Part shown: positions 1 to 64,000 of the stretch, piece after piece
How positions within the stretch are numbered: position 1 is the first letter of the stretch
How the letters are laid out: the number at the start of each line of letters is the position of its first letter
Assembly: GCA_965198175.1 (NCBI GenBank)
Contig: OZ240245.1
Span: 3,675,030-3,739,029, forward strand
DNA length: 64,000 nt
Reading direction: 5' to 3'
Origin: Candidatus Poribacteria bacterium
GTDB taxonomy: Bacteria; Poribacteria; WGA-4E; PCPOR2b
Program-made: the position numbers and the translations under genes
Notes under the pieces: generated by a model
What the model was told of the DNA's origin: nothing
Databases searched by the model: none
Seen by the model: only the letters and a program-made list of their open reading frames with translations

Positions 1-168
1 GTCGGAACCTTAGACAAATACGGGAAGACGGCGGTGATGCTCAGTATTACTGAACACGGCGGGTATGTTAATGTGTACGGCAAAGGCGAGGGCAAGGCGG
101 TGATTGGAATCAACGAATACGGCAACGGCGTTGTCAACACGTGGGATAAAAACGGGTATCGGCAGTGA
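1..168 (+). CDS. partial CDS, 3' end only: C-terminus of an unknown protein with G/Y/N-rich strand-like repeats
   Basis: Frame 1 is open from the window edge to the TGA at 166-168 (..GGYVNVYGKGEGKAVIGINEYGNGVVNTWDKNGYRQ*). No start lies inside the window. It is not recognisably a Cas protein. Confidence 0.25.
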   Translation, partial: VGTLDKYGKTAVMLSITEHGGYVNVYGKGEGKAVIGINEYGNGVVNTWDKNGYRQ

Positions 169-310
169 TTGGCAATAATGTTCAGACATATAATGTCCCG
201 AATGCACGCTATGGTTCGGCTAAAGTAAAAGGAGGCGGTTGATGGATGCAATACCAGAGAGGCTAGACGGGGCGGGGCGATTGCTCGGTTCAAGTATGGC
301 AAATAAATGG

Positions 311-339
311 TTGACAGGTGAGAAGTAATCTGTTACTCT
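311..339 (+). promoter_or_regulatory. candidate sigma70 promoter facing the CRISPR-like array (TTGACA, 17-nt spacer, TACTCT)
   Basis: The -35 hexamer TTGACA lies at 311-316 and a -10-like TACTCT at 334-339. The region just upstream (172-310) is partly AT-rich and non-coding, like an array leader. The -10 is weak. Confidence 0.25.
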
Positions 340-612
340 AAGAATATCACAGTCGGTGTGGGGTGCTACGGCCGCCAATCCCGGTGGCCGCCCACACAAC
401 ACCTTTAGCACGGTGTATGATTGTGAGACTGTTGATTCCCAATACTTACTTACAATTAAGAGTTTTGCATCAATTCAACAGAACTGTTTAGTGTTCCAAA
501 TAAGTATCGCGTTAGATGTGACAGGCGGAAAGGTGTACTGGACGACTGTAGGCTTTTCCAGCGGCATCCAGCAAAGGTGGTACGGCGAAAGTGAATCTGA
601 TTTTCGCAAATC

Positions 613-650
613 GGTTTTCTGCGGAAAACAGGGGGGTACTTGCGAAACTT
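613..650 (+). repeat. 38-nt conserved element, copy 1 (..TTTCTGCGGAAAACAGGGGGGTACTTGCGAAACTT), followed directly by a repeat-tail-like TACGGCTGAAAG
   Basis: It matches 827-864 at 33 of 38 positions. The two copies sit in different reading frames of the overlapping track ORFs, so the conservation is not due to coding. Confidence 0.5.
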
Positions 651-767
651 TACGGCTGAAAGGACGGTATAACAGGCTGAAAACAGGGTGAAGTCTCTCA
701 ACCAGAATTTCACCAGACACCGCATAAAACTAGATGGGACACAGGTTGGAAGCAATGTTAGGGGTAG

Positions 768-804
768 GTTGCACTCTTTGACGCGATTACAAGCGGACTG
801 AAAG
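768..804 (+). repeat. CRISPR repeat R1 (perfect consensus)
   Basis: The 37-mer is identical to 1833-1869. Confidence 0.7.
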
Positions 805-826
805 AGGCATTAACACAGAGAAAATC

Positions 827-864
827 GTATTTCTGCGGAAAACAGGGGGGATTTTGCGAAACTT
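827..864 (+). repeat. 38-nt conserved element, copy 2, 22 nt downstream of R1; its G6 tract and TTG overlap the predicted start of ORF 854-1240
   Basis: It matches 613-650 at 33 of 38 positions. Confidence 0.5.
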
Positions 865-1240
865 AACAAATAACGTGGATGCGACCGCGATGAAAACGGG
901 GGAGCGCCTCAAGCGCGAGCGGCGGGTCTATGGTCGTTTGTACTTCCGCCGCTTGCACTTCCACAACGATTCATTTTGGCTTGTGTCGTTTCCCAGTCGC
1001 AAGGTTTTTGACAATTGCAAGCGTGCGGTCGAGGTGAGGCGGCTGCTAGGCGGGGCGTATCACTGCCGTTTGGAACGCATGGCTGCCAAAGACGCCAAGT
1101 GTGACGAATTAGTAATGGCCAGGCAATGCCATCACTACGAACCGGCGTCGATGATTGCCCTCGTCGAATACTTAGAACGTGATTGGAATGGCACGCCCCA
1201 ATGTCCTGAATATCATTGCATTCCGCCTCTGCCCGATTGA
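854..1240 (+). CDS. hypothetical Arg-rich and Cys/His-rich small protein (117-128 aa) embedded between CRISPR repeats
   Basis: The ORF runs from a TTG at 854, or an ATG at 890, to the TGA at 1238-1240. It contains several Cys/His clusters (CHHYEP, CPEYHC) that could bind metal. A degenerate repeat starts immediately after its stop codon. Confidence 0.4.
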   Translation: MRNLTNNVDATAMKTGERLKRERRVYGRLYFRRLHFHNDSFWLVSFPSRKVFDNCKRAVEVRRLLGGAYHCRLERMAAKDAKCDELVMARQCHHYEPASMIALVEYLERDWNGTPQCPEYHCIPPLPD

Positions 1241-1278
1241 TTGACACAATCGCAGACGCGGCAAAGCGGCTCTGCGGA
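1241..1278 (+). repeat. degenerate CRISPR repeat (TTGaCAC..GACGCGg-CAAaGCGGcTCTG)
   Basis: It keeps the TTG-CAC, GACGCG and CAAGCGG blocks of the repeat in the right order and at near-correct spacing. It starts 1 nt after the stop of ORF 854-1240. Confidence 0.45.
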
Positions 1279-1343
1279 ACTCGACCGACGGACGAACTAG
1301 TGAAGTCTTTTTTGGAGGCGATCAACTACGCAGAGGTTAGAAA

Positions 1344-1649
1344 ATGTCAATAACCTCACGAAGCTATACTATAGGGGAGGAGGTGATCAATCAATGGCAA
1401 GCAAAAAACGACCTGTTTACCCTGATAACCTGCCGAGCAAAAAAGAAGGAGCCAATGCGGGTAAAGGTAGAACAAACAACCCTAACCCAAAACACGGGAA
1501 GGCTCGTGACAAGTCTACATCTCGCAAAAAGTAGCATTATCGCCCTCAGGGAAGGCTTGGCTTACAATCTTTCCTTGAGGGCTAAGGATGCAAATCAGAA
1601 ATATCTGTTCCACTATGGTGGATGTTTGCGTAGGAGGAAATCATTATGA
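1344..1649 (+). CDS. hypothetical small ORF from the track (101 aa), with an alternative 46-aa Lys-rich ORF from the ATG at about 1394
   Basis: A strong SD (GGGGAGGAGGTGA) sits 7 nt before the ATG at about 1394. My hand translation of the printed sequence around 1437-1444 disagrees with the track by one A. With six A's the short basic ORF MASKKRPVYPDNLPSKKEGANAGKGRTNNPNPKHGKARDKSTSRKK is intact. Confidence 0.25.
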   Translation: MSITSRSYTIGEEVINQWQAKNDLFTLITCRAKKKEPMRVKVEQTTLTQNTGRLVTSLHLAKSSIIALREGLAYNLSLRAKDANQKYLFHYGGCLRRRKSL

Positions 1650-1759
1650 ACGACTACCGACGATGGGAAATACAAAATCCGATGCCGTGGTGGAAGATTC
1701 TCTTAATCTGGGTGGTGGCAGGGATTTTTTTTTGCCTACTCCACGGGCTGGGTTGTGAT

Positions 1760-1796
1760 TAAAAAAGACAGTAGAGAGTGACTAGCGGACTGAAAG
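1760..1796 (+). repeat. degenerate CRISPR repeat; the 3' 13 nt TAGCGGACTGAAAG are conserved
   Basis: It ends in GCGGACTGAAAG and lies exactly one 36-nt spacer (1797-1832) upstream of perfect repeat R2. Confidence 0.5.
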
Positions 1797-1832
1797 AACC
1801 ACAAGCCCATAGCCTTGATTCACTTGCTGAGA

Positions 1833-1869
1833 GTTGCACTCTTTGACGCGATTACAAGCGGACTGAAAG
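1833..1869 (+). repeat. CRISPR repeat R2 (perfect consensus)
   Basis: The 37-mer is identical to 768-804. Confidence 0.7.
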
Positions 1870-1904
1870 CGACGAAACGTGGACGTTTAAAGGAGAATTG
1901 AAGG

Positions 1905-2234
1905 ATGAAAAATAAGAATGAATTAGGCGGTTGCGGAACATTCGCTGTGATCGTATATGTAAGCGTAGTAGGTATCATTGCCGTTATTTGGATAATAGTA
2001 GAGGGTATACCTTATGTTGCAAAAGGCTTTTTGAAAGGCTTAAATGCTGTGGAAACTCGTGTTGGACCAACAGTTCGTAGAATAACCAACGAATCTACTT
2101 TACAAGATTTAAGAGACGATTACTACCATGGCATGAAAACCCCAAAGGGCTGGGACGCTGGCGAGTGGTACAAATACAAAACCGAAACCCCTGGAAAAGC
2201 ACTCCGATACCTTGACCGCTTGGCAATGGATTAG
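1905..2234 (+). CDS. hypothetical small membrane-anchored protein (109 aa; one N-terminal TM helix and a Lys/Tyr/Trp-rich C-terminal domain) embedded in the array
   Basis: The SD AAAGGAG sits 9 nt upstream of the ATG. A hydrophobic helix GTFAVIVYVSVVGIIAVIWIIV is present. Confidence 0.5.
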   Translation: MKNKNELGGCGTFAVIVYVSVVGIIAVIWIIVEGIPYVAKGFLKGLNAVETRVGPTVRRITNESTLQDLRDDYYHGMKTPKGWDAGEWYKYKTETPGKALRYLDRLAMD

Positions 2235-2267
2235 CGCATTGACAACTTTTTAACTTGAGGAGACTTT

Positions 2268-2489
2268 ATGCCACGAACCTTTTATAGTCGTTCCGATATA
2301 GTTGGCACCATCTCAATGCACAATATGCAAATTACAGATACGTTAGACCAAATCAAACGTGCCTTATCCGCTTATGGAAAAGACGCCGAACTTGTTGAAT
2401 GGGAAAATGAAGTTGAGGAGTTATTAAACACGCTCAAATCTAAGGCAAATACTTATGAGAAGGTTTTTAAGATTCGTCCTCTTCAATAA
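2268..2489 (+). CDS. hypothetical small acidic helical protein (73 aa), 33 nt downstream of 1905-2234; the pair may form a small operon
   Basis: The SD GAGGAG sits 8 nt upstream of the ATG. The 33-nt intergenic stretch looks like a vestigial repeat. Confidence 0.45.
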   Translation: MPRTFYSRSDIVGTISMHNMQITDTLDQIKRALSAYGKDAELVEWENEVEELLNTLKSKANTYEKVFKIRPLQ

Positions 2490-2575
2490 GGGAGATTAGC
2501 GGCATCTTCTGCTAATAGTCGTGCATTTACTTTACTGAGTATTCTGTCAGCAGCATCAGTAAGCATGTGGAAAGC

Positions 2576-2612
2576 CGCACTACCTTTGCCGCGATTACAA
2601 GCGGACTGAAAG
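2576..2612 (+). repeat. CRISPR repeat R3 (5' 12 nt diverged, 3' 25 nt perfect)
   Basis: The sequence is ..CTTTGcCGCGATTACAAGCGGACTGAAAG. A 36-nt spacer (2613-2648) follows. Confidence 0.65.
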
Positions 2613-2648
2613 ATTAGAACCCCTGCGCTAAACGCAAGCGATGGAATC

Positions 2649-2685
2649 GTTGCACTCTTTGACGCGATTACAAGCGGAATCACAA
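2649..2685 (+). repeat. CRISPR terminal repeat R4 (first 29 nt perfect, last 8 diverged)
   Basis: The sequence is GTTGCACTCTTTGACGCGATTACAAGCGG followed by aatcacaa. This is the pattern of a degenerate trailer repeat. Confidence 0.65.
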
Positions 2686-3060
2686 TCCAATAGAACGAAT
2701 GTACTCGTAGGCCCAGTAGGTGCGTAGCGTTTACGTCCAAGCTTGAGCCCAGATAATCTGTCATGTGTTTGTTGGCGAAATAGATAAAGACAACCCGAAA
2801 ATGCCAATCAAAGCATTGACATTAACTACGACTCCCAACGGCGGAAGCCATCACCATATACAACAATGAAGAAGAGTCCGTTGTTCGGATAGACATTGAC
2901 GATCGCGAGAACCCCTCTATTAACTGTTAACAAATCACAAGGATGCGTTTGCACCTGTCATTGAAAACGTGACGAAAACCCAGAAACCCAGTAAGTGAAT
3001 GAATTCTCGCGTGTGGTCCGCCATTCGCTTTAACGAAAAATAACAAAATGATAAAATATC

Positions 3061-3090
3061 TTGACAACAGATGATACCATCCCGTACAAT
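3061..3090 (+). promoter_or_regulatory. near-consensus sigma70 promoter (TTGACA, 18-nt spacer, TACAAT)
   Basis: The -35 is at 3061-3066 and the -10 at 3085-3090. It would start transcription at about 3097, toward the 3.1-3.6 kb non-coding or small-ORF region and the 3891 gene. Confidence 0.4.
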
Positions 3091-3615
3091 AGAAGCATTA
3101 ATCTTATGACGCTCTTTAAAAGCTGATCGGCAAGCCCAATAAGAGGCAGCCGGCATCGTCTTTGAACCCTAGACCGCAACAGATAGGCAGCACGAGTCAC
3201 TGACTACTCGCCACTGCTTTTCCTGTGAACAACCCCTTATTTGAATAACCACCGCGCAAGCGGGCAAGACAAACCCGAATGAGGCAGTCTTGAATCTAAA
3301 ACTGTCGCTTTTGGGTTTTTTTTGCTCGCTGCACCAACGACTGAAGCTTCAATGCCTCAAATTACACATGCTGAAAATGGATTACTATCCAAATCCAATC
3401 GCCTGAAACCGCTCTACAACTGGGTTGAAATTACTCGCATTTTATTCTTAATCCATTTCAAAAAATTTTCACATCGCCCGAACCCGCTCCACTACGAGAT
3501 CTCGGCCCGGAAAGAGGGAATTTCTGACCGCCAAAAATGGATTAGAATAGACTGAAGCCCAATCTTAAAGCAATGAGGTGAAAAAAATGCGCAAACAAAT
3601 CCAAAATGAAATCAG

Positions 3616-3722
3616 TTTTTGTAGGTTGGGTTGAGCGGTGATGATGAAACATGTGGACTATGACGAATCGGTTTGTTGGTCAATTGAATTCGAGAATTGT
3701 TGGATGAAGCGAAACGCAACGC
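3616..3722. repeat. left arm of an imperfect inverted repeat of about 105 bp (partner at 4990-5098)
   Basis: Positions 3616-3677 against the reverse complement of 5035-5098 match perfectly over 20- and 27-nt blocks. The match continues to about 3722 at roughly 80% identity. Confidence 0.6.
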
Positions 3723-3890
3723 TTTTTTATGCTTGAGATTGTGTTGAACGGGGTACGTGAGCAGAAAAACTACGGCCTAACTTCGCTATGGTGAACTGCA
3801 GAAACTAACGCAGTCGCTATTCGCTCAGTTGATCTCAACCCAACCTACAAGAACTACAAAAGCTAACGCTAAAGTAAGGGGGATTTTAAG

Positions 3891-4616
3891 ATGATTCGTG
3901 TATTTGCATCATTGGTGCTTGTCTTGGTATGCACAACCTGCGTTTTCTCTCACCCTGTTACCCTGAGATTCAATGTTACAAGTTTAACGGAAGAATCACA
4001 TATAGTGGTTCATGGCGTAGTTGAAAGCTTACAATATGTGTGGCGTGACAATCTTGCCCCTCGCCGGACGACGGACGTTACAATTAGAATCCAAGACATA
4101 CCCAAAGGCGAACCCAACCTTGGAGACGACCGAGTTATTTTCATGATTCCTGGCGGACGGGGATTAGAGGTGCCTCATACACCCAAATTTGACGTAGGAG
4201 AAAAGGTGTTGCTATTCCTGTTTTACACTCCAAGAGGGCCAGAAGCATGGCGGAAAATTCATGGTGGGCTTGTCGTAATCAATAAAAGGGAAGTGGCAAA
4301 TGATACGGAGGTATCTATTCCGTACACAACATATAAGGATAGGGTAGACGGTGGGAGCCCTGAAGTTATAGATTTCGATAAACCCATACATCTTCCTATC
4401 GATTTGGTGGTTAAGCTAGCAGAAGCTGCGTCTAAAGAGCCCCTACTGGTTTTAAGAGCCGAGGAACCAATAATCGAATTTGCTAAACACGCAGAGTGGA
4501 TTGAGTCGAGTAGGTTTACTAAGCCGGGCAAGGACTTATTGGACAGCGTGAAAGCAGATATTGATGAAATTCTAAAATTGAGCGCAAGGAAGGAGGAAAA
4601 CGATAATAAAAAGTAG
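3891..4616 (+). CDS. hypothetical secreted protein (241 aa) with an N-terminal signal peptide
   Basis: The SD GGGGG sits 8 nt upstream. A signal peptide MIRVFASLVLVLVCTTCVFS is present. The gene lies inside the inverted-repeat-bounded cassette. Confidence 0.55.
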   Translation: MIRVFASLVLVLVCTTCVFSHPVTLRFNVTSLTEESHIVVHGVVESLQYVWRDNLAPRRTTDVTIRIQDIPKGEPNLGDDRVIFMIPGGRGLEVPHTPKFDVGEKVLLFLFYTPRGPEAWRKIHGGLVVINKREVANDTEVSIPYTTYKDRVDGGSPEVIDFDKPIHLPIDLVVKLAEAASKEPLLVLRAEEPIIEFAKHAEWIESSRFTKPGKDLLDSVKADIDEILKLSARKEENDNKK

Positions 4617-4989
4617 AATAGCAATGATACTGGTGCTAATGGCTAATTTCTAGGCAACGATGGAATGAACCGGGTCCAGTGGTCGTAAGTTAGGTAGAGC
4701 AGTTTCGAAAAGGGTTGCTGCATAAGAAGGATTTGGTTTCGGGGGCTGAATTGGTCGTGATTCAATCGAAACCGAACTCTCTTTATGTGCTTGACAATGT
4801 GATTAGCGGGGGCCGTGAGCGGAAATAATGTGGAGAAAGCTATCGTACTCGCTATTCGCTCGCTTGATTCTATTCGGTCAATTGAGTTGTTCGCTCAGTT
4901 GATTGTATGGAATGCGTAACGGTAAATTTCCGGCGGGACGAATTTGGAACTTCGGAGAAAACTATCGCCTTCGCTGTCCGCTCAGTTGA

Positions 4990-5098
4990 TCGTTGGGTTT
5001 CGCTCCATCGAACAAATCTCGAACGCAATTAACCGACAAACCGATTCGTCATAATCCACATGTTCCACCACACCCGCTCAACCCAACCTACAAGAACT
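4990..5098. repeat. right arm of the inverted repeat (partner at 3616-3722)
   Basis: It is the reverse complement of the left arm. The internal direct repeat GCTATTCGCTCAGTTGAT occurs three or more times inside the cassette, at about 3795-3830, 4838-4905 and 4955-4990. Confidence 0.6.
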
Positions 5099-5287
5099 TA
5101 TCCGCATTGGACTGGGGCAGTAAGTGTAGAATCAATTAAAGGGATTCGAAAACGAACCTTCCAGCGTTTTGCAGTTGACACTCTAACCACATACTAATAT
5201 AATGTGTTGTACGAGTTGTACTGATTTTACGATTCAAATCGAGATTGTCTGAACCACTACGATTTTATATCGTCTACGGAATTCAAG

Positions 5288-6241
5288 ATGACAAACTTTA
5301 GAGCAATTTATCTGAATACTTTTATTGTTTTCACGTTCTCGATTGTGATGGCTGGTTGCAATACGACCAAACTCACCGTCAACCAAACAGTAAAGGTTTT
5401 TGCGAAAGCGTCCAAAACCTACGACAAGGAGGCGGACCTCATGCTAGCGGATGCTGGCATCATGTCAAACCTCAAGACATTTGAGGGATTGCAGGAGATT
5501 GTGCCGGAGAATGAGCGACTCCTGACGCTTACGGCGCGATCGTTTGCCTCATATGCGTTTGGCTTTGTTGAGGACAAAATGGAGGCAGCAGCGGCAGTTG
5601 GCGATTTCGAGACCGAATCTGAGATGCTCGCCCGGGCGATCGATTTTTATGAGCGTAGCAAACGGTCTGGTTTGAAGGCTTTGTCAAAGGCGAATTCGGC
5701 GTTCCCGGAAGCACTTGATGGCGAGCCGGAGAAGTTGGCACGCGCGTTAAAGCGATTCAAGAAAACACACGTGCCTGCGCTTTTCTGGACCGCATATGCG
5801 TGGGGTAGGGCGATTAATTTACAGCAGGACGATCCGATGCTGCTTGTCGATCTCGCCAAAGTAGAGATGATGATGCGCCGTGTTATCGAACTTGATGAAT
5901 CCTTTTACTTCGGCGGGGCGCATCTGTTTTATAGCGCCTACTACGGCAGCCGTTCACCACAACTGGGCGGCAACCCTGAGAAAGTGAAGCAACATTTACG
6001 AAAAGTGGACGAAATCAACAATGGCAAATTTCAGTTTAGTAAGTTGTTTCTCGCCCGCTATTACGCTTATCCTATTCAAAACCGGACGCTCTATGAAAAG
6101 ACGCTACAAGAGATTCTTGATGCACCGATCGACGTGTTCCCGGAACATCGGATATCAACCGCGATTGCTAAAGCGCGTGCTGAGCGTTGGCACGCCCAAA
6201 CAGACAATCTTTTCGGTGAAGCAGATGCCCACGATGAGTAG
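5288..6241 (+). CDS. TatT-like TPR lipoprotein, the T component of a TPAT-type TRAP transporter
   Basis: It has a lipoprotein signal sequence (..VMAGC). The body is helical and TPR-like. It sits immediately upstream of the DctP, DctQ and DctM homologues. Confidence 0.5.
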   Translation: MTNFRAIYLNTFIVFTFSIVMAGCNTTKLTVNQTVKVFAKASKTYDKEADLMLADAGIMSNLKTFEGLQEIVPENERLLTLTARSFASYAFGFVEDKMEAAAAVGDFETESEMLARAIDFYERSKRSGLKALSKANSAFPEALDGEPEKLARALKRFKKTHVPALFWTAYAWGRAINLQQDDPMLLVDLAKVEMMMRRVIELDESFYFGGAHLFYSAYYGSRSPQLGGNPEKVKQHLRKVDEINNGKFQFSKLFLARYYAYPIQNRTLYEKTLQEILDAPIDVFPEHRISTAIAKARAERWHAQTDNLFGEADAHDE

Positions 6242-6346
6242 CATCCAATGAAATGCAGTGGAGAGTTAAGAGCAAGTCTTTGCTCGCCACTAATCACTCT
6301 GCACCATAAAACACTCCACGCATGATTCGCAGCATCTGATAAAGAT

Positions 6347-7399
6347 TTGAGGTTTTTCAGACTGGAGAGACACATGACTCGCTTAACACAAATTTATCTT
6401 GTAATCTTCTCGCTCGCGATCCTTGTCATAATACCCACTGCTAGCGGCAACGAAAAAATTAAATTGGCAACACTCGCACCGAAAAACTCGTCGTGGATGA
6501 AGATTTTTTATGCGATGGGGAAAGAGATTCAGGAAAAAAGCGGCAGTAAGGTAAAGATTCAATTTTTTCCGGATGGGGTGCAGGGAGATGAAATCGATGT
6601 CATTCGTAAAATGCGCGCGGGCTTGCTTCATGCGGGTGCGATGACAGATGTCGGTTTGGGGGAGATTCATCAATCGGTGCTTATTTTTCAAACATTTCGC
6701 CTGTTTAATAACTATGCCGAACTCGACTACGTGCGCGATCAACTGCGGGATGGACTTGAAAAAGCGTTTGATGAGGCGGGCTATGTCCTACTAGGTTGGG
6801 GGGATATTGGTTACTACTATATTTTCAGCAATCATCCGATAAAGACCATCGAAGATCTCCGTGATCCAAGCGTCAAGGTGTGGGTACGGACGGGCGATCC
6901 TGTCTCAGAACACTTCTACAAAACCGTTGATTTCATAGGTGTTCCAGTGTCTGTGCCGCAGGTGCTGTTATCGTTGCAAACCGGGCAGATTAACGCTCTG
7001 ATTGTTTCGCCATTAGCGTGCGTCGCGCTGCAGTGGTATCCTAAGCTGAAGTATATGTCCGACATGCCAATCAGGATTGGAATTGGCGCAACGTTAATCA
7101 CTAAAGGAAGATACAATCAATTACCCGCCGAGGAGCAGAAGATTCTACGCGATACGGCACGACAATATCACCAGAAGCTCATCCAGCGCGTCCGGAATGA
7201 CAATGATAAGTCAGTCGAGGCGTTGACAAAAAAAGCGGGGATGCAGATAGTGACCATCAGCGATTCGGAGCGGGAGCGCTGGAACACGCGATGCGCCCAA
7301 ATGCGTGATGAACTCGCGGGAGAAATTTACCCACCTGCTCTACTTCAACAAGTGAACGCACTACTAGATGCTTATCGTTCAACACATCCACAAGATTGA
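6347..7399 (+). CDS. dctP: TRAP transporter substrate-binding protein, DctP family (TatP-like)
   Basis: It has a signal peptide and typical DctP-family motifs. The true start is probably M at about 6374. Confidence 0.75.
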   Translation: MRFFRLERHMTRLTQIYLVIFSLAILVIIPTASGNEKIKLATLAPKNSSWMKIFYAMGKEIQEKSGSKVKIQFFPDGVQGDEIDVIRKMRAGLLHAGAMTDVGLGEIHQSVLIFQTFRLFNNYAELDYVRDQLRDGLEKAFDEAGYVLLGWGDIGYYYIFSNHPIKTIEDLRDPSVKVWVRTGDPVSEHFYKTVDFIGVPVSVPQVLLSLQTGQINALIVSPLACVALQWYPKLKYMSDMPIRIGIGATLITKGRYNQLPAEEQKILRDTARQYHQKLIQRVRNDNDKSVEALTKKAGMQIVTISDSERERWNTRCAQMRDELAGEIYPPALLQQVNALLDAYRSTHPQD

Positions 7400-7934
7400 C
7401 ATCTGCCAATCAGGTGAGACTTTCAGATTGAACGCCGTCAAACGAATCAATATCCTTCTTGGTAACATCGAAACCGCGTTGCTATGTCTGATTATCCTGT
7501 CAATCGTTGGATTGGGGATACTGAAGATTCTTCTGCGCTATATTTTTCAAATAAGTCTCCTGTGGAACCAAGTTTTACTGCAGCACTTCATATTGTGGCT
7601 AACATTCTTGGGCGCATCGCTAGCCACCTGCGAAAACCGCCATATCAGTATTGATGTCCTCACCCGCTACCTACCGAGGCACCTCGTTCAATGTACCAAC
7701 ATCCTCATTCATATTATCAGCTTTGTTATCGTCTCCATCCTCGCTTATACCGGCTTTGAGTTCATACGCGACGAGCAGATGAGCGGTGCAACACTCGTCG
7801 GCACTATCCCAATTTGGTGGGCGAAGCTGATCATCCCGATTGGGTTTGGATTGATTGCACTTCACTTTGCTCTCCAAACCGTCATGGAGATATTTAGCAA
7901 AACCAAAGGGGAAGCTGCATCATGGGAGCGTTGA
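7368..7934 (+). CDS. dctQ: TRAP transporter small permease, DctQ family
   Basis: It has four TM helices in the DctQ pattern. The start is uncertain, probably downstream of 7399. Confidence 0.65.
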   Translation: MLIVQHIHKIDICQSGETFRLNAVKRINILLGNIETALLCLIILSIVGLGILKILLRYIFQISLLWNQVLLQHFILWLTFLGASLATCENRHISIDVLTRYLPRHLVQCTNILIHIISFVIVSILAYTGFEFIRDEQMSGATLVGTIPIWWAKLIIPIGFGLIALHFALQTVMEIFSKTKGEAASWER

Positions 7935-9214
7935 TTGGGCTCGGTTTGGGCTTGTTTGCGCTCTTAGGCGGCGCATTGTTTGTCCTGCTCGGCGGGTTGG
8001 CGATTTTCGGTTATGCAGCGGCGGGCGATCCGATCAGCAGTATCATTATTGATCTTAATCGCTTGGCGCGCAATCCGACAATCATGACAATCCCGCTGTT
8101 CACCTTCGCCGGCTATGTGATGGCGGAGAGCAACGCCCCCAAGCGTCTCATCGCCCTGGCACAAACGAGTGTTGGTTGGTTGCCGGGCGGTATTGCTGCG
8201 GTTGTGCTGGTGACATGCGCGTTTTTCACGACGTTCACCGGGGCTTCCGGGGTGACAATCATCGCGCTGGGCGGGTTACTCTATCCAATCCTTCGTCAGC
8301 ATTATACGGAACGCTTTTCACTCGGGTTAATCACGACATCGGGCAGTCTCGGACTTCTTTTCCCACCTAGTGTCCCTCTTATCCTCTATGCAATCATCGC
8401 CCAGGTACCGATTGATGTGATGTTCTGTGCAGGGATTCTCCCCGGCTTTCTCCTGCTAGTGATTCTCGTCGGGTACTGCTCTGGCTGGAGTATGTTCAAA
8501 AGGGTCGAACATACCCCCTTTGATTTGCGCGCTTTTGGAGTGGCTCTATGGAATGCTTTGGGAGAAGTACTGCTACCGTTCATTGTGCTTGGTTGTATTA
8601 TATCGGGGATTGTCACAATTGATGAAGCGGCTGCACTGACAGCGATTTATCTGTTGATTGTTGAAATGGTTATCCATCGCGATATTAGTGTCAGGCAGTT
8701 GCCGAAAATTGTGCGAGAGAGCATGCTGCTCGTCGGCGCCATCTTGATTATTCTCTGTATCGCACTGGGACTGACCAACTATCTCGTCACAATCGAATTG
8801 CCGAGCATTGCGCTTGACTGGATTCAAGGGCAGACACAAAACAAGATTGTTACCTTAATTGGACTCAATCTTTTTCTGCTAGCCGTCGGTTGCTTGATGG
8901 ATATCTTTTCCGCCATTGTTATCATTGTTCCCCTGCTGATTCCAATCGCGGAAGGATTCGGGATAGACAAAGCTCACCTTGGTATCATCGTGCTGACGAA
9001 CTTGGAGATTGGCTACTTAACACCGCCCGTTGGCATGAACCTCTTCATCTCAAGCCTCAAGTTTGATAAATCCATTGTTTCACTGTATCGATCTGTGTTG
9101 CTATTCATCGGATTGCTCCTATTCGCACTGATAATCGTCACCTACGTTCCCGCGTTGAGCTTGTGGCTGCCGCGCGTGCTGGGGAAAATGTCCACGCCAC
9201 TGTTGCTTGAATAG
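7922..9214 (+). CDS. dctM: TRAP transporter large permease, DctM family
   Basis: It is a 430-aa polytopic protein with DctM-family conservation. It overlaps the dctQ stop. Confidence 0.8.
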   Translation: MGALIGLGLGLFALLGGALFVLLGGLAIFGYAAAGDPISSIIIDLNRLARNPTIMTIPLFTFAGYVMAESNAPKRLIALAQTSVGWLPGGIAAVVLVTCAFFTTFTGASGVTIIALGGLLYPILRQHYTERFSLGLITTSGSLGLLFPPSVPLILYAIIAQVPIDVMFCAGILPGFLLLVILVGYCSGWSMFKRVEHTPFDLRAFGVALWNALGEVLLPFIVLGCIISGIVTIDEAAALTAIYLLIVEMVIHRDISVRQLPKIVRESMLLVGAILIILCIALGLTNYLVTIELPSIALDWIQGQTQNKIVTLIGLNLFLLAVGCLMDIFSAIVIIVPLLIPIAEGFGIDKAHLGIIVLTNLEIGYLTPPVGMNLFISSLKFDKSIVSLYRSVLLFIGLLLFALIIVTYVPALSLWLPRVLGKMSTPLLLE

Positions 9215-9287
9215 GAAAGATTGCATTATCGCGTAAGTCTGAGTAAATCAGGTGGGTCGCGCAATACTCAACGAGAATTGGTAATTG

Positions 9288-10580
9288 TCAGTTTTTCTGG
9301 ATGTGCTTGGGAGCTAGGGCTGTTAGCGATAAACCGCGTGCGGCTGAATATACCGTCAGCGCCAACCAGAGTCCATGGTTTCCAAGCGGCTTTAGGAAGT
9401 AATATGCTGGCAAGAAGACGAGGAGTGTCGATACAATCATGGCATTTCGCATCGGTTTTGATGCGGTCGCGCCAAGAAATATTCCATCCCAGAGGTATGC
9501 CACGGCATTAATGATTGGGGCAAGGGCGATCCAAATCAAATAGGGGAGCGCTTGTTTCACCAGATCAGTTTTGTTCGTAAAGACATAAAGCAGCGGATGT
9601 CCGAAGAATCCGTAAATCAGACTAAATACCGCCGCTAGGCAAAGGCCCCAGATGAATACATACCGCACCGCCACTCTTAAGTTGTGGATGTCGACGGCAC
9701 CCTTGTACTTACCGATAAGACTTTCCGCCGCAAAAGCGAAACCATCAATGGCATAAGCAAGAAAATTAATGAACTGTAGGAGGATGGTATTGACTGCTAG
9801 AATAATATCGCTCACAGCAGCTGATTTTGCAGTGAAAAACGTATGGGAGAAAACCAGACATAATGTGCGGATGAATATATCGCCACTAATTGCGAAGAAT
9901 CGTTTCAGATCGGGTAGATACAATGCTTCTTTCAGGTTCCACCCCTCCAACAGGTCGCTATATTTTCTACGGTATAGAATAACGGTACACACAAGTCCAA
10001 GGTACTGAGCGATAACGGTTCCCAAGGCGACGCCATTTGATTTTAGCCCCATCGCCTTCACAAAGAATAGGTTGAGCCCAATATTCAGAACGTTCATCAG
10101 GATAGTGATTATCATTGGGTATTTCGCATTCTGGACACCCAAGAACCATCCGTGAAAAACAAAAATACTTAGAGCAGCCGGGGCAGCATAGATACGGACA
10201 TAAAAATATTGACGCGCTAACCGTTCAACTTCGGTGCTGGCATCAATGAGATAGAAACTGATTTTTGCGATATAAGACTGAATTAAAATAAGCAGAACGC
10301 TCACAACAAGCGCAACGAACAGACCTCTTGTAAGAATCAGGATACTTTCTCTCTGGTGGTTCGCCCCATGGGCTTGTGCGGTGAGTCCAGTTGTGCTCAT
10401 TCTGAGGAATCCAAATCCCCAGTACAGCATATTAAAAATGGCTGCCCCAATAGCAACGCCGCCAAGATGTTGCTCTGATTCTAGCCGCCCCATCAAGGCA
10501 ATGTCAACGGCTCCCAGGATAGGAACGGTCAAATTGCTGATGATGTTTGGTATAGCCAATCGAATAATCTGTTTGTTCAT
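9288..10580 (-). CDS. MATE family efflux transporter
   Basis: It has 12 TM helices. The N-terminus IPNIISNLTVPILGAVDIALMGRL is typical of MATE/DinF transporters. Confidence 0.75.
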   Translation of the reverse strand: MNKQIIRLAIPNIISNLTVPILGAVDIALMGRLESEQHLGGVAIGAAIFNMLYWGFGFLRMSTTGLTAQAHGANHQRESILILTRGLFVALVVSVLLILIQSYIAKISFYLIDASTEVERLARQYFYVRIYAAPAALSIFVFHGWFLGVQNAKYPMIITILMNVLNIGLNLFFVKAMGLKSNGVALGTVIAQYLGLVCTVILYRRKYSDLLEGWNLKEALYLPDLKRFFAISGDIFIRTLCLVFSHTFFTAKSAAVSDIILAVNTILLQFINFLAYAIDGFAFAAESLIGKYKGAVDIHNLRVAVRYVFIWGLCLAAVFSLIYGFFGHPLLYVFTNKTDLVKQALPYLIWIALAPIINAVAYLWDGIFLGATASKPMRNAMIVSTLLVFLPAYYFLKPLGNHGLWLALTVYSAARGLSLTALAPKHIQKN

Positions 10581-10667
10581 GTCGTGATGCTAATGGTTGC
10601 TAAGGGGGTAGCAGTAGCCAAAATTAAAGTTCTTGTGGATAAGCCAGCAGTCGCATCGTCTCAAGAC

Positions 10668-11273
10668 TCAACAATTGTTTTTGGCTACAAGTATACCGTA
10701 TTCTACATTATGTACCTTTGTTCGCCACTCCGATGAAGCCTCCAGATACGGTTTTAGTAATCTGCCCTTGTCCCCCCATAAGACATCATCAACAATAATT
10801 ATAGCGTTCTCTCCGAACAGGTTTTCAACAGCCTTGAACTCCTTCCAGATATGATCGCCATCGTTGACAGAATCAAATAAGGCGAAATGAACCGTGTCAA
10901 AGACATGTTCTTCAACCATTCTAGTCAAGTTTTCAACCGAATCGCCTTCAACATAGTTAATGTACTGGTTATAGTTCTTGCACAATTCTTGACAAATCCT
11001 AATGTGTTCTTTGCTAATCTCAAATGTGTAGAAATCACCTCGGTTCATCAACACCGAAGAGATGGCTAAGGTACTCTCAGTGCCTTCATTGGCATCCCGG
11101 ATACAACCAGTTTCGATAATAACTGGGTGAGGTGTTGTTTCAAGTATTTCTAACAGATATCTTTCGAGAATTGACCTGTGTGCCCGCAAATGCTGTCGCA
11201 ATCCAAGCTTATAGAAAATCAGATTCAGCGCTTTCCAGGTTTTGTTTGCCAATCGACTCTCTCTAATTGACAT
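10668..11273 (-). CDS. class I SAM-dependent methyltransferase (Methyltransf_24/TylF-like, ..FDSVNDGDH motif)
   Basis: The ETGC Rossmann motif and the DGDH motif are present. It is 201 aa long. Confidence 0.5.
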   Translation of the reverse strand: MSIRESRLANKTWKALNLIFYKLGLRQHLRAHRSILERYLLEILETTPHPVIIETGCIRDANEGTESTLAISSVLMNRGDFYTFEISKEHIRICQELCKNYNQYINYVEGDSVENLTRMVEEHVFDTVHFALFDSVNDGDHIWKEFKAVENLFGENAIIIVDDVLWGDKGRLLKPYLEASSEWRTKVHNVEYGILVAKNNC

Positions 11274-11339
11274 CTTCTGGATCTCCTCTTTGACATGCTG
11301 TATGCGCCTTTCCTAGAGATGCTCCCTCGCCTTCCCATT

Positions 11340-13169
11340 TCAACTATCAAGTCGCCTTTGATTCGTCGTTGTAATTCGATTCTTCGCCCGCTTGGCAGTC
11401 GCTTTCATAAGAACAAAGGAGATTAATAGAATGACTAGCAGCGCCCCGATAATTCCTTTTATGAGTGCATAGGTTTGCTGCTTCCTGACATAATTCAGGG
11501 TAGCTTGGGCTTCTTCATAATTGGTGTCCAAAGCTAGTGCAGCTTCAAGATGTGCTGTTGATTTCTTATAATTCTGATTTTTGAGATAAACAATCCCCAA
11601 ACTGTTATGTGCTTGGGGGTTTTTCGGATTCATTTCTAACAGTTTTTGATATGTCAGTATAGCGCCATCTAAATCTTCGACTAGGCTCTTTTGCCAGCCG
11701 ACTTGCATCAAGGCTGCTTCCAGATTTTGGCTGGCATGCCAACTATCCGGGTGGTATTCCAACGCGCGTTCATAGCACCGTGTTGCTCCCGTCCAATCCT
11801 CTTTGCGCGCGTGCTGTGCGCCCAAATTATTCAATGTTGTTGCAATTCCCACTTGGACTGCTTCGTTCTGGGAATCAATCTCCAAGGCACGTTCATATAC
11901 GCCCAAAGCCTTTTGATATTCTCCTGCCGCATCGTAGGTAACAGCTAGATCATACAGCAGAATATCGGAGAACGGAAACCGCATAAGCCCTTGATTGAAA
12001 CATTTGATTGCTCGTGAAAGCTGATTTGCCTGAAGCAGTTTATACCCCCAACGGTGGTAAGTTGCTAGGAGATTATTGTTCAGTTCGGAAGAATTGGGAG
12101 CAAGCCGTAACGCACGCTGAAAAAAGTTCACCGCCTGGCTAAACTGACCTTGAAGCAACGAAAGCGCACCCAAAGCCCCAAGCACTTCTGCAGTTGGCTT
12201 TGTGCTCAACGCCATTCTATAGTGTGTAATTGCCAAATCGTACATCCTCCTCGACTGGAAGATCTGAGCAAGTTCAACCGCTGAAAAATGGAACGATGGA
12301 TTAATCTCCAGGGCTTTTTGAAAAGCATCAATTGCTGCGTGGTAATCACCGAGGTCCGCATGAACCATGCCCAGAGCGTAGTAGGTCTCGGCAGTGGATG
12401 GTGATGTTTTGATTTCTTCTTGAAGGGCACTAATAGCTTGGTCGTGAAAAGGGGTGTTCACAGGCGTTTTCCGCACCTTCATCCACGTCGCCACATCTCG
12501 CGCTGTCGGTTTTTGAGCAGTCGTAGCGAAATACATCACATCATTTGGATTCTCGCTGTGGCCCCATAATCCGATCGCGTGCCCAATCTCATGCAGCATC
12601 ACAGCTTGAACCACTTCAGATGTGTGCAGTTCCAACGTCCTATCGCTCTGTAGAAAAATCTCGATTTCGACATGAAATCCATCCACGTTTCGAATTAACA
12701 CCGCCTCTCCGACATTCTTATACATCCCGGCTCGACTTCGCCGATGCACCCACTTAAGTCGAATATCCGCCGTCGCAGCGGTTGGTGAAAATCGAAATTG
12801 TAGAAGTCCCTTGGTTGCCTCCTGCCATAGATTTAGAGATTGATTCAACGCTTGTTCGTAAACCCTTGCTAGATCCGCCTGAAGTGGAACAGCTTCCCTA
12901 TAGACTAAAATTACTTCCCGGTCAAACCGTGTCAGACGCCCATTGGAAGCCATCGTGACCCGATCGAAATAGTCATCCGCACAAACAGCATTTCCAATGA
13001 GGATACACACAACTCCGCCAATTACACCGAAAATCCGGAAACGCTGAAATTCGTAAAAACGGTTTCCCATAGCTCTGGTTTTCGTGCGCCCCATCCTTTT
13101 AGCTTTTCGACTTTCTATCCCCCGGTTTCTTCTTTGTGTTGATCCCACTTCCCAACCGCTCCTATTCAT
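11340..13169 (-). CDS. matrixin-type zinc metalloprotease (HEIGHAIGLWGHS) fused to TPR repeats with a C-terminal TM anchor
   Basis: It has the HExxHxxGxxH metzincin motif, more than eight TPR units and a C-terminal hydrophobic helix. The true start is probably an internal Met (MGNRFYEF..). Confidence 0.65.
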   Translation of the reverse strand: MNRSGWEVGSTQRRNRGIESRKAKRMGRTKTRAMGNRFYEFQRFRIFGVIGGVVCILIGNAVCADDYFDRVTMASNGRLTRFDREVILVYREAVPLQADLARVYEQALNQSLNLWQEATKGLLQFRFSPTAATADIRLKWVHRRSRAGMYKNVGEAVLIRNVDGFHVEIEIFLQSDRTLELHTSEVVQAVMLHEIGHAIGLWGHSENPNDVMYFATTAQKPTARDVATWMKVRKTPVNTPFHDQAISALQEEIKTSPSTAETYYALGMVHADLGDYHAAIDAFQKALEINPSFHFSAVELAQIFQSRRMYDLAITHYRMALSTKPTAEVLGALGALSLLQGQFSQAVNFFQRALRLAPNSSELNNNLLATYHRWGYKLLQANQLSRAIKCFNQGLMRFPFSDILLYDLAVTYDAAGEYQKALGVYERALEIDSQNEAVQVGIATTLNNLGAQHARKEDWTGATRCYERALEYHPDSWHASQNLEAALMQVGWQKSLVEDLDGAILTYQKLLEMNPKNPQAHNSLGIVYLKNQNYKKSTAHLEAALALDTNYEEAQATLNYVRKQQTYALIKGIIGALLVILLISFVLMKATAKRAKNRITTTNQRRLDS

Positions 13170-13252
13170 TCGTTCTTCAACGACTATTGAAAAGCAATGG
13201 TATCACTATGATTTGTCCTTTGTCAATCATCTTTCACAAAGTTAGAAATGGC

Positions 13253-13281
13253 TTGACAGCGGATGGGCTCATTGCTATAAT
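13253..13281 (+). promoter_or_regulatory. perfect consensus sigma70 promoter (TTGACA, 17-nt spacer, TATAAT) upstream of the D-2-hydroxyacid dehydrogenase gene
   Basis: The -35 is at 13253-13258 and the -10 at 13276-13281. The gene start at 13424 lies about 135 nt downstream. Confidence 0.55.
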
Positions 13282-13423
13282 GGCAAATCTTGAAATGGGG
13301 GGTAGCAAGAATGCCGCAACACTCTGACAAATCTATTTTTCACTCTACTTCACATAACCCACTGGTACAGCGAGTTGCTGCGGCGGATGCGAGCCTATAA
13401 CAAAAAAGGGTGAGGATAACGCT

Positions 13424-14383
13424 ATGAAAATTTTGATTTGCCTGTCTATGGTCGATAATTTTCGCCACCTAATCCGTGATGCTGCGGGTGATAATACTGT
13501 TGTGTTTGCAAATTCGAGCGAGGATTTTCTTTTAGAAGGCACCGACGCGGAAGTCTTTTGCGGGAACTGCAGTGAAACGGAATTTCAACATCTGCCCAAC
13601 GTGAAGTGGATGCAGTTTGCTACCGCGGGGATGGATGCCTTTTTGTATCCCGCACTCCGCAACAGCGATGTGATCGTCACTAACGGAGCGGGATTGTACG
13701 GACCAGAAGGTGCAGAACACGCTTTCGCACTACTGCTCAGTTTGACACGGGGAATTCATCACTGCGCCCGTAATCAGACCCATCCACCTGCTGACAGTCC
13801 TGCGATTCAATGCGGCAGAAGCTGTGGGATTGAAATTAACGGATGGACGCTTGGTGTCATTGGTGTGGGTGGATTCGGGATAAACATGGCAAGAATTGGC
13901 AAAGGCTTTAACATGCACGTCATCGCTGTAGATGCGTATCGCACTGATAAACCAGACACTGTCGATGAACTAGCACCAATGGACGGGCTGTCAGACCTGA
14001 TGTGTAGAGCTGATGTGGTGATGACTGCGTGTCCGTTAACAGAGGGGACCTACCATCTGATTAATGCGGAAAACTTGGTGCTGATGAAACCAACGGCTTA
14101 TTTAATCAATGTCACTCGCGGTGGAGTGATCGATGAATCAGCTCTCATTGAAGTCCTTAAAGCGGGAAAAATTGCCGGCGCAGGGCTAGACGTTGTTGAA
14201 GTTGAGCCGCTAGCAGATGACAGCCCTCTTCGGGATATGGATCATGTAGTTATTACTCCTCATTGGGCTGGCGCTTCACAGCAGTCTCCACAGCGCTTCG
14301 TTACGTTCTTCTGCGAGAATTTGAAGCGGTACATAAATGGCAAACCGTTGAAAAACATCGTGGACAGACAGCTCGGCTTTTAG
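13424..14383 (+). CDS. D-isomer-specific 2-hydroxyacid dehydrogenase (NAD-binding)
   Basis: It has the GxGxxG Rossmann motif and the R..E..H catalytic residues (..HVVITPHWAG). Confidence 0.75.
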   Translation: MKILICLSMVDNFRHLIRDAAGDNTVVFANSSEDFLLEGTDAEVFCGNCSETEFQHLPNVKWMQFATAGMDAFLYPALRNSDVIVTNGAGLYGPEGAEHAFALLLSLTRGIHHCARNQTHPPADSPAIQCGRSCGIEINGWTLGVIGVGGFGINMARIGKGFNMHVIAVDAYRTDKPDTVDELAPMDGLSDLMCRADVVMTACPLTEGTYHLINAENLVLMKPTAYLINVTRGGVIDESALIEVLKAGKIAGAGLDVVEVEPLADDSPLRDMDHVVITPHWAGASQQSPQRFVTFFCENLKRYINGKPLKNIVDRQLGF

Positions 14384-14687
14384 GTATAGCCAGTAGGTTT
14401 CATCCAGTTTTTGCTTGCCCTCTAACGTTCATGCGGTAATTATCGTCACCTTCTTAGGAATCGGTTTATCTCAGGAATTCTTCCCACCATAGCCTGAAAA
14501 CATCCACAGTTTCAGCAGTCCACGATTTGAGGTCGTCGCGAGGTACGAACTGGAGGAGAGCGCTATCGAAACCTCACCTTGCTAAGAAGCTAACTACAAA
14601 CCCAATATGTGAATCATTGGGTTTGAATTATGTGTGATGAATTTAGGAAATCTTCAAAAAAATGAAATTCGATGAGGAGAAAATCAC

Positions 14688-15755
14688 GTGTCAGAGATGA
14701 CAGTACAACCTCAGCGCGTAAAAGACTACTGTATACGCGCATTGGAAAAGGTCGGCATGGGATTCGACGACGCTCGCATAGCTGCAGAGGTGCTTGTGAC
14801 CGCAGACATGAGGGGAACCACAACGCACGGCACAATCGGATTAAAAGGGTATATCAGACAGATACGGGAAGGCGGGATGAACCCCAAAGCCGATGTCGAA
14901 ATCATTCGCGAGGGACCAACTTGGGCAGTTGTAGATGGACAGGCTGGGTTGGGTGTCGTGACATCGTACAAGGCGACGAAGCTCGCGATCGCCAAGGCGA
15001 AAGCAAATGCCGTTGGCATGGTTTGGGTCAAAAACAGCAATCACTTCGCCGCGGCTGGATATTACGCTATGATGTGCGCTGAAGCTGACATGGTTGGTTT
15101 GGCGATGACCAACGCGAACATCTCGCTCAGCGCACCTGGCTCAGCAGGGCGGGTCATCGGAAATAACCCGTTTGCCTATGGAGCGCCGGCAGGAAAAGCA
15201 CCCCCGGTCAATCTGGATATTGCGATGGGCGTGGTCGCTGGCGGCAAGGTACACGCCGCCGCAAGAGAGGGCCGAAGTATTCCGTTGGGGTGGGCAATTG
15301 ACGGTCAAGGGGTTCCTACAACTGACCCTAGGGAGTATGAGGAGAAAGGCGGTGCAACGGTTCCTTTGGCAGGACACAAGGGTTTTGGATTGGCACTGTT
15401 GATAGAAATACTGGCCGGCGTCATGACAGGCGGCGGTATACGGACGGAGGTGAAATCTTACGTCGAGCATCCCGAAAGTCCGAGCGATATAGGACACTTC
15501 TTCATGGCTATAGATACCGGTACCATTATGCCGATTGAGGAATTCAAAATCCGAATGGATAGCTTGATAACCGGAGTTAGCTCGTCGCCCAAAGCACCGC
15601 GGGTGGATCGAATTTATCTTCCGGGTGAAATGGAATATGAACGGGAAGAAAAAGCAAAAAAAGAGGGGTTTGTTCTTGATGACGGCGCTTTGAACAGTCT
15701 CAAAGAGTTAGGGCAGGATTTGGGATTGGAAGACGAGAGATTCTGGCATTTGTAA
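14688..15755 (+). CDS. Ldh_2 family oxidoreductase (malate/L-lactate/sulfolactate dehydrogenase-like)
   Basis: The Ldh_2 motifs TTTHGT..NSNHFAAAGYY are present. Confidence 0.7.
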   Translation: MSEMTVQPQRVKDYCIRALEKVGMGFDDARIAAEVLVTADMRGTTTHGTIGLKGYIRQIREGGMNPKADVEIIREGPTWAVVDGQAGLGVVTSYKATKLAIAKAKANAVGMVWVKNSNHFAAAGYYAMMCAEADMVGLAMTNANISLSAPGSAGRVIGNNPFAYGAPAGKAPPVNLDIAMGVVAGGKVHAAAREGRSIPLGWAIDGQGVPTTDPREYEEKGGATVPLAGHKGFGLALLIEILAGVMTGGGIRTEVKSYVEHPESPSDIGHFFMAIDTGTIMPIEEFKIRMDSLITGVSSSPKAPRVDRIYLPGEMEYEREEKAKKEGFVLDDGALNSLKELGQDLGLEDERFWHL

Positions 15756-15803
15756 GCAAGATGTTAGTTCACATCGCATCGAAAACAAGAGGGGGTCTGT
15801 CTA

Positions 15804-16604
15804 ATGACTGTAAATCAAAGCGTGAGATTCACTTTGGATATTTTCGCCTTATGCGGCTTGGTGTTGATTTTTCTAGTCGCCATCCAATCTCCATTGTGGG
15901 CTGAAGCTCAGAAAGCAGATCTTGATGTCAAAGCTATCATCAAAGCGGTTGATGAACTCTATCGGAGTCAAACTAGCCATGCGGACATTGAGATGCAGAT
16001 CGTCACACCCCACTGGGAAAGAACATTGTCGCTCGCAATCTGGACAAAGGAGATGGATAAGACCTTCATCCTGATCAAGTCTCCGAAAAAAGAGAAGGGC
16101 GTTGCGACGTTACGAATCGGAAATGAAATGTGGAACTATCTGCCCAAGACTAACAAGGTGATGAAAGTGCCACCATCAATGATGATGGGATCTTGGATGG
16201 GTTCTGATTTTACAAATGATGACCTCGTCAAAGAGTCATCAATGATTGAGGATTATACCTACGAACTGATCACACCGGCGGATGCCCAACCCGACCATCT
16301 TTATATTCAGCTGCTGCCAAAGGAGGACTCACCGATTGTCTGGGGCAAACTTATCGTCGCTATCCGAGTGAGCGACCGGATTCCGGTTTGGCAGCATTTC
16401 CACGATGAAGCGGGGCGTCTGACGCGAGTTATGAATTTCAAAGAAATCAAATCGTTTGACGGAAAGACCATACCATCGGTGATGGAGATGATACCGCAGA
16501 ACAAAGAAGGGCACAAAACCGTCGTACGCTTCGTGGATGCTGCGTTTGACAAGGGGATTGACAAAAAAATCTTCACACGCCGAAACCTGCAGAAGCGGAG
16601 ATAG
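15804..16604 (+). CDS. LolA-like outer-membrane lipoprotein-sorting protein
   Basis: It has a signal peptide and a LolA-like fold signature. It sits upstream of FtsX-type permeases. Confidence 0.55.
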   Translation: MTVNQSVRFTLDIFALCGLVLIFLVAIQSPLWAEAQKADLDVKAIIKAVDELYRSQTSHADIEMQIVTPHWERTLSLAIWTKEMDKTFILIKSPKKEKGVATLRIGNEMWNYLPKTNKVMKVPPSMMMGSWMGSDFTNDDLVKESSMIEDYTYELITPADAQPDHLYIQLLPKEDSPIVWGKLIVAIRVSDRIPVWQHFHDEAGRLTRVMNFKEIKSFDGKTIPSVMEMIPQNKEGHKTVVRFVDAAFDKGIDKKIFTRRNLQKRR

Positions 16605-16634
16605 GTAGGGCATGAGTGAACTGGTACAGGCTTA

Positions 16635-17870
16635 ATGCTTCGATATACGCTTATGATGACACTTAAAATTGCATTCCGCAATATTTTCCGTCAAAAACGA
16701 CGCACAATTCTAACCGCACTCGCAATGATAGTCGGATTTACACTCTCCTCTGTGTTCATTGGCTGGTCTGACGGCGCGTATTCCGATATTATTGAGATGT
16801 TTACGCAGAACCGGATTGGGCATATTCAGGTGCATCGGGGTGGCTATCTCGAAAAACCGTCGCTCTATAAGACGATGGATGACTACGAGACAATCGGGAA
16901 AACCATTGAGGGCGTAAAAGGGGTAGAGGCGTGGACGCCGCGAGTGTACTCGGCAGGACTCGGCTCGGTTGATGAAAAAAGCACTACCGTACAAATCATC
17001 GGCATTGATGCGGCGCGTGAAGTTCAAGCGACCCGATTTGATAAGAAAATCATTGATGGAGAGGTAATCTCAGTGCAGCCAGCGCGCGAAGCGGTTTTAG
17101 GCAAGGGACTCGCGAAAAACCTTGCTGCGGCGGTCGGCGACGAAATCGTGATTGTCTCGCAGGGTGCCGATGGCTCAATCGCTAACGAATTGTATGAGAT
17201 TGTTGGCATTGCAGAAAGCGGCGACGACAGCACAGATCGGATGGCGTGTTATCTCCACATCGGAAACGCGCAGGAATTGCTTGTTCTTGAAGGACGCTCC
17301 CACGAAATTGTTGTGATTGTGTCAAACATCAATCGTGTACTCAAAATCACGAAGGCAATCGAAGCCAGTCTTGATGATTCAATGCTCGATGTTGCCCCTT
17401 GGCAGGAGGTCGCCAAATCCTTTTTTCGGGCGATGCAGGCGGACAAGAAGGGTGATGCTATCGGGCGGATTATCATCATGCTCATCGTCGCTATCGGTGT
17501 ACTGAACACGGTCCTGATGTCGGTACTAGAGAGAACGAGCGAATATGGCGTATTGAAGGCGATCGGAACGAAACCGGTGCAAATCTTTGGGCTAGTGATT
17601 TGTGAAGTGCTCATCATCGCCCTCGGCAGCATAGTCGTCGGTGCTGTGCTCGGCGCTTCGATTAACCATCTGCTATCGATATATGGTATCACCATGCCAC
17701 AGGAATTTACTTACGGCGGTATCAAATTTCAGACGATGTACGCCGAGGTCAACGCACGAAGTCTCATTATTCCCGCGATTACCGTCATTCTATCGGCAGG
17801 GATAGTCAGTATATTTCCTGCGCTGAAGGCGGCACGAATTCTGCCGGCTAGAGCGATGCGAACGCATTGA
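16635..17870 (+). CDS. ABC transporter permease, FtsX/MacB/LolC family
   Basis: It has an N-terminal TM helix, a large periplasmic domain and the FtsX four-TM C-terminus. Confidence 0.75.
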   Translation: MLRYTLMMTLKIAFRNIFRQKRRTILTALAMIVGFTLSSVFIGWSDGAYSDIIEMFTQNRIGHIQVHRGGYLEKPSLYKTMDDYETIGKTIEGVKGVEAWTPRVYSAGLGSVDEKSTTVQIIGIDAAREVQATRFDKKIIDGEVISVQPAREAVLGKGLAKNLAAAVGDEIVIVSQGADGSIANELYEIVGIAESGDDSTDRMACYLHIGNAQELLVLEGRSHEIVVIVSNINRVLKITKAIEASLDDSMLDVAPWQEVAKSFFRAMQADKKGDAIGRIIIMLIVAIGVLNTVLMSVLERTSEYGVLKAIGTKPVQIFGLVICEVLIIALGSIVVGAVLGASINHLLSIYGITMPQEFTYGGIKFQTMYAEVNARSLIIPAITVILSAGIVSIFPALKAARILPARAMRTH

Positions 17871-17932
17871 GACAAGCAATCAAGGAGCAGAACAGATAAC
17901 CTTTCACACATCACATTTCACGGTTCAAAATC

Positions 17933-19162
17933 ATGTGGTTAATCCTCATCAAACTGGCTTGGAGAAATCTCTTTCGGAATAAACGGCGCACCATCATTGC
18001 TTCGATAGCGATTGGTATCGGTTTGGCTGTGCTGATCTTCGCTGATGCGCTGTGGGTTGGAATGGAGCAGAACATGGTCAAAACCGCCACTGCTTCGTTT
18101 CTCGGCGATGGGCAGATTCATCGCGAAGGCTTCCGCGACACGCAAGCAGTTGAAATGACAATCAATCAACTCAACGAAGTGATTGATGCCCTCTCGCAAG
18201 AAGCGATTGTCGAACAGTTTACACCCCGAACGTTCGCTTTCGGGATGATTACCTCGCCGGCAAATGTCAGCGCAATTAACCTAGTGGGAGCCCAACCATC
18301 GACAGAGCGGTTCTTATCCCAGATCGATGACGCAATCATAGAGGGGGCATACTTTGAAGGTGATAACAATCGCGATATTGTGATTGGTGCGAAACTGGCA
18401 GAACTCCTTGAGATTACACTTGGCAATAGGATCGTCGTCACCGTCGCCCAGTCGGAGAGCGGCGATTTGTCCCAAGAGATGTTTCGGATTTCAGGGATCT
18501 ATCATTTTGCCGACGAGGCGATGAACAGCAGCATGGCATTTGTGCGGTTGGAAAAAGCGCAAGAGATGCTTGCTATCGGTTCCGGTGTCCATGAGATTGC
18601 CATCAAATTTACCGACACAAAATACGGACAGAATAAAGACATTCCATTTTGGGAGCGGTATTCTCAACACGGCAACGAAGCGTTAAGTTGGACGGAGATC
18701 CTACCCCAATTGCAAGCCGTATTCGAGATGTCTAAGTATAGCAAGTACATCATGGGAGTTATCCTCTTTGGTGTTGTTGTGTTCGGAATTATCAATACGC
18801 TTTTTATGTCGCTGTATGAACGGATGTTCGAGTTTGGCGTATTACGCGCCGTTGGTACCCGTGCGTTTGGGATGGCGCGACTGATCTTATTTGAAGCCGG
18901 GGCGTTAGCGACTGTGAGTATCGCCCTCGGCGCCATCCTCGGTTTTGGCTCGACGTGGATGTTCGCAAAGATCGGAATTGATTACACCGGCATTGAAATG
19001 ATGGGGGTGACGATGCAGGAGCTCATCTATCCCATCATGACGGTCAAACCGTTCATCTTATATCCGATCTGTGTTTTTATCTTTACCATTATCACCGGGC
19101 TATATCCCGCTCGATATGCAGCGAAGATAGCCCCAGCGACTGCGATGCGTAGAAGCTTTTAA
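17933..19162 (+). CDS. ABC transporter permease, FtsX/MacB/LolE family
   Basis: It is a paralogue of 16635-17870. Confidence 0.75.
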   Translation: MWLILIKLAWRNLFRNKRRTIIASIAIGIGLAVLIFADALWVGMEQNMVKTATASFLGDGQIHREGFRDTQAVEMTINQLNEVIDALSQEAIVEQFTPRTFAFGMITSPANVSAINLVGAQPSTERFLSQIDDAIIEGAYFEGDNNRDIVIGAKLAELLEITLGNRIVVTVAQSESGDLSQEMFRISGIYHFADEAMNSSMAFVRLEKAQEMLAIGSGVHEIAIKFTDTKYGQNKDIPFWERYSQHGNEALSWTEILPQLQAVFEMSKYSKYIMGVILFGVVVFGIINTLFMSLYERMFEFGVLRAVGTRAFGMARLILFEAGALATVSIALGAILGFGSTWMFAKIGIDYTGIEMMGVTMQELIYPIMTVKPFILYPICVFIFTIITGLYPARYAAKIAPATAMRRSF

Positions 19163-19210
19163 GTCAGCAAGAGCGGTAGGAGGAAGGAACAAAAGGATCT
19201 GTTTTACGTT

Positions 19211-19924
19211 TTGCACAAGGAGTTAACTTTGGCGAATACTGATGTCATTGTCACAGAAAAGATTACGAAGGTGTATACGGGAAATGGTGTGCCCGTCGAA
19301 GCCCTTCGGGGAGTTGATTTGACGATTCAATCAGGAGAGTTTACGGCGTTGGTGGGACCGTCTGGGTCGGGGAAAACCACACTTCTCAACATCATTTCCG
19401 GGTTGGATGCACCGACAGATGGAAAGGTCTGGCTGTCGGGCAAGCTGCTGTCGGGTATGAGCGGCAATGAGCTGTCCGATTTTCGCCGAGACAACATCGG
19501 TTTCATCTTTCAGGCGTACAACCTCATTCCCGTGCTGAAAGTGGAAGAGAACGTGGAATACATTATGCTCTTGCAGCGTGTGTCCAAGGCGGAACGGCAT
19601 AGACGCGTTGCCGCAATGCTTGAGGAGGTAGGGCTAGCAGGATTTGCGGACCGAAACCCACCGCAACTCTCAGGTGGGCAGCAACAGCGTGTCGCCATTG
19701 CACGGGCGATGGTCTCTGAACCTGCGATTATCCTCGCGGATGAGCCGACCGCGAACCTCGACTCGAGAACAGGTGCAGACCTGCTTGATATGATGAGTCA
19801 CCTCAATGCACGTACAAACATGACCTTCGTATTTTCAACCCACGATCCAATGGTGATGGAGAGGGCGAGGCGTTTGATAACGCTGAAGGACGGACAAGTT
19901 GAGAGTGACGAGATTAAAGGGTAG
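19211..19924 (+). CDS. ABC transporter ATP-binding protein (LolD/MacB-type)
   Basis: Walker [10 protein letters not shown], the ABC signature LSGGQQQR and Walker B ILADEPT are present. The likely true start is the TTG at 19229, with the SD AAGGAG at 19218-19223. Confidence 0.8.
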
Positions 19925-21155
19925 CGTGGGCATCACCTGCCAAAGGCATCTGTGGTGGATGATGATTCTGCTCCCAACCATCGCCTTAGCCAACGATGAG
20001 TTTCAAATCAGCGGGTATTACAAAAACTTTTCCACAGGTTTGGCTTCCCCCTTGCCAGACACACCAATTATCGGTGCGGTGAACAATCGACTGCGACTGA
20101 ATTGCACTTACGCGCCCTTTGATACGTTCTCGTTCGACCTCTCCTACGATTTCGCTCCGCGTATTCAAGACCCCTCACTGTTTTCTGAACCGCCAATTGC
20201 AGCCTCCACGGATTCGCTCCGCTATCGCGTTGTGGATTTTGATTCCGCTATCTATCCGGGCACGAATGACCCGGTCGGTAGTTTCGGTCTCTTTCAGAAT
20301 CTCGATCGTGCTTCCATTGCGTACGTTGCCGATTTTGGGGACATCACAATCGGTCGCCAAGCCATCGCATGGGGAAGTGCGCGGGTCGTAAACCCGACGG
20401 ACGTTATCGCTCCCTACGCCTACAATCAACTGGACACGGAGGACCGAATCGGTGTGGATGCAATTAGAGTTCAGATCCCGATTGGTGTGTTGGGAGAGTT
20501 TGATACCGGCTATGTTTTCGGCGAGAATTTGAGGGTTGAAAAGAGTGCCTTCTTCCTCCGAAGCCAACTGAATGCGATAGAAACGGACTTCTCAATTTCA
20601 CTGTTAGGATTTCGTGAACACCTGATGACCGGTGTTGACATAGCGCGGGGAATCGGCGGTGCCGGGTTCTGGCTTGAAGCGGGCTACGTTTACGCCAATG
20701 CGTTCGATAGCGAAAACGCGGAAGCAGAAAACTATCTCCGCGCGTCAATAGGTCTGGACTACAGTTTCGGTGGGGTGGCTTACGGATTCATCGAATATCA
20801 TTTCAGCGGCGCAGGGGCAGGGGCACCGGAGGATTATCTTGCCAATCTGACTCAGCCAGCGTACACCGATGGGGGAGTCTATCTCATGGGTAAGCACTAC
20901 TTTGTTCCCGGGCTGACCTGCCAAATCACGCCGCTCATCTCGTTGAGTACCGTAATACTATCGAACACCTCCGATTCCTCGGTGTTCCCCTCTGTACAGA
21001 TTGAATACAATTTCGCACAGGACATTTATCTCTCCGCTGGTGGATTAATCGGAATCGGCAAACGTCCTGAAACTGAAGACGACGAAACACAATTCAGATC
21101 GGAATTTGGTGGATATTCTAGCTTTTATTTCCTTTCGTTTCGGATTTATTTCTGA
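19899..21155 (+). CDS. hypothetical outer-membrane beta-barrel protein (C-terminal ..SFRIYF)
   Basis: It has alternating amphipathic strands and a terminal Phe. It is the last gene of the LolA-like/ABC cluster. The start is probably the internal MMILLPTIALA. Confidence 0.45.
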   Translation: MRVTRLKGSVGITCQRHLWWMMILLPTIALANDEFQISGYYKNFSTGLASPLPDTPIIGAVNNRLRLNCTYAPFDTFSFDLSYDFAPRIQDPSLFSEPPIAASTDSLRYRVVDFDSAIYPGTNDPVGSFGLFQNLDRASIAYVADFGDITIGRQAIAWGSARVVNPTDVIAPYAYNQLDTEDRIGVDAIRVQIPIGVLGEFDTGYVFGENLRVEKSAFFLRSQLNAIETDFSISLLGFREHLMTGVDIARGIGGAGFWLEAGYVYANAFDSENAEAENYLRASIGLDYSFGGVAYGFIEYHFSGAGAGAPEDYLANLTQPAYTDGGVYLMGKHYFVPGLTCQITPLISLSTVILSNTSDSSVFPSVQIEYNFAQDIYLSAGGLIGIGKRPETEDDETQFRSEFGGYSSFYFLSFRIYF

Positions 21156-21517
21156 CGATGCGTTGATTGCAAATGGCTGACCCTCGAATAAATAACTCTG
21201 AGCCTTTAAGAATAGTTTTGTATTAGTCAAAGAGATGGTTTACTCATTGCGCTGCTACCGTGGATTGACAGGTTTTGTCAATGAGGACTTGGAAATCCAA
21301 ACCGAGGGGTATTGAGTAGCGATTTCTATAGGCTAACCAGTTACAGAAACCGAGTTTTCAAGAAAAAACTCGGTTTCAAGAATCACATTCTGCTCCGCTG
21401 GAGCAGAAGGCTGGAAATTTTAGGCGGCTATAAACATGGCGCTCCGCTGGAGCGTAAGAACAAAGCGTTTGCGGGTGTCTATATTCTACTTGACCATTAC
21501 ACTTTTTGAATATTTTC

Positions 21518-21546
21518 TTGCAAATAAAGATCTAATATGCTATACT
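21518..21546 (+). promoter_or_regulatory. sigma70 promoter of the pyrimidine operon (TTGCAA, 17-nt spacer, TATACT)
   Basis: The -35 is at 21518-21523 and the -10 at 21541-21546. Confidence 0.5.
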
Positions 21547-21595
21547 CACATTAATCTTTCATGTTGTCGAGGTCGAACAAACTCTCCTTTTAATC

Positions 21596-21612
21596 TGATC
21601 CGGCGAGGTTAG
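21596..21612 (+). promoter_or_regulatory. candidate PyrR-binding loop (UCCGGCGAGG, compare the consensus UCCNGNGAGG) in the operon leader
   Basis: It lies between the promoter and the intrinsic terminator. A pyrR gene is encoded in the operon. Confidence 0.4.
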
Positions 21613-21673
21613 AAAAGGGTGCAATACGCAACCTGCAACTATTATCATTGTTCATTTTCTATTGTCAGATAGC

Positions 21674-21699
21674 CTCCCTGTCTTGAGGGAGGTTTTTTT
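21674..21699 (+). terminator. intrinsic terminator/attenuator (CCTCCCT-gtcttg-AGGGAGG followed by U7) that ends 1 nt before the ATG of the HD gene
   Basis: It has a 7-bp GC-rich stem, a 6-nt loop and a U7 tract. The GGGAGG in the stem doubles as the SD for the ATG at 21700. Confidence 0.6.
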
Positions 21700-22329
21700 A
21701 TGCGACGGATTCCCCGATTGATTATGAATGCAAAAGCCGTGTTAGACTTGATTGAAGAGATAGGCGTTCTTAAGAATCTCCCCCGTACCGGTTGGCGGTT
21801 TAGCGGGATTAAAAACGCCGAGAGTGTGGCAGATCATTGCTATCGCGTATCTCTTCTGTCAATGCTCTTAGCTGATGTGTTGACAAAACAGAACGTCACG
21901 TTAAACGTTGAAAAGGTGATTCGAATTGCGCTGCTACATGATGTTGCCGAGGCAAGGATTGGTGATGTGCCATTTCCAGCCCTAGAATATATACCTGAAG
22001 ATATCAAAGAGGCCGGCGAAAAAGCCGCATTGCAGTCAATGTTTGAGGGTTTTGACACCCTTCTACAAAATTACACTGACTTATGGGAAGAATTTGAAAA
22101 AGGCACATCGCTGGAAGGAAAATTAGTGCGAGCGGCAGATAAACTTGAACTGATGATTCAAGTGTTTGAATATGAAAAATTGGGCTATCGATCGCTCGAC
22201 CAGTTTTGGACGAACACTTGGAACCATGAAGGATTTGATGATTTTGCACTGGTTCGCGAAATCATGGATTTACTTGTCGAAAGAAGGGAAGAGGTGTTAT
22301 CGAAATGCGCGAAAAAGCACAGGTTATGA
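21700..22329 (+). CDS. HD-domain phosphohydrolase, YfbR-like 5'-deoxynucleotidase family
   Basis: The H..HD..E metal-binding motifs are present (ADHCYRVS..LLHDVAEARIGD). Confidence 0.65.
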   Translation: MRRIPRLIMNAKAVLDLIEEIGVLKNLPRTGWRFSGIKNAESVADHCYRVSLLSMLLADVLTKQNVTLNVEKVIRIALLHDVAEARIGDVPFPALEYIPEDIKEAGEKAALQSMFEGFDTLLQNYTDLWEEFEKGTSLEGKLVRAADKLELMIQVFEYEKLGYRSLDQFWTNTWNHEGFDDFALVREIMDLLVERREEVLSKCAKKHRL

Positions 22330-22850
22330 CTTCCGAGGACATTCGACGCGCTTTGACCAGAATCTCACACGAGATTCTGGAACACAATCATCGTGAAATT
22401 GCCGATCTCGCGCTGATTGGGATTAAGAGCCGAGGAGATTACTTGGCTCATCGCATCGCCAAAAACTTGGAAACTATCGAAAATATTAAAGTTCCTGTGG
22501 GTGTAGTCGACGTGCGTTTGTATCGAGACGACGTAAATCTCTATGAGGAAGAGATAAAGATTAACCGGACAGATATTCCCTTTAGCGTTGCAGGCAGATG
22601 TATTATTCTGGTTGATGAGGTTATCTACACAGGGCGCACCATACGTGCTGCGATGGATGCCGTCATGGATTTTGGACGTCCGGCGGCAATTCAGCTTGCT
22701 GTGCTCATAGATCGAGGACATCGCGAACTACCAATCTCTGCGAATTTTGTCGGCAAAAATATTCCGACATCGCGAAAGGAAATCGTGCGTGTCCAATTGG
22801 TAGAAGAGCATGGGTCGGATCGAGCAGCGATTTATGAGGGGGATGAATGA
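22305..22850 (+). CDS. pyrR: bifunctional pyrimidine operon regulator/uracil phosphoribosyltransferase PyrR
   Basis: The PRTase motif ILVDEVIYTGRT and the PyrR family length are present. The likely start is M at 22326. Confidence 0.8.
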   Translation: MREKAQVMTSEDIRRALTRISHEILEHNHREIADLALIGIKSRGDYLAHRIAKNLETIENIKVPVGVVDVRLYRDDVNLYEEEIKINRTDIPFSVAGRCIILVDEVIYTGRTIRAAMDAVMDFGRPAAIQLAVLIDRGHRELPISANFVGKNIPTSRKEIVRVQLVEEHGSDRAAIYEGDE

Positions 22851-24136
22851 GTCGAATTCTCATCCGCAATGGACACATGGTTGATCCCGCCAACCAGATT
22901 GATTCGATTCAAGACCTTCTCATCTGTGATGGGAGAATCACTCAAATTGGGGAACAGATTGAGGTTGAAGCGCATAGAATCATAGATGCCAGAGGGTTGA
23001 TTGTTGCGCCGGGTTTGATTGATATGCACGTCCATCTACGGGAACCTGGCTTTGAACACAAAGAAACCATCTCATCGGGCACCCACGCAGCGGCGGTGGG
23101 CGGATTTACATCGGTTGTCTGTATGGCGAATACTAAACCGGTTGCTGATTCCCCGAACGTAATTCGATTTATCCAACTACAGGCAGAGCAAGATGGTGCC
23201 GCTAATGTGTTCCCAATCGGCAGCATCACGAAAAATCTCGCAGGCGACGAGGTGACTAATGTTCCAGCCCTGCTGGAAGCTGGAGCGGTTGCGTTATCCG
23301 ATGATGGGAAAACCGTCATGAACTCCGCGCTAATGCAGAAGGCTTTAGCGTGGAGTGCGGAACTAGAATTTCCCGTCGCGGTTCACTGCGAAGAGCACAA
23401 TCTGAATGAAGGAGCGGTGATGAACCTCGGTGAAACCTCGCGCAGACTGAATTTGCCCGGCAGCCCCAACGTAGCAGAGGACATCATCGCAGCCCGAGAT
23501 ATTATGCTTGCAGAGTTAACAGGGGGGCACCTTCACATTTTACACGTCAGCACCGCTGGAACTGTCGAACTGGTTCGTTCCGGAAAGCACAGGGGCATCC
23601 ATGTGACAGCCGAAGCAACACCGCATCATTTCACTCTCACCGAATCTGCTGTCGAAGAACACGGTGCGAACGCAAAAATGCATCCACCCTTGCGAACTCA
23701 GGCTGATGTTCATGCCGTGATTGAAGGACTAATTGATGGAACGCTTGATGCAATTGCTACTGATCATGCTCCTCACGCTCCGTTTGAGAAGGAACAAGGA
23801 ATATACGACGCTCCTCCCGGCATCGTCGGTCTAGAAACCTGCGTGCCGCTTGTTTTCACTCAACTCATTGATACGGGCAAGCTCACTCTATCGGAAGCGA
23901 TTGCGAAGATGACGTGCGCCCCTGCGAATATTCTGCAAATCGACCGCGGTACACTCTCAATCGGCGCGGTCGCAGACGTAACGCTAATTGATCCAAAACG
24001 AGCTGTAAGAGTTGATCCGACACAATTTGTGTCCAAAAGCCGTAATACGCCCTTCAGCCATTGGGAGTTGAAGGGTTACCCGGTGATGACTATCCGCGAT
24101 GGTATAGTGACGCATTCAACGATCAATACCTGCTGA
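22847..24136 (+). CDS. pyrC: dihydroorotase
   Basis: The DMHVHLREPG metal-binding motif and the ..DHAPH motif are present. It overlaps the pyrR stop. Confidence 0.8.
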   Translation: MSRILIRNGHMVDPANQIDSIQDLLICDGRITQIGEQIEVEAHRIIDARGLIVAPGLIDMHVHLREPGFEHKETISSGTHAAAVGGFTSVVCMANTKPVADSPNVIRFIQLQAEQDGAANVFPIGSITKNLAGDEVTNVPALLEAGAVALSDDGKTVMNSALMQKALAWSAELEFPVAVHCEEHNLNEGAVMNLGETSRRLNLPGSPNVAEDIIAARDIMLAELTGGHLHILHVSTAGTVELVRSGKHRGIHVTAEATPHHFTLTESAVEEHGANAKMHPPLRTQADVHAVIEGLIDGTLDAIATDHAPHAPFEKEQGIYDAPPGIVGLETCVPLVFTQLIDTGKLTLSEAIAKMTCAPANILQIDRGTLSIGAVADVTLIDPKRAVRVDPTQFVSKSRNTPFSHWELKGYPVMTIRDGIVTHSTINTC

Positions 24137-24352
24137 AGTCCAAGAGATTCCGACAGATTCTCCTAGAAAAGGGCACAGCCCTCCGTCTACCTTATAAAGT
24201 GCAATCAAGAGAAGTAGATAGATTGAGGAATTGGGAATAGTGATTGTAAATTGTGCAACCTTCTGTGACGATACCGGACTGTCCTTTTTGGTTCCTGTTA
24301 AGGCAACGACCTCTATGACAAGTAATTCCCCAGTTGAGGAGATTCAATCCCA

Positions 24353-25549
24353 ATGAGAGCAATTTTAGCATTGGCCGACGGCACAATCTATGAAGGCGAA
24401 CACTTCGGTGCGATTGGCGAGTCATCGGGTGAGGTTGTTTTTAATACCAGTATGACAGGCTACCAAGAAATTCTCACCGATCCTTCTTATAAAGGGCAAA
24501 TCGTCACAATGACATATCCGTTAATCGGAAATTACGGCTGTAATGATGTCGATGTCGAATCGGTTGTTCCACAGGTCGAAGGGTTTATCGTTCGTGAATA
24601 CAGTGCCCACTATAGTAACTGGCGTTCTCGATGTAGCCTCGGTACTTACCTCGAAGAACATGGAGTTATTGGTATCCATGGTGTCGATACCCGTGCTTTA
24701 ACCAAAAGGCTAAGGGTCCACGGTGTTATGAATGGGGTACTTTCGACAGAAGATTATGACACTCAGCAACTTATTGCACAAGCACAAGCGTGGCAAGGGT
24801 TAATAGGTGTGGATCTAGTTCATCGAGTAACCTGCCCAAGCCCCTATTTGTGGGAGGACTCCAATTCCCACCCAAATGCTTTCTCCGATTCAGATTTTTC
24901 AAAGTATCAAAGCAGTACGCAATTGACAAACAATTTTGATTCATCGTCAGTAGGAGTGGTACCTGAGCCACAGTTTCGTGTCATCGCAATGGACTTCGGG
25001 ATTAAATACAATATTTTACGCCAACTAACTCACCACGGTTGTCAAGTGCAAGTTGTCCCAGCCCATACCTCTGCTGAGGATATTCTTTCCGCTAACCCTA
25101 ATGGAATCTTCTTATCAAACGGTCCCGGCGATCCAGATGCGGTTGACTATGCACTTGAGACAATCAAGAAACTTATAGGTAGGAAGCCAATCTTCGGTAT
25201 CTGTTTGGGCCATCAGCTATTGGGGCTTGCGTTCGGAGGAAAGAGATTCAAGCTCAAATTCGGACATCGAGGCGCAAATCAACCTGTCAAACGGCTTGAA
25301 ACCAACACCGTGGAAATTACCGCCCAAAATCACGGTTTCTGTGTGGACATTGATTCACTGCCAAATACAGTTGAGATTACCCACGTCAATCTGAACGATC
25401 AAACCCTCGAAGGAATGCGGCATTCTGAACATCCTGTCTTGGCTGTACAATATCATCCGGAAGCTTCGCCCGGTCCTCACGATGCAAGCTATCTTTTCAA
25501 GCAATTTACAGACCTTATGAAAAGATACAGAAGAGAGATGAGGCATTAA
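24353..25549 (+). CDS. carA: carbamoyl-phosphate synthase small (glutaminase) subunit
   Basis: The CPSase small-chain N-domain and the GATase motif GICLGHQ are present. Confidence 0.85.
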   Translation: MRAILALADGTIYEGEHFGAIGESSGEVVFNTSMTGYQEILTDPSYKGQIVTMTYPLIGNYGCNDVDVESVVPQVEGFIVREYSAHYSNWRSRCSLGTYLEEHGVIGIHGVDTRALTKRLRVHGVMNGVLSTEDYDTQQLIAQAQAWQGLIGVDLVHRVTCPSPYLWEDSNSHPNAFSDSDFSKYQSSTQLTNNFDSSSVGVVPEPQFRVIAMDFGIKYNILRQLTHHGCQVQVVPAHTSAEDILSANPNGIFLSNGPGDPDAVDYALETIKKLIGRKPIFGICLGHQLLGLAFGGKRFKLKFGHRGANQPVKRLETNTVEITAQNHGFCVDIDSLPNTVEITHVNLNDQTLEGMRHSEHPVLAVQYHPEASPGPHDASYLFKQFTDLMKRYRREMRH

Positions 25550-25597
25550 AGGAACTAACACGAATCTAGTTCCTAGTGCCTGACACGTGCGCAGATT

Positions 25598-28500
25598 ATG
25601 CCGAAGCGAACTGACATTGAGAAAATTTTAATCATCGGCTCCGGCCCCATCATCATCGGTCAGGCTTGTGAATTTGATTATTCCGGGGCACAAGCGTGCA
25701 AAGCCCTGCAAGAGGAGGGGTTTGAGATTGTTCTAGTTAATAGTAATCCGGCGACCATCATGACAGACCCTGAATTTGCAAATCGAACTTATGTCGAGCC
25801 GATTACGGCGGACGTGGTCGAACGAATTATCGCTAGGGAACGTCCCCATGCCTTGCTGCCAACCTTGGGAGGACAAACCGGACTAAATGTCTCCGTTGAA
25901 CTTGCAGAAGCTGGCGTGCTAGACAGATATAATATCGAACTGATTGGTGCGAAACTTGACGCGATAAAAAAGGCAGAAGATCGCGCACTCTTCAAAAAGT
26001 CAATGCAGCAAATCGGGTTATCGGTGCCAAATAGTGGAGTCGTGCACTCCGTCGAAGATGCTGCAACGATTGTCTCCATGATTGGCTACCCCGCAATCAT
26101 CCGCCCCGCATTCACACTTGGTGGTACTGGTGGGGGAATTGCATATAACATCGAAGAGTTCAAAGAGATGGTCGAACATGGCTTGGCGTTGAGCCCGGTC
26201 AATGAGGTGTTAATCGAGGAGTCCGTTATCGGTTGGAAAGAGTTTGAACTAGAGGTGATGCGTGATCACACAGACAATGTCGTGATTATCTGCTCGATTG
26301 AAAATGTGGACCCAATGGGCATCCATACTGGCGATAGCATCACGGTCGCGCCTGTTCAAACGTTGACAGACAAAGAATATCAGCAGATGCGAGATGCAGC
26401 AATCAAGATTATTCGCGAAATTGGTGTTGATACAGGCGGTTCAAACGTTCAATTTGCTGTGCACCCGCAGACAGGGGAACAGGTCGTCATCGAAATGAAT
26501 CCACGCGTTTCGAGGAGTTCTGCGCTTGCGTCCAAAGCCACAGGATTCCCAATCGCCAAGATTGCGGCAAAGCTGGCAGTTGGCTATACGCTTGATGAAA
26601 TCCCCAACGACATCACTCGCCAAACGCCCGCTTCCTTTGAACCCACAATCGACTACGTTGTCGTCAAAATCCCGCGTTGGGCATTTGAGAAATTTCCAGA
26701 TGCCGATGTAACCCTGACCACCCAGATGAAGTCGGTTGGGGAAGCTATGGCGATCGGGCGGACTTTCAAGGAAGCGTTGCAGAAAGGCTTGCGATCGCTG
26801 GAAACAGGGTGGTATGGACTCGACAATCAGCAAGTCCGAAATCTACCTCTTGCTGAACTGCCTGAGAAACTGACTTTTCCGAACGTTGAGCGACTTTTTT
26901 ATATCAAACAAGCTTTCCAAGCTAGTATGAGTGTAGATCAGGTATATGGCTATACAAAAATCGATCCCTTTTTTCTATATAACATTAAAGAGATAGTTGA
27001 CTTTGAAACGCACCTGGAGAAACAGGGAAGAGAGGAACTGAAAAAATGGGGATCGGACACATTGACGAACCCATTGACACATGAATTCATTTCCCTGCTT
27101 AGTAAGTCGAAACAGTATGGATTTTCAGATCGCCAGATTGCTGAACTGTGGGATGTTTCTGAATCATATGTCAGGTTTTTACGGAAGGAAGCGGGAATTG
27201 AAGCGACTTTTAAAACGGTTGACACATGCGCCGCTGAATTTGAGGCGATAACTCCTTACTACTATTCAACTTACAGCAGTGAAGATGAAGTGCGCCCGAG
27301 TTCCAAAAGAAAGGTAATCATTTTGGGAGGTGGTCCAAATCGGATTGGTCAGGGAATTGAGTTTGACTATTGCTGCGTTCACGCAGCGATGGCGCTTAAG
27401 CAAGATGGTATTGAAACGATTATGGTCAACAGTAATCCTGAAACAGTTAGTACGGATTATGATACCTCGGATCGCCTCTATTTTGAGCCGCTCACACTCG
27501 AAGATGTTTTGAACATTATCGATCGTGAGCAGCCCGATGGAGTGATCGTTCAGTTTGGCGGGCAAACGCCCTTGAATCTTGCGCTTGCACTCAAAGACGC
27601 AGGTGTACCTATTATCGGAACCAGTCCTGATGACATTGCGCGGTCGGAAGATCGGAAATTGTTCAAAGCGGTGTTGGATGAAATCGGTCTGGTGCAACCT
27701 CCAAATGGAACTGCAACCTCGATTGAGGAAGCAAAGCCTATCGCCGCGTCGATCGGGTATCCCGTCATTGTTCGTCCCTCGTATGTGCTGGGCGGACGGG
27801 CAATGCAAATTGTTTACGACCAAACCCTTTTAGAGGAATACATGGACTCCGCAGTTGCCGCTTCACCAGAACATCCGGTACTGATTGACAAATATCTGGA
27901 AGATGCGATTGAGGTGGATGTCGATGCGATTTCTGACGGCAGTATGACCCTCGTCGGAGGTATCATGGAGCACATTGAGGAAGCTGGCATCCATTCTGGA
28001 GACAGCGACTGTGTGCTACCACCCTACACACTTGTTGAGGAACAACTTGAAGAACTCAAGAGGTATACGTACGCACTTGCTAAGGCGCTCAACGTTCGGG
28101 GACTGATGAACGTTCAGTATGCGATTAGGAACAACGAGATTTATGTATTGGAAGTCAACCCGCGTGCCTCGCGGACCATACCGTTTGTCAGTAAAGCAAT
28201 CGGGGTTCCGCTGGCAAAACATGCCGCGCGGCTCATGGCAGGTAAAACCCTTGAAGAACTCGGTTTCACCAAAGAGATTGAAAGGAATTATTTCTGCGTG
28301 AAAGCACCCGTTTTTCCATTCAATCGCTTTCCAGGGGCAAATTCACAACTCGGTCCTGAGATGAAGTCGACAGGCGAGGTCATGGGAATTGATGAGAATC
28401 TTGCTCAAGCCTTCGCCAAAGCGCAAAAGGCATGCGGCTACACTTTGCCCGTTAATGGAAGTGCCTTTATTAGCGTCAAAAACAAAGATAAGCGCGCCAT

Positions 28501-28861
28501 AATTTTTATCGCCAAGAAACTCTCCGACTTCGGATTTCAACTAATAGCAACTCACGGAACAGCGAAAGTACTGCGTAGAAATGGGCTGGAGATTACATTG
28601 GTCCACAGTATTGGAAAGGGACGCCCAACAATTCACGACTATGTTAAAAATCATGCTGTGGATCTCATTATCAATACTCCAACGGGATATGAACACCATC
28701 CCGCTGAACAACTGATTCGGAAAATGACAATTGATTATGGCATTCCACTCTTTTCAACCATTTCTGGTGCAGCTGCAGCCATCAACGCAATTGAAGCTCT
28801 TCGTCGTGAAGAGTTGACTGTTACTCCGCTTCAGGATTATTATCAAAATCAGTTAGGCTAG
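25598..28861 (+). CDS. carB: carbamoyl-phosphate synthase large subunit
   Basis: It is 1087 aa long with duplicated ATP-grasp halves and an MGS-like C-terminus. Confidence 0.9.
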
Positions 28862-29228
28862 GACATAATGACATCAACTTGATCTTCGTTTTCTTGCTAC
28901 GTTTTCTGTTTTACTGATTAGTACAGGAGGCTAGTGTTTTCGTATCGTCTGCTAACTGATAGTAAGCATAAGTGTCAATTGATGACTTGATAGCAATACA
29001 TGCCTAGTTCAGTTACCGGACAGGTTTCGGATAGACTGCGGCGTTCGATGTGACCCAACCTATCAATCGGCAATGCGTGTAATTAATCTCCTATAGAGGC
29101 GAAACATGCAAATCAAAACGGAGCTAATGCCCATCGGGCTTCTCCGCACCGGTGCGGAAAGAAGTTTGTCAAGACCGCTCTGCTAGTATGATGTTTGTTA
29201 GTAGTCACATAACCAAAATAATAAAGAG

Positions 29229-30677
29229 GTGATGATGAGAGATCGAAAAATGGAATCCTATTCTGACGACTGGAGAAAACGGGAAGAAGCGGCTGAAGCA
29301 ATGATTCCTCTGATTGGAAACCTTTATCGGAATCACGGCGTGGTTACTACGGTCTACGGTCATTCACTGGTTCATGGCTCCACAATTGATATTCTAAAGG
29401 CTCATCGTTTTACTCGTCAAATTGTAAAAGATGAGCTTTCTGTCTTCACAAGCTTACGCATTCTTCAAGCGTTGAACGAGCTTAACCTATCACCAGCTCG
29501 GATTGACATTGGTAAGTTGACTACAAGGTATCTGCGTAGTGGAACAGGCACGACCTTAAACGCCTTTATCGGAAATGAACTAGCGGAAATTAACGGCGGT
29601 AAAAATACGTGCTTGTTTGAACCGCAAGATGTTGTCCTCTATGGCTTTGGACGAATCGGTCGAACGCTGGCTCGGATTCTCATTGAAAGAAGTGGCGGAG
29701 GCGCTAATTGGAGATTGCGCGCTGTCGTAGTGCGTAACGAGATTAGAGGAGATCTTCTAAAACGAGCTAGCCTACTACGACGCGACTCCGTCCATGGTCA
29801 GTTCAAAGGGACCATCATTGTCAACGAGGCAGAAAACGCTTTCATTGCCAACGGCAACATGATACGTCTCCTTTACGCAGACACGCCAGAACATACCCAC
29901 TACAGCGAGTACGGCATCCACAATGCGATTGTCCTTGATAACACGGGTGCTTGGCGGGATAGAAGTGGGCTCGAGCGACACCTCAAAGCTGAAGGCGTCG
30001 CAAAAATCATCCTTACCGCACCGGGCAAGGGAGATATCCCCAATATTGTTTACGGCGTGAACAACCATGCCATTATAGCGGGTGAGAAGATTGTCTCCGC
30101 GGCTAGCTGTACTACTAATGCAATTGTGCCCGTGCTGAAGGTGATGCACGATCGCTTCCAAATTGAAGAAGGTCACATAGAAACTTGTCATTCATACACC
30201 AATGACCAAAATCTGATTGATAATTACCACATAAAGAGTCGGAGAGGCCGGGGTGCACCGCTGAACATGGTAATTACAGAAACAGGTGCCGCTGAAGCGG
30301 TAGGCAAAGTGCTGCCGGAATTGGCAGGCAAGCTAACAGCTAATGCGATTCGAGTTCCAACGCCGAATGTATCACTCGCGATACTACATCTGACGCTAAA
30401 CAAGGCGAGTACGGTAAAAGAAGTAAACAACTATCTGCGCGGCATTTCGCTCGACTCGCCGTTGCAAGGACAGATTGACTACACCAGTTCCCCGGATGCA
30501 GTTTCCAGCGACTTCACAGGGACTTTGAAAACAGGGATAGTTGACTCGTTAGCAACCATAGTGTCTGGGCATCGGTGTGTGCTGTACGTGTGGTATGACA
30601 ACGAATTTGGTTACAGCCACCAGGTAGTTCGCATTCTTCAGAATATTGCAGGTTTGGAACTTCCCGCTTTTCCTTGA
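29229..30677 (+). CDS. glyceraldehyde-3-phosphate dehydrogenase family protein with an N-terminal extension of about 130 aa
   Basis: The Rossmann motif GFGRIGR and the catalytic ASCTTN motif are present. The C-terminal domain resembles GAPDH. Confidence 0.6.
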   Translation: MMMRDRKMESYSDDWRKREEAAEAMIPLIGNLYRNHGVVTTVYGHSLVHGSTIDILKAHRFTRQIVKDELSVFTSLRILQALNELNLSPARIDIGKLTTRYLRSGTGTTLNAFIGNELAEINGGKNTCLFEPQDVVLYGFGRIGRTLARILIERSGGGANWRLRAVVVRNEIRGDLLKRASLLRRDSVHGQFKGTIIVNEAENAFIANGNMIRLLYADTPEHTHYSEYGIHNAIVLDNTGAWRDRSGLERHLKAEGVAKIILTAPGKGDIPNIVYGVNNHAIIAGEKIVSAASCTTNAIVPVLKVMHDRFQIEEGHIETCHSYTNDQNLIDNYHIKSRRGRGAPLNMVITETGAAEAVGKVLPELAGKLTANAIRVPTPNVSLAILHLTLNKASTVKEVNNYLRGISLDSPLQGQIDYTSSPDAVSSDFTGTLKTGIVDSLATIVSGHRCVLYVWYDNEFGYSHQVVRILQNIAGLELPAFP

Positions 30678-30927
30678 TAACCCTTTCAATCTCGAAAATC
30701 GCGCATTGAACGTTGATTAAGGGTCTCACTGTACCCTCCCCGCAATCCCTCTTGGTAAGGAGGAGGACTAGGCTGTAAAGAATCATTCCCCTCCTTACTA
30801 AGGAGGGGTTAGGGGAGGTTCATAACACGTAGCCACGATCAAAGGAGATCGACCGAGCAGATAGCAAGGGCGACAGTTTTCTGAAGACTATCGCCTTCCC
30901 TATTAGGTCAGTTGATCCTCATGCATA

Positions 30928-32286
30928 ATGAAAAAAGCGACTTCAGTGCGCCAACTTGCGTTGGACTGTCTGATTCAATTGGAAGAAGGCAGCACAACTA
31001 TTGCTCCTCTAATTAATCAGGCGATTCAGCGAAGTCATTTGCATACTATAGATCGTGGATTGCTTAACGAACTCGTTTATGGAGTGGTCCGGTGGAGAAA
31101 GCAACTTGATTGGATTCTCCGCCATTTTGTGGATGGTCGCTTTCGTTTGGATTTGAGGAGCCGCAACCTTTTGCGGTTAGGGGTATATCAATTGCTTCAC
31201 CTCGATAAAATTCCTTCACATGCCGCTATCTACGAAACAGTCGAACTGGCAAAACCAAAACGGAAGAGGGCGCGTTTTATCAATGCCGTTCTGCGTTCAG
31301 TTCAGCGAGATGGTGATAGCCTTCAGTATTCACCTCTAGAATCCGATCCTCTCCAGCATATCTCGATTTCACTTTCCTACCCGTTGTGGTTGGTGAAACG
31401 CTGGATGATGCACTACGGAGTTCAGTGGACGCACGCGTTCTGTCGTGCAAGTAATCAGGTCGCACCACTCTCCATCCGTGTCAATTCCTTGAAAACCAAT
31501 CGAGATGAGTTAATCGAATTGCTTACGGCGGATAGCGCTTCAGTAAAGGCAAGCCAATTAACGCCCGACGGTTTGTTGCTTGCGGATTCACCTTCCATCC
31601 AGTCATTGCAAGCTTACCAAAATGGCTGGTTCTACGTACAAGATGAAAGTGCGATGTTAGTAGCGCACTTGCTTCGTCCCCAACCGGGGAAAAAGGTTGT
31701 AGATCTCTGTGCGGCGCCCGGTGGGAAGACGAGCCATATCGCGCAACTCATGGGAAACACAGGCCAGATTATTGCTGTGGATGTTTCACAAAACAGGGTT
31801 CGACGCGTTGAGGAGAACTGCCAACGCCTCGGTATAACAACTGTCCAAGTGCAAGTCGCGGATGCTGCCAACTCCCCACTCGACTTCCTGAAGGACGTGG
31901 ATTACTTCCTCGTTGATGCGCCCTGTTCAGGATTAGGAGCGCTGCGGCGCCATCCGGATATACGCTGGAACAAAACCCCTGAACAGATTAACGAACTTGC
32001 TCAACTACAGTTTAACCTTTTGCAAAACGCGGCGCGAAAGGTTAAACCAGGCGGTGTTCTGGTTTATAGTACATGCAGCACCGAATCGGAAGAGAACGAG
32101 ATGGTTATTCAACGTTTCCTCAAGACCCATCCGCACTTTGTCGTCGAAAACGCAGGAGAATTCCTACCCGCTATGTCTCCTCGCGCAATCACTCCTGAAG
32201 GATTTCTACAAACCTTTCCGCATGAACACGGCATTGATGGCACTTTCGCAGCGCGTCTAAGAGTCAGGCGGACAATTAAATCATAA
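30928..32286 (+). CDS. rsmB: 16S rRNA m5C967 methyltransferase RsmB/Sun
   Basis: It has a NusB-like N-domain, the SAM motif DLCAAPGGKT and the catalytic DAPCSG. Confidence 0.75.
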   Translation: MKKATSVRQLALDCLIQLEEGSTTIAPLINQAIQRSHLHTIDRGLLNELVYGVVRWRKQLDWILRHFVDGRFRLDLRSRNLLRLGVYQLLHLDKIPSHAAIYETVELAKPKRKRARFINAVLRSVQRDGDSLQYSPLESDPLQHISISLSYPLWLVKRWMMHYGVQWTHAFCRASNQVAPLSIRVNSLKTNRDELIELLTADSASVKASQLTPDGLLLADSPSIQSLQAYQNGWFYVQDESAMLVAHLLRPQPGKKVVDLCAAPGGKTSHIAQLMGNTGQIIAVDVSQNRVRRVEENCQRLGITTVQVQVADAANSPLDFLKDVDYFLVDAPCSGLGALRRHPDIRWNKTPEQINELAQLQFNLLQNAARKVKPGGVLVYSTCSTESEENEMVIQRFLKTHPHFVVENAGEFLPAMSPRAITPEGFLQTFPHEHGIDGTFAARLRVRRTIKS

Positions 32287-32319
32287 GAAGTAAACCGCGG
32301 TGTCCCGAACGCGATTCTT

Positions 32320-33873
32320 ATGGATTTTACTATGGCACACCCTCTTCTCGAAATGCAATCCATAACAAAAGAATTCCCGGGTGTCCGAGCGCTTGATGAC
32401 GTTTCATTTGATGTGCGGCACGGAGAAATCCACGCGCTCTGCGGTGAGAACGGTGCAGGCAAATCAACTCTGATTAAAATCCTTGGTGGTGCTTACCCTC
32501 ATGGCGCTTACACGGGTAAGATAAGCATAAATGGTCGTCCTCATCATTTCAGCACTGTCTGCGATGCAGAAAATGCCGGTGTTGCGATAATCCATCAAGA
32601 GCTAGCATTGGTTCCAGAGATGACAGTCGGCGAAAATATCTATTTGGGTCAGGAGCCCAAGCGGTTTGGGTTCATCAACTGGAATCAATTGTATCATCAG
32701 GCAGTGTATCTGCTAGCAGATTTTGAACTTTCTCTTCAGCCTCAAACCCTAGTGAATCAATTGGGGATCGGCGGGCAACAATTGGTGGCAATCGCCAAAG
32801 CCCTGTCTCGTGAAGCACGTCTCCTTGTACTTGATGAGCCGACTGCCGCGCTGACTGAAAGTGAAATAGAAAACCTGATGCGCATCCTTCGTCAACTGCG
32901 CGAGAAAGGTGTCTCTTGTATTTACATCACGCATAAGCTCAAGGAAATTTTCGAGATAGCGAATCGTGTAACCGTCCTGCGTGACGGTAAAACAGTAGGT
33001 ACTATTCCGATGAAGGAGTGCAATGAAGGTGAACTGATTACACGGATGGTTGGGCGTGAATTGAGGGATTTCTACCCGAAAAGCGAAAAGCAAATCGGAG
33101 GAGTCGCTTTACAAGTGCGAAAGCTCAATGCCGATTATCCGGACAGACCCAATCAGCAATTCCTCAGAGACATAAACTTTACGGTGCGCTTCGGGGAAAT
33201 TATCGGAATCGCAGGACTGATGGGATCCGGGCGGACAGAGCTACTAACTGCCATTTTTGGTGCCTATTCGGGCAAGTGCACAGGTGAAATCGTCGTCGAT
33301 GGCGTTCAGGTTTTGATCGACTCTCCTCACGACGCGATTAGTCACGGGATAGGTCTTGTCAGCGAGGATCGCAAGCGGTACGGATTAATCCTTGACACAG
33401 ACGTTCCCTCGAACATGACGCTCGCTAGCCTTGATGCCCTCTTTAAGGAACCGGGGAAACGGCTTGCGCCTTGTGGGATCATCAATCGGAACGAAGAGTT
33501 TCGCCAAAGCAATCACTATGTTGAATCTCTGCAGATTAAGGCTACCTCGCTTGATGCACCTGTCAACCATCTTAGCGGCGGCAATCAACAGAAGGTAGTT
33601 TTGGGTAAATGCTTGATGACCCAGCCGAGGATTCTTCTCCTTGACGAGCCTACACGTGGCATTGATGTGGGTGCCAAAGCGGAGATTCACAGGTTGATTG
33701 CTCAACTTGCCCGTAAAGGTGTTGCAATCGTAATGGTCTCATCCGAACTCCCCGAAATCTTGCACATGAGCGATCGCATCCTTGTTTTGCATGAAGGGGA
33801 AATTACGGGGGAATTTGTTAATGACAATACTACTCAAGCGGAGATTTTAAGGTGCGCTGCAGGCGAACGGTAA
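32320..33873 (+). CDS. sugar-type ABC transporter ATP-binding protein with duplicated ABC domains (RbsA/MglA-like)
   Basis: It has two Walker A motifs and two LSGG signature motifs. Confidence 0.7.
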   Translation: MDFTMAHPLLEMQSITKEFPGVRALDDVSFDVRHGEIHALCGENGAGKSTLIKILGGAYPHGAYTGKISINGRPHHFSTVCDAENAGVAIIHQELALVPEMTVGENIYLGQEPKRFGFINWNQLYHQAVYLLADFELSLQPQTLVNQLGIGGQQLVAIAKALSREARLLVLDEPTAALTESEIENLMRILRQLREKGVSCIYITHKLKEIFEIANRVTVLRDGKTVGTIPMKECNEGELITRMVGRELRDFYPKSEKQIGGVALQVRKLNADYPDRPNQQFLRDINFTVRFGEIIGIAGLMGSGRTELLTAIFGAYSGKCTGEIVVDGVQVLIDSPHDAISHGIGLVSEDRKRYGLILDTDVPSNMTLASLDALFKEPGKRLAPCGIINRNEEFRQSNHYVESLQIKATSLDAPVNHLSGGNQQKVVLGKCLMTQPRILLLDEPTRGIDVGAKAEIHRLIAQLARKGVAIVMVSSELPEILHMSDRILVLHEGEITGEFVNDNTTQAEILRCAAGER

Positions 33874-33918
33874 ATGTGTAACTATTGTAATGGAAGTCAA
33901 ACTTAACGGAGAATTGCT

Positions 33919-34887
33919 TTGGAAAACACAAGAATAGTTTGTACAGGTCCCATTGAAAATATCGCAGTTGAAATCTTGAGCCCATTCGGCGAAGTCATTA
34001 TTGCTTCAGCTTTTGAAGAGGAAGTGTTACTGCCGCTTCTAGATAGAGCAATCGGCCTAGTGGTCCGGGGTGTTGAGGGAAGCGTGAGCGCTCGCGTCAT
34101 TAATGCAGCTACGGATTTAAAGGTAATCGGTCGCTCCGGTGTAGGATATGACAATGTAGACATCAAAGCCGCTACCGCGCGTAAAATTCCAGTGGTTTAC
34201 ACACCTGGAGTCAACGCACGCGCGATAGCGGAGGCAGCGGTCGCCCTAATTTTCACGTTGTGTAAGAAGGTAGTCTTTTGGGACCAACAGCTAAAACTTG
34301 GCAACTGGAACAGCCGGTTCCAACACCAACCAGGTGACTTGGATGGCGCTACGTTGGGCATTATCGGCTTCGGACGAATCGGACAAATGCTGGCGGAGTT
34401 GATTCGGCCATTTAATGTAACGATTCTAGCGTACGATCCCTATGTATCGAACGAACGAGCGAAGCAGCTTGAAACAGAACTTGTTGATCTTGAAGCTTTA
34501 TTGGAGCGGTCAGACTTCATCTCTATCCATGCTGTCCTGACCGATGAAACACAAGGACTAATTGACCGTGATCGGATGCGACAGATTAAACCAGGCGCTT
34601 ACATTGTTAACCTGGCGCGGGGTGGACTCATTGAAAGTCTAGATGTGCTTTATGAAGCCTTGGAATCGGGGAAATTAGGAGGTGTTGGACTAGACGTTTT
34701 CCAACCGGAACCCCCAGACGTCAGTCATCCCATCTTTCAATCGCCCAACTGCGTGACATCGCCTCATGCGTTGGGATTGACGCCGCAGGCGATGACGAAA
34801 ATCTTCGAGAGCATGGCTAACGATATGGCGGCAGTGTTCAATGGAAAGTCCCCACGGCATGTTGTAAACCCGGAAGTTTTTTCTTAG
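33919..34887 (+). CDS. D-2-hydroxyacid dehydrogenase (phosphoglycerate dehydrogenase/hydroxypyruvate reductase-like)
   Basis: GxGxxG and the catalytic R/E/H triad are present. Confidence 0.7.
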   Translation: MENTRIVCTGPIENIAVEILSPFGEVIIASAFEEEVLLPLLDRAIGLVVRGVEGSVSARVINAATDLKVIGRSGVGYDNVDIKAATARKIPVVYTPGVNARAIAEAAVALIFTLCKKVVFWDQQLKLGNWNSRFQHQPGDLDGATLGIIGFGRIGQMLAELIRPFNVTILAYDPYVSNERAKQLETELVDLEALLERSDFISIHAVLTDETQGLIDRDRMRQIKPGAYIVNLARGGLIESLDVLYEALESGKLGGVGLDVFQPEPPDVSHPIFQSPNCVTSPHALGLTPQAMTKIFESMANDMAAVFNGKSPRHVVNPEVFS

Positions 34888-34953
34888 AATGGGGTATCGA
34901 TTGTGAATAGTGGATACCATCCTCGCTTTGGACAAATTTATTGAGGCTACAGC

Positions 34954-36882
34954 ATGAATAGCTCTTCTGAATTCGAGAAGAAAAGCGCTAGCGGTCTTAC
35001 CCTCCGCGTATTAATCATCGGGCTTCTGCTTGTTATCATCAACTCGTATTGGATCAATCTCTTCATTCCCTTCTATGGCGGCATCCTGCACAGTTATATG
35101 TCGCTCTTCTCGAACACCGTCTTCACCTTGCTAGTCATTCTTCTCCTTAACCCCCTGCTGGCACGTATACGCCCTCACTATGCCCTGCATGGATCGGAAG
35201 CGCTGGCGATATATATCATGCTGATTATGGTTTCTACTGTAGGCGGCGCGCCGCACCTGAGCTATCTGGCTTATATGCTACCCCATCCGTTTTGGTTCGC
35301 CTCATCAGAAAATGACTGGGATAACCTTTTTCTAGGTCACATTCCCGACTGGATGACGGTGCAGAATACACAAGTGTTGAGAGGATTTTATGAGGGGGAT
35401 TCGTCGTTTTGGATGTCGCAGAACTTCAACAGTTGGCTGGTTCCGCTGCTAACCTGGTCTATTTTCATGTTGGTTCTCTATTTTGTACTGATGTGCATGA
35501 ACACTATTCTGAGAAAGCAGTTCACCGACTATGAACGACTGACGTATCCGATCACCTGGTTACCGCTGGAAATGGGGAGAAAACCAGCCAGCTTCTTCGC
35601 GAACAAGTTGATGTGGATTGGGTTTGGCATCGCGGCAGGTGGCGGTTTGCTAAACGGCTTGAGTCATCTGTATCCCGCACTTCCTTCGCTGCCGATTCGA
35701 GCGCTGGACAACCGAATCACCCACCTATTCCTCGAACGGCCCTGGAACGCTGTTGGAACAATGCTGATAGCGCTTCACCCTTTCGCTATTGGCCTCTCCT
35801 TTTTTATGCCCTTGGACCTGGCATTCTCGTCATTGTTTTTCTTTTTCTTTGGAAAAGCTGTGCTCGTGCTAAGAAGTGCAATGGGACTGCAGATGAATCT
35901 TTATCTCGATGAGCAGTCAGAAGGGGCATGGATCGGGTTAGGTCTTCTCGCGTTATGGGTGGGGCGCAGGCACTTGAAACAGGTGTTCACCGTAGCCGCG
36001 ACAGGAAAGGGGGAAATTGACGATTCAAAGGAGCCCATGACATATAAATGGGCTATATTCGGAATCGTCGGGGGAGTACTTTTCCTTATATTCTTTGCTG
36101 CAAAAGCGGGACTCTCCCTTTGGGTGTTTCTTCTGTTTATCGCAGTTTACTTCTTGATGGCAATCAGCCTGACAAAAGTTAGAGCAGGTCTCGGTCCGCC
36201 CATGCACGAGGTCATATTCAAAGATCCGGCAACAACTATGGTTTCCGCACTGGGAACGAGGACGATTGGCGCAAAGAACTTAACCCTCATGTCGTTCCTT
36301 TACTGGCTAAACCGAGTCAACACGTCGCATCCAATGCCTAACCAGCTTGAAGCCTTCCGAATCAGTGAACAAGCGCAGTTAAACAGTCGAAAACTAACCG
36401 TTGTAATGCTAGCTTCGCTTGCTGTTAGCATCATTGTAACTTGGACGGTCTATTTTTCCCACGCGTATGAGCGTGGTGCCGGTTTGGGTGGAGGGGGTAT
36501 TGCATGGGAATGCTTTAATCGCCTGCAACGCTGGCTGAATTCTCCGACTGAATACAACTATCCCGCGATAATCGCTATGGGAACTGGGTTCGGGGTCACC
36601 CTTTTGCTGTCCGCGATGAAGCTTCGTTTTCTATGGTGGCCCTTTCATCCGATAGGGTATGTAATCGGGACCGGCAGGTGGGGCGACTTGTCCTTCATCT
36701 GGTTTCCAATGCTTCTCTGTTGGGCGCTCAAGTTGGGAATTCTACGGTATGGTGGGTTGCAAGCCTATCGAAAGGCGATTCCCTTTTTTGCGGGCTTGAT
36801 TCTCGGAGATTATTCTATGGCTTGTCTCTGGGGCATCATTGGTTGGGCGCTTAAAAGGCAGATGTATCAGATTTGGGTTTAA
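34954..36882 (+). CDS. hypothetical polytopic membrane protein (642 aa, at least 12 TM helices)
   Basis: It is highly hydrophobic. I recognise no family. Confidence 0.5.
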   Translation: MNSSSEFEKKSASGLTLRVLIIGLLLVIINSYWINLFIPFYGGILHSYMSLFSNTVFTLLVILLLNPLLARIRPHYALHGSEALAIYIMLIMVSTVGGAPHLSYLAYMLPHPFWFASSENDWDNLFLGHIPDWMTVQNTQVLRGFYEGDSSFWMSQNFNSWLVPLLTWSIFMLVLYFVLMCMNTILRKQFTDYERLTYPITWLPLEMGRKPASFFANKLMWIGFGIAAGGGLLNGLSHLYPALPSLPIRALDNRITHLFLERPWNAVGTMLIALHPFAIGLSFFMPLDLAFSSLFFFFFGKAVLVLRSAMGLQMNLYLDEQSEGAWIGLGLLALWVGRRHLKQVFTVAATGKGEIDDSKEPMTYKWAIFGIVGGVLFLIFFAAKAGLSLWVFLLFIAVYFLMAISLTKVRAGLGPPMHEVIFKDPATTMVSALGTRTIGAKNLTLMSFLYWLNRVNTSHPMPNQLEAFRISEQAQLNSRKLTVVMLASLAVSIIVTWTVYFSHAYERGAGLGGGGIAWECFNRLQRWLNSPTEYNYPAIIAMGTGFGVTLLLSAMKLRFLWWPFHPIGYVIGTGRWGDLSFIWFPMLLCWALKLGILRYGGLQAYRKAIPFFAGLILGDYSMACLWGIIGWALKRQMYQIWV

Positions 36883-36977
36883 TAGACAATTCTTTGTTCG
36901 CTTGACACTGCTCCACATTTGGGAAATGTTTTATTTTTTTGCACGAAAAAACCGTCCGGACTCAATTTCGCGCACCA

Positions 36978-38006
36978 TTACTCCCCACCGGTAGCCGCTT
37001 CCTTCCCGCCTTCTGGTTGCAGCACCGTCGATTTTAAGGAGAGACTGTAATCGAGCAGCATCCTTGCGTACGGGATATTGTGTAGCCCATAACCGCTGTC
37101 GCCTTTTACCATGTCATAATTCCATTTCGCAGCCTTGTACGCTTCACTGTCTAAATCGGTCGCACGGTCAAGCATGGCTTTTATTGCTTGCATTTTACCT
37201 TCCATCTCTTCACGATACCCTTTTAGCCTAGCTTCCATATTATCGTGGCAATCGGCGCAAATCGAGAAGTCCGCGATAAATGTATGTCCGCCGCGTTGAG
37301 CGATTTCATCTTTCGATTCTTTTTTCGCCATGTGACAATGTATACATCGCTTCTTCATGACTCTAACGTGTGGCGAAGGCTTTCGTCTGACGCCCTTCCC
37401 GTCACGTCCGAGGAACATTTCCGCCTGAGATTGGTGGATAATACCCGCTCCGGCGCATCCGCAATCCATTTTATGGCAGGAGACACATAGCTTTCTAGGC
37501 GATCTTACCAATAGATGCTCGCGATTGCTGCTATGCAAATGGCACGATGAACAACTGATAGCGTTCACAGCAGTTTCTAGATTGTAAAGGTGATCTTTAG
37601 ATCCGCCTATTTTGGAATGTATCTCATAGCCGGCCGAATGGCAACTAAGGCAAGAGACGCGTACGGGATGGTCCCCGTGGTCAAGGTTGATCAATGCCTT
37701 CGCGTGCCCAGCAGTCTTCCATTCAGCGTAAGCTGCTTCATTTCCGTGGCACATGTAACACTTTTCGCGGAAAGGGGAATCTTCTTGAATAGCAATGGAA
37801 CTGGTAGCGGGCTCAGAATGCCCTCTCTCGCCCGCTTGGAGGTGGTTAATGGAAATGAATCCAATGATGAGCATAAATGCCGTCAGCAATAAGAATAAGA
37901 GCGATTGTTTCAAATATTGCAATGCTTCTCTCCTTCTCGCGACAACGTAATGTAGGCGCGCCGAGACTCGGTTTCCCACCTCAATCCTGCGGGTGCTACT
38001 TGACAA
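36978..38006 (-). CDS. hexaheme c-type cytochrome with six CxxCH motifs, membrane-anchored or secreted
   Basis: The motifs are CYMCH, CLSCH, CSSCH, CVSCH, CIHCH and CADCH. It has an N-terminal hydrophobic segment. It overlaps the upstream WD40 gene by 11 nt. Confidence 0.7.
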   Translation of the reverse strand: MSSSTRRIEVGNRVSARLHYVVARRREALQYLKQSLLFLLLTAFMLIIGFISINHLQAGERGHSEPATSSIAIQEDSPFREKCYMCHGNEAAYAEWKTAGHAKALINLDHGDHPVRVSCLSCHSAGYEIHSKIGGSKDHLYNLETAVNAISCSSCHLHSSNREHLLVRSPRKLCVSCHKMDCGCAGAGIIHQSQAEMFLGRDGKGVRRKPSPHVRVMKKRCIHCHMAKKESKDEIAQRGGHTFIADFSICADCHDNMEARLKGYREEMEGKMQAIKAMLDRATDLDSEAYKAAKWNYDMVKGDSGYGLHNIPYARMLLDYSLSLKSTVLQPEGGKEAATGGE

Positions 38007-40245
38007 TCACCATCCGCCGTAACGAGCTGTAATTACCCGTACTGAGCTGATAGAAATAGGTGCCGCTTGTGACGCGTTCTCCGTTATGATTGCGGCCGTC
38101 CCAATACGCTGCTTTTGCTTTGTCTCGGTAGACTCCCGATTTTTGACGGCCAATGTCGAGCCTGCGCACGATATGCCCGCTCTGGTCATAGATGCTGAAA
38201 TTCACGAGCGCATCGTTTGCCAACTTATACGGTATCCACGTTTCGGGGTTGAACGGATTCGGATAATTTTGCAGCAACGCCGTCCGTTTGATGCTTCCGA
38301 GCGTCGTGGTGAGTCTTCCTAACGGTTCCACTCCAACCCCAACTCCGGTGGAAGAGATAAGTTCCCACAGCATCACGGTGCCATCGTAACCCGAGCTAGC
38401 CAGGGTTTCGCCGTCGGGGCTGAACGCAAGGTTAAAGACCCACAATGAATGTCCTTTGAGTGAAGTTACGAGTTCCCACGTATCGGTGTCCCAGAGACGA
38501 ACCTTTCCGTCCCAACCCCCACTGGCGAGTGTGCGTCCATCGGGACTGAACGCAAGGCTATTGATCGAATACGCATCTGGCACATCTATGGTTCGCAGCA
38601 GTTCTCCCTTATCAGCATTCCATAATGAAATTGTTTTCCCGCCCCCGCTTGCGAAGAGGTTGCCGTCCGGACTGAACGCAACGCTATCAATAGGCCCCTC
38701 ATGCCCATCTAACCGGCGTAGCCGTTCTCCTGTTTCTACGTCCCACAGAAAAAGTGAGTCCCAACTCCCGCTTGCCAGCTTTCCGCCATCAGGGCTGAAC
38801 GCCACACTTTTCAGATCGCGCAAATGCCCGGTGAGGGTACGCAGCGCTTTCCCCGTATCGGCGTCCCACAAACGGACCGTATTGTCCCGACTCGCGCTTG
38901 CGATAGTGCTGCCATCCGGACTGAACGCGACACTATTGACCATCAAGGTATGCCCCTCCAGCCTTAGTTGCTCTTCTCCAGTGTCGGCGTCCCGCACACT
39001 GACAGTATTGTCCCAACTCGTGGTGGCAATCGTGCCGCCATCAGGGTTGAACGCAACGATATTGATAGAACCGAAATCGATAAACGAACGCCGGCGTTCT
39101 CCCGTTTCAGAGTTCCAAAACCGGATACCGTTCCAACTCGCACTTGCGACGGTGCCGCCGTCTGGACTATACGCAATGCTGTTGGCTGCAGAGTAATGTC
39201 CGGCGATGGTGCGAAGCAGTTCACCCGATTCGACGTCCCACAGTCGGACGGTCTCGGAAGCGCTCAAACCGGCAATCGTGCTGCCGTCGGGGCTAAATGT
39301 AACTGTATCATCGCGCGAACCCGATCCGTTGAGGGTTCGCAACTCTTCTCCCGTTTCGGGGTTCCACAATCGGATAACGTCCTGGCCCCCGGTAGCAAGG
39401 ATTCTCGCATCGGGACTGAACGCAACTGTTTCCACCGAACGCAATGCGATAAGTGTGCGCAGGTGTTTTCCGGTTTGGGCGTCCCATAGCCGAGCGGTAC
39501 CGTCCCGACTCCCGCTTGCGAGGATGTTTCCGTCGGGACTGAACGCTACACTATACACGTAACCCGTGTGCCCCTCGAGTGTGTTCAGGTGTTCTCCAGT
39601 ATCGGCGTCCCACAGGCCGATGGTTCTGTCTGCGCCCGCGCTCGCGATAATGCGGCTATCCGGACTAAACGCGAAGCCGTTGACCCAACTCCCATATCCG
39701 TTGAGTGTGCGAAGATGTTTTCCCGTATTGGCGTCCCAAATTTCAATATCTCGGTTCCCACTTTCGCTTGCTATAGTGCGTCCATCGGGACTGAACAAAA
39801 GGCTGTTGGCCGTACCCGATCCTTTTAGCGTTTCCAGATGTTTTCCCGTATTGGCGTCCCACAGTCGAATGTCATCGTCCCAACTTGCCCCTGCGATTGT
39901 GCTGCCATCGGGACTAAACGCAATGCTGTCGACGTCCGTATTCCCGGCAAGCAGGTCGGCTTCCTTATGGGTTTCTGTATCGTAAAGCCAAATTCCGATT
40001 CCGCTGGCAACCGCGAGTCCGGTACCGTCGGGCGTATACACTATTTCGTGTATTCTGCCTTGACCGAGGCGCAATTTGGCGCCCTCGGGGAGACCCCACT
40101 GCAGAGAATCCTGGGCGTAGCTGTGAGGTGCCCACAGCGCGGCAAGGAACAATAGGCTAAGTGTGAAAACCATTGATTTCTTCATTGGAATAATCCTCCA
40201 TGTTTGAGTTTGGGGGCGCATCCCCGCGATTTCTACTTTTGGCAA
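37996..40245 (-). CDS. WD40 beta-propeller protein with a C-terminal T9SS type-A sorting domain (LLQNYPNPFNPETWIPYKL..)
   Basis: It has a signal peptide and at least 12 WD40 units (..WD, SPDG). The final 90 or so aa match the Por-secretion CTD consensus. Confidence 0.75.
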   Translation of the reverse strand: MPKVEIAGMRPQTQTWRIIPMKKSMVFTLSLLFLAALWAPHSYAQDSLQWGLPEGAKLRLGQGRIHEIVYTPDGTGLAVASGIGIWLYDTETHKEADLLAGNTDVDSIAFSPDGSTIAGASWDDDIRLWDANTGKHLETLKGSGTANSLLFSPDGRTIASESGNRDIEIWDANTGKHLRTLNGYGSWVNGFAFSPDSRIIASAGADRTIGLWDADTGEHLNTLEGHTGYVYSVAFSPDGNILASGSRDGTARLWDAQTGKHLRTLIALRSVETVAFSPDARILATGGQDVIRLWNPETGEELRTLNGSGSRDDTVTFSPDGSTIAGLSASETVRLWDVESGELLRTIAGHYSAANSIAYSPDGGTVASASWNGIRFWNSETGERRRSFIDFGSINIVAFNPDGGTIATTSWDNTVSVRDADTGEEQLRLEGHTLMVNSVAFSPDGSTIASASRDNTVRLWDADTGKALRTLTGHLRDLKSVAFSPDGGKLASGSWDSLFLWDVETGERLRRLDGHEGPIDSVAFSPDGNLFASGGGKTISLWNADKGELLRTIDVPDAYSINSLAFSPDGRTLASGGWDGKVRLWDTDTWELVTSLKGHSLWVFNLAFSPDGETLASSGYDGTVMLWELISSTGVGVGVEPLGRLTTTLGSIKRTALLQNYPNPFNPETWIPYKLANDALVNFSIYDQSGHIVRRLDIGRQKSGVYRDKAKAAYWDGRNHNGERVTSGTYFYQLSTGNYSSLRRMVIVK

Positions 40246-41327
40246 ACTTCCTCTAATTTAAAGCCTGACTAAAATAGAAAAAGTTACAGGAACGGTTGGT
40301 GTTCACGACTGTTCATTTCGGAAGTTTATTCAGAACCAATTTAAGAAGAAAATATAAACCGCGCAAGTTATTCCGGTGATTTGTCAAATGTTGAATGAGA
40401 GCAACCGCCACCACTTATGCTAACCTGTCAACCGCTAAGAACACCTCTCAAAGTCGGTTTGTGCTTAAGAGAATAGTCTTAAAGGTTGACTTGCCGAATC
40501 ACTGAGTTAACAGAGTGAAGAAGGCAATATGAACCAATTGGTCTGATTTGACGAAAACCTAGAGATTTTGCTGCCTTCAGCCGGTTGCTTCATCTACCAT
40601 TACGTAAATGTTTCCTTGCAAGGAAGCCTAATATGCGAACCTGAATCCGGTTCTACGAGATTTTTCAATGCAAATTATACGCCAACACATAATCTACTTC
40701 AAGTTAGGACTAGGTAAGCCTGATGTATCAAGGCAGGCGAACAGTTTGAGATTTTTCATCTAGAGCGCCGGCTGCTGCACGAAACAGTGCAGTTTGAACG
40801 AACCCTTGCACTGTTTCGTGCACCTCCCAATATTTCGGGTTCATTGAGACAATGCGCTTTTCTGTTTTTCAACAGATTTCTAGCGATAATTATACACTCT
40901 CATGTACTTAATCATCAACTCCGTCAAGTCACGATGCCAGTGGCGAATGCTATTACATGATACGCCTCCGTGGCAAACTGTCTATTTACGATTCAGAAAA
41001 TGGCGAGCTGACGATACACGGTTCTTGATTCATCACGGCACTTCGCGAACAAACATGCCACGATGTTGACGAATTACCATCACCGACAGCCAATCGGTTA
41101 AGACGACCATTGGCTAAAAGGGGGAAAAGCAAATATAATGCCAGCTCGAAATGCTTTAAAAATTAGGCGCGACGCGGCACATTACTTGAGAAACTGTTCA
41201 ATACATGAACAGAGTTGTCCACAAACTGAGCGTTCGTAACTGGCTTGACTGATAATGTTATTTTGAGAGGCGAACCTAGTTTAACTTTACGGCAACCGTT
41301 GGGAACGCGCCTGCTGCTCTCGCACAA

Positions 41328-42368
41328 CTATCTAGATAGTGTACTTCCCAACTGTTTAATCCAGCCCCAACTCAATGGTTGCTTCCCGGCAGGAGAAACT
41401 GCGAACTCAACGATAAAGTCCGGGGCGAACCACGCCGGAGACCGGTTGAATGGGCCCGCCTGCCCAATTACCGGTAGGTCAAAGCGATTTTCGTGATTCC
41501 CCTTGCCCGCCCCCGCCTTCACTTCGTATATGGTAATCTTCGAGGAACCGCCTCCGAATATGATTGTGGCTACTTCCTTACCGTCCGGGTTCCACGTCAG
41601 ATCCTGCTTTTCTTCCTGGCTAAAAATTTCATAGACATTTTGGGCACCCTCATCGCCGAGTTCGGCGTCCATCACCCATACATTACCGGTCCCATCTCGT
41701 CGCGTAATCCATCCAATCCGGTCCCCGTCGTGCGAAAATTCGGGCTGGATGTCCTCGCCCTTATGATTTGTGAAATTCACCTGGTTGCCACCGTCTGAAT
41801 TCATCACGTAGATGTCTCCGAGCGTCCGTCCTCGTTTGGAAGCGAACGCAATTCGCCGACCATCCGGCGACCATGAGGGCATTCTATCTGGGGCTGGGTC
41901 GTTTGTGAGGTTGGCAATAATATTGCCCTCGACCGACATTACGTAAATTTCGAGGTTCCCGTCCCGATCAGAAGCGATGGCGAGATTTCTGCCGCCAGGG
42001 TGCCAGTCGGGCCAGCTATCTACCCCTTCATGATCGGTGATTCGCCTCAGGTTCTTGCCGTCAGCGTCTACGATATAGATATCGGTATTTTTCTGCGACG
42101 TCGCATGGAACGCAAGTTTTCGGCCATCCGTGGACCATTCAAGTCCAAGCGGCCGCGGATCGTCATTATCTGTTGCAATGTTGAGCAATGCATTCACAGC
42201 GCCTTTCCCTTCGGGATTTGTCAAAAAAATTGTCTCCTCGCCGGATACTGCTATTGTCGCTTCGTTGGGTGCGAGCGCCTGCCCGCCTATGGGTATAACG
42301 AGGTTGATTAGGATTACCAAGTTGGAGAATGCCAAGATTCTCAAAGTTAATCGCGTTCTTTTTTGCAT
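41328..42368 (-). CDS. TolB-like periplasmic beta-propeller (PD40 repeats), paralogue 1
   Basis: It has a signal peptide, repeated WSPDGRRIAF/SPDG motifs and a conserved tail PAWFAPDFIVEFAVSPAGKQPLSWGWIKQLG. Confidence 0.7.
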   Translation of the reverse strand: MQKRTRLTLRILAFSNLVILINLVIPIGGQALAPNEATIAVSGEETIFLTNPEGKGAVNALLNIATDNDDPRPLGLEWSTDGRKLAFHATSQKNTDIYIVDADGKNLRRITDHEGVDSWPDWHPGGRNLAIASDRDGNLEIYVMSVEGNIIANLTNDPAPDRMPSWSPDGRRIAFASKRGRTLGDIYVMNSDGGNQVNFTNHKGEDIQPEFSHDGDRIGWITRRDGTGNVWVMDAELGDEGAQNVYEIFSQEEKQDLTWNPDGKEVATIIFGGGSSKITIYEVKAGAGKGNHENRFDLPVIGQAGPFNRSPAWFAPDFIVEFAVSPAGKQPLSWGWIKQLGSTLSR

Positions 42369-42569
42369 AAGTCTTGCCTCCGCTTTACAATTTAAAAATT
42401 TACGGCAGTCGCCGTTTATCTAGAAAACTACTGAGAACCAATTGGAATAGGAAAACAACTAGAGTCGAGTGTTGTGCTGTAGCTCAATTTCACTTGTACG
42501 CCGCTCCATTTCTGGTGAGGCATGCAGCAGGTTGAATTATCCGTACGATTGGCGAACGAACCGGAACGC

Positions 42570-42899
42570 CTACTCAACCCTGCCAATCTTGGCGGCTTCT
42601 GGCGCCCGCGTCGGCAAATTCTGCTTAGCGAGCTGATCTTCCGGGATATAGTTGGAGTAATCAGAAATTTTACCGTGGGTCAATGAGTAAACAACAACGT
42701 TTGTCATAAACCGATATACGCCTGGAGAGTAGTGTACGGACCTCGTCGGTAGACTTACCGCCTCCATTGCGCACATGTAATCGCGGCGGACTAATAGCAC
42801 CGAAAGCTTTTCACCAACGGAGATTCCTTCAAGGAAATTGCGTTTTGGTGCTTTTGTGCCAAACCAGAAGATATCGAACCCAACTGGCGGGCCGCCCAT
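42570..42899 (-). CDS. TonB C-terminal-domain-like protein or fragment (109 aa), in the -1 frame relative to 42791-43303
   Basis: The sequence ..LEGISVGEKLSVLLV..AMEAVSL..VHYSPG loosely resembles the TonB C-terminal domain. It has no signal peptide or TM helix of its own. It overlaps the upstream ORF by 109 nt. Confidence 0.4.
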   Translation of the reverse strand: MGGPPVGFDIFWFGTKAPKRNFLEGISVGEKLSVLLVRRDYMCAMEAVSLPTRSVHYSPGVYRFMTNVVVYSLTHGKISDYSNYIPEDQLAKQNLPTRAPEAAKIGRVE

Positions 42900-43303
42900 T
42901 TCATAGAAGTTGTTATAGACCTCGTGTTAACGACCTTGGGAACATTAGGATTGATGGGTTGGTTGAGTTTGACGACTTTATTCGAGAATTCGAGCACCGT
43001 TTGGGGCTCTAAGGATTTCGTGCGAACGACTGCAGTGGTTGTGACTCTGGGTTGCACCTGAACCTGTTCAACGACAACGGTGTTATCCGTTGGAATATTA
43101 GGTTTAATCTGTTTGATAACCGGCTTACGAACTTGGGGTTTCGGCGGCTCAGGCAGTTCAAGAACTTGGGCACCGACTAAGTCTTTGAATTGCGGGGTTT
43201 GTGTGACGAGATAAACACCGAGAATCAGCACAGCGACTCCGTGAAGAATCAACGATGTCATCAAGGCACCTGAAGTTTTCTTGGCACTCATCTTCTGCGT
43301 CAC
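42791..43303 (-). CDS. TonB/TolA-like N-terminal part with a cytoplasmic stub, a TM helix and a Pro-rich spacer (170 aa)
   Basis: The hydrophobic helix is ALMTSLILHGVAVLILGVYLV and the Pro-rich stretch is ELPEPPKPQVRKPVIKQIKPNIP. Confidence 0.5.
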   Translation of the reverse strand: MTQKMSAKKTSGALMTSLILHGVAVLILGVYLVTQTPQFKDLVGAQVLELPEPPKPQVRKPVIKQIKPNIPTDNTVVVEQVQVQPRVTTTAVVRTKSLEPQTVLEFSNKVVKLNQPINPNVPKVVNTRSITTSMKWAARQLGSISSGLAQKHQNAISLKESPLVKSFRCY

Positions 43304-43749
43304 CTCCGATTCGTTAAAGGAAGCGTGGTATTGGACTTAAAATTGAACTGCGCTGCCATTTCGCGGGCTTTATTCTGGATTGTTAATCCCCGTGCCAACC
43401 TGTCTATTTACGATTCAGAAAATGGCGAGCTGACGATACACGGTTCCTGATTCATCACGGCACTTCGCGAACAAACATGCCACGATGTTAACGAATTACC
43501 ATCACCGACAGCCAATCGGTTAAGACGACCGTTGGCTAAAAGGGGGAAAAGCAAATATAATGCCAGCTCGAAATGCTTTAAAAATTAGGCGCGACGCGGC
43601 ACATTACTTGAGAAACTGTTCAATACATGAACAGAGTTGTCCACAAACTGAGCGTTCGTAACTGGCTTGACTGATAATGTTATTTTGAGAGGCGAACCTA
43701 GTTTAACTTTACGGCAACCGTTGGGAACGCGCCTGCTGCTCTCGCACAA

Positions 43750-44796
43750 CTATCTAGATAGTGTGCTTCCCAACTGCTTGATCCAGCCCCAACTCAATGG
43801 TTGTTTCCCGGCAGGAGAAACAGCAAACTCAACCACAAAGTCCGGATCGAACCACGCAGGTGCCCGGTTGATCGAACCAGCCGCCCCAATTACCGGCAGG
43901 TTAAACCGATTTTCGTGATTCCCCTTTCCCCCTGCATCCTTCACCTCGTAAATAACTATCCACGCGGAACCGCCCGCGAACATGATTGTGGCAACTTCCT
44001 TGCCGTCCGGGTTCCACGTCAGATCCTGTTTCTCCTCTTGGCTAAAAATCTCGTACACATTTTCGGCGCCTTCATCACCGAGTTCGGCGTCCATTACCCA
44101 CACGTTGCCGGTTCCGTCTCGTCGTGTGACCCATCCAATCCGGTCACCGTCGTGCGAAAATTCGGGCTGGATGTCCTCACCCTTATGATTTGTGAAATTC
44201 ACCTGGTTGCCACCGTCTGAATTCATCACGTAGATGTCTCCGAGCGTCCGTCCCCGTTTCGAGGCGAACGCAATTCGCCGGCCATCCGGCGACCAGGAGG
44301 GCATTTTGTCTGGGGCAGGGTCGTTAGTGAGGTTGGCTATTGCATTCCCGCCGCTCGTGATTACGTAGATCTCGAGGTTCCCATCTCGGTCGGATGCGAT
44401 AGCGAGCTTATTGCCGCTAGGGTGCCAGTCGGGCCAGCTATCTTCCCCTTCATGATCTGTGATTCGCTTGAGGTTCTTACCATCGGCGTCTACGATAAAG
44501 ACATCGGAATTTTTCTGCGACGTAGCATGGAACGCAAGTTTTCGGCCATCCGGGGACCATTCAATTCCAAGAGGTCGCGGGGCGTCCTTATCTGTTTCAA
44601 TGTTGAGTAGTGCATTGACAGCGCCGCCGCCCTTCCCTTCAGGATCTGTCAAAAAGATAGTCTCCTCGCCAGATACTGCTAATGTCGCTTTGTTGGGTGC
44701 GAGCGCCTGCCCGCCCATTGTAAAAATGAAGTTGAATAGGAAAACAAAACTGGAAACTGCCACGAATCCCAACGTTGATAGCTTTCTGCATTGCAT
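43750..44796 (-). CDS. TolB-like periplasmic beta-propeller, paralogue 2
   Basis: The C-terminal half is nearly identical to paralogue 1. The N-terminal 130 or so aa are about 75% identical. Confidence 0.7.
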   Translation of the reverse strand: MQCRKLSTLGFVAVSSFVFLFNFIFTMGGQALAPNKATLAVSGEETIFLTDPEGKGGGAVNALLNIETDKDAPRPLGIEWSPDGRKLAFHATSQKNSDVFIVDADGKNLKRITDHEGEDSWPDWHPSGNKLAIASDRDGNLEIYVITSGGNAIANLTNDPAPDKMPSWSPDGRRIAFASKRGRTLGDIYVMNSDGGNQVNFTNHKGEDIQPEFSHDGDRIGWVTRRDGTGNVWVMDAELGDEGAENVYEIFSQEEKQDLTWNPDGKEVATIMFAGGSAWIVIYEVKDAGGKGNHENRFNLPVIGAAGSINRAPAWFDPDFVVEFAVSPAGKQPLSWGWIKQLGSTLSR

Positions 44797-44987
44797 AGTT
44801 CTTACCTCCTCTTCACGAGTTTAAAAATCACGGCAAGCGCCGTTTCTCTGTCAAAAACTACTTGAAAACAGTTCCCATTAGGTAATAAAACAGGGTAGAA
44901 ATTGTAATACGCCAATTCTGCTTGCGCGTTTCCAGATAAGAAATTGGAAAACGGTAACGACCCAAATCGACCAACGAACCGTGGAAT

Positions 44988-45317
44988 CTACTCAACCATG
45001 CCAATCTTCGCGGCTTCTGGCGCCCGCGTCGGCAGGTTCTGGTTAGCTAGCTGATCCTCCGGGATATAGTTTGAGTAATCGGAAATCTGACCGTGGGTCA
45101 ATGAGTAAACAACAACGTTCGTCATAAACCGATATACGCCTGGAGAGTAGTGCACCGAACGCGTTGGTAGGCTTACTGCCTCCATCGCGCACATGTAATC
45201 ACGGCGAACTAGCAACACCGAAAGTTTTTCACCAACGGAGATTCCTTCAAGGAAATTGCGTTTTCGTGCTTTTGCACCAAACCAGAAGATATCGAACCCA
45301 ACCGGTGGTCCTCCCAT
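44988..45317 (-). CDS. TonB C-terminal-domain-like protein or fragment, copy 2
   Basis: It differs from 42570-42899 by four aa. Confidence 0.4.
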   Translation of the reverse strand: MGGPPVGFDIFWFGAKARKRNFLEGISVGEKLSVLLVRRDYMCAMEAVSLPTRSVHYSPGVYRFMTNVVVYSLTHGQISDYSNYIPEDQLANQNLPTRAPEAAKIGMVE

Positions 45318-45721
45318 CTCATAGAAGTTGTTATAGACCTCGTGTTAACGACCTTGGGAACATTAGGATTGATGGGTTGGTTGAGTTTGACGACTTTATT
45401 CGAGAATTCGAGCACCGTTTGGGGCTCTAAGGATTTCGTGCGAACGACTGCAGTGGTTGTGACTCTGGGTTGCACCTGAACCTGTTCAACGACAACGGTG
45501 TTATCCGTTGGAATATTAGGTTTAATCTGTTTGATAACCGGCTTACGAACTTGGGGTTTCGGCGGCTCAGGCAGTTCAAGAACTTGGGCACCGACTAAGT
45601 CTTTGAATTGCGGGGTTTGTGTGACGAGATAAACACCGAGAATCAGCACAGCGACTCCGTGAAGAATCAACGATGTCATCAAGGCACCTGAAGTTTTCTT
45701 GGCACTCATCTTCTGCGTCAC
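45209..45721 (-). CDS. TonB/TolA-like N-terminal part, copy 2
   Basis: The first 140 or so aa are identical to 42791-43303. Confidence 0.5.
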   Translation of the reverse strand: MTQKMSAKKTSGALMTSLILHGVAVLILGVYLVTQTPQFKDLVGAQVLELPEPPKPQVRKPVIKQIKPNIPTDNTVVVEQVQVQPRVTTTAVVRTKSLEPQTVLEFSNKVVKLNQPINPNVPKVVNTRSITTSMRWEDHRLGSISSGLVQKHENAISLKESPLVKNFRCC

Positions 45722-45787
45722 CTCCGATTCGTTAAAGGAAGCGTGGTATTGGACTTAAAATTGAACTGCGCTGCCATTTCGCGGGCT

Positions 45788-46816
45788 TTATTCTGGATTG
45801 TTAATCCCCGTGCCAACCTGTTTAATCCAACTCCAGGTCAATGGACGCTTCTCGCCGGGCGATACGGCAAACTGCACAACAAAGTCAGGGTCAAACCAGT
45901 CGGGAGATCGGCTCCCCTGCCATTCCGCGGCGAGTGGCAGGACTTTTCCGTCGGCACGTAAATCGTTTACGACTTCATCTGAATCCATCACAGCGATTTC
46001 CACAAACGGCGCATCCGATAGGACGAGCATTGTACCATCCGGAGACCACGCCGGGTCAAAGTCACAACGCGGTCCGGGCGTGAGATTCTTTACATTTTCT
46101 CCATTAGCATCCATTGTGTGGACATCGCCAGTACCATTGCGTCGGGAGGTCCAGACAATCTTTTGGCTGTCTGGCGACCAACGGGGGTAGCCGTCATCGC
46201 CGCGATGGTTGGTAAGATTCAGCAAGTTTTCGCCATTTGCATCCATGGTGTAGACATCTGAAAGAGTTCTGCCCCGCTTGGTAGCGAACGCAATCTTTCG
46301 ACCGTCTGCCGACCAATCGGGTTGCTTGTCTGGGGCGGGATCGTTTGTGAGGTTCACCCCGACGTTCCCCTGAGCTGTCATTGTGTAGATTTCATAGTTG
46401 CCATCCCGGTTAGTGGTGAAGGCCATCCGCTGACCGCTCGGGTGCCAAGTAGGCCAGCTATCTTCTGCGTCATGGTTGGTGAGTCTCCTGAGCTTCCCCC
46501 CGTCGGCGTTTACAACGTAGATATCAACGTTATCGTTCAGATCGGCATGGAACACAACCCTTCGGCCATCCGGGGACCACCTTACACCCAAGGGTTGGAC
46601 GTCTGCTTTCAGTTGTAGGTCCAATAATGGGCGTAGATTTTCCCCGTCAGGGTCCATCAGCCAAAGATCGCCGTCCGGTTGGCTGCTGGAAAAAACGATT
46701 GTCGGGTCATCGGGTGCCTGCTGTGCTTGAGCGCCTACGGAAAGCATCAAGCTACTCAGAAAAAGCACACCGACCGATAAAAGAGTCCGCGTGGCTAATG
46801 GTAATCTGGGTTGCAT
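45788..46816 (-). CDS. TolB-like periplasmic beta-propeller, paralogue 3
   Basis: PD40 repeats are present. The tail SPDWFDPDFVVQFAVSPGEKRPLTWSWIKQVG is conserved. Confidence 0.7.
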   Translation of the reverse strand: MQPRLPLATRTLLSVGVLFLSSLMLSVGAQAQQAPDDPTIVFSSSQPDGDLWLMDPDGENLRPLLDLQLKADVQPLGVRWSPDGRRVVFHADLNDNVDIYVVNADGGKLRRLTNHDAEDSWPTWHPSGQRMAFTTNRDGNYEIYTMTAQGNVGVNLTNDPAPDKQPDWSADGRKIAFATKRGRTLSDVYTMDANGENLLNLTNHRGDDGYPRWSPDSQKIVWTSRRNGTGDVHTMDANGENVKNLTPGPRCDFDPAWSPDGTMLVLSDAPFVEIAVMDSDEVVNDLRADGKVLPLAAEWQGSRSPDWFDPDFVVQFAVSPGEKRPLTWSWIKQVGTGINNPE

Positions 46817-47364
46817 TGTTATTACCTCTTCTCGCTGTGTTGGTAGTTTGGGTCGGAAGATACAAATCTGAAAAGGAGAAATCCCTTACTCCATTCAAGG
46901 ACAACCTTCGGCGAGTTATCTGGATTGTTCATTTTGCTCAACATAACATTCCGGACAAACCACTATGAGACCTCGACAGGATAGGGGTTACACGTAATTA
47001 TACCATTATTTTATTACTTATGGCTCTAAATGTCAACCTATTTAGTATACTACCACCTAACCGTTCTCAGACCTGAATAAAGAGAGGACCATTGTTCAAT
47101 TGCTACTAAATTGTCGGACAAGTTTCGAACGGTGGTATCAATCGACTGAACGCGGGGCATCCCTGTCCCGATAATCCGGGCTAAGAAGCCTTCCTAAAGT
47201 TATTGTCAACGCTAACCGCACCTCGAATTAGCTCGCACTGACAGAAGTAATGGATCCGTTCGTCAGGGAACGAGTGTAGGATTCGGAATCCCGACCTACC
47301 GATTCAAAATTCACATTAGGCTGTATTAAGGTCGAGTCCTTACGGAGATTTGTGAACTGGATTA

Positions 47365-49314
47365 CTATTTGCTTTGTGTCCGCCTTGCTTGTCGAATGGC
47401 ATGAAGCCCCTGCTGATAAGCTGGGTTATCCGGCTGTAGCGTCAGTGCTTTCTGGATGGTATCCTCTGCCTTCGCGTAGTTCTTGCTGCGGTAATACAAC
47501 CAAGACAGCGTGTTCAGGTATTCCGCCGAGTTGGGCTGAAGTTCGACTGCTTTTTGCGCTAGTTCAAGCGCTCTGTCGAGGTAGATGTCCTTGGCGCCGT
47601 ATAGATGTGCCAACCGTTCATAAGCATGGTGAAAAGAGGTCCCGAGAGAAATTGCCCGTTGATATGCCTGCTCTGCTTCATCAATCTGATTTCGCATCGT
47701 ATAGATTGTACCCAGGAAGTAGTGTGCATCAGCCATATCTGGTTGGCGTTTCAGCGCTGCATTCAAATTATCTGCACCCTCATCTAGCTGTCCTTCCTTG
47801 ACAGCGATAGCACCGAGGATGTAATACGGCTCAGCAAGGTCGGGGTCGTTTCTAACGACCTGTTTATAGTGATGAGCGGCCTGGCGAAACATCCCCTGGC
47901 GTAAGTAGACGCGGGCAAGACCTAGGTGAATCTTTGAATCGTTTAACCCAAAGGACAGAAGTTTTTCAAAGGCTTCCTGAGCCTCATGAAAACGGGACAG
48001 TTGAAAGGCAATATTGCCTAGGTTCTGCCACGCTACTGCGGAGTCGGGTTCGAACTCCAGAGCCTTGCGATACGCTGAATGGGCGCGTTCATACTCGTCT
48101 TCTTTTTTTGAAGTCTGAGCTTTCTTGAACCAGATTGATCCCAGGCCGCTATACGCAGCAGCGAGCTCTGGCTCTAGTTCAATCACGTGCTGTTGAGCCG
48201 CGATAGCCTCCTCAATACGCCCCTGCATGGCATAGATGTGAGCGAGTCCTTCAAAGGCCTCGGATGCGTTCGGATCATGGGTGAGTGCTTTGTTGAACTG
48301 CTGTATTGCCTCATCGTAAATCTTGTCACGGCTGTATTCCCAGCCCGGCTGTATGGACAGCGCATCAGCCTGTGCCATACTCTTGAGACCCTTGTCTATA
48401 GCATCCTTCGCCGCCAAATGTCCCTTAATTTGCCGATACCGCTCCATCTCTGTTGCCGCTTCCGCCGTTTTACCTTGCTTAAAATACAATAGCCCCAACT
48501 GGTAGCGAGCGCCTTCCATCTGGGCGTCAATGCGAATTGCCTCTTGGAACACTTCTACTGCTTCATCCTCCTGTTTCTGTGAGAGATAAACCAGTCCAAG
48601 TTGGAAATAGACCTTGGCGAGGGGCGGTCCCAAGCTGATAGCCCGTTCGTAGTGTTCGGCAGCTTGGTCAACCTTGCCCCGCTCAAACGCAATACGCCCA
48701 AGAAAGTAACTCACATGGGCTGGCAACAGCAAGTCCAGTTTATATGTCCCAGCTCCCGCCTGAGGTGAGGACGGTGCAGTTCGATACTGCCGAGATTCTG
48801 GCGACATCATGAGCAAAAAAGCTTTCTCGAATTCAGCGTGTGCTCGATCATAGTTGTGCCGTTGAAAGTGAACAATTCCCAACTGCGCGTGAGCCTGATC
48901 CCAGTCCGGGAAAAGGTGGATAGCTCGCTCAAGCACAGCTATCGCCTTTTCATATTTCTCCTGTAGGTAGTAGATGCCGCCCAAGCGATAGTACACACTG
49001 GTATCATTTGAATTCAACCGAAGCGCGCTTTCAAACGCCGCTTCTGCTTGGTCTGTCGCATCAAGTGACAAATACGCCAGACCGAGATTCAGGTGCGCCT
49101 CGGCGGACGTCGGGTTATCATCTACCGCCTTTTGATATTGAGCCACCGCTTGTGACAATCCCAGCGTCGCCTCCTGAGATTGTGCTGCTAGGCACAGTCC
49201 CAGCAGCATGACTGAAAAAAAGTCTACAATTCTACAACGGTCGCTTGTTCGAAGGGGGAAATATGCGTTCAAGAACGTCTCTTCATCTTCGCAGTCGTGT
49301 ATTTCGGTATCCAT
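47365..49314 (-). CDS. TPR-repeat protein (649 aa) with an N-terminal signal or anchor
   Basis: It has at least 14 TPR units. Confidence 0.7.
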   Translation of the reverse strand: MDTEIHDCEDEETFLNAYFPLRTSDRCRIVDFFSVMLLGLCLAAQSQEATLGLSQAVAQYQKAVDDNPTSAEAHLNLGLAYLSLDATDQAEAAFESALRLNSNDTSVYYRLGGIYYLQEKYEKAIAVLERAIHLFPDWDQAHAQLGIVHFQRHNYDRAHAEFEKAFLLMMSPESRQYRTAPSSPQAGAGTYKLDLLLPAHVSYFLGRIAFERGKVDQAAEHYERAISLGPPLAKVYFQLGLVYLSQKQEDEAVEVFQEAIRIDAQMEGARYQLGLLYFKQGKTAEAATEMERYRQIKGHLAAKDAIDKGLKSMAQADALSIQPGWEYSRDKIYDEAIQQFNKALTHDPNASEAFEGLAHIYAMQGRIEEAIAAQQHVIELEPELAAAYSGLGSIWFKKAQTSKKEDEYERAHSAYRKALEFEPDSAVAWQNLGNIAFQLSRFHEAQEAFEKLLSFGLNDSKIHLGLARVYLRQGMFRQAAHHYKQVVRNDPDLAEPYYILGAIAVKEGQLDEGADNLNAALKRQPDMADAHYFLGTIYTMRNQIDEAEQAYQRAISLGTSFHHAYERLAHLYGAKDIYLDRALELAQKAVELQPNSAEYLNTLSWLYYRSKNYAKAEDTIQKALTLQPDNPAYQQGLHAIRQARRTQSK

Positions 49315-49341
49315 TAAATTGATACTGGATTCTAGGTAATG

Positions 49342-50391
49342 TTAATTGCTCGGTCCCAACTGTTTGAGCCATCCCCAAGTTAACGGGCGCTTTTCAACGG
49401 GCGAAACTTCGAAAGGTGGCGCAGGAAATGCGGGATCGAACCAAGCGGGAGAACGGGCGCGCTTGCCTTTTTCTAGCACTAGAATCTGTACAAAATTCAT
49501 TGCTGCCTTGAGCTCCGCTTCAAGCGTTTCCCCGGCGCCAAGATTGCCGATCTCGTTGTAAATAAAGATACCCTGTGGAAAAGACAAGGAGGCTATGCGT
49601 TTTCCGTCCGGAGACCAAGTTGCGTCCTTCTTTTCCTCTGTACTCTTGATCCACCGCTGATTCTCTCCATCTGGATCAATGAGGTAAACGTCGCCCGTTC
49701 CATCTCGGCGAGACACCCAAGCCAACGTTAGACCGTCTGGCGACCACTTCGGTTGTATGTCCTGACCCTTATGATTGCTGAGATTCTGCAGGTTTTCGCC
49801 TTTCGCATCCATCACATATAGGTCTGCAATCGTCCGACCTCGCTTGGTCGAGAACGCAATCTTTCGGCCATCTGGCGACCACGACGGTTCGGTGTCAGGC
49901 GCAGCATCCCCCGTGAGATTCGCGCCGACGTTCCCTTGAGCCGTCATTGTGTAGATTTCAAAGTTCCCGTCACGTTTGGTGGCGAAGGCGAGCTTTTGAC
50001 CGCTGGGGTGCCAAGTCGGCCAGCTATCTTCCGCCTCATGCTCGGTGAGCCTTCGGAGATTCTCGCCGTCAGCTCTAATCGTATAGATGTCAATGTTATT
50101 CGTCAAATCAGTATGGAAAGCCAGCATTTCACCGTTTGGGGACCATACCAAGCCCGTAGGTACAGGTTCCCCGCCAATTTCCAAAAGCAGGAGGCGATTT
50201 TCGCCAGCGGGATCCATTGACCAAATGCCAACCTCACCTCCCACCCCGTTGGTACCGATCGCAATGGTTGGTCCCACAGGCGCTTGTGCCCGTGCGCTCA
50301 CTAGCAGGACAACACCGTTCAAGATAAGCACGCCGATGAACACAACAGGCGCGCATATGTTCCGAATCTGCACAACTTGTCTGATTTGCAT
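49342..50391 (-). CDS. TolB-like periplasmic beta-propeller, paralogue 4
   Basis: PD40 repeats are present. The tail SPAWFDPAF..VSPVEKRPLTWGWLKQLG is conserved. Confidence 0.7.
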   Translation of the reverse strand: MQIRQVVQIRNICAPVVFIGVLILNGVVLLVSARAQAPVGPTIAIGTNGVGGEVGIWSMDPAGENRLLLLEIGGEPVPTGLVWSPNGEMLAFHTDLTNNIDIYTIRADGENLRRLTEHEAEDSWPTWHPSGQKLAFATKRDGNFEIYTMTAQGNVGANLTGDAAPDTEPSWSPDGRKIAFSTKRGRTIADLYVMDAKGENLQNLSNHKGQDIQPKWSPDGLTLAWVSRRDGTGDVYLIDPDGENQRWIKSTEEKKDATWSPDGKRIASLSFPQGIFIYNEIGNLGAGETLEAELKAAMNFVQILVLEKGKRARSPAWFDPAFPAPPFEVSPVEKRPLTWGWLKQLGPSN

Positions 50392-50621
50392 AGCGTATCA
50401 CCTCTTTGTGTAGTTGAAATTCTACGGAGAAGTCCGGAATTGCGAGAGAACTCTTGAACTACTGTTTCTCCGGACTTCTCACACTTACTCAGATACAGAC
50501 TTATTCAAGTCGTTAAATCGCGGTAATAGTTTACGCGTCCTATCTTGAAAGAGTCTAGAACTTGCTCAAGTATCCATCCGAAGTTTATTTTATCGCATAC
50601 TTCATCAATGCTGCTAGCAAT

Positions 50622-52349
50622 CTACTCACCACTGGGCTCTGTGACGACAATCTCCTGATTCGGCGCAAGATTTTTCAGAATTTGTAAAATTCCGCTCGGC
50701 CAAAGAATCTCAAGGCGATCCACTATGGCATAATCGCCGAGACCAAAGAGGCAGCGTGGATCATTACTACACAGAATACTTGAACCAGCGCGCACCTCTT
50801 GAACCCACGACTGAGAGCCCACTGTCAATGTCAGCCGTGCACCGATTCCGTCCCGATTGCTAATCACACCCACGAACTTTACCCGCAGCCAATTGTGGTG
50901 ATTGCCACCTTCATTTCGCAGCAATTCCGCAGGCTGATTCACTTGTGTCGTCACTATATCCAAATCGCCATCGTTGTCGTAATCCCCAAAGATTGCACCA
51001 CGGCTGACACTTTCACGCTGAAAATACGTTCCCGAGTCGAACGACACCTCGGTGAACGTACCATCTCCGTTGTTATGAAATAGTTGATTGCGCTGTGCAT
51101 AAGTAAGAGTGTCTGTTACCTGCGCAATATTGTCAATTATATGTCCATTCGCGATGAAGATATCCAGATATCCATCGTTATCATAATCAAAAAAGCGTGT
51201 GCCAAAACCTACAAAGAGGAAGCTCCCCTCCCCTAGACGGGCGCCGTAAATCACATCAGAAAACGTCCCATCCCCGTTGTTCTGGTAGAGTGCGTTCGTT
51301 TCATAGGATAGGTTGGTGACAAAGATGTCCTGAAACCCATCCCCATTATAGTCACCTGCATCAACCCCCATACCAGCCTGTGCCACACCATTGAAGCTAT
51401 AAGCGCAGCCTGCTAGTAGCCCCATCTCGGTGAATGTACCGTCTCCATTGTTGTAGAAAAGGTAGTTTGGGGTATCGTCGTTGGCGACATAGATATCTAC
51501 TTCACCGTCGCTGTTGAAATCCGCTGCGACGACGCCCAATCCTTTCCCGCTATGGGGTCCTTCAATTGCTTTGAACCCTGCAGCTTCGGTGACGTTCGTG
51601 AATGTACCATCTCCATTATTGTGAAAAAGCTGATCGGGCACTCCGTCGAAGTTTTTGGGGTGACAGAGAATGCGAATCCCGTCGACTTCACAGGGAGCGT
51701 GGGGAATTTCCAGCGAATACCGCAGATAGTTAACCACGTAGAGGTCGAGGTTCCCATCACGGTCGTAATCAAGAAAAGTGGCGCTGCTGCCCCACAACGG
51801 GTCTCCTACCCCCGCGGCTTCGGTGACATTCGTAAAAGTGCCATCGCCGTTGTTCCGATAAAGCACATTGGGTCCCAAGTTCGTCACGTATAAATCGGGG
51901 TCCCCATCATTGTCATAATCACCGCAGGCAGCGCCGATGCCATAATTCCCGATGTTGCCCGCGCCTGCCTCACTAGTAGCATTCGTGAATGTGCCATCGC
52001 CATTGTTGCGATAGAGAACACTTGTGTACGATTCCTCCGACGGTTCGCCTGGTAAATCACCGCTGTTGACGAGATAGAGATCGAGGTCCCCATCGGTGTC
52101 ATAGTCAAAAAACGCTCCGCCAGCGCCGAGCTGTTCGGGCAAATGGTAATCACCCTTTGCCCCATTCTCGTGCCGAAACTGAATCCCCGCCTCCGCTGTC
52201 ACATCAATGAACTGAATCCGATGCTCATCTGCACATACGTTGAGGTATATCAGCATGAACACTGCTGCAGAAAAGCGCGTGAGATTTGAGTCGAATGTTT
52301 CCGATTGGCTACTGTTGATTGTCGATGTCCTTTGCCAGACGAAAGCCAA
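50622..52349 (-). CDS. CRTAC1-family FG-GAP/VCBS repeat protein with a C-terminal ASPIC/UnbV domain
   Basis: It has repeated FxDYDNDGDxDxY integrin-like motifs. The C-terminus carries RDGIGARLTL..WPSG. Confidence 0.75.
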   Translation of the reverse strand: MAFVWQRTSTINSSQSETFDSNLTRFSAAVFMLIYLNVCADEHRIQFIDVTAEAGIQFRHENGAKGDYHLPEQLGAGGAFFDYDTDGDLDLYLVNSGDLPGEPSEESYTSVLYRNNGDGTFTNATSEAGAGNIGNYGIGAACGDYDNDGDPDLYVTNLGPNVLYRNNGDGTFTNVTEAAGVGDPLWGSSATFLDYDRDGNLDLYVVNYLRYSLEIPHAPCEVDGIRILCHPKNFDGVPDQLFHNNGDGTFTNVTEAAGFKAIEGPHSGKGLGVVAADFNSDGEVDIYVANDDTPNYLFYNNGDGTFTEMGLLAGCAYSFNGVAQAGMGVDAGDYNGDGFQDIFVTNLSYETNALYQNNGDGTFSDVIYGARLGEGSFLFVGFGTRFFDYDNDGYLDIFIANGHIIDNIAQVTDTLTYAQRNQLFHNNGDGTFTEVSFDSGTYFQRESVSRGAIFGDYDNDGDLDIVTTQVNQPAELLRNEGGNHHNWLRVKFVGVISNRDGIGARLTLTVGSQSWVQEVRAGSSILCSNDPRCLFGLGDYAIVDRLEILWPSGILQILKNLAPNQEIVVTEPSGE

Positions 52350-53172
52350 TAAAACTCGTTCCGATTGCAGAATGGTGCCCCATGCGCGTCATACATCGGG
52401 CTAGTTGCGGTCTATTAGCCCAGGAACCGCCCCGCACTACGCGGCGGCTCCCCACCTCAGGACCTGGTGGATTTTGGGAAGGGCTCCGGTAGTAGTATGA
52501 TTCGGAAAACCAATCTGCGACCCACTCCCAAACATTTCCGCCCATATCAAGTACGCCATATGGACTTGCACCAGTCGGATAGTTCCCCACCGGTGCCAGC
52601 CCGTTGTCATAACCATCCCGCCCATTCCACACATTAGCGTGAACATTTGCCCCGCCAATCGAAACGAAGAAGGCGTTGCCCCAAGGCCAAACACGTTCGT
52701 CCGTTCCGCGCGCCGCTTTCTCCCATTCTGCTTCTGTCGGCAGCCGTTTTTTCACCCATTTCGCATAGGCGTCGGCAGCGTTCCAAGAAACACCTACGAC
52801 CGGATAGTTTGGCTTCGTCTGCGCAATCTGAGGCCAATCACCGATACCAATCTCTTCACCGTAACTAACAGGAGTGTACGCGCTGTTTTCCCCGCCATCA
52901 GACTTCCAGAAAGAAAGATATTCCGCGTTGGTGACCTCGTGTTTGTCGATGTAATACGCATCAAGCGAAATTTGGTGTGCGGGTTTTGTGCCAATTCCTC
53001 CTGCACCGTCGCCCATGGTGAATTTACCGGTGGGGACCAACACCATCCCGTCAGGTGGCGCCATAGGTTTCTGGCGTTCAGCCGACACAGAGCGCACTTC
53101 GCTTGTCAGGAGATTCAGGATAACCCCGAAGGTACAAAAAAGATAGAAGGTGATACGATAGTTAGTTGACAT
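52309..53172 (-). CDS. formylglycine-generating enzyme (SUMF1/FGE-sulfatase domain) family protein
   Basis: Motifs include ..YYIDKHEVTNAEY.., ..GNVWEW.. and ..RVVRGGSW.. The protein is 287 aa. Confidence 0.75.
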   Translation of the reverse strand: MSTNYRITFYLFCTFGVILNLLTSEVRSVSAERQKPMAPPDGMVLVPTGKFTMGDGAGGIGTKPAHQISLDAYYIDKHEVTNAEYLSFWKSDGGENSAYTPVSYGEEIGIGDWPQIAQTKPNYPVVGVSWNAADAYAKWVKKRLPTEAEWEKAARGTDERVWPWGNAFFVSIGGANVHANVWNGRDGYDNGLAPVGNYPTGASPYGVLDMGGNVWEWVADWFSESYYYRSPSQNPPGPEVGSRRVVRGGSWANRPQLARCMTRMGHHSAIGTSFIGFRLAKDIDNQQ

Positions 53173-53183
53173 CGTAAACTAGC

Positions 53184-54482
53184 TTATTTTTCAGTCGTGA
53201 GGCGCTGATACAGACGGTATTCTTCTTTCGCCATTGCGCTGTCTCCTACGAGCTCATAGGTTTTCGATAGATTCAAGTGAAAACGTGATTCGGAAGGGTT
53301 TAGACTAATCGCCGATTGAAACTGTTCAATGGCTTGGGGGTATTTCCCCATCATCGAATAGATACCGCCGAGACTGTTCCGATACGTCGCAACGTTGGGG
53401 CGGCGCTGAACAACCTCTTGATATGCCTCCAATGCTTTCCCGTAGACTTTCAATTGGAAATAAACGTAACCTAGAGCTTCGTAGCCGCGCACGGATTGTG
53501 GGTTGAGCGCGATGCACTTTTCAAACGCGAAGGCGGCAGCACCCCATTGAGCCCGTCCCATTTGAAGACGCCCCAACCGATACCATGCTTCAAGGTTTGT
53601 GGCGTCACTTCCTACTAGGCGTTGGAGACGCTCAATCTCTTCCTCCTCACGGGTCAACCTTTGAAAGGTTTCTAAAGCCTCCTTTCCTTCTTCTGACCGG
53701 TCCATACGGCGATAACAGTTCCCAAGACTCAGGTATGCCTTGGCATGGAACGCATCCTGCTCGATTATCTGTTTGAAGTGTACACTCGCTGTTTCAAATT
53801 CACCCCGCTGGAAATAAGCTAAGCCGAGCGTATAAAACGCCTCTGCTCGCGACGGGTCAAGTTCTATGGCGCGCTGGAGTTCATAAATCGAATCATTAAG
53901 CCGATGCTGTCGAAAGTACGCTATACCCAAAAGCCGATAGCTTTCTGCATGATGAGGATCCATCTGAACCGCTTTCTGAAGCGGCGGAATCGCCTTCGAT
54001 GCCTGCGCCAGCACTTTCAGGTATGTATCACCCAATTTGTAGTAGGCTTCAATGTAGTTCGGATCCGCAATCGTAGCTTGTTGAAACGCATGAGATGCGC
54101 TGTTCCACTGTTGCTGCGCCCCGTAAACCATTCCTAGGTAGTAGTGTGCGTCCGATAGTGACGAGTCAAGCGTGACGGCGCGCTGGAAGGCCACCTGCGC
54201 CTTTTCATAATCTCGACGAAAAATAGCACGCTGCCCTTCGTCGTAAGCTCGAGCGGCTTGATGAGTCTCGAAATTCGCCTTAGTGGCTTCCATTCCTCCC
54301 ACGGCAGACAGCACCCAAATAACGCTTGCTAGAAGTGGTACATTCCATGTCTTTTTGGGAATTTCTTCTATCATCACAAAATGTAAACAGATAAGGAAAA
54401 ACCCATCCCGCACACGTGTCCACGACGGGTTTTTCCTGAAACCAAATCCACTCAGAGCGTCATGAGTTTTACGGGCTAACAT
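53184..54482 (-). CDS. TPR-repeat protein; the true start is probably M37 at 54374, because the first 36 track codons overlie the LamG terminator hairpin
   Basis: It has at least 9 TPR units. After M37 comes a signal-like segment VPLLASVIWVLSAVGG. Confidence 0.65.
   Translation of the reverse strand: MLARKTHDALSGFGFRKNPSWTRVRDGFFLICLHFVMIEEIPKKTWNVPLLASVIWVLSAVGGMEATKANFETHQAARAYDEGQRAIFRRDYEKAQVAFQRAVTLDSSLSDAHYYLGMVYGAQQQWNSASHAFQQATIADPNYIEAYYKLGDTYLKVLAQASKAIPPLQKAVQMDPHHAESYRLLGIAYFRQHRLNDSIYELQRAIELDPSRAEAFYTLGLAYFQRGEFETASVHFKQIIEQDAFHAKAYLSLGNCYRRMDRSEEGKEALETFQRLTREEEEIERLQRLVGSDATNLEAWYRLGRLQMGRAQWGAAAFAFEKCIALNPQSVRGYEALGYVYFQLKVYGKALEAYQEVVQRRPNVATYRNSLGGIYSMMGKYPQAIEQFQSAISLNPSESRFHLNLSKTYELVGDSAMAKEEYRLYQRLTTEK
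54396..54437 (-). terminator. bidirectional intrinsic terminator downstream of LamG paralogue 1 (A5-CCCaTCC..GGaCGGG-T5)
   Basis: The stem-loop is flanked by an A-tract and a T-tract. It is homologous to 56547-56585. Confidence 0.5.
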
Positions 54483-54499
54483 TACTCACAACGTTGCGG

Positions 54500-55405
54500 T
54501 TAAGGGGTGACATGCCATAGCTTTTTGCTGGTCTTTATCTCCGCCCATGTTGTGGACAATTTCTCAGCCGGTGCAACACTGAGCGCAGCAGCAACTGCAA
54601 GCCCGTCCCGCATGATAGATGATATCTCATCTTCGCTCAAAACCCTGCTGAATACCCCGATGTCGTCCACTGTGACTTGAGCAGAAGAACCGAATCTGCC
54701 GCAAATATGCCAAGGACCGTGTTCATCGGTCCGAATAAAGGGTTTCGCACCGGGACCCCGATGCATGAATTCACCATTAAGGTAAATTACTGTCTCTTCA
54801 CTGTTGCCCGTAAACGCATAGTGATTCATCTCCCCGCCGTTTGCAGGAAACCACCAGTGACCGCGCTGGGGAGGTTTACCGTACTGCCACATGATAAACT
54901 CCCCCGCGCCGTCATCCCATGGAAAATGGACCAAAATGCGTTGGTCCCACGGACCGCCGGGCTCGTAGGAAAATAGATCTTTCTGCGCCGCGCTGCCGAT
55001 TTTATCGTTGCGCTGCACCCATGCGGTTATGGTAATTGCTGTCTCATCGGGAAGATCGCCGGCAGCCTCATCATCCTCGTCAGGACCCAAGCGCTCATCC
55101 TTGATGAAATTCGGGATGCTGATAACGCTGCCCTCACCTTCACATTTCAGAGCCTTGCCGAACTTGCCGTCAACCCACTTTGGTTTTTCTCCAGGGTTAA
55201 CCCCCCAGTGACCGCCTTCCAACGTGCCGTCCATGTCATGAGGGTTGCCCGAAGCATCTTCGACTATGCCGCCTTCGCCTTCATCAAAGAGCCAAATGGC
55301 AATGATGTCGGCGGGGTCCAGTGCAGCGAACGTTGGGACGGCAAGCAGCAGCCCCACGAGTGCAACAGTGCTGACACATGCCAGCGTTCTTAGCATAGAT
55401 TTCAT
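54500..55405 (-). CDS. secreted LamG_3/concanavalin-A-like lectin domain protein, paralogue 1
   Basis: It has a signal peptide. The stretch IAIWLFDEGEG..SGNPHDMDGTLEGG..WVDGKFGKALKCEGEGSVISIPN matches the LamG_3 pattern. So does the C-terminal VDDIGVFSRVLSEDEI. Confidence 0.7.
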   Translation of the reverse strand: MKSMLRTLACVSTVALVGLLLAVPTFAALDPADIIAIWLFDEGEGGIVEDASGNPHDMDGTLEGGHWGVNPGEKPKWVDGKFGKALKCEGEGSVISIPNFIKDERLGPDEDDEAAGDLPDETAITITAWVQRNDKIGSAAQKDLFSYEPGGPWDQRILVHFPWDDGAGEFIMWQYGKPPQRGHWWFPANGGEMNHYAFTGNSEETVIYLNGEFMHRGPGAKPFIRTDEHGPWHICGRFGSSAQVTVDDIGVFSRVLSEDEISSIMRDGLAVAAALSVAPAEKLSTTWAEIKTSKKLWHVTP

Positions 55406-55596
55406 TTAGCATTACCTCCATCTGCAGCCGGTACGGTATAGGATGGCTGAATGCATACCGCTATAGAAAATCCCATCCCGAATACCTGTACACGGCGAGT
55501 TTTTCCAAAACCAAATCTACGTACAACGGCGCAAGTTGTTAAACCGCTAGATTAGCATTACTCACGTCGTTGTGGTTAAGAGTAGACATATCTTAG

Positions 55597-56487
55597 CTAT
55601 TTACTGGTCTTTATCACCCCCCATGTTGTTGACAATTTTTCAGCCGGTTCAACATCGAGGGCAGCAGCAACTGCAAGCCCTTCCCGCATGATTGATGATA
55701 TCTCATCTTCGCTCAAAACCCGGCTGAATACTCCGATGTCGTCCACTGTGATTTGAGCGGAAGAACCAAATCTGCCGCAAATGTGCCAAGGGCCATGTGC
55801 AACCGTCCGAACAAACGGTTTCGCACCGGCGCCTACTTGGACAACTTCGCCGTTCTGGTATATGACTGTCTCATTACCCTCACCCGTAAAGGCGTAGTGG
55901 TTCATCTCCCCGCCGTTGGCAGGAAACCGCCAGTTTGCACCCCGGAAAAATTGTTGACCGCCATACTGCCACATGATTAACTCGCCCTCGCCGTCATCCC
56001 ATGGAAAGTGGACCAGGATTCGGTTATCCCACGGACCACCGGGCTCATGGGCGAAGAGATCTCGCTGCGCCGCGCTACCGATTTTATCGTTGCGCCGCGC
56101 CCATACGGTAATGGTAATCGTTGTCTCGTCGGGAAGATTGCCGCCAGCCTCATCGTCCTCGTCCGGACCCAAGCGCTCATCCTTGATGAAATTCGGGATG
56201 CTGATAACGCTGCCCTCACCTTCACATTTCAGAGCCTTGCCGAACTTGCCGTCAACCCACTTTGGTTTTTCTCCAGGGTTAACCCCCCAGTGACCGCCTT
56301 CCAACGTGCCGTCCATGTCATGAGGGTTGCCCGAAGCATCTTCGACTATGCCGCCTTCGCCTTCATCAAAGAGCCAAATGGCAATGATGTCGGCGGGGTC
56401 CAGTGCAGCGAACGTTGGGACGGCAAGCAGCAGCCCCACGAGTGCAACAGTGCTGACACATGCCAGCGTTCTTAGCATAGATTTCAT
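55597..56487 (-). CDS. secreted LamG_3 domain protein, paralogue 2
   Basis: Its N-terminal 115 aa are identical to paralogue 1. Its central block is identical to paralogue 3. Confidence 0.7.
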   Translation of the reverse strand: MKSMLRTLACVSTVALVGLLLAVPTFAALDPADIIAIWLFDEGEGGIVEDASGNPHDMDGTLEGGHWGVNPGEKPKWVDGKFGKALKCEGEGSVISIPNFIKDERLGPDEDDEAGGNLPDETTITITVWARRNDKIGSAAQRDLFAHEPGGPWDNRILVHFPWDDGEGELIMWQYGGQQFFRGANWRFPANGGEMNHYAFTGEGNETVIYQNGEVVQVGAGAKPFVRTVAHGPWHICGRFGSSAQITVDDIGVFSRVLSEDEISSIMREGLAVAAALDVEPAEKLSTTWGVIKTSK

Positions 56488-56546
56488 TTAGCATTGCCTC
56501 CATCTACACCCAGTATCGTATATGATGCCGCATACATACAGGTAAA

Positions 56547-56585
56547 GAAAAACCCGTCCTACCACACACGTGCGGGACGGGTTTT
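56547..56585 (-). terminator. bidirectional intrinsic terminator downstream of LamG paralogue 3 (A5-CCCGTCC-loop-GGACGGG-T5)
   Basis: It has a 7-8-bp GC stem and a 14-nt loop with U/A tracts on both sides. Confidence 0.6.
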
Positions 56586-56676
56586 TAGGAACCAAAACTA
56601 CTTAAGCGCCGCGAGTTGCTAAGTGTTATCACTTCCATTACTCACAGTGCTTCGGTTAAGGGACGACAAGGCAAAA

Positions 56677-57555
56677 CTATTTGACAGCCTTTATCCCTCC
56701 CCAGGTTGTTGATAATTTCTCAGCCGGCTCAACACCGAGGGCAGCGACTGCAAGCCCTTTCTGCATGATGGACGCAATCTCATCATCGCTCAAGACTCTG
56801 CTGAAAACCCCGATGTCGTCGACTGTAACTTGAGCAGAAGAGCCGAATCTGCCGCCAATGTGCCAGGGACCATGTTCAACGGTTCGAACAAAAGGTTTCG
56901 CACCGGCGCCCAGATGGACGAATTCACCATTCTGGAATACGACTGTCTCTTCACCGTTAGCCGTAAAGGCGTAGTGATTCATCTCCCCGCCGTTTGCGGG
57001 AAACTCCCAGTTTGTACCCTGGAAGGGTTTGCCATACTGCCACATGACAAACTCGCCCGCGCCGTCATCCCATGGAAAGTGGACCAGAATTCGGTTATCC
57101 CACGGACCACCGGGCTCATGGGCGAAGAGATCTCGCTGCGCCGCGCCACCGATTTTATCGTTGCGCTGCGCCCATACGGTAATGGTAATCGTTGTCTCGT
57201 CGGGAAGATTGCCGTCAGCCTCATCCTCCTCGTCGGGACCCAAACGGTCATCCTTGTTGAAATTCGGGATGTTGATGACGCTGCCATCCCCTTCACATTT
57301 CAGAGCTTTGCCGAACTTACCATCAACCCACTGTGGCCTTAGGTTGTCGCTATCGTTAGGTCCGCCTTCAAGCGAGCCGTCCATGCCCTTGGGGTTGCCA
57401 GAAGAATCTTCGGTTTTTTTACCTTCGCCTTCATCAAAGAGCCAAATTGCGACAATGTCGGCGGGGTCGAGTGCAGCATAAGTCGGGACTGTGAGCATTA
57501 ACCCGAAGAATGCAACAGTGCTGACACATGCCAGCGTTTTTAGACTTAATCTCAT
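56677..57555 (-). CDS. secreted LamG_3 domain protein, paralogue 3
   Basis: The SD GGAGG sits 10 nt upstream. It has a signal peptide and a LamG_3 body. Confidence 0.7.
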   Translation of the reverse strand: MRLSLKTLACVSTVAFFGLMLTVPTYAALDPADIVAIWLFDEGEGKKTEDSSGNPKGMDGSLEGGPNDSDNLRPQWVDGKFGKALKCEGDGSVINIPNFNKDDRLGPDEEDEADGNLPDETTITITVWAQRNDKIGGAAQRDLFAHEPGGPWDNRILVHFPWDDGAGEFVMWQYGKPFQGTNWEFPANGGEMNHYAFTANGEETVVFQNGEFVHLGAGAKPFVRTVEHGPWHIGGRFGSSAQVTVDDIGVFSRVLSDDEIASIMQKGLAVAALGVEPAEKLSTTWGGIKAVK

Positions 57556-58139
57556 TTTATATTACCTCCATTTTTGTTGGTGTATTTACCAACATCTTAG
57601 GATTGGTGTTTGGGTGACATCACCTAAACACCGGCTCAGAAATGTAGCGTCCAAAACAACGACTGCCACATCCCTTTCAGGAGCGGGGCGTTACACTTTC
57701 CGCTCAACACGCGCAACGCAATATCCTTCAAAATCATGGAAGGAATGCAACACTGCGCAAACTCGTAACAAAAACCTCGCCAATTTGCAAACCCTTCGGT
57801 AGATTCCATCACAATGACTAAACCGCAGGCTCGGATTCGTCAGGTCACAGTGACTCTTGCCAAACGAGTCAACAGCATCCGCTTTACGGAAAGCGAGCCA
57901 AAACTCAGTTGCGCCGTAGGGTCGTCCGCACCTACTTAGAGGCGGGCGGGCAAGAATTACAGCCTCGCTACTATAATTTTGTTTAGTATACTATATTCTG
58001 TTACATTATTGCAACAAAAAAATGACCTTATCTGTTGGATTTCATTGGAAAAGAAGAAAAAAGGACGGCATCACAAGCAATCATACCAACTCACTTCGAG
58101 TTGGGGGGTGAAATCTCACCGAAGATTCGTTAAAAACCG

Positions 58140-58997
58140 CTAGCTGTGCAAGACTTCCATGACAAGCGGGTGCAACCTCTTATTTGCAGCGACACAAGAA
58201 GTTCCACGAACTGCGTCACCTCCATCCCAAGATGTAATTACCCCGTGGGCGCCTCGAATTATGGGAACAACAGGAAGGATGTCCCACGGATTCACGATAG
58301 GGTCGAGCATGATGTCTGCTCCACCCGATGCGAGCATCAAATAACCGTAGCAGTCTCCCCACGTTCGAAAATACTTAATCTTTTGAGCCAAGCTCTCAAA
58401 CCCCGCCTTCTTTTGGTATTTGGGAACACTTAACACATCAGTTGTCAGCAGCGTTGCCTCAGAGAGCTTGTCAACGGTTCTCATCTGCACTCGGTTCCCG
58501 TTAACGGTTGTATGATTATTGTCACCAAGGCATAGTAGGTCTAAAATCGGTTGGTTGATTGCGCCCAAGATAGGTCGTCCTTCGTGAAGCAGACAAATCA
58601 GTGTGCCGAAAAGAGGGCACCCGCTTGCGAACGAGATTGTGCCGTCTATTGGGTCAAGCATCCAGACAAACTCAGCCGCCTCATTTTCGCTCCCATACTC
58701 CTCTCCGATAATGCCGTGGTTGGGGAATTCCCTTCGTATCAGATTGCGCATTACTTCTTCAGCCTGACGATCCGCCAGAGTTACAGGTGTTTCGTCTTCC
58801 TTCATTTCAACATCAAAATCTAAAGCTGCGAAGTGAGGTTTGATGACGTGCGCGCTTTCATCAGCAAGCCTATGAATAAAGCGGATAAATTCTTCATTCA
58901 CCACTGCACCATATTGTGTTAAAGACACATTAATACTCGATTCTAAAGGAGGTATATTCCTCGCCAAATGAACGTTCTTCGACTTTGACAGCGTCAA
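58140..58997 (-). CDS. inositol monophosphatase family protein (IMPase/HisN-like)
   Basis: Motifs include ..WMLDPIDGT.. and ..WDILPVVPII.. The start may lie downstream of 58997, because the ORF overlaps the acylphosphatase gene by 68 nt. Confidence 0.65.
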   Translation of the reverse strand: MTLSKSKNVHLARNIPPLESSINVSLTQYGAVVNEEFIRFIHRLADESAHVIKPHFAALDFDVEMKEDETPVTLADRQAEEVMRNLIRREFPNHGIIGEEYGSENEAAEFVWMLDPIDGTISFASGCPLFGTLICLLHEGRPILGAINQPILDLLCLGDNNHTTVNGNRVQMRTVDKLSEATLLTTDVLSVPKYQKKAGFESLAQKIKYFRTWGDCYGYLMLASGGADIMLDPIVNPWDILPVVPIIRGAHGVITSWDGGDAVRGTSCVAANKRLHPLVMEVLHS

Positions 58998-59199
58998 CCT
59001 TGGCTGCTGGTGGGCCTTTCCAAAGGATAGTCACAAATCGATGGAGCGTCGCTTTATCCCCTTCGGCGACAATCTCAACTCCGCCATCGGGGAGGTTCTT
59101 CACGTAGCCTTGGATGCCGAGCCTTTTTGCATTTTGTTGAGTAAAATAACGGAAATTAACATCCTGTACTCTACCGCTTATAAGAATGTAGCGTTGCAT
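58930..59199 (-). CDS. acyP: acylphosphatase
   Basis: The protein is 89 aa. Motifs include GRVQDVNFRYFT and ..GYVKNLPDGGVEIVAEG. Confidence 0.7.
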   Translation of the reverse strand: MQRYILISGRVQDVNFRYFTQQNAKRLGIQGYVKNLPDGGVEIVAEGDKATLHRFVTILWKGPPAAKVDAVKVEERSFGEEYTSFRIEY

Positions 59200-59401
59200 A
59201 TTCTGGTTGACCTAGATCGTGAATCAAGCAGTGGAAAAGTTGCTCGTTCATTTCGTTGGCAATTTCCTTGCCTGACTCGGAGGTGGATTTCGAATTAGCG
59301 TGCTGCAATAAAGACGGTGGTGTTCCTGCTTTGACGCCGAATTTTAATGCTGCCTTATGAATCTATTTTGCCAGCGAAGTCTCGGTACTCCCTGTCCAGC
59401 T

Positions 59402-61600
59402 TCAGTTGCCTGTTGAGAGTTTCAATTTTTTAAGCGTGAATGTCGTGTATTGTTCTTCGCCCTCAACTATTTGGATAATCTGATTCGACGGTACATCTCG
59501 GAATGTTTGGGTGAGGTTCGTGGTTGGCCAAAAGATTTCCAGACGTTCAATTTTTGAGGCGTCGCCCAAGCCAATGGTTTGCCGAAGCGGATTTCCCCCA
59601 AAGGTGCCGCCGCTGTTGACGTATTTGTAAATTGAGCGCGGTGAACCGTTTTCGATGACTTCGGCATGGATGCGCACGCCGATTGCCGATCGATTAGAGC
59701 GAACCCCAATGAGTCTTATGGCAATCCAGTGATTGCCGAAGCCCGGATTTTCATATAAGACATTCTTGTACGCGTCGCCGGGTAGCGCACCTCCCATTTG
59801 CTCAAAGATATCCTGATCGCCGTCGTTATCAAGATCGGCGAATGCCACACCGTGCCCCTTCTGCAAGTGGCTGAACCCGCCAGCAAAACTCACGTCTGCG
59901 AACCGTCGCCCACCCTGATTCCGGTACATGACGTTCGGCATGATATTCTCATAGTCCGGATATCCGGTGCCGAGGTAAAAATCGAGGTAGCCGTCGTTGT
60001 CCAAGTCCCAAAACCAAGCAGGAAAGCTGACCTCAGGAAGGTCAACGTTGAGTTTTCTAGCAACATTCGTAAATGTGCCGTCGCCGTTGTTGCGATACAA
60101 ACGATTGCCGCCCTTATAATTGGATACGTACAAATCAGGCCAACGATCGCCGTCGTAGTCGCCCCAGATCGCCGATTTGGAAAAACGATAATTCTGTACG
60201 CCCGCCTTCGCAGCCACATCGGTAAATGTACTGTCGCCGTTGTTGCGGAACAGTTGGCACGGTGCACGCAGCGCCTTAGAAGATTCGTTACCAATGTACA
60301 GATCGAGATCGCCGTCATTGTCGTAGTCGCCCCAGGAAGCCGTCCCGCAAGGATAATGCTCCTCGCCCAGACCGGCATCGAAAGTGACATCCGTGAATGC
60401 GGCGTCCCCGTTATTGCGCAGCAGGGAGTTCGGATGTTGTCCTTCATCCTCAATCCATGCGCCTCGCAGCACGAGGAAATCAGTGTCTCCATCGTTGTCA
60501 CAGTCCGCCTGTAACATGTTCAATCCACCGTACAAACCCATCAGCCCAGCTTCCCTTGTAAGGTCCGTAAAGGTGCCGTCTTGATTGTTCCTGAAGAAAC
60601 GCATCTGTCCGGAAGTGTCCCAAGTCGAGGTCACAATGTCGAGGTAGTTGTCATTGTCAAAATCATCCACAATCGCGCCGCCCGACAAATCGAACGTATC
60701 AAGCCCTAGTCTCGGCGCGATATTCGTGAATCGCGGTATTACCTCCTCTGATTCGAACGCCTTGGGTGGAATAAGGTAAGATTTGGGCACCTGCTCAGGA
60801 TAGCCTCCGATTGTCATATACGCAATGTTAATTAACCATTGTGCTGCTAGATGTAGAGATTCATGTTTTGGTGTATTCTGCAGAACTCCTTTGAAATAGG
60901 AAATTGCCTGTTGGGATGGCTCCTGCTGCGTATGAATTCCGCCTTCTCGTAAGGGCAGAATGCAGCTTTCGGCTGTGTGACGGAGACAGCAGTTCTGCGT
61001 TTCGCCGTGCCGCATGTATGCGACGCCAAGTCGAAAAAGACTATGGTTTACTACCTCCACCGGAACCGTGCTCTCCTGCAACCGGGTAAGTTGGAGCGCA
61101 CGCTCAAGGTAATCAATTCCTTCTACCTCATTTCCCAAGCGAAGTAGTGCGTGCCCTAACTGCATATAAGCCATCCATGTCGTTCGCACGGACGCGTCAG
61201 CAGGTAAGCTGGCAAGACGCTTGCGCAAAAATCGTTCATCTTCATTTCCCAAATACATGTTGTCGTCTGGGGTTCCATCAGCAATCTGCTTAAGGAGCGT
61301 TAGCATCCTTTGGTGACCTGACGCTGCTTTGGACGTCGCTATCTCCACAGGTGCTGATACCTCCGCTGGCGAAGCCGCAGATTCTGAATCCGCAAAACCG
61401 AAGACCCTGTCTTCTGCCAAAAACACACTCGCCGCACCAACACCCACTATTCCGATAAAAAACGGCGCAATTAAGCGAGATAAGATGAGATTTGCCTTCT
61501 TTTGGATGCCCAAACGCTCGCTCATTGAGATTGAATTAATCGCTTTTTGCTTTTTGCTTTTTGCTTTTTGCAGGAAGGAAATTATGCCGTCAAACTTCAA
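59402..61600 (-). CDS. FG-GAP/VCBS repeat protein with an N-terminal TPR-like region and a C-terminal ASPIC/UnbV domain
   Basis: It has multiple DxDNDGxxD repeats and the C-terminus ..SAIGVRIHAE..IFWPT. The likely true start is M26 at 61525, which is followed by a signal peptide. Confidence 0.7.
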   Translation of the reverse strand: MKFDGIISFLQKAKSKKQKAINSISMSERLGIQKKANLILSRLIAPFFIGIVGVGAASVFLAEDRVFGFADSESAASPAEVSAPVEIATSKAASGHQRMLTLLKQIADGTPDDNMYLGNEDERFLRKRLASLPADASVRTTWMAYMQLGHALLRLGNEVEGIDYLERALQLTRLQESTVPVEVVNHSLFRLGVAYMRHGETQNCCLRHTAESCILPLREGGIHTQQEPSQQAISYFKGVLQNTPKHESLHLAAQWLINIAYMTIGGYPEQVPKSYLIPPKAFESEEVIPRFTNIAPRLGLDTFDLSGGAIVDDFDNDNYLDIVTSTWDTSGQMRFFRNNQDGTFTDLTREAGLMGLYGGLNMLQADCDNDGDTDFLVLRGAWIEDEGQHPNSLLRNNGDAAFTDVTFDAGLGEEHYPCGTASWGDYDNDGDLDLYIGNESSKALRAPCQLFRNNGDSTFTDVAAKAGVQNYRFSKSAIWGDYDGDRWPDLYVSNYKGGNRLYRNNGDGTFTNVARKLNVDLPEVSFPAWFWDLDNDGYLDFYLGTGYPDYENIMPNVMYRNQGGRRFADVSFAGGFSHLQKGHGVAFADLDNDGDQDIFEQMGGALPGDAYKNVLYENPGFGNHWIAIRLIGVRSNRSAIGVRIHAEVIENGSPRSIYKYVNSGGTFGGNPLRQTIGLGDASKIERLEIFWPTTNLTQTFRDVPSNQIIQIVEGEEQYTTFTLKKLKLSTGN
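61542..61569. repeat. heptanucleotide tandem repeat (GCTTTTT)x4 on the plus strand, GCAAAAA on the coding strand
   Basis: There are four perfect 7-nt units. They lie in the 5' leader of gene 59402-61600, or in its N-terminal extension. Confidence 0.6.
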
Positions 61601-62088
61601 TGTATAGAACCATTTAGTTGGGTGTGATGTCTAATACCGTCCATTCCGGTTATTAGTGATGCCGTCCGTATTAGCGAGTTGTGATGAATCGCACAAGCCG
61701 TATCAATTGTTGACTCTTCTATTGATAAGCGTCAACTAGACTGCAAGCTGTTGCTTTTTTTTATTGGACAATTTGCGGCCATTGCTCTAAAATGGAATCG
61801 GATAGTATTCAGACTTACGCGACTCAGGAATTCAGAGCAAATGGAGTATTCCGAACTTCATTCGATACTTAATCCTATCACGAGAGAAATACCTTGTCAA
61901 GAAGCTAGCAAAGGAAATAGCATGTTCACGTAAATATGGATGGAACCATTATTTTCTGCTTGCGGATCGGCGAGGCTGTTTTTTCCATCTATTTTACAAA
62001 ACTCAGATCCCAATATTATCGCCCGATATTAACTTTATAAAATGGACCCGTCCCACGCGGCAAAGAAACATGAGAAAGGCTATAGTTA

Positions 62089-62712
62089 ATGAGCAAAACT
62101 CAACATCACAAGACGATACTACTCTTTGGAGCGCCAGGCGTAGGAAAGGGTACTCAAGGAAAGATCCTTGGATCAATACCAGGTTTTTTCCATCTATCCA
62201 GCGGCGATATTTTCCGCGCACTTGATGCCAATTCTGAAGTTGGCAAAATCTTCCATAACTATTCATCGCGCGGTGAACTTGTTCCCGACGACGCCACCAT
62301 TGCAATCTGTAGGGAGTATATCTCCAATCTTACAGGTGAAAACGGTTATAATCCGGACACAAGCTTGCTTATCCTAGACGGTATCCCGCGCAACGTTAAT
62401 CAAGCGCGGATGATGGAAGAGCACATCCGTGTGCACAATGTCCTCCACCTCGTTTGCGAAGATTTGGAAACACTAATCAATCGACTCCGTGGTCGCGCTA
62501 TCAAGGAAAATCGAACTGACGACGCCCGTGAGTCAGTCATCCGAAGGCGTTGGGAAGTTTATCGAGAAGAAACATCGCCTCTTCTTGACCACTATCCAGA
62601 GTCGATTATCTCAAATGTGAACGGAATCGGCAGTCCAGCCGAGGTCTTGTACCGGATTCTTGAAATTCTTGTGCCCCTGCAGAATGTCCACCTTAGCAAC
62701 TCACCCATTTAG
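62089..62712 (+). CDS. adk: adenylate kinase (short type)
   Basis: Motifs GAPGVGKGTQ, LILDGIPR and R..DD are present. Confidence 0.75.
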   Translation: MSKTQHHKTILLFGAPGVGKGTQGKILGSIPGFFHLSSGDIFRALDANSEVGKIFHNYSSRGELVPDDATIAICREYISNLTGENGYNPDTSLLILDGIPRNVNQARMMEEHIRVHNVLHLVCEDLETLINRLRGRAIKENRTDDARESVIRRRWEVYREETSPLLDHYPESIISNVNGIGSPAEVLYRILEILVPLQNVHLSNSPI

Positions 62713-62908
62713 TTGCGATTAACAGGTTGCTAGTGAATCTTGCCGTGTCATGAGGGCTGAATTACACCTTCTTAGGTAAACCAAAATCGAGTAAGAGCCG
62801 TCTTTTGCGTAAAGGCTTATAATAATGTTGGACAAGAAATAATGCTCACTCAGAAGGGGAAATACCAAGTGTTGACGAATACTCATTTGATTCAACGGAG
62901 AATTTGAC

Positions 62909-63907
62909 GTGATTGAAGTTGATAATCTCACAAAAAATTATGGCACGACTCAAGCTTTGAGAGGAGTTTCCTTTCGGATTGATAAAGGCGAAGTGGTTGG
63001 TTTTCTTGGTCCAAACGGCGCAGGGAAAACTACTGCGATGCGTATTCTGACTTGTTTCATGCCGGCAAGCGGCGGAAAAGCGACGGTGGCAGGCCACGAT
63101 GTATTCAAGGAATCCCTTGAAGTACGTAAGCGTATCGGCTATCTCCCAGAGAGTGTGCCGCTATACCCTGAGATGACCGTGACAGGCTATCTCAAATTTG
63201 TCTCAAAAATAAAAGGGACACCTCGTAGCAAGCGCGCTGCGAGATTAGATCTAGCCATTGATGCATGCGGATTGAATGACCATCGTAATCAGATTGTAGG
63301 TCAACTGTCCAAAGGGTTTCGCCAGCGCGTCGGCTTGGCGCAAGCCCTCATTCATGATCCAGATGTGCTCATCCTAGATGAACCCACGTCAGGGCTGGAT
63401 CCACGTCAGATTATCGAAATTCGCGGACTCATCAAGAACCTGGGTAAGGAGCGCACAATCATCCTCAGCACGCACATTCTCCCAGAGGCAAGTATGACCT
63501 GTGAACGGCTAATCGTGATCGATGAAGGGCGGATTACCGGGAATGTAAAGCTGTTGGAAGGACGCGCCGTCTCTATTGAGTCGGGCGATGGTGAACACAC
63601 TGAGCTTGGCAATTCAAAAACGCTTTTTCTTGAAGTGGAGGGGCCGGCTGACGCTGTTCTTGCAGCCTTAACTGAAACTCCAGATGTGAGCCACGTTGAA
63701 AGCCGAAGTCTGAGCAGTGGCAACAATCCAACTTTCCATGTCAGTTATGGTTCGAATACGGATATTCGCGCTCACGTCTCGTCGCGCATTATTCAGAACA
63801 ACTGGGGTTTGCTCGAAATGCGTTCGGTCGAAATGACGCTTGAGGAGCTCTTCTTGCAATTGACAAGGCAGGCGGAAAAGGAAACTTACGACGGAAAGGA
63901 TTCTTAG
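62909..63907 (+). CDS. ABC-2 type transporter ATP-binding protein (GldA-like)
   Basis: Walker A GPNGAGKTT, the signature LSKGFRQR and Walker B LILDEPTSGLD are present. Confidence 0.75.
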   Translation: MIEVDNLTKNYGTTQALRGVSFRIDKGEVVGFLGPNGAGKTTAMRILTCFMPASGGKATVAGHDVFKESLEVRKRIGYLPESVPLYPEMTVTGYLKFVSKIKGTPRSKRAARLDLAIDACGLNDHRNQIVGQLSKGFRQRVGLAQALIHDPDVLILDEPTSGLDPRQIIEIRGLIKNLGKERTIILSTHILPEASMTCERLIVIDEGRITGNVKLLEGRAVSIESGDGEHTELGNSKTLFLEVEGPADAVLAALTETPDVSHVESRSLSSGNNPTFHVSYGSNTDIRAHVSSRIIQNNWGLLEMRSVEMTLEELFLQLTRQAEKETYDGKDS

Positions 63908-64000
63908 GATCCTGGAGGATGCTTCGGGATACTGAGTGCAATCGAGGCGTCAAGCGTCGCGATATGGGTTTAAGTAGACTATCAACGCCTCGCGACTCTC

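Follow-up and report, generated by a model that had tools for sequence, protein, structure and literature searches.

CRISPR-like repeats interleaved with small protein genes at a recurrent locus of Candidatus Poribacteria

A stretch of 64,000 nt (64 kb) of Candidatus Poribacteria DNA, referred to here as the window, was analysed. It carries an island in which copies of a 37-nt direct repeat are interleaved with small genes. The arrangement of repeat and gene was found again in six other lineages and is therefore no one-off accident; as the relatives share the pattern, the locus is probably a conserved repurposed array with a candidate function rather than junk. The reading preferred here, held tentatively and at somewhat less than an even chance, is that ectopic, divergently degenerated repeats of type I-B style are co-transcribed with conserved small genes, which would give two fixed crRNA-like guides along with handle-tagged mRNAs.

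Repeats, spacers and genes of the island

The repeat (GTTGCACTCTTTGACGCGATTACAAGCGGACTGAAAG) was searched for across the whole 64-kb window, where the number of copies expected by chance is none. Copies were obtained on the + strand only and were confined to positions 768-2685; no copy was detected elsewhere in the 64 kb, nor outside the islands in the related loci that were fetched. A REP-like element spread genome-wide, named in the first-pass annotation as a possible refutation, was rejected for the 37-nt repeat on the basis of this confinement. A separate, genuine REP-like family is also present. Degenerate copies were evaluated by gapped local alignment on both strands of the window, with a background maximum of 25-26, and by a profile built from 14 copies. 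The features of the island are summarized in Table 1.

Table 1. Features of the island, with positions in the window
Feature	Position	Strand	Description
Duplicate remnant	608-653	+	Truncated copy of the ORF128 5' UTR hairpin, GGGGGG ribosome-binding site and first codons; 87% identical to 822-867
R1	768-804	+	Full 37-nt repeat, 37/37; profile E = 1e-6; last 8 nt ACTGAAAG; upstream repeat of ORF128
ORF128	854-1240	+	Small basic protein with RRVYGRLY motif, TTG start; gene consistently paired with the repeat across lineages
Candidate ORF	1394-1534	+	Possible 46-aa product, Lys/Arg-rich; strong ribosome-binding site
Candidate ORF	1646-1762	+	Possible 38-aa hydrophobic peptide; weak PHROG matches only (E about 0.008)
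psiR	1781-1796	+	Degenerated repeat reduced to its 3' 16 nt with the 8-nt handle, 15/16; profile E = 0.035
S1	1797-1832	+	36-nt spacer; identical in sister strains
R2	1833-1869	+	Full repeat, 37/37; ORF109 start codon 35 nt downstream
ORF109	1905-2234	+	N-terminal membrane helix; called in L001 and L002
ORF73	2268-2489	+	Small helical protein; candidate outside the sister strain
R3	2576-2612	+	29/37; 5' 8 nt diverged, 3' 29 nt kept; small hairpin of 4 bp
S2	2613-2648	+	36-nt spacer, partly palindromic; one substitution relative to the sister strain
R4	2649-2685	+	Terminal repeat, 33/37; first 30 nt kept, last 7 nt (handle) diverged

Four copies had earlier been called identical, a description that applies to R1 and R2 only, R3 and R4 being diverged. 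The accompanying claim of at least three degenerate copies stands for psiR, which ends exactly 36 nt 5' of R2 and so lies one spacer length upstream of it as described; the remaining ones are no better than background. The copy proposed right after the stop of ORF128 (about 1241-1280) and that proposed near 645-661 both gave background scores and were both missed by the profile. The resemblance at 645-661 comes after a shortened second copy of the ORF128 5' end (608-653 against 822-867). The frame of this copy stops after 10 codons, and it is therefore taken as what is left of a former cassette located 5' of R1.

The pattern of an ordinary array, at least three near-identical direct repeats of 23-47 nt, was found in the island (37, 37, 29 and 33 of 37 positions, plus one 16-nt fragment), and regular spacing by spacers of similar length was not. 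Intervals of 36 nt are seen only at the two spacers, which were correctly recognized at the outset, as was the 706-nt interval between the second and third repeats; this interval (R2-R3) and that of 976 nt between R1 and psiR bear genes. psiR, S1 and R2 together make a one-spacer mini-array. All partial copies (10/10) retain the 3' end of the repeat, and the 5' end is retained in the array-terminal R4 only. The inserts have a whole repeat as their left bound and a 5'-truncated repeat as their right bound.

Spacer turnover was absent among the window, L001 and L002 (related loci are given by their numbers), S1 being identical and S2 differing by one base, and both spacers hold steady between strains diverged elsewhere by up to about 5%. 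For S1, the window, the loci fetched and IMG/VR yielded no target, and the search for targets of S2 likewise returned none. Neither the two spacers nor the sequence following each repeat gave a convincing partial match to promoters in the window and the loci, the best runs of 10-12 nt being at chance level.

The repeat resembles CRISPR repeats of the Cas6 type. It ends in GGACTGAAAG, and its last 10 nt match Synechocystis repeats at 9 of 10 positions, the Cas6 products of which carry the 8-nt tag ACUGAAAC (PMC3575380). This result is in accordance with the initial observation that the repeat end resembles a Cas6 handle. The sole structure predicted for the repeat is a hairpin of 3-4 bp (CGC/GCG) directly 5' of the handle. 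Rfam yielded only a sub-threshold match to CRISPR-DR10, at 17 bits (gathering score 39). Neither the repeat nor a canonical array containing it was found in GTDB representative genomes, JGI metagenomes or IMG/VR, a scan that lies outside the locus-carrying genomes themselves, and a search for spurious ORFs translated from arrays of this repeat gave nothing. No cas genes were detected in the 64-kb window or in the 8 kb upstream in the sister strain.

The ORFs do lie between the repeats on the + strand, as had been reported, and genes and repeats thus have a common strand. The possible refutation that the ORFs lack homologues or a coding signal fails for ORF128, a real gene whose family has homologues and is under purifying selection (dN/dS 0.28-0.45). 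For ORF109 there is one homologue, 59% identical and frame-broken, in the L010 island at 8490-8690, and the ORFs at 1394-1534, 1646-1762 and 2268-2489 remain candidates, no homologue beyond the sister strain being present in the sequences searched. In the sister strain the gene caller picked an overlapping 101-aa frame at 1344-1649 and not 1394-1534. The ORF128 family is small: all its matches come from contigs that are relatives of a Candidatus Poribacteria genome, and there are none in IMG/VR, GenBank phages or PLSDB plasmids. The adjacent small orphan genes match no known family or fold, and no known Acr protein is similar to a gene product of the island. The small genes are confined to their lineage as orphans and evolve at a fairly high rate.

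Recurrence of the gene-repeat pairing in relatives

The ORF128 family in the six other lineages always has, on the same strand, a repeat or the 3' 12-23 nt of one (GCGGACTGAAAG) upstream, and often downstream too; with the window included, the pairing holds in 7 of 7 lineages. The upstream element is a 34/37 variant in L001, a 24/32 copy followed by a 5' UTR as in the window in L008, and a full 37-nt unit (29/37) lying 101 nt upstream in L010. Fragments of 21-23 nt are placed 7 nt before the ATG in L003 and L006, and ATTGAAAC is found 16 nt before the GTG start in L009. Fragments also occur 3' of the stop codon in L003, L006 and L009, at a distance of 3-4 nt in the first two, where a TTGACA-N17-GATAAA site is positioned directly 5' of the upstream motif. 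The exact 11-mer CGGACTGAAAG has 9 occurrences in independent lineages compared to about 0.07 expected in the ~136 kb examined, all of them inside islands and on the gene strand.

The fragments of 12-23 nt in L003 and L006 are without the 5' two-thirds of the repeat, and their recognition by Cas6 is for this reason doubtful. When these two loci were compared, the motif was about 83% conserved, which is no better than its flanks (about 83%). In both, some 40 nt of conserved sequence (34/41 identical) and then a T-run come after the last motif, as in a crRNA-like gene that has one repeat and ends at a terminator (PMC8501985).

A cassette with the gene ORF150 is present in L006 and missing in L003, exactly between two motif copies, thereby supporting the first-pass proposal that genes occupy the positions of spacers. 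Loss of spacers proceeds likewise, through recombination between repeats. In L009 the module was located 3.1 kb upstream of a type I-B operon with cas6 (TIGR01877), cas8b1/Cst1 (TIGR01908) and cas7/Cst2 (TIGR02585). The neighbours of the island are constant across lineages, comprising a membrane-anchored repeat-protein family and ORF109 with a DUF6785 gene nearby, and the island accordingly has the appearance of a resident rather than a recent arrival. Traces of mobile elements are a truncated tyrosine recombinase in L003 and, in L001 only, ParB-like and DUF7119 genes before R1.

Proposed mechanism and competing explanations

In the preferred reading the locus would no longer work as an adaptive array. 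The island would be transcribed on the + strand together with its small genes, and a Cas6 encoded elsewhere in the genome would cut every repeat 8 nt short of its end, with predicted sites at 796/797, 1788/1789, 1861/1862, 2604/2605 and, in the last repeat, 2677/2678. The products would be two crRNA-like RNAs with S1 and S2 as fixed guides, for which the upstream repeat would give the 3' handle part and the downstream repeat the 5' part. The mRNA of ORF128 with the small ORFs downstream and that of ORF109-ORF73 would be released as well, each starting with the handle ACUGAAAG, and expression would therefore be tied to the CRISPR machinery. Cas proteins may load on these RNAs, which may have a regulatory or toxin role; that Cas6 cleavage would free each ORF as its own mRNA is purely conjectural. 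The repeats may double as points of gain and loss of gene cassettes.

The first-pass view that no standard class covers such an arrangement was overstated, as CreA/CreR, Racr and multiplexed viral crRNA-like units with Acr have already been described (PMC8501985, PMC9458426, PMC10651486, bioRxiv 10.1101/2024.10.29.618823). CreA/CreR genes specify crRNA-like regulators and are degenerated mini-CRISPRs at ectopic sites, known for types I-B, I-E, I-F and V-A (PMC8501985, PMC9458426, bioRxiv 10.1101/2023.03.10.532045). Of the two creA repeats, psiR1 has its last 8 nt left and psiR2 its first 22 nt (PMC8501985; PMC9458426), and the same retention, last 8 nt in the upstream repeat and first ~22 nt in the downstream one, was found in psiR-S1-R2 and in R3-S2-R4. 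The decay thus runs in the direction seen in creA, with the handle end kept upstream and the 5' part kept downstream. Further likenesses are the one or two degenerated repeats around a single fixed spacer, the missing spacer turnover, the type I-B context (seen here in L009), the adjoining small ORFs with strong ribosome-binding sites and the terminator-ended one-repeat versions (here L003 and L006). There are also differences. A CreA/CreR spacer is complementary in part to a promoter, of a toxin or a cas gene, with a PAM alongside, and in this class processing depends on Cas6 and repression on Cascade. In the window and loci no match of spacer to promoter exceeds the chance runs of 10-12 nt, and two repeats of the window are not degenerated at all. 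CreA/CreR lie in or beside a cas operon, whereas any cas gene is at least 8 kb away from the locus in the window on one side and 61 kb on the other, and only the L009 relative is near one. In place of a mini-ORF RNA toxin, conserved genes for proteins of 73-128 aa are interleaved with the repeats, and repeat fragments here flank genes with no adjoining spacer-like unit.

A neutral relic, rather unlikely in our estimation, would be an orphan type I-B array left after loss or movement of the cas genes, into which illegitimate and repeat-mediated recombination inserted unrelated small genes, the repeats being functionless. The lack of nearby cas genes, the presence of only two spacers with neither turnover nor known targets, the decayed repeat ends and the L003-L006 motif conserved no better than its flanks are consistent with this, and the motif copies of L010 could partly stem from segmental duplication of whole modules. 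Decay alone is difficult to reconcile with two repeats that remain 37/37 identical, with the retention of the 3' end in ten of ten partial copies and of the 5' end alone in none although the flanks are unalignable between lineages, with the pairing of one protein family to the repeat in every lineage, and with purifying selection on genes that share the strand of the repeats. Orphan arrays served by Cas6 in trans, as in Anabaena PCC 7120, are similarly remote from cas genes, and their repeats are of the 37-nt class that has GAAAC/G at the 3' end; they have regular spacers, whereas in the window 2 of 4 inter-repeat intervals are spacers and the others gene segments of 0.7-1.0 kb (bioRxiv 10.1101/2020.04.14.041012).

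That a mobile element gave rise to the island as an anti-CRISPR locus is unlikely. Its solitary repeats and mini-arrays would be Racr- or Cracr-like RNA decoys or hijacking guides that soak up or reprogram Cas proteins of the host's type I-B system, with protein anti-CRISPRs encoded by the small genes in the same operons. Racr/Cracr units (PMC10651486; bioRxiv 10.1101/2024.10.29.618823) are likewise single CRISPR repeats away from cas genes that, on the same strand, immediately follow a promoter-like site or come a few nt past the stop of a small orphan gene, with several units in one array-like transcription unit. Solitary units are known just downstream of promoters and beside small acr genes, one of them 11 nt past an acr stop codon in a bicistronic RNA (PMC10651486), and crRNA-like units of viruses frequently occur multiplexed, in array-like transcription units that also include Acr proteins (bioRxiv 10.1101/2024.10.29.618823). 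The motif past the ORF128 stop and the TTGACA-N17-GATAAA site in L003 and L006 resemble these layouts, and the lineage-restricted, fairly fast-evolving orphan genes, the gene content differing between close strains (ParB-like and DUF7119 in L001 only) and the truncated phage-type integrase of L003 point in the same direction. Racr/Cracr, however, belong to phages, prophages and plasmids, whereas the island appears to be a syntenic chromosomal locus, its position and neighbour families being conserved across lineages at dS 0.25-0.58. It contains no intact mobility or virion gene, the ORF128 family is unmatched in the viral and plasmid collections named above, no gene resembles known Acr proteins, and the L009 module adjoins a cas operon itself. 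Many island copies, in addition, keep 12-23 nt only, below the coverage needed for calling a solitary repeat unit, a class defined also by 90% identity or more to a repeat of the host's own CRISPR system.

The repeat 3' end might serve as an mRNA tag, which we regard as quite improbable. The small-gene mRNAs would start with the ACUGAAAG handle, either by Cas6 cleavage or by initiation of transcription at the fragment, and Cas5/Cas7 would assemble on the adjoining 5' UTR and ribosome-binding site, translation being off while Cas is present and on when Cas is lost or inhibited. If true, the outcome would be a module for post-transcriptional addiction or alarm. The ORF128 family would count as CRISPR-associated and new, and the array would have a second role as a platform for cassettes.

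Least probable, and only a slight prospect, is an integron-like platform acting at the DNA level, with the repeat 3' part as recombination site for small-gene cassettes through a recombinase or Cas1-like integration of over-long inserts: small, promoter-poor, same-strand genes with a recurring short site between them and presence or absence between sites recall integron cassettes, and the motif-bounded indel, the whole left and 5'-truncated right repeats, an exchange between the window and L001 that took in the 5' UTR of ORF128 with its N-terminal codons and had its left edge at R1, and the recombinase fragment adjoining the L003 module agree with it, but no IntI, attI, attC structure or attC-like imperfect inverted repeat was found in the sequences read, the recurring site is a CRISPR repeat 3' end, no locus has an intact recombinase or cas1, the L003 integrase is without its N-terminus and catalytic tyrosine region, the right-hand homology breakpoints fall inside ORF128 (about 910) and not at the motif, and ordinary recombination between once-longer repeats accounts for the indel equally well.

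Significance of the gene-repeat pairing

Ectopic CRISPR repeats make regulatory or decoy RNAs, and in every described case known to us the repeat is either solitary or placed around a short guide. In the present islands conserved protein genes on the same strand are framed by repeats, or by their handle-bearing 3' ends alone, and the pairing of gene and repeat persists across divergent lineages related to the uncultivated phylum Candidatus Poribacteria. If neither the RNA-level nor the DNA-level coupling holds, the locus would be a well-documented example of orphan-array decay. If the coupling is at the DNA level, a CRISPR array would be acting as a platform for gene cassettes. If it is at the RNA level, the control exerted by Cas6/Cascade would extend from guides to messenger RNAs, and a new CRISPR-associated family would be nominated.

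Repeats and spacers of the locus

A 37-nt direct repeat (R, GTTGCACTCTTTGACGCGATTACAAGCGGACTGAAAG) was found on the + strand of the window at 768-2685. The layout revealed two one-spacer units, psiR-S1-R2 and R3-S2-R4 (psiR is a 3' remnant of R, S1 and S2 are the spacers), and the solitary copy R1, separated by gene-bearing gaps of 976 nt and 706 nt. The first-pass annotation had described gene-sized segments between CRISPR-like repeats over 611-2685, and had proposed Cas6 release of each open reading frame (ORF) as its own mRNA, the locus being either an array broken up by small genes or a set of repeat-delimited gene cassettes; this observation was confirmed in part and its interpretation partly supported. 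The additional degenerate copies placed at ~1241 and ~645 did not exceed background (maximum 25-26) when the whole window was aligned with gaps, and a profile built from 14 repeat copies missed them too. It was also considered that R might be a REP-like element. No copy of R was found elsewhere in the 64 kb and its 3' 16-mer occurred elsewhere only at chance level, which rules out a dispersed REP element.

The sole structure obtained on folding R was a 3-4-bp hairpin directly 5' of the handle, that is, the last 8 nt of R, which resemble the tag left by Cas6. At its 3' end R agrees with the 37-nt Synechocystis repeats in 9/10 of the final positions, and these repeats have been shown by experiment to yield the 8-nt Cas6 tag ACUGAAAC (PMC3575380). 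The protospacer search of IMG/VR gave none for S1 and S2, and their self-targets in the window and the related loci were chance-level runs only. The diverged 3' end of R4 (CACAAT) and the repeat's own TTGACG form a promoter-like pair 16 nt apart (9/12; window 2659-2686). Such a match is expected by chance in this region, and no ORF lies downstream.

The R 22-mer gave no match in GTDB genomes, nor did a 20-mer in JGI metagenomes or the 22-mer with a degenerate pattern in IMG/VR, and blastn against plasmids and phages returned chance matches only. A synthetic peptide, the reverse-strand translation of repeat-spacer-repeat meant to catch spurious ORFs across genuine arrays, found no candidate among 5.8 billion proteins, which is weak negative evidence. 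No Rfam family was found in the whole window at the gathering threshold; at E <= 10 over 400-3950 the sole match was CRISPR-DR10 on R3, below threshold.

Positions of repeats, spacers, genes and repeat families in the window, its sister-strain locus (L001) and related loci
Feature	Locus	Position	Strand	Remarks
R1	window	768-804	+	identical to R2; solitary; 49 nt upstream of ORF128 start
R2	window	1833-1869	+	identical to R1
R3	window	2576-2612	+	29/37; divergence confined to first 8 nt
R4	window	2649-2685	+	33/37; divergence confined to last 7 nt
psiR	window	1781-1796	+	15/16 against 3' end of R; exactly 36 nt upstream of R2
S1	window	1797-1832	+	spacer of psiR-S1-R2
S2	window	2613-2648	+	spacer of R3-S2-R4
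ORF128	window	854-1240		TTG start; ribosome-binding site GGGGGG
ORF46	window	1394-1534		candidate ORF
ORF38	window	1646-1762		candidate ORF
ORF109	window	1905-2234		
ORF73	window	2268-2489		candidate ORF
First repeat region	L001	8810-8858		34/37 variant; substitutions G4A, T10A, T11C
Upstream copy	L008			24/32, then 5' UTR same as the window's
Upstream fragments	L003, L006			21-23 nt, ending GCGGACTGAAAG or ACGGACTGAGAG; 7 nt before ATG
Upstream fragment	L009			ATTGAAAC; 16 nt before GTG start
Upstream unit	L010			complete 37-nt unit ATTGCAGCCTTTGCCGCGATGAAGAGCGGACTGAAAG (29/37); 101 nt upstream
AQRDKFGEIEC family	window	1-168	+	
AQRDKFGEIEC family	L001	4326-4952		
AQRDKFGEIEC family	L003	8772-9170, 9690-9873		
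AQRDKFGEIEC family	L010	10323-10685, 15726-16136		and two more
REP-like family	window	3613-3651, 3800-3855, 4835-4869, 4957-4991, 5077-5098, 30883-30917		
REP-like family	L009	2900-3120		
REP-like family	L010	6850-7160		

Genes between the repeats and their pairing with repeat ends

The coding signal of ORF128 was borne out: homologues were found in six other lineages with pairwise dN/dS of 0.28-0.45; ORF128 thus encodes a genuine protein that evolves fairly fast. A 46-nt element comprising its ribosome-binding site and first codons is present twice (608-653 and 822-867). The 608-653 copy runs for ten codons to a stop; it is what is left of an earlier cassette like that of ORF128, not a repeat of the CRISPR kind. 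ORF109 is matched at 59% identity by a frame-broken homologue in the equivalent island of a different genome. ORF46, ORF38 and ORF73 had no comparator beyond the near-identical sister strain and are candidate ORFs only. Right after the stop of ORF46, at 1542-1582 (+), the sequences GCCCTCAGGGAAGG ... CTTTCCTTGAGGGC form a long imperfect inverted repeat, which has no T-run and may act as a hairpin in mRNA stabilisation or processing.

A same-strand R or its 3' end lies upstream of every ORF128-family gene examined, namely those of the window, L001 and the related loci L003, L006, L008, L009 and L010. In L001 the substitutions of the variant repeat pair its 5' end with the 11 nt right after it, giving a 10-bp stem that encloses the hairpin and handle (-19.6 kcal/mol, z = -3.7; 1/200 shuffles as stable). 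A handle-like 12-mer, GCCGACTGAAAA, is located 18 nt upstream of this repeat. The upstream fragments of L003 and L006 stand directly 3' of a TTGACA-N17-GATAAA site, and fragments also occur 3-4 nt past the stop of the gene; in both loci the handle is followed by a conserved ~40-nt stretch and a T-run. A third motif copy follows a second cassette in L006, L010 has two further partial units, each lying shortly before another small ORF, and in L009 the 3' end of the ORF has taken up the downstream fragment (19/24 over TTGACGCGAT...). The exact 11-mer CGGACTGAAAG occurred 9 times in independent lineages against ~0.07 expected, each time within the island and on the strand of the gene.

All ten partial copies (10/10) retain the 3' end, the 5' end being retained only by the array-terminal R4. 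A neutral relic, in which the repeats have no present function, would fit the absence of cas genes nearby and of spacer targets, but it leaves this one-sided retention of the handle end and the consistent association with a single gene family unexplained, and is considered unlikely. The flanks cannot be aligned between lineages although the synonymous divergence of ORF128 is only 0.25-0.58, so recombination has swapped the contexts around a repeat end that was kept. The ORF150 cassette is present or absent between L006 and L003 exactly between two motif copies.

A membrane-anchored protein family with a conserved N-terminal AQRDKFGEIEC motif, 22-residue tandem repeats (66-nt DNA period in L001) and no Pfam match may be part of the ORF128 module, since it always adjoins the ORF128 family. 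At 9170-9690 of L003, embedded in the repeat-protein gene and directly 5' of the ORF128 module, lies a tyrosine-recombinase gene fragment that lacks the N-terminus and the catalytic tyrosine region and is the scar of an old integration.

Genomic surroundings and the link to CRISPR-Cas

Outside the locus the window carries ordinary chromosomal genes (TRAP transporter, MatE, carbamoyl-phosphate synthase, ABC transporters, TPR and WD40 proteins, adenylate kinase). Neither cas genes nor a tRNA were found in the 64 kb, the latter ruling out a tRNA-adjacent integration site. The sister-strain locus, on a 2.67-Mb metagenome contig, adds 8 kb upstream, also with no cas gene found; ParB-like and DUF7119 genes, both missing from the window, directly precede its first repeat. 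Recent transfer of the cassette region (3 differences in 1650 nt between the window and L001) was dropped after sliding-window comparison because the surrounding region as a whole proved to be a mosaic, with segments 95-100% alike.

Promoter and terminator counts over 1-4000 equalled shuffle expectation, the single strong site lying outside the locus. At 3061-3315 (+), ~220 nt with no ORF follow a near-consensus promoter (TTGACA, 18 nt, TACAAT; 11/12) and end in a long hairpin and T8 run (~3270-3312). This stretch resembles a small RNA gene; it had no Rfam match and its folding energy was unremarkable (z = -1.7). The gene-free 1.2 kb after the last repeat holds a 21-nt unit, TAACTGTTAACAAATCACAAG, single at 2927-2947 and tandemly duplicated at L001 11017-11058. 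A REP-like intergenic family (core TTGTAGGTTGGG...GATCAACTGAGCG / CTCAACCCAACCTACAAGAACT), distinct from R, occurs in both orientations and is common to several lineages. On the - strand lie four tandem PD40/WD40-type beta-propeller paralogues with small ORFs (41328-50391; spacing ~2.0-3.6 kb) and three tandem Laminin_G_3 genes (54500-57555; spacing ~1.08 kb; up to 100% identity over 210 nt).

Linkage to cas genes was observed in one lineage: in L009 the ORF128 module is 3.1 kb upstream of a type I-B operon (cas6, cas8b1/Cst1, cas7/Cst2). L008 is probably arranged likewise, as its neighbouring gene is the same. An anti-CRISPR island of mobile-element origin would accommodate two layouts, a repeat that directly follows a small orphan gene and one that directly follows a promoter, both reported for solitary repeat units (PMC10651486) and viral crRNA-like arrays (bioRxiv 10.1101/2024.10.29.618823), together with the integrase fragment of L003 and the ParB-like gene of L001. 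This origin is nevertheless rather improbable: chromosomal synteny is conserved, mobility genes are absent, no phage or plasmid relative was found, and the L009 module stands beside a cas operon itself.

Comparison with ectopic CRISPR repeats

The best fit is with the ectopic, degenerated repeats known from type I systems. The upstream repeat of a creA gene keeps its last 8 nt, giving the 5' handle bound by Cas5, and the first ~22 nt are kept in the downstream repeat; through degeneration the unit becomes stable towards recombination, and versions with a single repeat end at a terminator (PMC8501985; PMC9458426). Both mini-arrays of the window follow this degeneration rule, their spacers are frozen between the window and the sister strain, and the handle, ~40 nt and T-run of L003 and L006 are creA-like; processing by a type I-B Cas6 is proposed because of these likenesses. 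In contrast to CreA/CreR, no spacer-to-promoter match was found in the window and loci, and the locus has no position beside cas genes (64 kb, and 8 kb upstream in the sister strain).

The locus would thus be transcribed rightward and processed by Cas6 into two fixed crRNA-like guides and handle-tagged mRNAs of the interleaved genes, and the repeats would double as joints for cassette exchange. Observed are the anatomy of the sequence, its conservation, the ORF150 indel and the cas linkage of L009; we infer the transcription, the cleavage and any regulatory outcome, and the mechanism as a whole is put forward tentatively, at somewhat short of an even chance. A purely DNA-level action of the repeats as an integron-like platform is supported by the single ORF150 indel but is very improbable: it lacks a recombinase and the remaining breakpoints lie off the motif.

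Ectopic CRISPR repeats with non-defence roles, to which the locus is assigned as the best fit, are an already known kind. The literature consulted does not describe the variant seen here, in which, across a bacterial lineage, conserved protein genes are framed by repeat ends.

Follow-up and report, generated by a model that had tools for sequence, protein, structure and literature searches.

An orphan CRISPR array of Candidatus Poribacteria, probably decaying, with probable passenger genes between its repeats

In the CreTA, CrePA and CRISIS systems, regulation relies on partial complementarity (a seed of about 10-16 nt, with a PAM) between a spacer-like sequence and the promoter that it controls (10.1101/2024.12.27.630466; 10.1101/2023.03.03.530964). 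In CRISIS, a solitary repeat unit comes immediately after the genes, and its spacer-like part base-pairs with the promoter that precedes them (10.1101/2024.12.27.630466). Type I-B loci commonly contain mini-arrays with a regulatory effect on cas or cargo genes (10.1101/2023.03.03.530964). Solitary repeat units are also found in mobile elements, often beside acr genes, where they have an RNA anti-CRISPR function (PMC10651486). The locus described here resembles the first group in two respects: degenerate repeat-spacer-repeat units immediately adjoin small non-cas genes, some of which encode membrane proteins, and the repeats are of a family that goes with a type I system containing Cas6. It differs from that group in the lack of partial complementarity between its spacers and an adjacent promoter, in its location outside a cas operon, and in having genes in spacer positions between repeats rather than beside one mini-array. 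With the solitary units (Racr; PMC10651486) it shares repeats outside a working array, small fast-evolving neighbouring genes and a variable island with some mobile-element genes; unlike them it is chromosomal, carries a leader-like element and a degenerate terminal repeat, and yielded neither viral or plasmid relatives nor a detectable aca-type regulator. As in cas-less orphan or mobile-borne mini-arrays, there are few repeats, a leader and no adjacent cas genes, and any activity would depend on Cas proteins encoded elsewhere; however, half of the inter-repeat intervals measure 0.7-1 kb and are coding instead of being spacers of about 36 nt. On balance, we think it likelier that the locus (positions 603-2685 of the window, the whole 64-kb stretch of DNA analysed) is an orphan, decaying CRISPR array of the Candidatus Poribacteria chromosome that recombination has assembled into a mosaic of passenger ORFs.

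Between positions 768 and 2685 the window contains four copies of a 37-nt repeat and one fragment, all on the plus strand. The 15-mer GCGATTACAAGCGGA occurs four times where 0.12 occurrences are expected, and the repeats are therefore genuine and not a product of chance. A covariance model of the repeat scored 56, 56, 36.6 and 27.9 bits at 768, 1833, 2582 and 2649 and found no other significant match anywhere in the 64 kb. Both results confirm the proposal of the first-pass annotation that the ORFs of this region are bracketed by CRISPR repeats. The first copy, R1 (768..804, GTTGCACTCTTTGACGCGATTACAAGCGGACTGAAAG, 56 bits), is a full-length member of a poribacterial repeat family. It is followed by 979 nt, by a fragment (1784..1796) that corresponds to the final 13 nt of the repeat (AGCGGACTGAAAG) and is missing the 5' arm of the hairpin, and by a spacer of normal size (S1, 36 nt, 1797..1832). 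R2 (1833..1869, 56 bits) has the sequence of R1 and precedes an interval of 706 nt, after which come R3 (2576..2612), a second spacer of normal size (S2, 36 nt, 2613..2648) and the terminal repeat R4 (2649..2685, 27.9 bits), in whose degenerate 3' end GGAATCACAA replaces GGACTGAAAG. Start-to-start distances between the four repeats are 1065, 743 and 73 nt. S1 is identical in the sister contig L001, and S2 differs there by one substitution. A possible, very degenerate further remnant (GACGCGgcaaAGCGGctctgcggaa, 1255..1279, plus strand) was recognised by eye alone directly 3' of the ORF116 stop codon and is not significant under the covariance model.

The same repeat family forms regular arrays of up to 52 units, with a 72-nt period, beside cas3, cas1, cas2 and cas4 in Candidatus Poribacteria, and its hairpin covaries (CCGC/GCGG versus CCCC/GGGG). 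The window thus holds at least three direct repeats of a family that also builds cas-adjacent arrays in relatives. Regular spacers of about 30-40 nt between all repeats are lacking: two of the intervals are 36 nt long, and the 979-nt and 706-nt ones are both coding. These gene-sized intervals contain ORF116 (890-1240), ORF46, ORF38, ORF109 (1905-2234) and ORF73 (2268-2489). The three ORFs listed in the first-pass annotation do exist at the positions it gave; ORF46 and ORF38, in the first interval, had been missed. ORF46 (1394..1534, plus strand) is a putative Lys-rich ORF of 46 aa (pI 10.9) with a strong Shine-Dalgarno site, GGAGGAGGTGAT. ORF38 (1646..1761, plus strand) comprises 38 aa with one hydrophobic helix (Kyte-Doolittle 2.39), has a strong Shine-Dalgarno sequence, AGGAGG, and ends about 22 nt upstream of the repeat fragment. 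Both were found solely in the sister contigs L001 and L002; ORF38 gave two weak PHROG matches, to families of unknown function (E ~0.008).

Degenerate repeat-spacer(-repeat) units beside genes, as described for CreTA-type systems, occur at two points: fragment-S1-R2 (1784-1869) after ORF38 and before ORF109, and R3-S2-R4 (2576-2685) after ORF73. A CRISPR-supervised toxin or defence module of the CreTA, CrePA or CRISIS type would accordingly have the right architecture, at least superficially. Crispr RNA-like transcripts of the mini-arrays would guide Cascade to repress the promoter of ORF38 or ORF109, and loss or inhibition of Cas would release the toxin. ORF38 and ORF109 are predicted small membrane proteins with strong ribosome-binding sites, and a related locus carries cas6 and a cas8b-like gene. 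However, the spacers did not behave as such a model demands. Within window positions 1-5000, on either strand, the best seed match of S1 was 12/15 at 2678, beside R4, a score reached by 11% of shuffles; that of S2 was 11/15, reached by about 62% of shuffles. Full-length matches were no better: S1 attained 20-21/36 in the window against a shuffled null mean of 21.7, and both spacers scored at or below the null mean. Moreover, whereas the described systems sit in or beside cas operons, tblastn with poribacterial Cas1, Cas2, Cas3, Cas4, Cas6 and Cas8b returned nothing below E = 0.3 in the 64-kb window, and the same queries returned nothing at E <= 1e-3 in the sister contig L001, which extends 8 kb upstream of the homologous locus. 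Neither promoter complementarity nor a cas-operon location was thus found, and the CreTA-like control suggested earlier was not borne out. Since PADLOC and Pfam gave no toxin match either, and ORF109 homologues elsewhere have no repeat nearby, we consider a module of this kind very unlikely.

ORF109 (1905..2234, plus strand) encodes a predicted membrane-anchored protein of 109 aa. Its description as a single transmembrane helix joined to a Tyr/Trp-rich domain proved accurate: the transmembrane segment spans residues 14-32 (Kyte-Doolittle 2.98), Trp and Tyr together number 10, and the pI is 9.0. The homologues P0002-P0004 are 54-57% identical and share the C-terminal motif DDYYxGxKTPxGWxAGEWYKYKTETPxK; dN/dS is 0.17-0.27, with dS saturated. 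The C-terminal domain recurs in a 105-aa gene of locus L012 and, as a degraded copy, in L039. The AF2 model has a pLDDT of 58 overall and of 71-83 in the C-terminal helices; there was no PDB sequence match, and the best Foldseek hit, on this low-confidence model, had E = 3.1. ORF109 is, as judged from its conservation, a genuine, selectively constrained membrane-anchored protein. The status of ORF73 (2268..2489, plus strand; 73 aa, helical) as a gene is doubtful. Its length and its position 33 nt after ORF109 had been given correctly, but the label "acidic" was overstated (pI 5.75, net charge -1.4). Copies were found only in the sister strain (99%) and in L043-L045 (88%, split by frameshifts), and this poorly supported gene adjoins a truncated convergent one.

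The truncated neighbour (2483..2578, minus strand) is the 3' half of a gene cut off at R3. Its translation, which ends in AAFHMLTDAADRILSKVNARLLAEDAANLPY before the stop codon, corresponds to the C-terminal half of a 70-aa protein whose minus-strand gene is intact in L043 (10384-10172), and the homology stops within R3. The 5' end of R3 (GCCGCACTAC) is derived from cargo and continues the homology to L043; the covariance model aligns only positions 7-37 of this repeat (36.6 bits). R3 thus appears to be a junction formed at the microhomology GCACT.

The first-pass annotation had seen in ORF109 and ORF73 an architecture typical of toxin/immunity pairs, small abortive-infection effectors or anti-defence pairs. 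Their layout invites such a reading, as a conventional toxin-antitoxin or toxin-immunity pair caught in the array by accident: the two are small and co-oriented, lie 33 nt apart with a Shine-Dalgarno site on each, and combine a membrane-anchored product with a helical one. This adjacency was, however, conserved in no other locus. ORF109 homologues in L003, L005 and L039 have unrelated neighbours, and the ORF73 segment of L043 is frameshifted and lies beside other genes, without ORF109. The homology blocks are also separate, one ending at 2233 and the other beginning at 2253. Unshared neighbours and separate blocks indicate that ORF109 and ORF73 are distinct pieces of a mosaic and not a conserved pair, and with no match to a toxin-antitoxin family, the pair is the most improbable of the explanations considered. 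More generally, the expected kinship with known toxin-antitoxin or defence folds did not materialise in Pfam, PADLOC, PHROGs, NCBIfam, PDB sequences or PDB folds (PHROGs: no match for ORF116, ORF109 or ORF73 at E below 0.01), although with pLDDT values of 51 (ORF116) and 58 (ORF109) the fold result is too weak to count against a toxin-antitoxin or defence role. The proteins do occur in other genomes. All homologues that could be placed come from Candidatus Poribacteria or from assemblies whose sample names suggest sponge metagenomes.

ORF116 (890..1240, plus strand) encodes a predicted basic protein of small size (pI 9.15), whose N-terminus is rich in Arg and Lys. The ORF originally delimited at 854-1240 exists (128 aa, with a TTG start), but since the conserved core of the homologues begins at RRVYGRL, the ATG at 890, which yields 116 aa, is the more likely start. 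Six homologues are 61-94% identical and one is 36% identical, and the family makes up only two clusters among 1.84 billion proteins. Its dN/dS is 0.27-0.68, with 39/29/56 variable sites at the three codon positions. By all indications of sequence comparison, ORF116 is a genuine, fast-evolving small basic protein. No family, structural or viral match was obtained in Pfam, PADLOC, PHROGs, NCBIfam, PDB or IMG/VR, and the AF2 model has a pLDDT of 51. The CHH (QCHHY) and CxxxHC (CPEYHC) clusters that had suggested a nucleic-acid-binding or zinc protein are present in the window's copy but vary among homologues, and the zinc reading was not supported. A zinc-binding or zinc-finger ORF116 was rejected for want of a conserved set of four Cys/His ligands: across seven sequences only C43, C59 and C80 never vary; of the other positions in the window protein, most homologues have lost C71 and C105, two lack C110 and one lacks H58. 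The 36%-identical member (L039) is cysteine-free, by reading of its sequence.

The proposed check for the same proteins beside CRISPR repeats in related genomes was positive for ORF116. A repeat or remnant lies at most 140 nt away, on the strand of the gene, in all seven distinct locus types; in L009, L041, L012 and L042 a remnant clearer than the possible one at 1255..1279 overlaps the stop codon of the ORF116 homologue. The association extends to a palindrome, D4. One copy, D4a (TTCGCAAATCGGTTTTCTGCGGAAAAC...ACTTGCGAAAC, 603..650, plus strand), lies 118 nt upstream of R1; a second, D4b (822..867, plus strand), lies between R1 and ORF116, is 87% identical to D4a and has an intact right arm and a degraded left arm. 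D4 also occurs at nine cas-adjacent or canonical arrays (L015, L017, L018, L019, L020, L029, L031, L035 and L037), where it either follows closely on the stop codon of cas4 or precedes the first repeat by 70-390 nt. From this placement, D4 is a leader element. Its arms are nearly invariant over 16 copies, with compensatory changes in 0 pairs. The window and L046 share the order R - GGCATTAACA - D4 - ORF116 at 82.7% nucleotide identity, and D4 also precedes the ORF116 homologue of L012; this palindrome, found otherwise in CRISPR leaders, thus stands ahead of ORF116 in three of the seven locus types. The ORF116 lineage has stayed linked both to CRISPR repeats and to the CRISPR-leader palindrome. 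We infer that ORF116 may be expressed under leader-type control and, by association, that its product may be a regulator or inhibitor whose target is the CRISPR system or nucleic acid.

The array sits in a strain-variable island flanked by conserved housekeeping genes. For each of ORF116, ORF109 and ORF73 the matching foreign loci are different ones, and the matched blocks are separate (822/910-1222, 1896-2233 and 2253-2583). The sister strain L001 shows zero differences over 1036-2387, compared with about 1.6-3% in the flanks, and upstream of about 900 it has a different sequence that includes ParB_N and DUF7119 genes. At the point where L009 has one repeat remnant, L041 has two, with an additional 150-aa gene placed precisely between them. 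A "DKNGYRQ" family, ParB_N+DUF7119, ORF109 and ORF116 all recur in islands of other Poribacteria. Related poribacterial arrays are interrupted as well, by MITEs within the repeat loop and by gene-sized inserts of 631 nt and 1.29 kb. The MITE-like elements, of about 250 nt, occupy one fixed point of the loop and have a short duplication. The window array resembles these IS- or MITE-disrupted arrays in being interrupted, but its inserts are protein-coding and lack the MITE ends (GATCAAGCGA...TCGCTCAnTTGATC), and one of its junctions lies at microhomology, not at a target-site duplication. The 631-nt insert of L037 is placed between two full repeats with clean junctions, an arrangement not expected from illegitimate recombination. 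Neither a transposase nor an intact integrase able to explain the targeting was found; the one trace was a 172-aa integrase fragment in L009.

A rival reading takes the island for the remnant of an integrated plasmid- or phage-like element with an anti-CRISPR locus. Its repeats would be RNA decoys, like the solitary repeat units of the Racr kind, or a mini-array using host Cas proteins, and ORF116, perhaps also ORF109 or ORF73, would be anti-CRISPR or anti-defence proteins driven by a copied leader control element. There is a documented precedent in the solitary repeat units with RNA anti-CRISPR function (PMC10651486). ParB_N and DUF7119 genes in the sister islands (the ParB_N gene with matches to ParB-like PHROGs down to E 2.5e-15), the L009 integrase fragment, cargo that is identical between two otherwise diverged strains in a strain-variable island, and the character of ORF116 (small, confined to one lineage, fast-evolving with dN/dS up to 0.68, devoid of known domains) all speak for it. 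On the other hand, IMG/VR viral contigs contained no relative of ORF116 or ORF109, the sole viral match to the repeat pattern was a single partial one, and none of the three proteins had a PHROG match at E below 0.01. Pfam revealed no HTH-type Aca partner among the scanned island ORFs of the window, and the island is not bordered by an intact integrase, an att site or a tRNA. The basic character of ORF116 sets it apart from many DNA-mimic Acr proteins, and the leader-like element and degenerate terminal repeat are in the style of a host array. We therefore rate an anti-CRISPR origin as rather unlikely.

Another explanation makes the CRISPR repeats the boundaries of functional gene cassettes transcribed from an array or leader promoter. 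Cas6 would cut each repeat and free mRNAs in which the 8-nt crRNA handle (ACUGAAAG) stands immediately before the ribosome-binding site; their translation or stability would be coupled to the state of the Cas machinery, and cassettes would move by repeat-repeat recombination. The ORF109 start codon, with its AAGGAG Shine-Dalgarno sequence, lies 35 nt past the end of R2. In other poribacterial genomes several solitary repeats are full-length and have a same-strand ribosome-binding site and start codon within 8-130 nt; behind solitary or remnant repeats, a ribosome-binding site and ATG come after 8 (L009, L041), 14 (L024), 27 (L023), 37 (L027), 94 (L032), 102 (L039) and 125 nt (L034). Repeat-gene-repeat units are seen in L032, L041 and L019, L041 and L009 differ by the presence or absence of a cassette exactly at repeat remnants, and the repeat hairpin covaries across the family. 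The repeat-derived flanks of orthologous ORF116 loci are 70-92% identical, compared with 81-86% for the ORF and 62-77% for other intergenic DNA; being similar to the ORF and above other intergenic DNA, they resemble maintained elements more than pure relics. Between L009 and L041 the upstream remnant is 92% conserved and the neighbouring intergenic DNA 77%. Against these points, the repeat upstream of ORF116 in L046 is only 70-79% conserved, with hairpin and handle degraded by eye; the hairpin of the fragment at 1784-1796 has lost its 5' arm; a recombination junction is present at R3, and the second cargo segment ends in a truncated gene, which is untidy for a cassette; no cas genes are nearby; and in so gene-dense a genome chance alone would place about half of all intergenic sites upstream of a gene on the same strand. 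Cassettes of this kind are, in our estimate, unlikely to be what the window contains. The same judgement, that it is improbable, applies to the wider proposal that poribacterial repeats would bound protein-coding cassettes driven by the D4 leader and excised by Cas6, Cas-dependent without spacer-target pairing, with the ORF116 family and other small genes retained where spacers belong and with ORF116 as a new CRISPR-associated regulator or inhibitor; the gain and loss of such cassettes might take place through recombination between repeats or in the form of gene-sized "spacers". The likeness to integron cassettes (short co-oriented genes split by a structured repeat, with presence/absence differences at the repeats) is one of analogy only. 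IntI integrase and attC architecture (R''/L''/L'/R' with GTTRRRY) are both missing, and the repeat is a bona fide CRISPR repeat. An integron cassette array was rejected, as the island region has no integrase and the repeat does not end in GTTRRRY and has a hairpin of only 4 bp.

The preferred explanation, an orphan array in decay, would account for the leader palindrome, the four repeats and the two ordinary 36-nt spacers as parts of a former array in which fragments of a small, flexible gene pool have come to occupy two of the spacer positions. This pool was encountered solely in genomes of Poribacteria and in assemblies of sponge samples. We infer that these pieces arrived and were reshuffled by recombination at or in the repeats, presumably in part by homologous exchange between repeats and in part by illegitimate joining at microhomology, as at R3. 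Given this mosaic origin, the ORFs would be passengers and not one designed module.

Some observations count against a history of pure decay: full-length solitary repeats before genes, conserved flanks, the clean insert of L037, and the failure to find a transposase or intact integrase that could account for targeting.

What remains here is probably a wrecked orphan array. If so, ORFs found between CRISPR repeats need not be CRISPR-controlled toxins, and three quick tests can discriminate: spacer-promoter complementarity, proximity to cas genes and conserved synteny. Two further observations would, if upheld, concern CRISPR specialists more broadly. One is a protein family confined to Poribacteria and linked to CRISPR repeats and a leader element; the other is the recurrence, in several arrays of which some are cas-adjacent, of gene-sized inserts flanked by intact repeats. 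Both would be signs either of a new CRISPR-associated or anti-CRISPR protein or of repeats used as boundaries for gene recombination and processing. As Poribacteria are uncultured, their defence biology is accessible mainly through sequence leads like these.

The small ORFs that the first-pass annotation singled out in the window lie among copies of a 37-nt repeat unit, GTTGCACTCTTTGACGCGATTACAAGCGGACTGAAAG. Four copies were recognised by a covariance model trained on 19 variants of the repeat: R1 (start at 768) and R2 (1833), identical to each other and scoring 56 bits each; R3 (2576; 36.6 bits), aberrant at its 5′ end; and R4 (2649; 27.9 bits), degenerate at its 3′ end. The model gave no further significant site in the 64 kb. 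A fragment corresponding to the last 13 nt of the repeat is found at 1784–1796. The array thus reads R1, 979 nt, the fragment, a 36-nt spacer (S1), R2, 706 nt, R3, a second 36-nt spacer (S2) and R4. The 979-nt interval contains ORF116 (890–1240; basic, pI 9.15), ORF46 (1394–1534) and ORF38 (1646–1761), each named by its length in amino acids; the 706-nt interval contains ORF109 (1905–2234; pI 9.0, one transmembrane segment at residues 14–32) and ORF73 (2268–2489). All three ORFs originally described are present and sit among genuine CRISPR repeats. The one drawn from 854 to 1240 exists, but translation probably begins later than the TTG at 854, and 890 is preferred; ORF73, described as acidic, is no more than mildly so (pI 5.75, net charge −1.4). 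No cas homologue was detected in the window, nor in the 8 kb upstream of it as represented by the sister-strain contig L001, from which all context upstream of base 1 was taken, and TRAP-transporter and other housekeeping genes lie downstream; the array is therefore an orphan. Rfam searches over positions 1–8000 returned noise only (miRNA and Xist models). An integron was considered and rejected, there being no attC architecture and no IntI.

Scanning one genome per species with the 3′ part of the repeat retrieved 27 stretches, and all matches that also contained the full-length repeat came from Candidatus Poribacteria. Several form regular arrays, the longest with 52 repeats, spaced at a period of 71–78 nt. 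The array of locus L015 (L numbers denote other fetched loci or contigs) comes after cas3 (C-terminal part), cas1, cas2 and cas4, and L042 carries cas6 and a cas8b-like gene. The family consensus, GTnnCAnnnnnnnCCGCGATGAAAAGCGGACTGAAAG, includes a 4-bp hairpin whose arms covary (CCGC/GCGG versus CCCC/GGGG) and an 8-nt handle. A scan of JGI metagenomes for the repeat pattern yielded no more than two small arrays and some isolated partial matches. Judged by these relatives, the window repeat belongs to a genuine CRISPR repeat family of Candidatus Poribacteria. Elsewhere, solitary full-length repeats often precede a same-strand ribosome binding site and start codon by 8–130 nt; Pfam searches of the genes 3′ of solitary repeats in other genomes gave a single hit, to a bacterial PH domain (L032).

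A second conserved element is a leader-type palindrome, TTCGCAAATCnnTTTTCTGCGGAAAA...ATTTGCGAAA, which we call D4 and which the window contains as a direct repeat (608–653 and 822–867). One copy (D4a, 603–650) lies 118 nt before R1, so that the segment 603–804 looks like a leader with its first repeat; the other (D4b, 822–867) lies between R1 and ORF116. A conserved D4 copy stands between cas4 and the CRISPR leader across Poribacteria, canonical loci having it directly after the cas4 stop codon or 70–390 nt upstream of the first repeat (L015:3792, L017:1109, L019:7689, L020:1690, L029:6895, L037:3835 and others), and it is also found upstream of ORF116-family genes. The element is absent from Rfam. 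Its arms are nearly invariant among 16 copies, in which no compensatory pair change and no covariation were seen; a putative protein-binding site therefore seems more likely than an RNA helix. D4 may serve arrays and ORF116 alike as a regulator-binding site.

A search for the same proteins next to CRISPR repeats in relatives, proposed at the outset, was positive for ORF116. Every distinct locus type of the family has repeat-derived sequence no more than 140 nt away, on the strand of the gene. In the window, R1 and D4b precede the gene; in L001 the corresponding repeat (R1′) is separated from it by 133 nt; and in L046 a decayed repeat and D4 precede it. L009 and L041 have one repeat remnant 7 nt before the ATG and another across the stop codon, with an extra 150-aa gene exactly between two remnants in L041 where L009 has a single one. 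In L012 and L042 a repeat overlaps the 3′ end of the gene, D4 being also present upstream in L012. Finally, an intact solitary repeat lies 101 nt upstream of the most distant member (36% identity), in L039. Between orthologous loci, repeat-derived segments are 70–92% identical, the ORF 81–86% and other intergenic DNA 62–77%; the numbers are small, and these identities indicate neither that the repeats decay faster nor that selection clearly acts on them. A possible promoter over the upstream remnant of L009 and L041 (TTGACA, 16 nt, GATAAA) was discarded, as the consensus scan did not call it.

Besides the 36% relative, ORF116 has six homologues at 61–94% identity, and a profile run against 1.84 billion representative proteins retrieved no more than two clusters. 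The reading frame is intact in every copy, variable sites are distributed 39/29/56 over the three codon positions and dN/dS is 0.27–0.68, a pattern that marks ORF116 as a real gene on which selection is relaxed or diversifying. The idea that it encodes a zinc protein was not supported, since the CHH and CxxxHC clusters are not conserved, only three cysteines being invariant, and the distant member, by reading of its sequence, has no cysteine. An hhalign comparison of the protein with poribacterial Cas2 showed no relationship. Taking gene, repeats and D4 together, ORF116 encodes, on comparative grounds, a real small basic protein with a history of linkage to CRISPR repeats and to a leader element, and is a candidate CRISPR-associated regulator or inhibitor. 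The wider proposal of an anti-CRISPR locus belonging to an integrated mobile element appears unlikely to us; scans of IMG/VR and JGI metagenomes found no relatives of ORF116.

ORF109 has three homologues at 54–57% identity; a 105-aa gene of L012 encodes a related C-terminal domain, of which L039 carries a degraded copy. With a dN/dS of 0.17–0.27, at saturated dS, the ORF is, on this measure, a real, constrained membrane protein. Its conserved part reads DDYYxGxKTPxGWxAGEWYKYKTETPxK, and a scan of IMG/VR found no relatives. ORF73 is doubtful as a gene: its copies are limited to one at 99% in the sister strain and a frameshifted one at 88%, and an exact sequence look-up retrieved no record. Pfam, PADLOC, PHROGs and NCBIfam gave no usable family match for the five small ORFs, marginal matches being confined to ORF73 (UPF0122, E = 0.047; PHROGs of unknown function, E = 0.015 and 0.051) and ORF38 (PHROGs of unknown function, E about 0.008). 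Profile searches of PDB sequences were empty. AlphaFold2 models of ORF116 and ORF109 were poor (pLDDT 51 and 58), the C-terminal helices of ORF109 alone reaching 71–83, and Foldseek searches with these low-confidence models returned nothing below E = 0.001. Given the quality of the models, missing toxin-antitoxin or defence folds carry little weight either way.

Homology along the region falls into separate blocks. In BLAST comparisons with all fetched loci, positions 822–1207 match L046, with 910–1222 also matching other ORF116 loci; 1241–1832 match the sister contigs only; 1896–2233 match ORF109 loci; and 2253–2583 match L043–L045 at 92%. ORF109 and ORF73, proposed to form a toxin/immunity pair, sit in separate blocks, and the pairing fails on synteny, since the ORF109 homologues of L003, L005 and L039 have unrelated neighbours. 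A plain toxin-antitoxin pair is thus highly improbable. In L043, the ORF73 frame is broken and an intact 70-aa gene occupies the opposite strand. Only the 3′ half of that gene is kept in the window (minus strand, 2483–2578), the homology ending inside R3, whose odd 5′ end, GCCGCACTAC, continues the L043-type cargo sequence. R3 is therefore a junction at the microhomology GCACT, not a diverged repeat.

The ORFs had also been proposed to be under CreTA-like control. In described systems, the solitary repeat unit comes after the genes it regulates and sits in or beside a cas operon, and its spacer-like part pairs with the promoter of those genes beside a PAM (10.1101/2024.12.27.630466; 10.1101/2023.03.03.530964). 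Targets of this type were sought for S1 and S2 at full length and with a seed in which every sixth position was ignored. No full-length match exceeded shuffled controls, nor did any seed match on either strand of positions 1–5000. Unlike CreTA-type systems, therefore, the array has neither above-chance pairing, which is the defining test, nor cas genes nearby. We regard a toxin under CRISPR supervision as very unlikely.

The same array is found in two ENA contigs, L001 and L002. Positions 1036–2387 show zero differences from the sister strain L001, the flanks differ by about 1.6–3%, and homology is lost within the 5′ part of ORF116. Farther upstream, L001 carries extra genes, including ParB_N and DUF7119, that are absent from the window. 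By this comparison the island is strain-variable, and its cargo appears to have been exchanged recently. The ParB_N and DUF7119 pair (L001:7244–8693 and L012:11963–13415; 81% and 68% identity between the two genomes) adjoins repeat-flanked ORF116 in both islands, and the same gene families, ORF109 and ORF116 among them, are reused in islands of other Poribacteria. Another such family consists of paralogous small proteins with a hydrophobic N-terminus, GGYVxVYGK-type internal repeats and a C-terminal DKNGYRQ ("YGG...DKNGYRQ"), for which no Pfam or PHROG match was found. Members lie at window 1–168, L001:4326–4952 (208 aa), L005:10856–11353 (165 aa), L012:15586–16608 (149 and 164 aa), L009:8772–9170 (132 aa) and L039:1645–2007 (minus strand). 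In L039, the degraded ORF109 copy, the solitary repeat, the ORF116-like gene and the YGG gene all fall within 2 kb. No tRNA bounds the islands. The contig of the ORF73-like segment also contains a defence island (L043:1–7454) with a TIR/Mrr-like protein, a type I restriction-modification system and HEPN_AbiU2; a HEPN_AbiU2 gene also neighbours the ORF109 homologue of L003.

Arrays of other Poribacteria also contain inserts. Some are MITE-like elements, about 250 nt long and bounded by GATCAAGCGA...TCGCTCAnTTGATC; nested or tandem in some cases, they enter the repeat at one fixed site inside its loop and duplicate CCCGAYGAAAAG. They are found in L017 (1780–3570), L019 (7301–7130 and 5774–5600, minus strand), L020, L029 (3289–3527), L030 and L037 (5059–5710), and the end motifs recur at window 3802–3836 and 4837–4993. 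Judging from its insertion sites, this family has the look of a transposable element with CRISPR repeats as its specific target. Other inserts are coding-dense: 631 nt flanked on both sides by full repeats, at the distal end of the cas-adjacent array of L037 (5780–6410), and 1.29 kb between repeats of the cas-adjacent array of L019 (7061–5775, minus strand), just after the leader. Since both flanking repeats are full-length in L037, these gene-sized inserts look like giant spacers. L032 has the order repeat, gene for the bacterial-PH-domain membrane protein, second repeat, D4. That the intervals are functional cassettes processed by Cas6 seems to us quite unlikely.

Downstream of the window array, a 111-nt inverted repeat (3611–3721 and 4991–5101; 86% complementary) brackets an ORF (3891–4616) for a 241-aa protein with an apparent signal peptide and no family match. 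The same element occurs as direct repeats in L003 (9187–9298 and 12266–12373), flanking a 3-kb segment that holds the ORF109 homologue and the HEPN_AbiU2 gene. Positions 3061–3325, just downstream of the array, are a candidate small RNA gene, with a near-consensus sigma-70 promoter (TTGACA, 18 nt, TACAAT; 11/12 matches) ahead of about 225 nt devoid of a convincing ORF and ending in a long hairpin and U-run (fold z-score −3.2; no Rfam match). Farther away (41328–46816), minus-strand ORFs of 346, 170, 348, 170 and 342 aa suggest a tandem duplication, and the covariance model gave weak, identical hits at 43030 and 45448.

On balance, we favour the view that an orphan array is decaying here within a variable island, with the ORFs as passengers. 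Recombination at the repeats would have filled its spacer positions with parts of a flexible gene pool, observed solely in genomes of Poribacteria and in assemblies from sponge samples. For the most part, the specific functions initially guessed for the ORFs found no support. The ORF116 family, with its linkage to repeats, and the gene-sized "spacers" that recur in this phylum deserve targeted follow-up.

What the first reader, a model, noticed from the sequence alone, without database searches (positions are those of the whole stretch)
3616..5098. A 1.5-kb cassette bounded by 105-bp imperfect inverted repeats carries a secreted-protein gene instead of a transposase
Positions 3616-3722 and 4990-5098 form long terminal-inverted-repeat-like arms, with perfect 20- and 27-nt blocks and about 80% identity overall. 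Inside are at least three copies of a GCTATTCGCTCAGTTGAT-type direct repeat and a 70-bp direct repeat (3725-3800 against 4778-4850). A single ORF (3891-4616) encodes a 241-aa signal-peptide protein. This looks like a non-autonomous MITE-like mobile element with a passenger gene. Alternatively it could be a recombination or inversion module with binding-site arrays.
Basis: seen in the sequence. Interest (0 to 1): 0.6.

Follow-up and report, generated by a model that had tools for sequence, protein, structure and literature searches.

The report
Gene flanked by REP-type repeat copies
The two long "arms" are inverted copies of an unusually long member of a known class of small bacterial repeats (REP elements, spread by a RAYT transposase), sitting in repeat-filled spacers on either side of an ordinary secreted-protein gene; they are not the ends of a gene-carrying transposon.

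Summary
The inverted repeat is real. Arms 3611-3721 and 4991-5101 match at 95 of 111 positions. I do not think the 1.5 kb between them is one mobile cassette.

Each arm is a 100-nt unit: GTAGGTTGGGTTGAGCGG, about 70 variable nt, then AGCGAAACCCAAC. A public-genome scan for the head found at least 120 loci, 61 of them in Candidatus Poribacteria. In cyanobacteria and proteobacteria the same head and tail lie adjacent as a 31-nt GTAG-headed REP hairpin. In Poribacteria 87 of 97 units are 95-112 nt, usually paired as about 230-nt inverted doublets.

Y1 (RAYT) transposase genes are flanked by these units in Devosia and in three Poribacteria genomes. No RAYT lies in this window.

The locus holds a complete 242-nt element (3614-3855), the gene, then a second composite element (4678-5098). 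A near-identical relative keeps the right arm at the same site upstream of TatT but has different DNA to its left. There is no target-site duplication, no nearby recombinase and no second copy with other cargo.

The protein has an NTR/TIMP-like OB-fold N-domain.

Verdict: a BIME-like mosaic of a long-form REP variant in a variable island. Interest is moderate to low.

The parts
3611..3721 (+). Left arm. One long-form REP unit: extended head AGTTTTTGTAGGTTGGGTTGAGCGG (3614-3638), about 67 nt of variable region V, and tail AAGCGAAACGCAACG (3707-3721).
   Evidence: The unit is 100 nt from GTAG to ...CAAC, the same as the family mode of 99-106 nt.
3725..3775 (+). P block, copy 1 (GCTTGAGAT.GTG...CGTGAGC.GAAAA). 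It is conserved with window 4781-4826 and with L001 6703-6745. Function unknown.
   Evidence: 82% to L001; 77% to copy 2. No promoter consensus match.
3802..3834 (+). D block, copy 1 (AAACTAACGCAGTCGCTATTCGCTCAGTTGATC). It is a member of a 33-37-nt short dispersed repeat also found in L048, L010, L002, L046 and L123.
3834..3855 (-). Inner inverted head (A'). Together with 3614-3635 it closes a complete 242-nt element, 3614-3855.
   Evidence: (I2, 22 nt, 95%). The head-to-head spacing of 214 nt lies within the 212-230 nt seen in 37 doublets. It is 97% identical to L123 1702-1737.
3891..4616 (+). Gene for a 241-aa secreted-type protein with an NTR/TIMP-like OB-fold N-domain plus a beta/helical C-domain. 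It is resident cargo of the island, not a transposase.
   Evidence: 142 representative clusters; pLDDT 92.3; agrin NtA E 3e-4, TIMP, PCOLCE NTR. GC 44.2% and GC3 0.42, against 0.51-0.59 in neighbouring genes.
4678..4777 (+). Degenerate third unit (A*V*B*), starting CGTAAGTTAGGTAGAGCAG.
   Evidence: window 4678-4958 aligns to L001 6584-6883 (68% over 305 nt, E 1.6e-25). L001 6584-6883 begins with an intact unit.
4781..4869 (+). P block copy 2 and D block copy 2, direct repeats of 3725-3834.
4852..4908 (+). 18-nt tandem repeat, 3.2 copies (CTATTCGCTCAATTGATT), made of D-block cores.
4909..4958 (+). X block (GTAACGGT..ATTTCCGGCGGGACGAATTTGGAAcTTCGGAGA), shared with L001 6843-6884.
4959..4991 (+). 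D block, copy 3, abutting the right arm.
4991..5101 (-). Right arm. A second copy of the same V-type long-form REP unit, in inverted orientation (tails facing, heads outward).
   Evidence: It is 97.2% identical to L123 1572-1679 at the orthologous site upstream of TatT. The synteny break with L123 lies exactly at its inner edge, 4991.
5175..6241 (+). Context: a consensus promoter (TTGACA-17-TATAAT, 5175-5203) and the TatT gene (5288-6241), the first gene of a conserved TRAP-transporter block.

Best explanation
Positions 3611-5101 are not a single transposon. They are an ordinary accessory gene whose upstream and downstream spacers are mosaics of short dispersed repeats, comparable to the BIMEs of E. 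coli.

The two 111-nt arms are two copies of one repeat unit. The unit has the head GTAGGTTGGGTTGAGCGG, about 70 nt of variable sequence, and the tail AGCGAAACCCAAC. It is a long-form variant of a GTAG-headed REP whose compact 31-nt hairpin form occurs in cyanobacteria, Chloroflexota, Desulfobacterota and Proteobacteria. In Candidatus Poribacteria, the lineage of this window, the long form dominates and normally occurs as tail-to-tail inverted doublets of about 230 nt (REPIN-like).

Inferred mechanism: a RAYT (an HUH/Y1 tyrosine transposase) encoded elsewhere in the genome recognises the GTAG-headed unit on single-stranded DNA and copies single units or doublets into intergenic DNA. Resident copies then act as substrates for homologous or illegitimate recombination. 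This would explain why the region left of the right arm differs between near-identical strains, and why a 58-nt segment between two direct heads is present in L123 but absent here.

Shown here: family membership of the arms; the doublet architecture; the association of RAYT genes with these units in other genomes; and the strain-level breakpoint at the arm edge.

Inferred only: RAYT-mediated copying in this genome, and any effect on expression of the 241-aa gene.
For: Of these, 61 loci are from Poribacteria, often several per chromosome.

2. Unit length is bimodal: 68 units of 30-39 nt and 131 of 95-112 nt with a peak at 102-103 nt. In Poribacteria 87 of 97 units are long. Both window arms are 100 nt.

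3. There are 37 inverted doublets with head spacing of about 212-230 nt. The window pair 3621+/3835- is spaced 214 nt.

4. RAYT association. L074:5139-5666 matches Pfam Y1_Tnp (E 6.9e-7) and is flanked by inverted compact REPs at 5073+ and 5705-. Poribacteria RAYT genes in L131, L129/L130 and L021 are flanked by long-form doublets or arrays within 12-70 nt. These RAYTs are 64-70% identical to proteins that NCBI names 'REP-associated tyrosine transposase' in cyanobacteria.

5. The literature defines GTAG-tagged REPs, their HH/TT/HT dimers and REPtrons (PMC3733652). It also describes a slowly evolving RAYT Group 4 common in Cyanobacteria and Caldilineae (PMC5581495).

6. The locus is composite. 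It has an inner head at 3834-3855, and 4678-4958 is homologous to the gene-less element L001 6584-6883.

7. L123 keeps the right arm (97.2%) upstream of TatT but has a UDG gene and other repeats to its left. L124 (TatT 87%) has no arm there.

8. No target-site duplication is present.
Against: - The source genome itself could not be scanned, so neither its RAYT gene nor further copies of this V-type were seen. Only one locus in the 64-kb window carries units.
- The long form is not a compact hairpin. Single units fold no better than shuffles as ssDNA (z -0.05 to -1.6), so recognition by a RAYT is extrapolated from the compact relatives and from gene adjacency.
- The two arms share a V region not seen elsewhere except in L123. 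They lie heads-outward around a gene, which is the same topology as the REPs around the RAYT gene in L074. A REPtron-like mobile unit is therefore not formally excluded.
- The P, D and X blocks remain unexplained.
Confidence: 0.75

Rival explanations
1. REP-bounded mobile cassette. The two outward-facing units act as the ends of a REPtron-like element in which a cargo gene replaces the RAYT, and a RAYT supplied in trans excises and reinserts the whole 1.5 kb.
For: - The heads-outward topology equals that of the REPs flanking the RAYT gene in L074.
- The arms share a private V region at 86% identity.
- The gene has lower GC3 (0.42) than its neighbours.
- The region upstream of TatT differs between strains.
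Against: - L123 retains the right arm alone at the same site, so the two arms do not come and go together.
- The arms differ from each other by 14%, whereas the right arm differs from its L123 orthologue by only 3%. The duplication is therefore much older than the strain difference.
- No target-site duplication.
- Extra heads and units lie inside the segment.
- No second copy was found in two metagenome scans or in 131 loci.
- Gene homologues elsewhere lack the arms.
Confidence: 0.08
2. Site-specific inversion switch (inverton or shufflon). A recombinase flips either the 198 nt between the 22-nt heads at 3614-3635 and 3834-3855, or the 1.27 kb between the long arms. This would switch expression of the secreted protein.
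For: - 22-nt (95%) and 111-nt (86%) inverted repeats lie directly upstream of and around a secreted-protein gene.
- An array of 18-nt repeats could be binding sites.
- L001 carries a Phage_integrase gene about 3.5 kb from its own elements.
Against: - The same inverted-head architecture occurs in dozens of intergenic doublets across Poribacteria irrespective of neighbouring genes, so it is a property of the repeat family.
- No sigma-70-like promoter lies in 3614-3890 on either strand.
- No tyrosine or serine recombinase homologue was found in the 64 kb.
- The arms are not homogenised (14% divergence).
Confidence: 0.06
3. RNA-level element. If the locus is transcribed through, the two arms pair into a long duplex that brackets the ORF and controls mRNA stability (an RNase III target) or translation. 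The repeats could also act as 3' stabilisers or terminators, as proposed for REPs.
For: - The predicted inter-arm RNA duplex is -152.6 kcal/mol.
- Element 3611-3860 folds with z = -4.7 through head pairing.
- REPs are reported mainly downstream of genes and as RNA elements (PMC3733652).
- The tail at 3706-3725 scores as terminator-like, a hairpin followed by T6.
Against: - The stability follows trivially from the inverted repeat.
- An alignment of 22 doublets shows only invariant stems and essentially no covariation (term -0.3).
- There is no Rfam match.
- No promoter was found upstream of the left arm that would give a transcript spanning both arms.
Confidence: 0.1
4. Integron-like gene cassette whose arms are attC sites (GTTGGGT fits the GTTRRRY core).
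For: - GTTGGGT and ACCCAAC match the R' and R'' consensus by eye.
- The variable middle of roughly constant length recalls attC structure.
Against: - The order is GTT...AAC within a unit, the reverse of attC (RYYYAAC...GTTRRRY).
- The two sites are inverted relative to each other rather than in one orientation after each cassette.
- Units are dispersed singly or as doublets across genomes and flank RAYT genes.
- No integrase was found in the window.
Confidence: 0.01

Closest known systems
GTAG-tagged REP / REPIN elements with their RAYT (REP-associated tyrosine transposase). Probably the slowly evolving RAYT 'Group 4' of Bertels et al. 2017; that group assignment is inferred from taxon range only.
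   Same: - GTAG head followed by an 8-bp stem pair (GTTGGGTT/AACCCAAC).
- Dispersed, mostly extragenic copies.
- Frequent tail-to-tail inverted doublets.
- The same units immediately flank Y1_Tnp genes, which is the REPtron arrangement.
- The compact 31-nt form in other phyla is a textbook REP.
   Different: - In Poribacteria the stem halves are separated by about 70-85 nt of non-palindromic, variable sequence of nearly fixed length (units 99-106 nt). Published REPs are 20-40 bp with loops up to about 27 bp (PMC3733652).
- Doublets are about 230 nt.
- In the window's sub-lineage the second half of the doublet is replaced by the unrelated P and D blocks.
BIMEs (bacterial interspersed mosaic elements) of enterobacteria
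   Same: Intergenic mosaics combine REP units in both orientations with other short conserved motifs. Here those motifs are P, D and X. The mosaics lie between unidirectional genes and vary between strains.
   Different: The sequences are different and the units much longer. No evidence was obtained here for IHF, gyrase or Pol I binding.
MITEs and composite transposons carrying passenger genes
   Same: Long terminal inverted repeats bracket a non-transposase gene.
   Different: - No target-site duplication.
- No second copy of the whole unit.
- One arm is fixed in a relative that lacks the rest.
- The arms are themselves complete small repeat units.
Invertons such as fimS and Bacteroides promoter switches, and shufflons
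   Same: Short inverted repeats flank a segment of about 200 bp directly upstream of a secreted-protein gene.
   Different: No promoter consensus inside the segment and no recombinase nearby. The inverted repeats are generic ends of a dispersed repeat family.
NTR/TIMP-like OB-fold domains (agrin NtA, N-TIMP, PCOLCE NTR). This applies to the 241-aa protein only.
   Same: The predicted N-domain (about residues 36-130) superposes on agrin NtA (3i70, 1jb3), N-TIMP and the PCOLCE NTR domain. For agrin NtA, E is 3e-4 to 5e-4 and the target-normalised TM-score is about 0.51.
   Different: - No sequence-level match to Pfam or PDB.
- No conserved N-terminal cysteine in the family alignment, so TIMP-type protease inhibition is not implied.
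- There is an extra C-terminal beta-hairpin and helical domain.

Membership tests
GTAG-REP / REPIN-RAYT system | A conserved GTAG (GTRG) tetranucleotide at one end, next to a palindromic stem | tested here: met
   Both arms start ...GTAGGTTGGGTT and end AACCCAAC/AACGCAAC. The same holds in 234 units from 122 loci.
GTAG-REP / REPIN-RAYT system | A short (20-40 bp) unit that folds into a stable hairpin | tested here: not met
   The window units are 100 nt. ssDNA folding gives z -0.05 and -0.57. Only compact relatives fold: the L029 REPIN gives -37.7 kcal/mol, z -14.4. This is why I call it a variant rather than a plain member.
GTAG-REP / REPIN-RAYT system | Many dispersed copies per genome, mostly extragenic | tested here: inconclusive
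   Met for related Poribacteria chromosomes: at least 7 loci in OZ242349.1 and at least 8 in OZ220722.1, in a scan cut at 120 rows. The source genome outside the window could not be scanned, and within the 64 kb only this locus carries units.
GTAG-REP / REPIN-RAYT system | Units commonly arranged as inverted doublets (REPINs) | tested here: met
   37 doublets with head spacing of about 212-230 nt. Window 3614-3855 has doublet size and inverted heads but a non-canonical right half.
GTAG-REP / REPIN-RAYT system | A RAYT (Y1/HUH transposase) gene flanked by the same repeats (REPtron) | tested here: met
   L074 (Pfam Y1_Tnp E 6.9e-7, REPs at 5073+ and 5705-), L131, L129/L130 and L021. This is not shown for the source genome: there is no RAYT in the window.
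GTAG-REP / REPIN-RAYT system | RAYT binds and cleaves the unit; copies move | not testable with these tools
   Needs biochemistry or population sequencing.
   111-nt arms, 86%.
   The flanks are ...ATGAAATC| and |TATCCGCA, with no shared bases.
   L123 has the right arm alone at the orthologous site. No other copy was found in 131 loci or in two metagenome scans. The collections searched are incomplete.
Inverton / shufflon | A promoter or coding end inside the invertible segment | tested here: not met
   No sigma-70-like site of at least 9/12 lies between 3614 and 3890. This is a consensus scan only, and Poribacteria promoters are uncharacterised.
Inverton / shufflon | A dedicated tyrosine or serine recombinase nearby | tested here: not met
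   tblastn with a tyrosine integrase (L001), XerC and Hin against the window gave no hit below E 0.5. Sensitivity is limited.
Inverton / shufflon | Both orientations present in a population | not testable with these tools
   No reads are available.
Integron attC cassette | R'' (RYYYAAC) at the 5' end and R' (GTTRRRY) at the 3' end of each site, with all sites in one orientation | tested here: not met
   Units read GTTGGGTT...AACCCAAC, the reverse order, and the two arms are inverted relative to each other.
BIME-like intergenic mosaic | REP units combined with other recurrent short motifs in variable arrangements between genes | tested here: met
   The A-V-B units combine with P, D and X blocks in different orders in the window, L001, L048, L010 and L123.

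The most novel reading that the evidence does not exclude
The long units may be a distinct kind of RAYT substrate: a REP whose hairpin loop carries a fixed-length, non-palindromic insert of about 70 nt. RAYT action or recombination at these units could shuffle small secreted-protein genes in an accessory island of a sponge-associated lineage. On this reading, REP-bounded segments such as 3611-5101 are occasionally moved as cassettes.
Probability: 0.1. Interest if true: 0.6.

Novelty: new variant of a known kind. Interest (0 to 1): 0.33.

Why it matters
For this finding, the result removes an attractive but unsupported reading. This is not a new cargo-carrying MITE or an inversion switch. It is a gene sitting between REP-type repeats.

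The wider by-product is modestly interesting.
- One REP head-and-tail pair is conserved base for base across at least six phyla, together with a RAYT that is 64-70% identical between Poribacteria and cyanobacteria.
- In Poribacteria this REP has turned into 100-nt units and 230-nt doublets with a variable core of nearly fixed length. I found no description of these in Rfam or in the searched literature.
- Such repeats are useful markers for assembling and comparing symbiont genomes.
- They appear to mark strain-level rearrangement points.
- They would be a natural test case for how far a RAYT tolerates changes in its substrate.

Tried and rejected
- **Rfam.** A gathering scan of the whole window, a permissive scan of 3000-5400 and a gathering scan of 10 related loci gave no relevant family.
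- **tRNA/tmRNA.** None found.
- **Literature search by sequence words.** It returned only unrelated primer matches.
- **Exact look-up of the 241-aa protein's contig.** Not on record.
- **Metagenome scans.** The arm-specific 27-mer and the D-A' junction 24-mer both gave 0 hits. The collection does not even return L123.
- **Integron attC idea.** Rejected on motif order and orientation.
- **V region as a structured RNA or DNA hairpin.** Rejected: z about 0 for single units and no covariation in 22 doublets.
- **Promoter inside the 242-nt element.** None found by consensus scan.
- **RAYT remnant or recombinase in the window.** None.
- **Bulk Pfam scan of 43 window ORFs.** It lists only the most frequent families, so it was uninformative for single-copy recombinases.
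- **Sequence-level annotation of the protein.** Pfam and PDB gave nothing. Only the fold search helped.
Full report
**1. Observation**

The repeat finder reports inverted arms at 3611-3721 and 4991-5101: 111 nt, 86% complementary, 1269 nt apart. An ungapped count gives 95/111 matches, with longest perfect runs of 20 and 18 nt.

The 22-mer CTCAACCCAACCTACAAGAACT occurs three times in the 64 kb, all at this locus: 3614-3635 inverted, 3834-3855 and 5077-5098. None was found in 100 shuffles.

The TTCGCTCAGTTGAT-type repeat has four copies. Three lie in an 18-nt tandem at 4852-4908.

The '70-bp direct repeat' is two blocks: 77% over 44 nt and 82% over 38 nt. The 241-aa ORF at 3891-4616 is the only long ORF inside.

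One is the inner inverted head at 3834-3855. The other is a degenerate further unit at 4678-4777.

**2. What the arms are**

The two known homologues of the gene lie on ENA contigs L001 and L002. Neither gene is bracketed by arms. However, L001 carries the same sequence blocks about 3 kb away from its copy of the gene.

About 17 are expected by chance for an 18-mer in 596 Gb (my own estimate). Of the hits, 61 loci are Candidatus Poribacteria, often several per chromosome. The rest are Desulfobacterota, Cyanobacteria, Chloroflexota, Proteobacteria, a Brocadiaceae MAG and a Pedobacter.

In every case the head is followed by the tail (A)GCGAAACCCAAC. The distance between them is bimodal. There are 68 units of 30-39 nt and 131 units of 95-112 nt, peaking at 102-103 nt.

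- **Compact form.** It reads GTAG, then GTTGGGTT, an 11-nt loop, then AACCCAAC. This is a classical GTAG-headed REP. Inverted pairs of it form perfect REPIN hairpins, for example L029 2112-2179 at -37.7 kcal/mol, z -14.4.
- **Long form.** It dominates in Poribacteria, at 87 of 97 units. Both window arms are 100-nt long-form units.

The variable core V is not a hairpin: ssDNA folding gives z between -0.05 and -1.6. An alignment of 22 doublets supports only the invariant head/head and tail/tail stems, with a covariation term of -0.3. No Rfam family matches.

**3. Usual architecture and the partner transposase**

In Poribacteria the usual element is a tail-to-tail inverted doublet: head-V1-tail, about 25 nt, then tail'-V2'-head'. 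Head spacing is about 212-230 nt. I found 37 such doublets.

A 175-aa ORF in Devosia (L074:5139-5666) carries the HUH and Tyr motifs and matches Pfam Y1_Tnp (E 6.9e-7). It lies between inverted compact REPs at 5073+ and 5705-.

tblastn with that ORF finds homologues next to units in several loci:
- L021 (Poribacteria PCPOR1), with a doublet ending about 70 nt upstream;
- L115 (Trichodesmium);
- L053 (Pseudomonas);
- L085, a remnant.

The L021 protein has more than 6900 homologues at E below 1e-40. These include Poribacteria proteins at 71-94% identity. They also include cyanobacterial proteins at 64-70% identity that NCBI names 'REP-associated tyrosine transposase'.

Two further Poribacteria RAYT loci confirm the association.
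- In L131, doublets end 20 nt before the gene and units resume 12 nt after it.
- In L129 and L130, a doublet follows the gene. After it comes a tandem array of nine (L129) or seven (L130) units with a period of about 153 nt.

This is the REPtron arrangement described for GTAG REPs (PMC3733652). The taxon range and the slow divergence fit RAYT 'Group 4' (PMC5581495). That group assignment is my inference.

**4. Anatomy of the locus**

From left to right:
- 3614-3855 is a complete 242-nt element: head, V, tail, P block, D block, inverted head. Its head spacing of 214 nt is within the standard doublet range, although P and D replace the usual second half.
- The gene follows, at 3891-4616.
- 4678-5098 is a second composite: a degenerate unit, then P, D, the D tandem, X, D, and the right arm.

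Window 4678-4958 aligns to L001 6584-6883 (68% over 305 nt, E 1.6e-25). There the same composite is contiguous and has no gene inside.

D is itself a 33-37-nt dispersed repeat, seen in L048, L010, L002, L046 and L123. The spacers are therefore mosaics of several repeat families, comparable to BIMEs.

**5. Is the 1.5 kb a unit?**

I compared orthologous TatT loci.

- **L123** (TatT 97% aa) is 97.9% identical to window 5077-7473. It carries the right arm at the same position (L123 1572-1679 against 4991-5098, 97.2%).
  - To the right of that arm it has an extra 58 nt: two D cores plus a second head.
  - To the left of position 4991 nothing matches. There is a spacer, a lone tail, an inverted D and a UDG gene, but no 241-aa gene and no left arm.
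- **L124/L125** (TatT 87%) share synteny for 11 kb downstream. Homology starts only at window 5152. There is no arm there, although a related doublet (72% to the left arm) lies 3 kb upstream.

The arms therefore do not travel together. The strain-level breakpoint coincides with the inner edge of one unit. The arms also differ from each other far more (14%) than the right arm differs from its orthologue (3%).

There is no target-site duplication. The window contains no RAYT, integrase or invertase homologue. No promoter consensus lies inside 3614-3890. Two metagenome scans for arm-specific and junction-specific words found nothing. That collection does not return L123 either, so this negative result is weak.

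**6. The gene**

The protein has no Pfam or PDB sequence match. It belongs to a family of 142 representative clusters of about 230-260 aa.

A 44-sequence alignment gives a confident model: pLDDT 92.3, pTM 0.85. The N-domain matches NTR/TIMP-like OB folds: agrin NtA 3i70 and 1jb3 (E 3e-4 to 5e-4), PCOLCE NTR, and TIMP-1/-2. No N-terminal cysteine is conserved, so TIMP-like inhibition is not implied.

Its GC (44.2%) and GC3 (0.42) are below those of the TRAP genes (GC3 0.51-0.59). Region 1-3600 is also low in GC, at 45.9%. Together with the strain differences, this marks 1-5100 as an accessory island.

**7. Mechanism**

- **Shown.** The arms are members of a RAYT-associated GTAG-REP family. The family's long form and doublets are typical of Poribacteria. 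The locus is a mosaic. One arm is fixed in a relative that has a different left flank.
- **Inferred.** A RAYT encoded elsewhere copies units or doublets through single-stranded intermediates, as established for E. coli RAYT and IS200/IS605 enzymes (cited in PMC3733652). Resident copies then promote local recombination. This would produce the 58-nt indel between direct heads and the breakpoint at 4991.
- **Possible side effect.** If both arms are co-transcribed, they could form a -152.6 kcal/mol duplex around the ORF. There is no evidence for such a transcript.

**8. Verdict**

The element is best filed as a new long-form variant of GTAG-REP/REPIN repeats in a BIME-like mosaic.

Confidence in this reading is about 0.75. 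Interest is moderate to low (0.33). The residual novel reading, REP-bounded gene shuffling by a RAYT, has a probability of about 0.1.

Noticed in passing
window 768-804, 1833-1869, 2576-2612, 2649-2685 (partial copy 1784-1796): A 37-nt CRISPR-like direct repeat, GTTGCACTCTTTGACGCGATTACAAGCGGACTGAAAG. There are two identical copies and two degenerate ones. Spacings are 1065, 743 and 73 nt, which gives one 36-nt spacer, and another 36-nt gap follows the partial copy. Small ORFs sit between the distant copies. The repeat is absent from the 128 loci held when it was searched, and there is no Rfam CRISPR-DR hit. It looks like a fragmented or invaded mini-array.
   Followed up: partly
window 3061-3325: A near-consensus promoter (TTGACA-18-TACAAT, 11/12) is followed by about 230 nt without an ORF, ending in a hairpin plus a T8 run. 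This is a candidate small RNA with no Rfam match. L124 9511-9625 has an analogous promoter-terminator unit upstream of its TatT gene.
   Followed up: no
window 1-5100: This is a low-GC, gene-poor stretch: 45.9% GC in 1-3600, and ORF GC3 of 0.42 against 0.51-0.59 in the TRAP genes. The content upstream of TatT differs between the window, L123 and L124. It is probably an accessory or variable island, and its left end lies outside the window.
   Followed up: partly
L129 3778-4993 and L130 3781-4716: A tandem array of nine (L129) or seven (L130) long-form REP units, all in one orientation with a period of about 153 nt, lies directly downstream of a Poribacteria RAYT gene. The copy number differs between two samples.
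   Followed up: partly
window 3802-3834, 4837-4869, 4959-4991; L048 489-544, 656-711, 1166-1221; L010 3511-3540, 7790-7824; L123 1374-1408: A separate 33-37-nt dispersed repeat (D: GAgAAGACTATCGCCTTCGCTATTCGCTCAGTTGATC) occurs with or without the REP units. It is not palindromic and its function is unknown. Its 17-18-nt core forms a 3.2-copy tandem at window 4852-4908.
   Followed up: partly
window 3891-4616: The 241-aa protein's N-domain is predicted with high confidence to adopt an NTR/TIMP-like OB fold (agrin NtA, TIMP, PCOLCE). This is a eukaryote-style extracellular module in a Poribacteria genome. The family has 142 representative clusters and no annotation.
   Followed up: yes
window 608-653 and 822-867: A 46-nt direct repeat (87%), AAATCGnnTTTCTGCGGAAAACAGGGGGGnnnTTGCGAAACTT, lies on either side of the first CRISPR-like repeat.
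   Followed up: no
window 1-167; L001 7032-7340: The window opens in the C-terminus of a Gly-rich repeat protein ending ...GINEYGNGVVNTWDKNGYRQ*. This resembles the 102-aa ORF that sits between REP-type elements in L001.
   Followed up: no
Desulfobacterales MAG CAXXIG01 (L007, L031, L054, L055, L066, L080, L082, L097, L103, L107, L116): A near-identical, multi-copy element of about 128 nt is built from the same head and tail blocks in a different order: head, inverted tail, about 55 nt, tail, inverted head. This suggests the building blocks have been re-used independently in another phylum.
   Followed up: no
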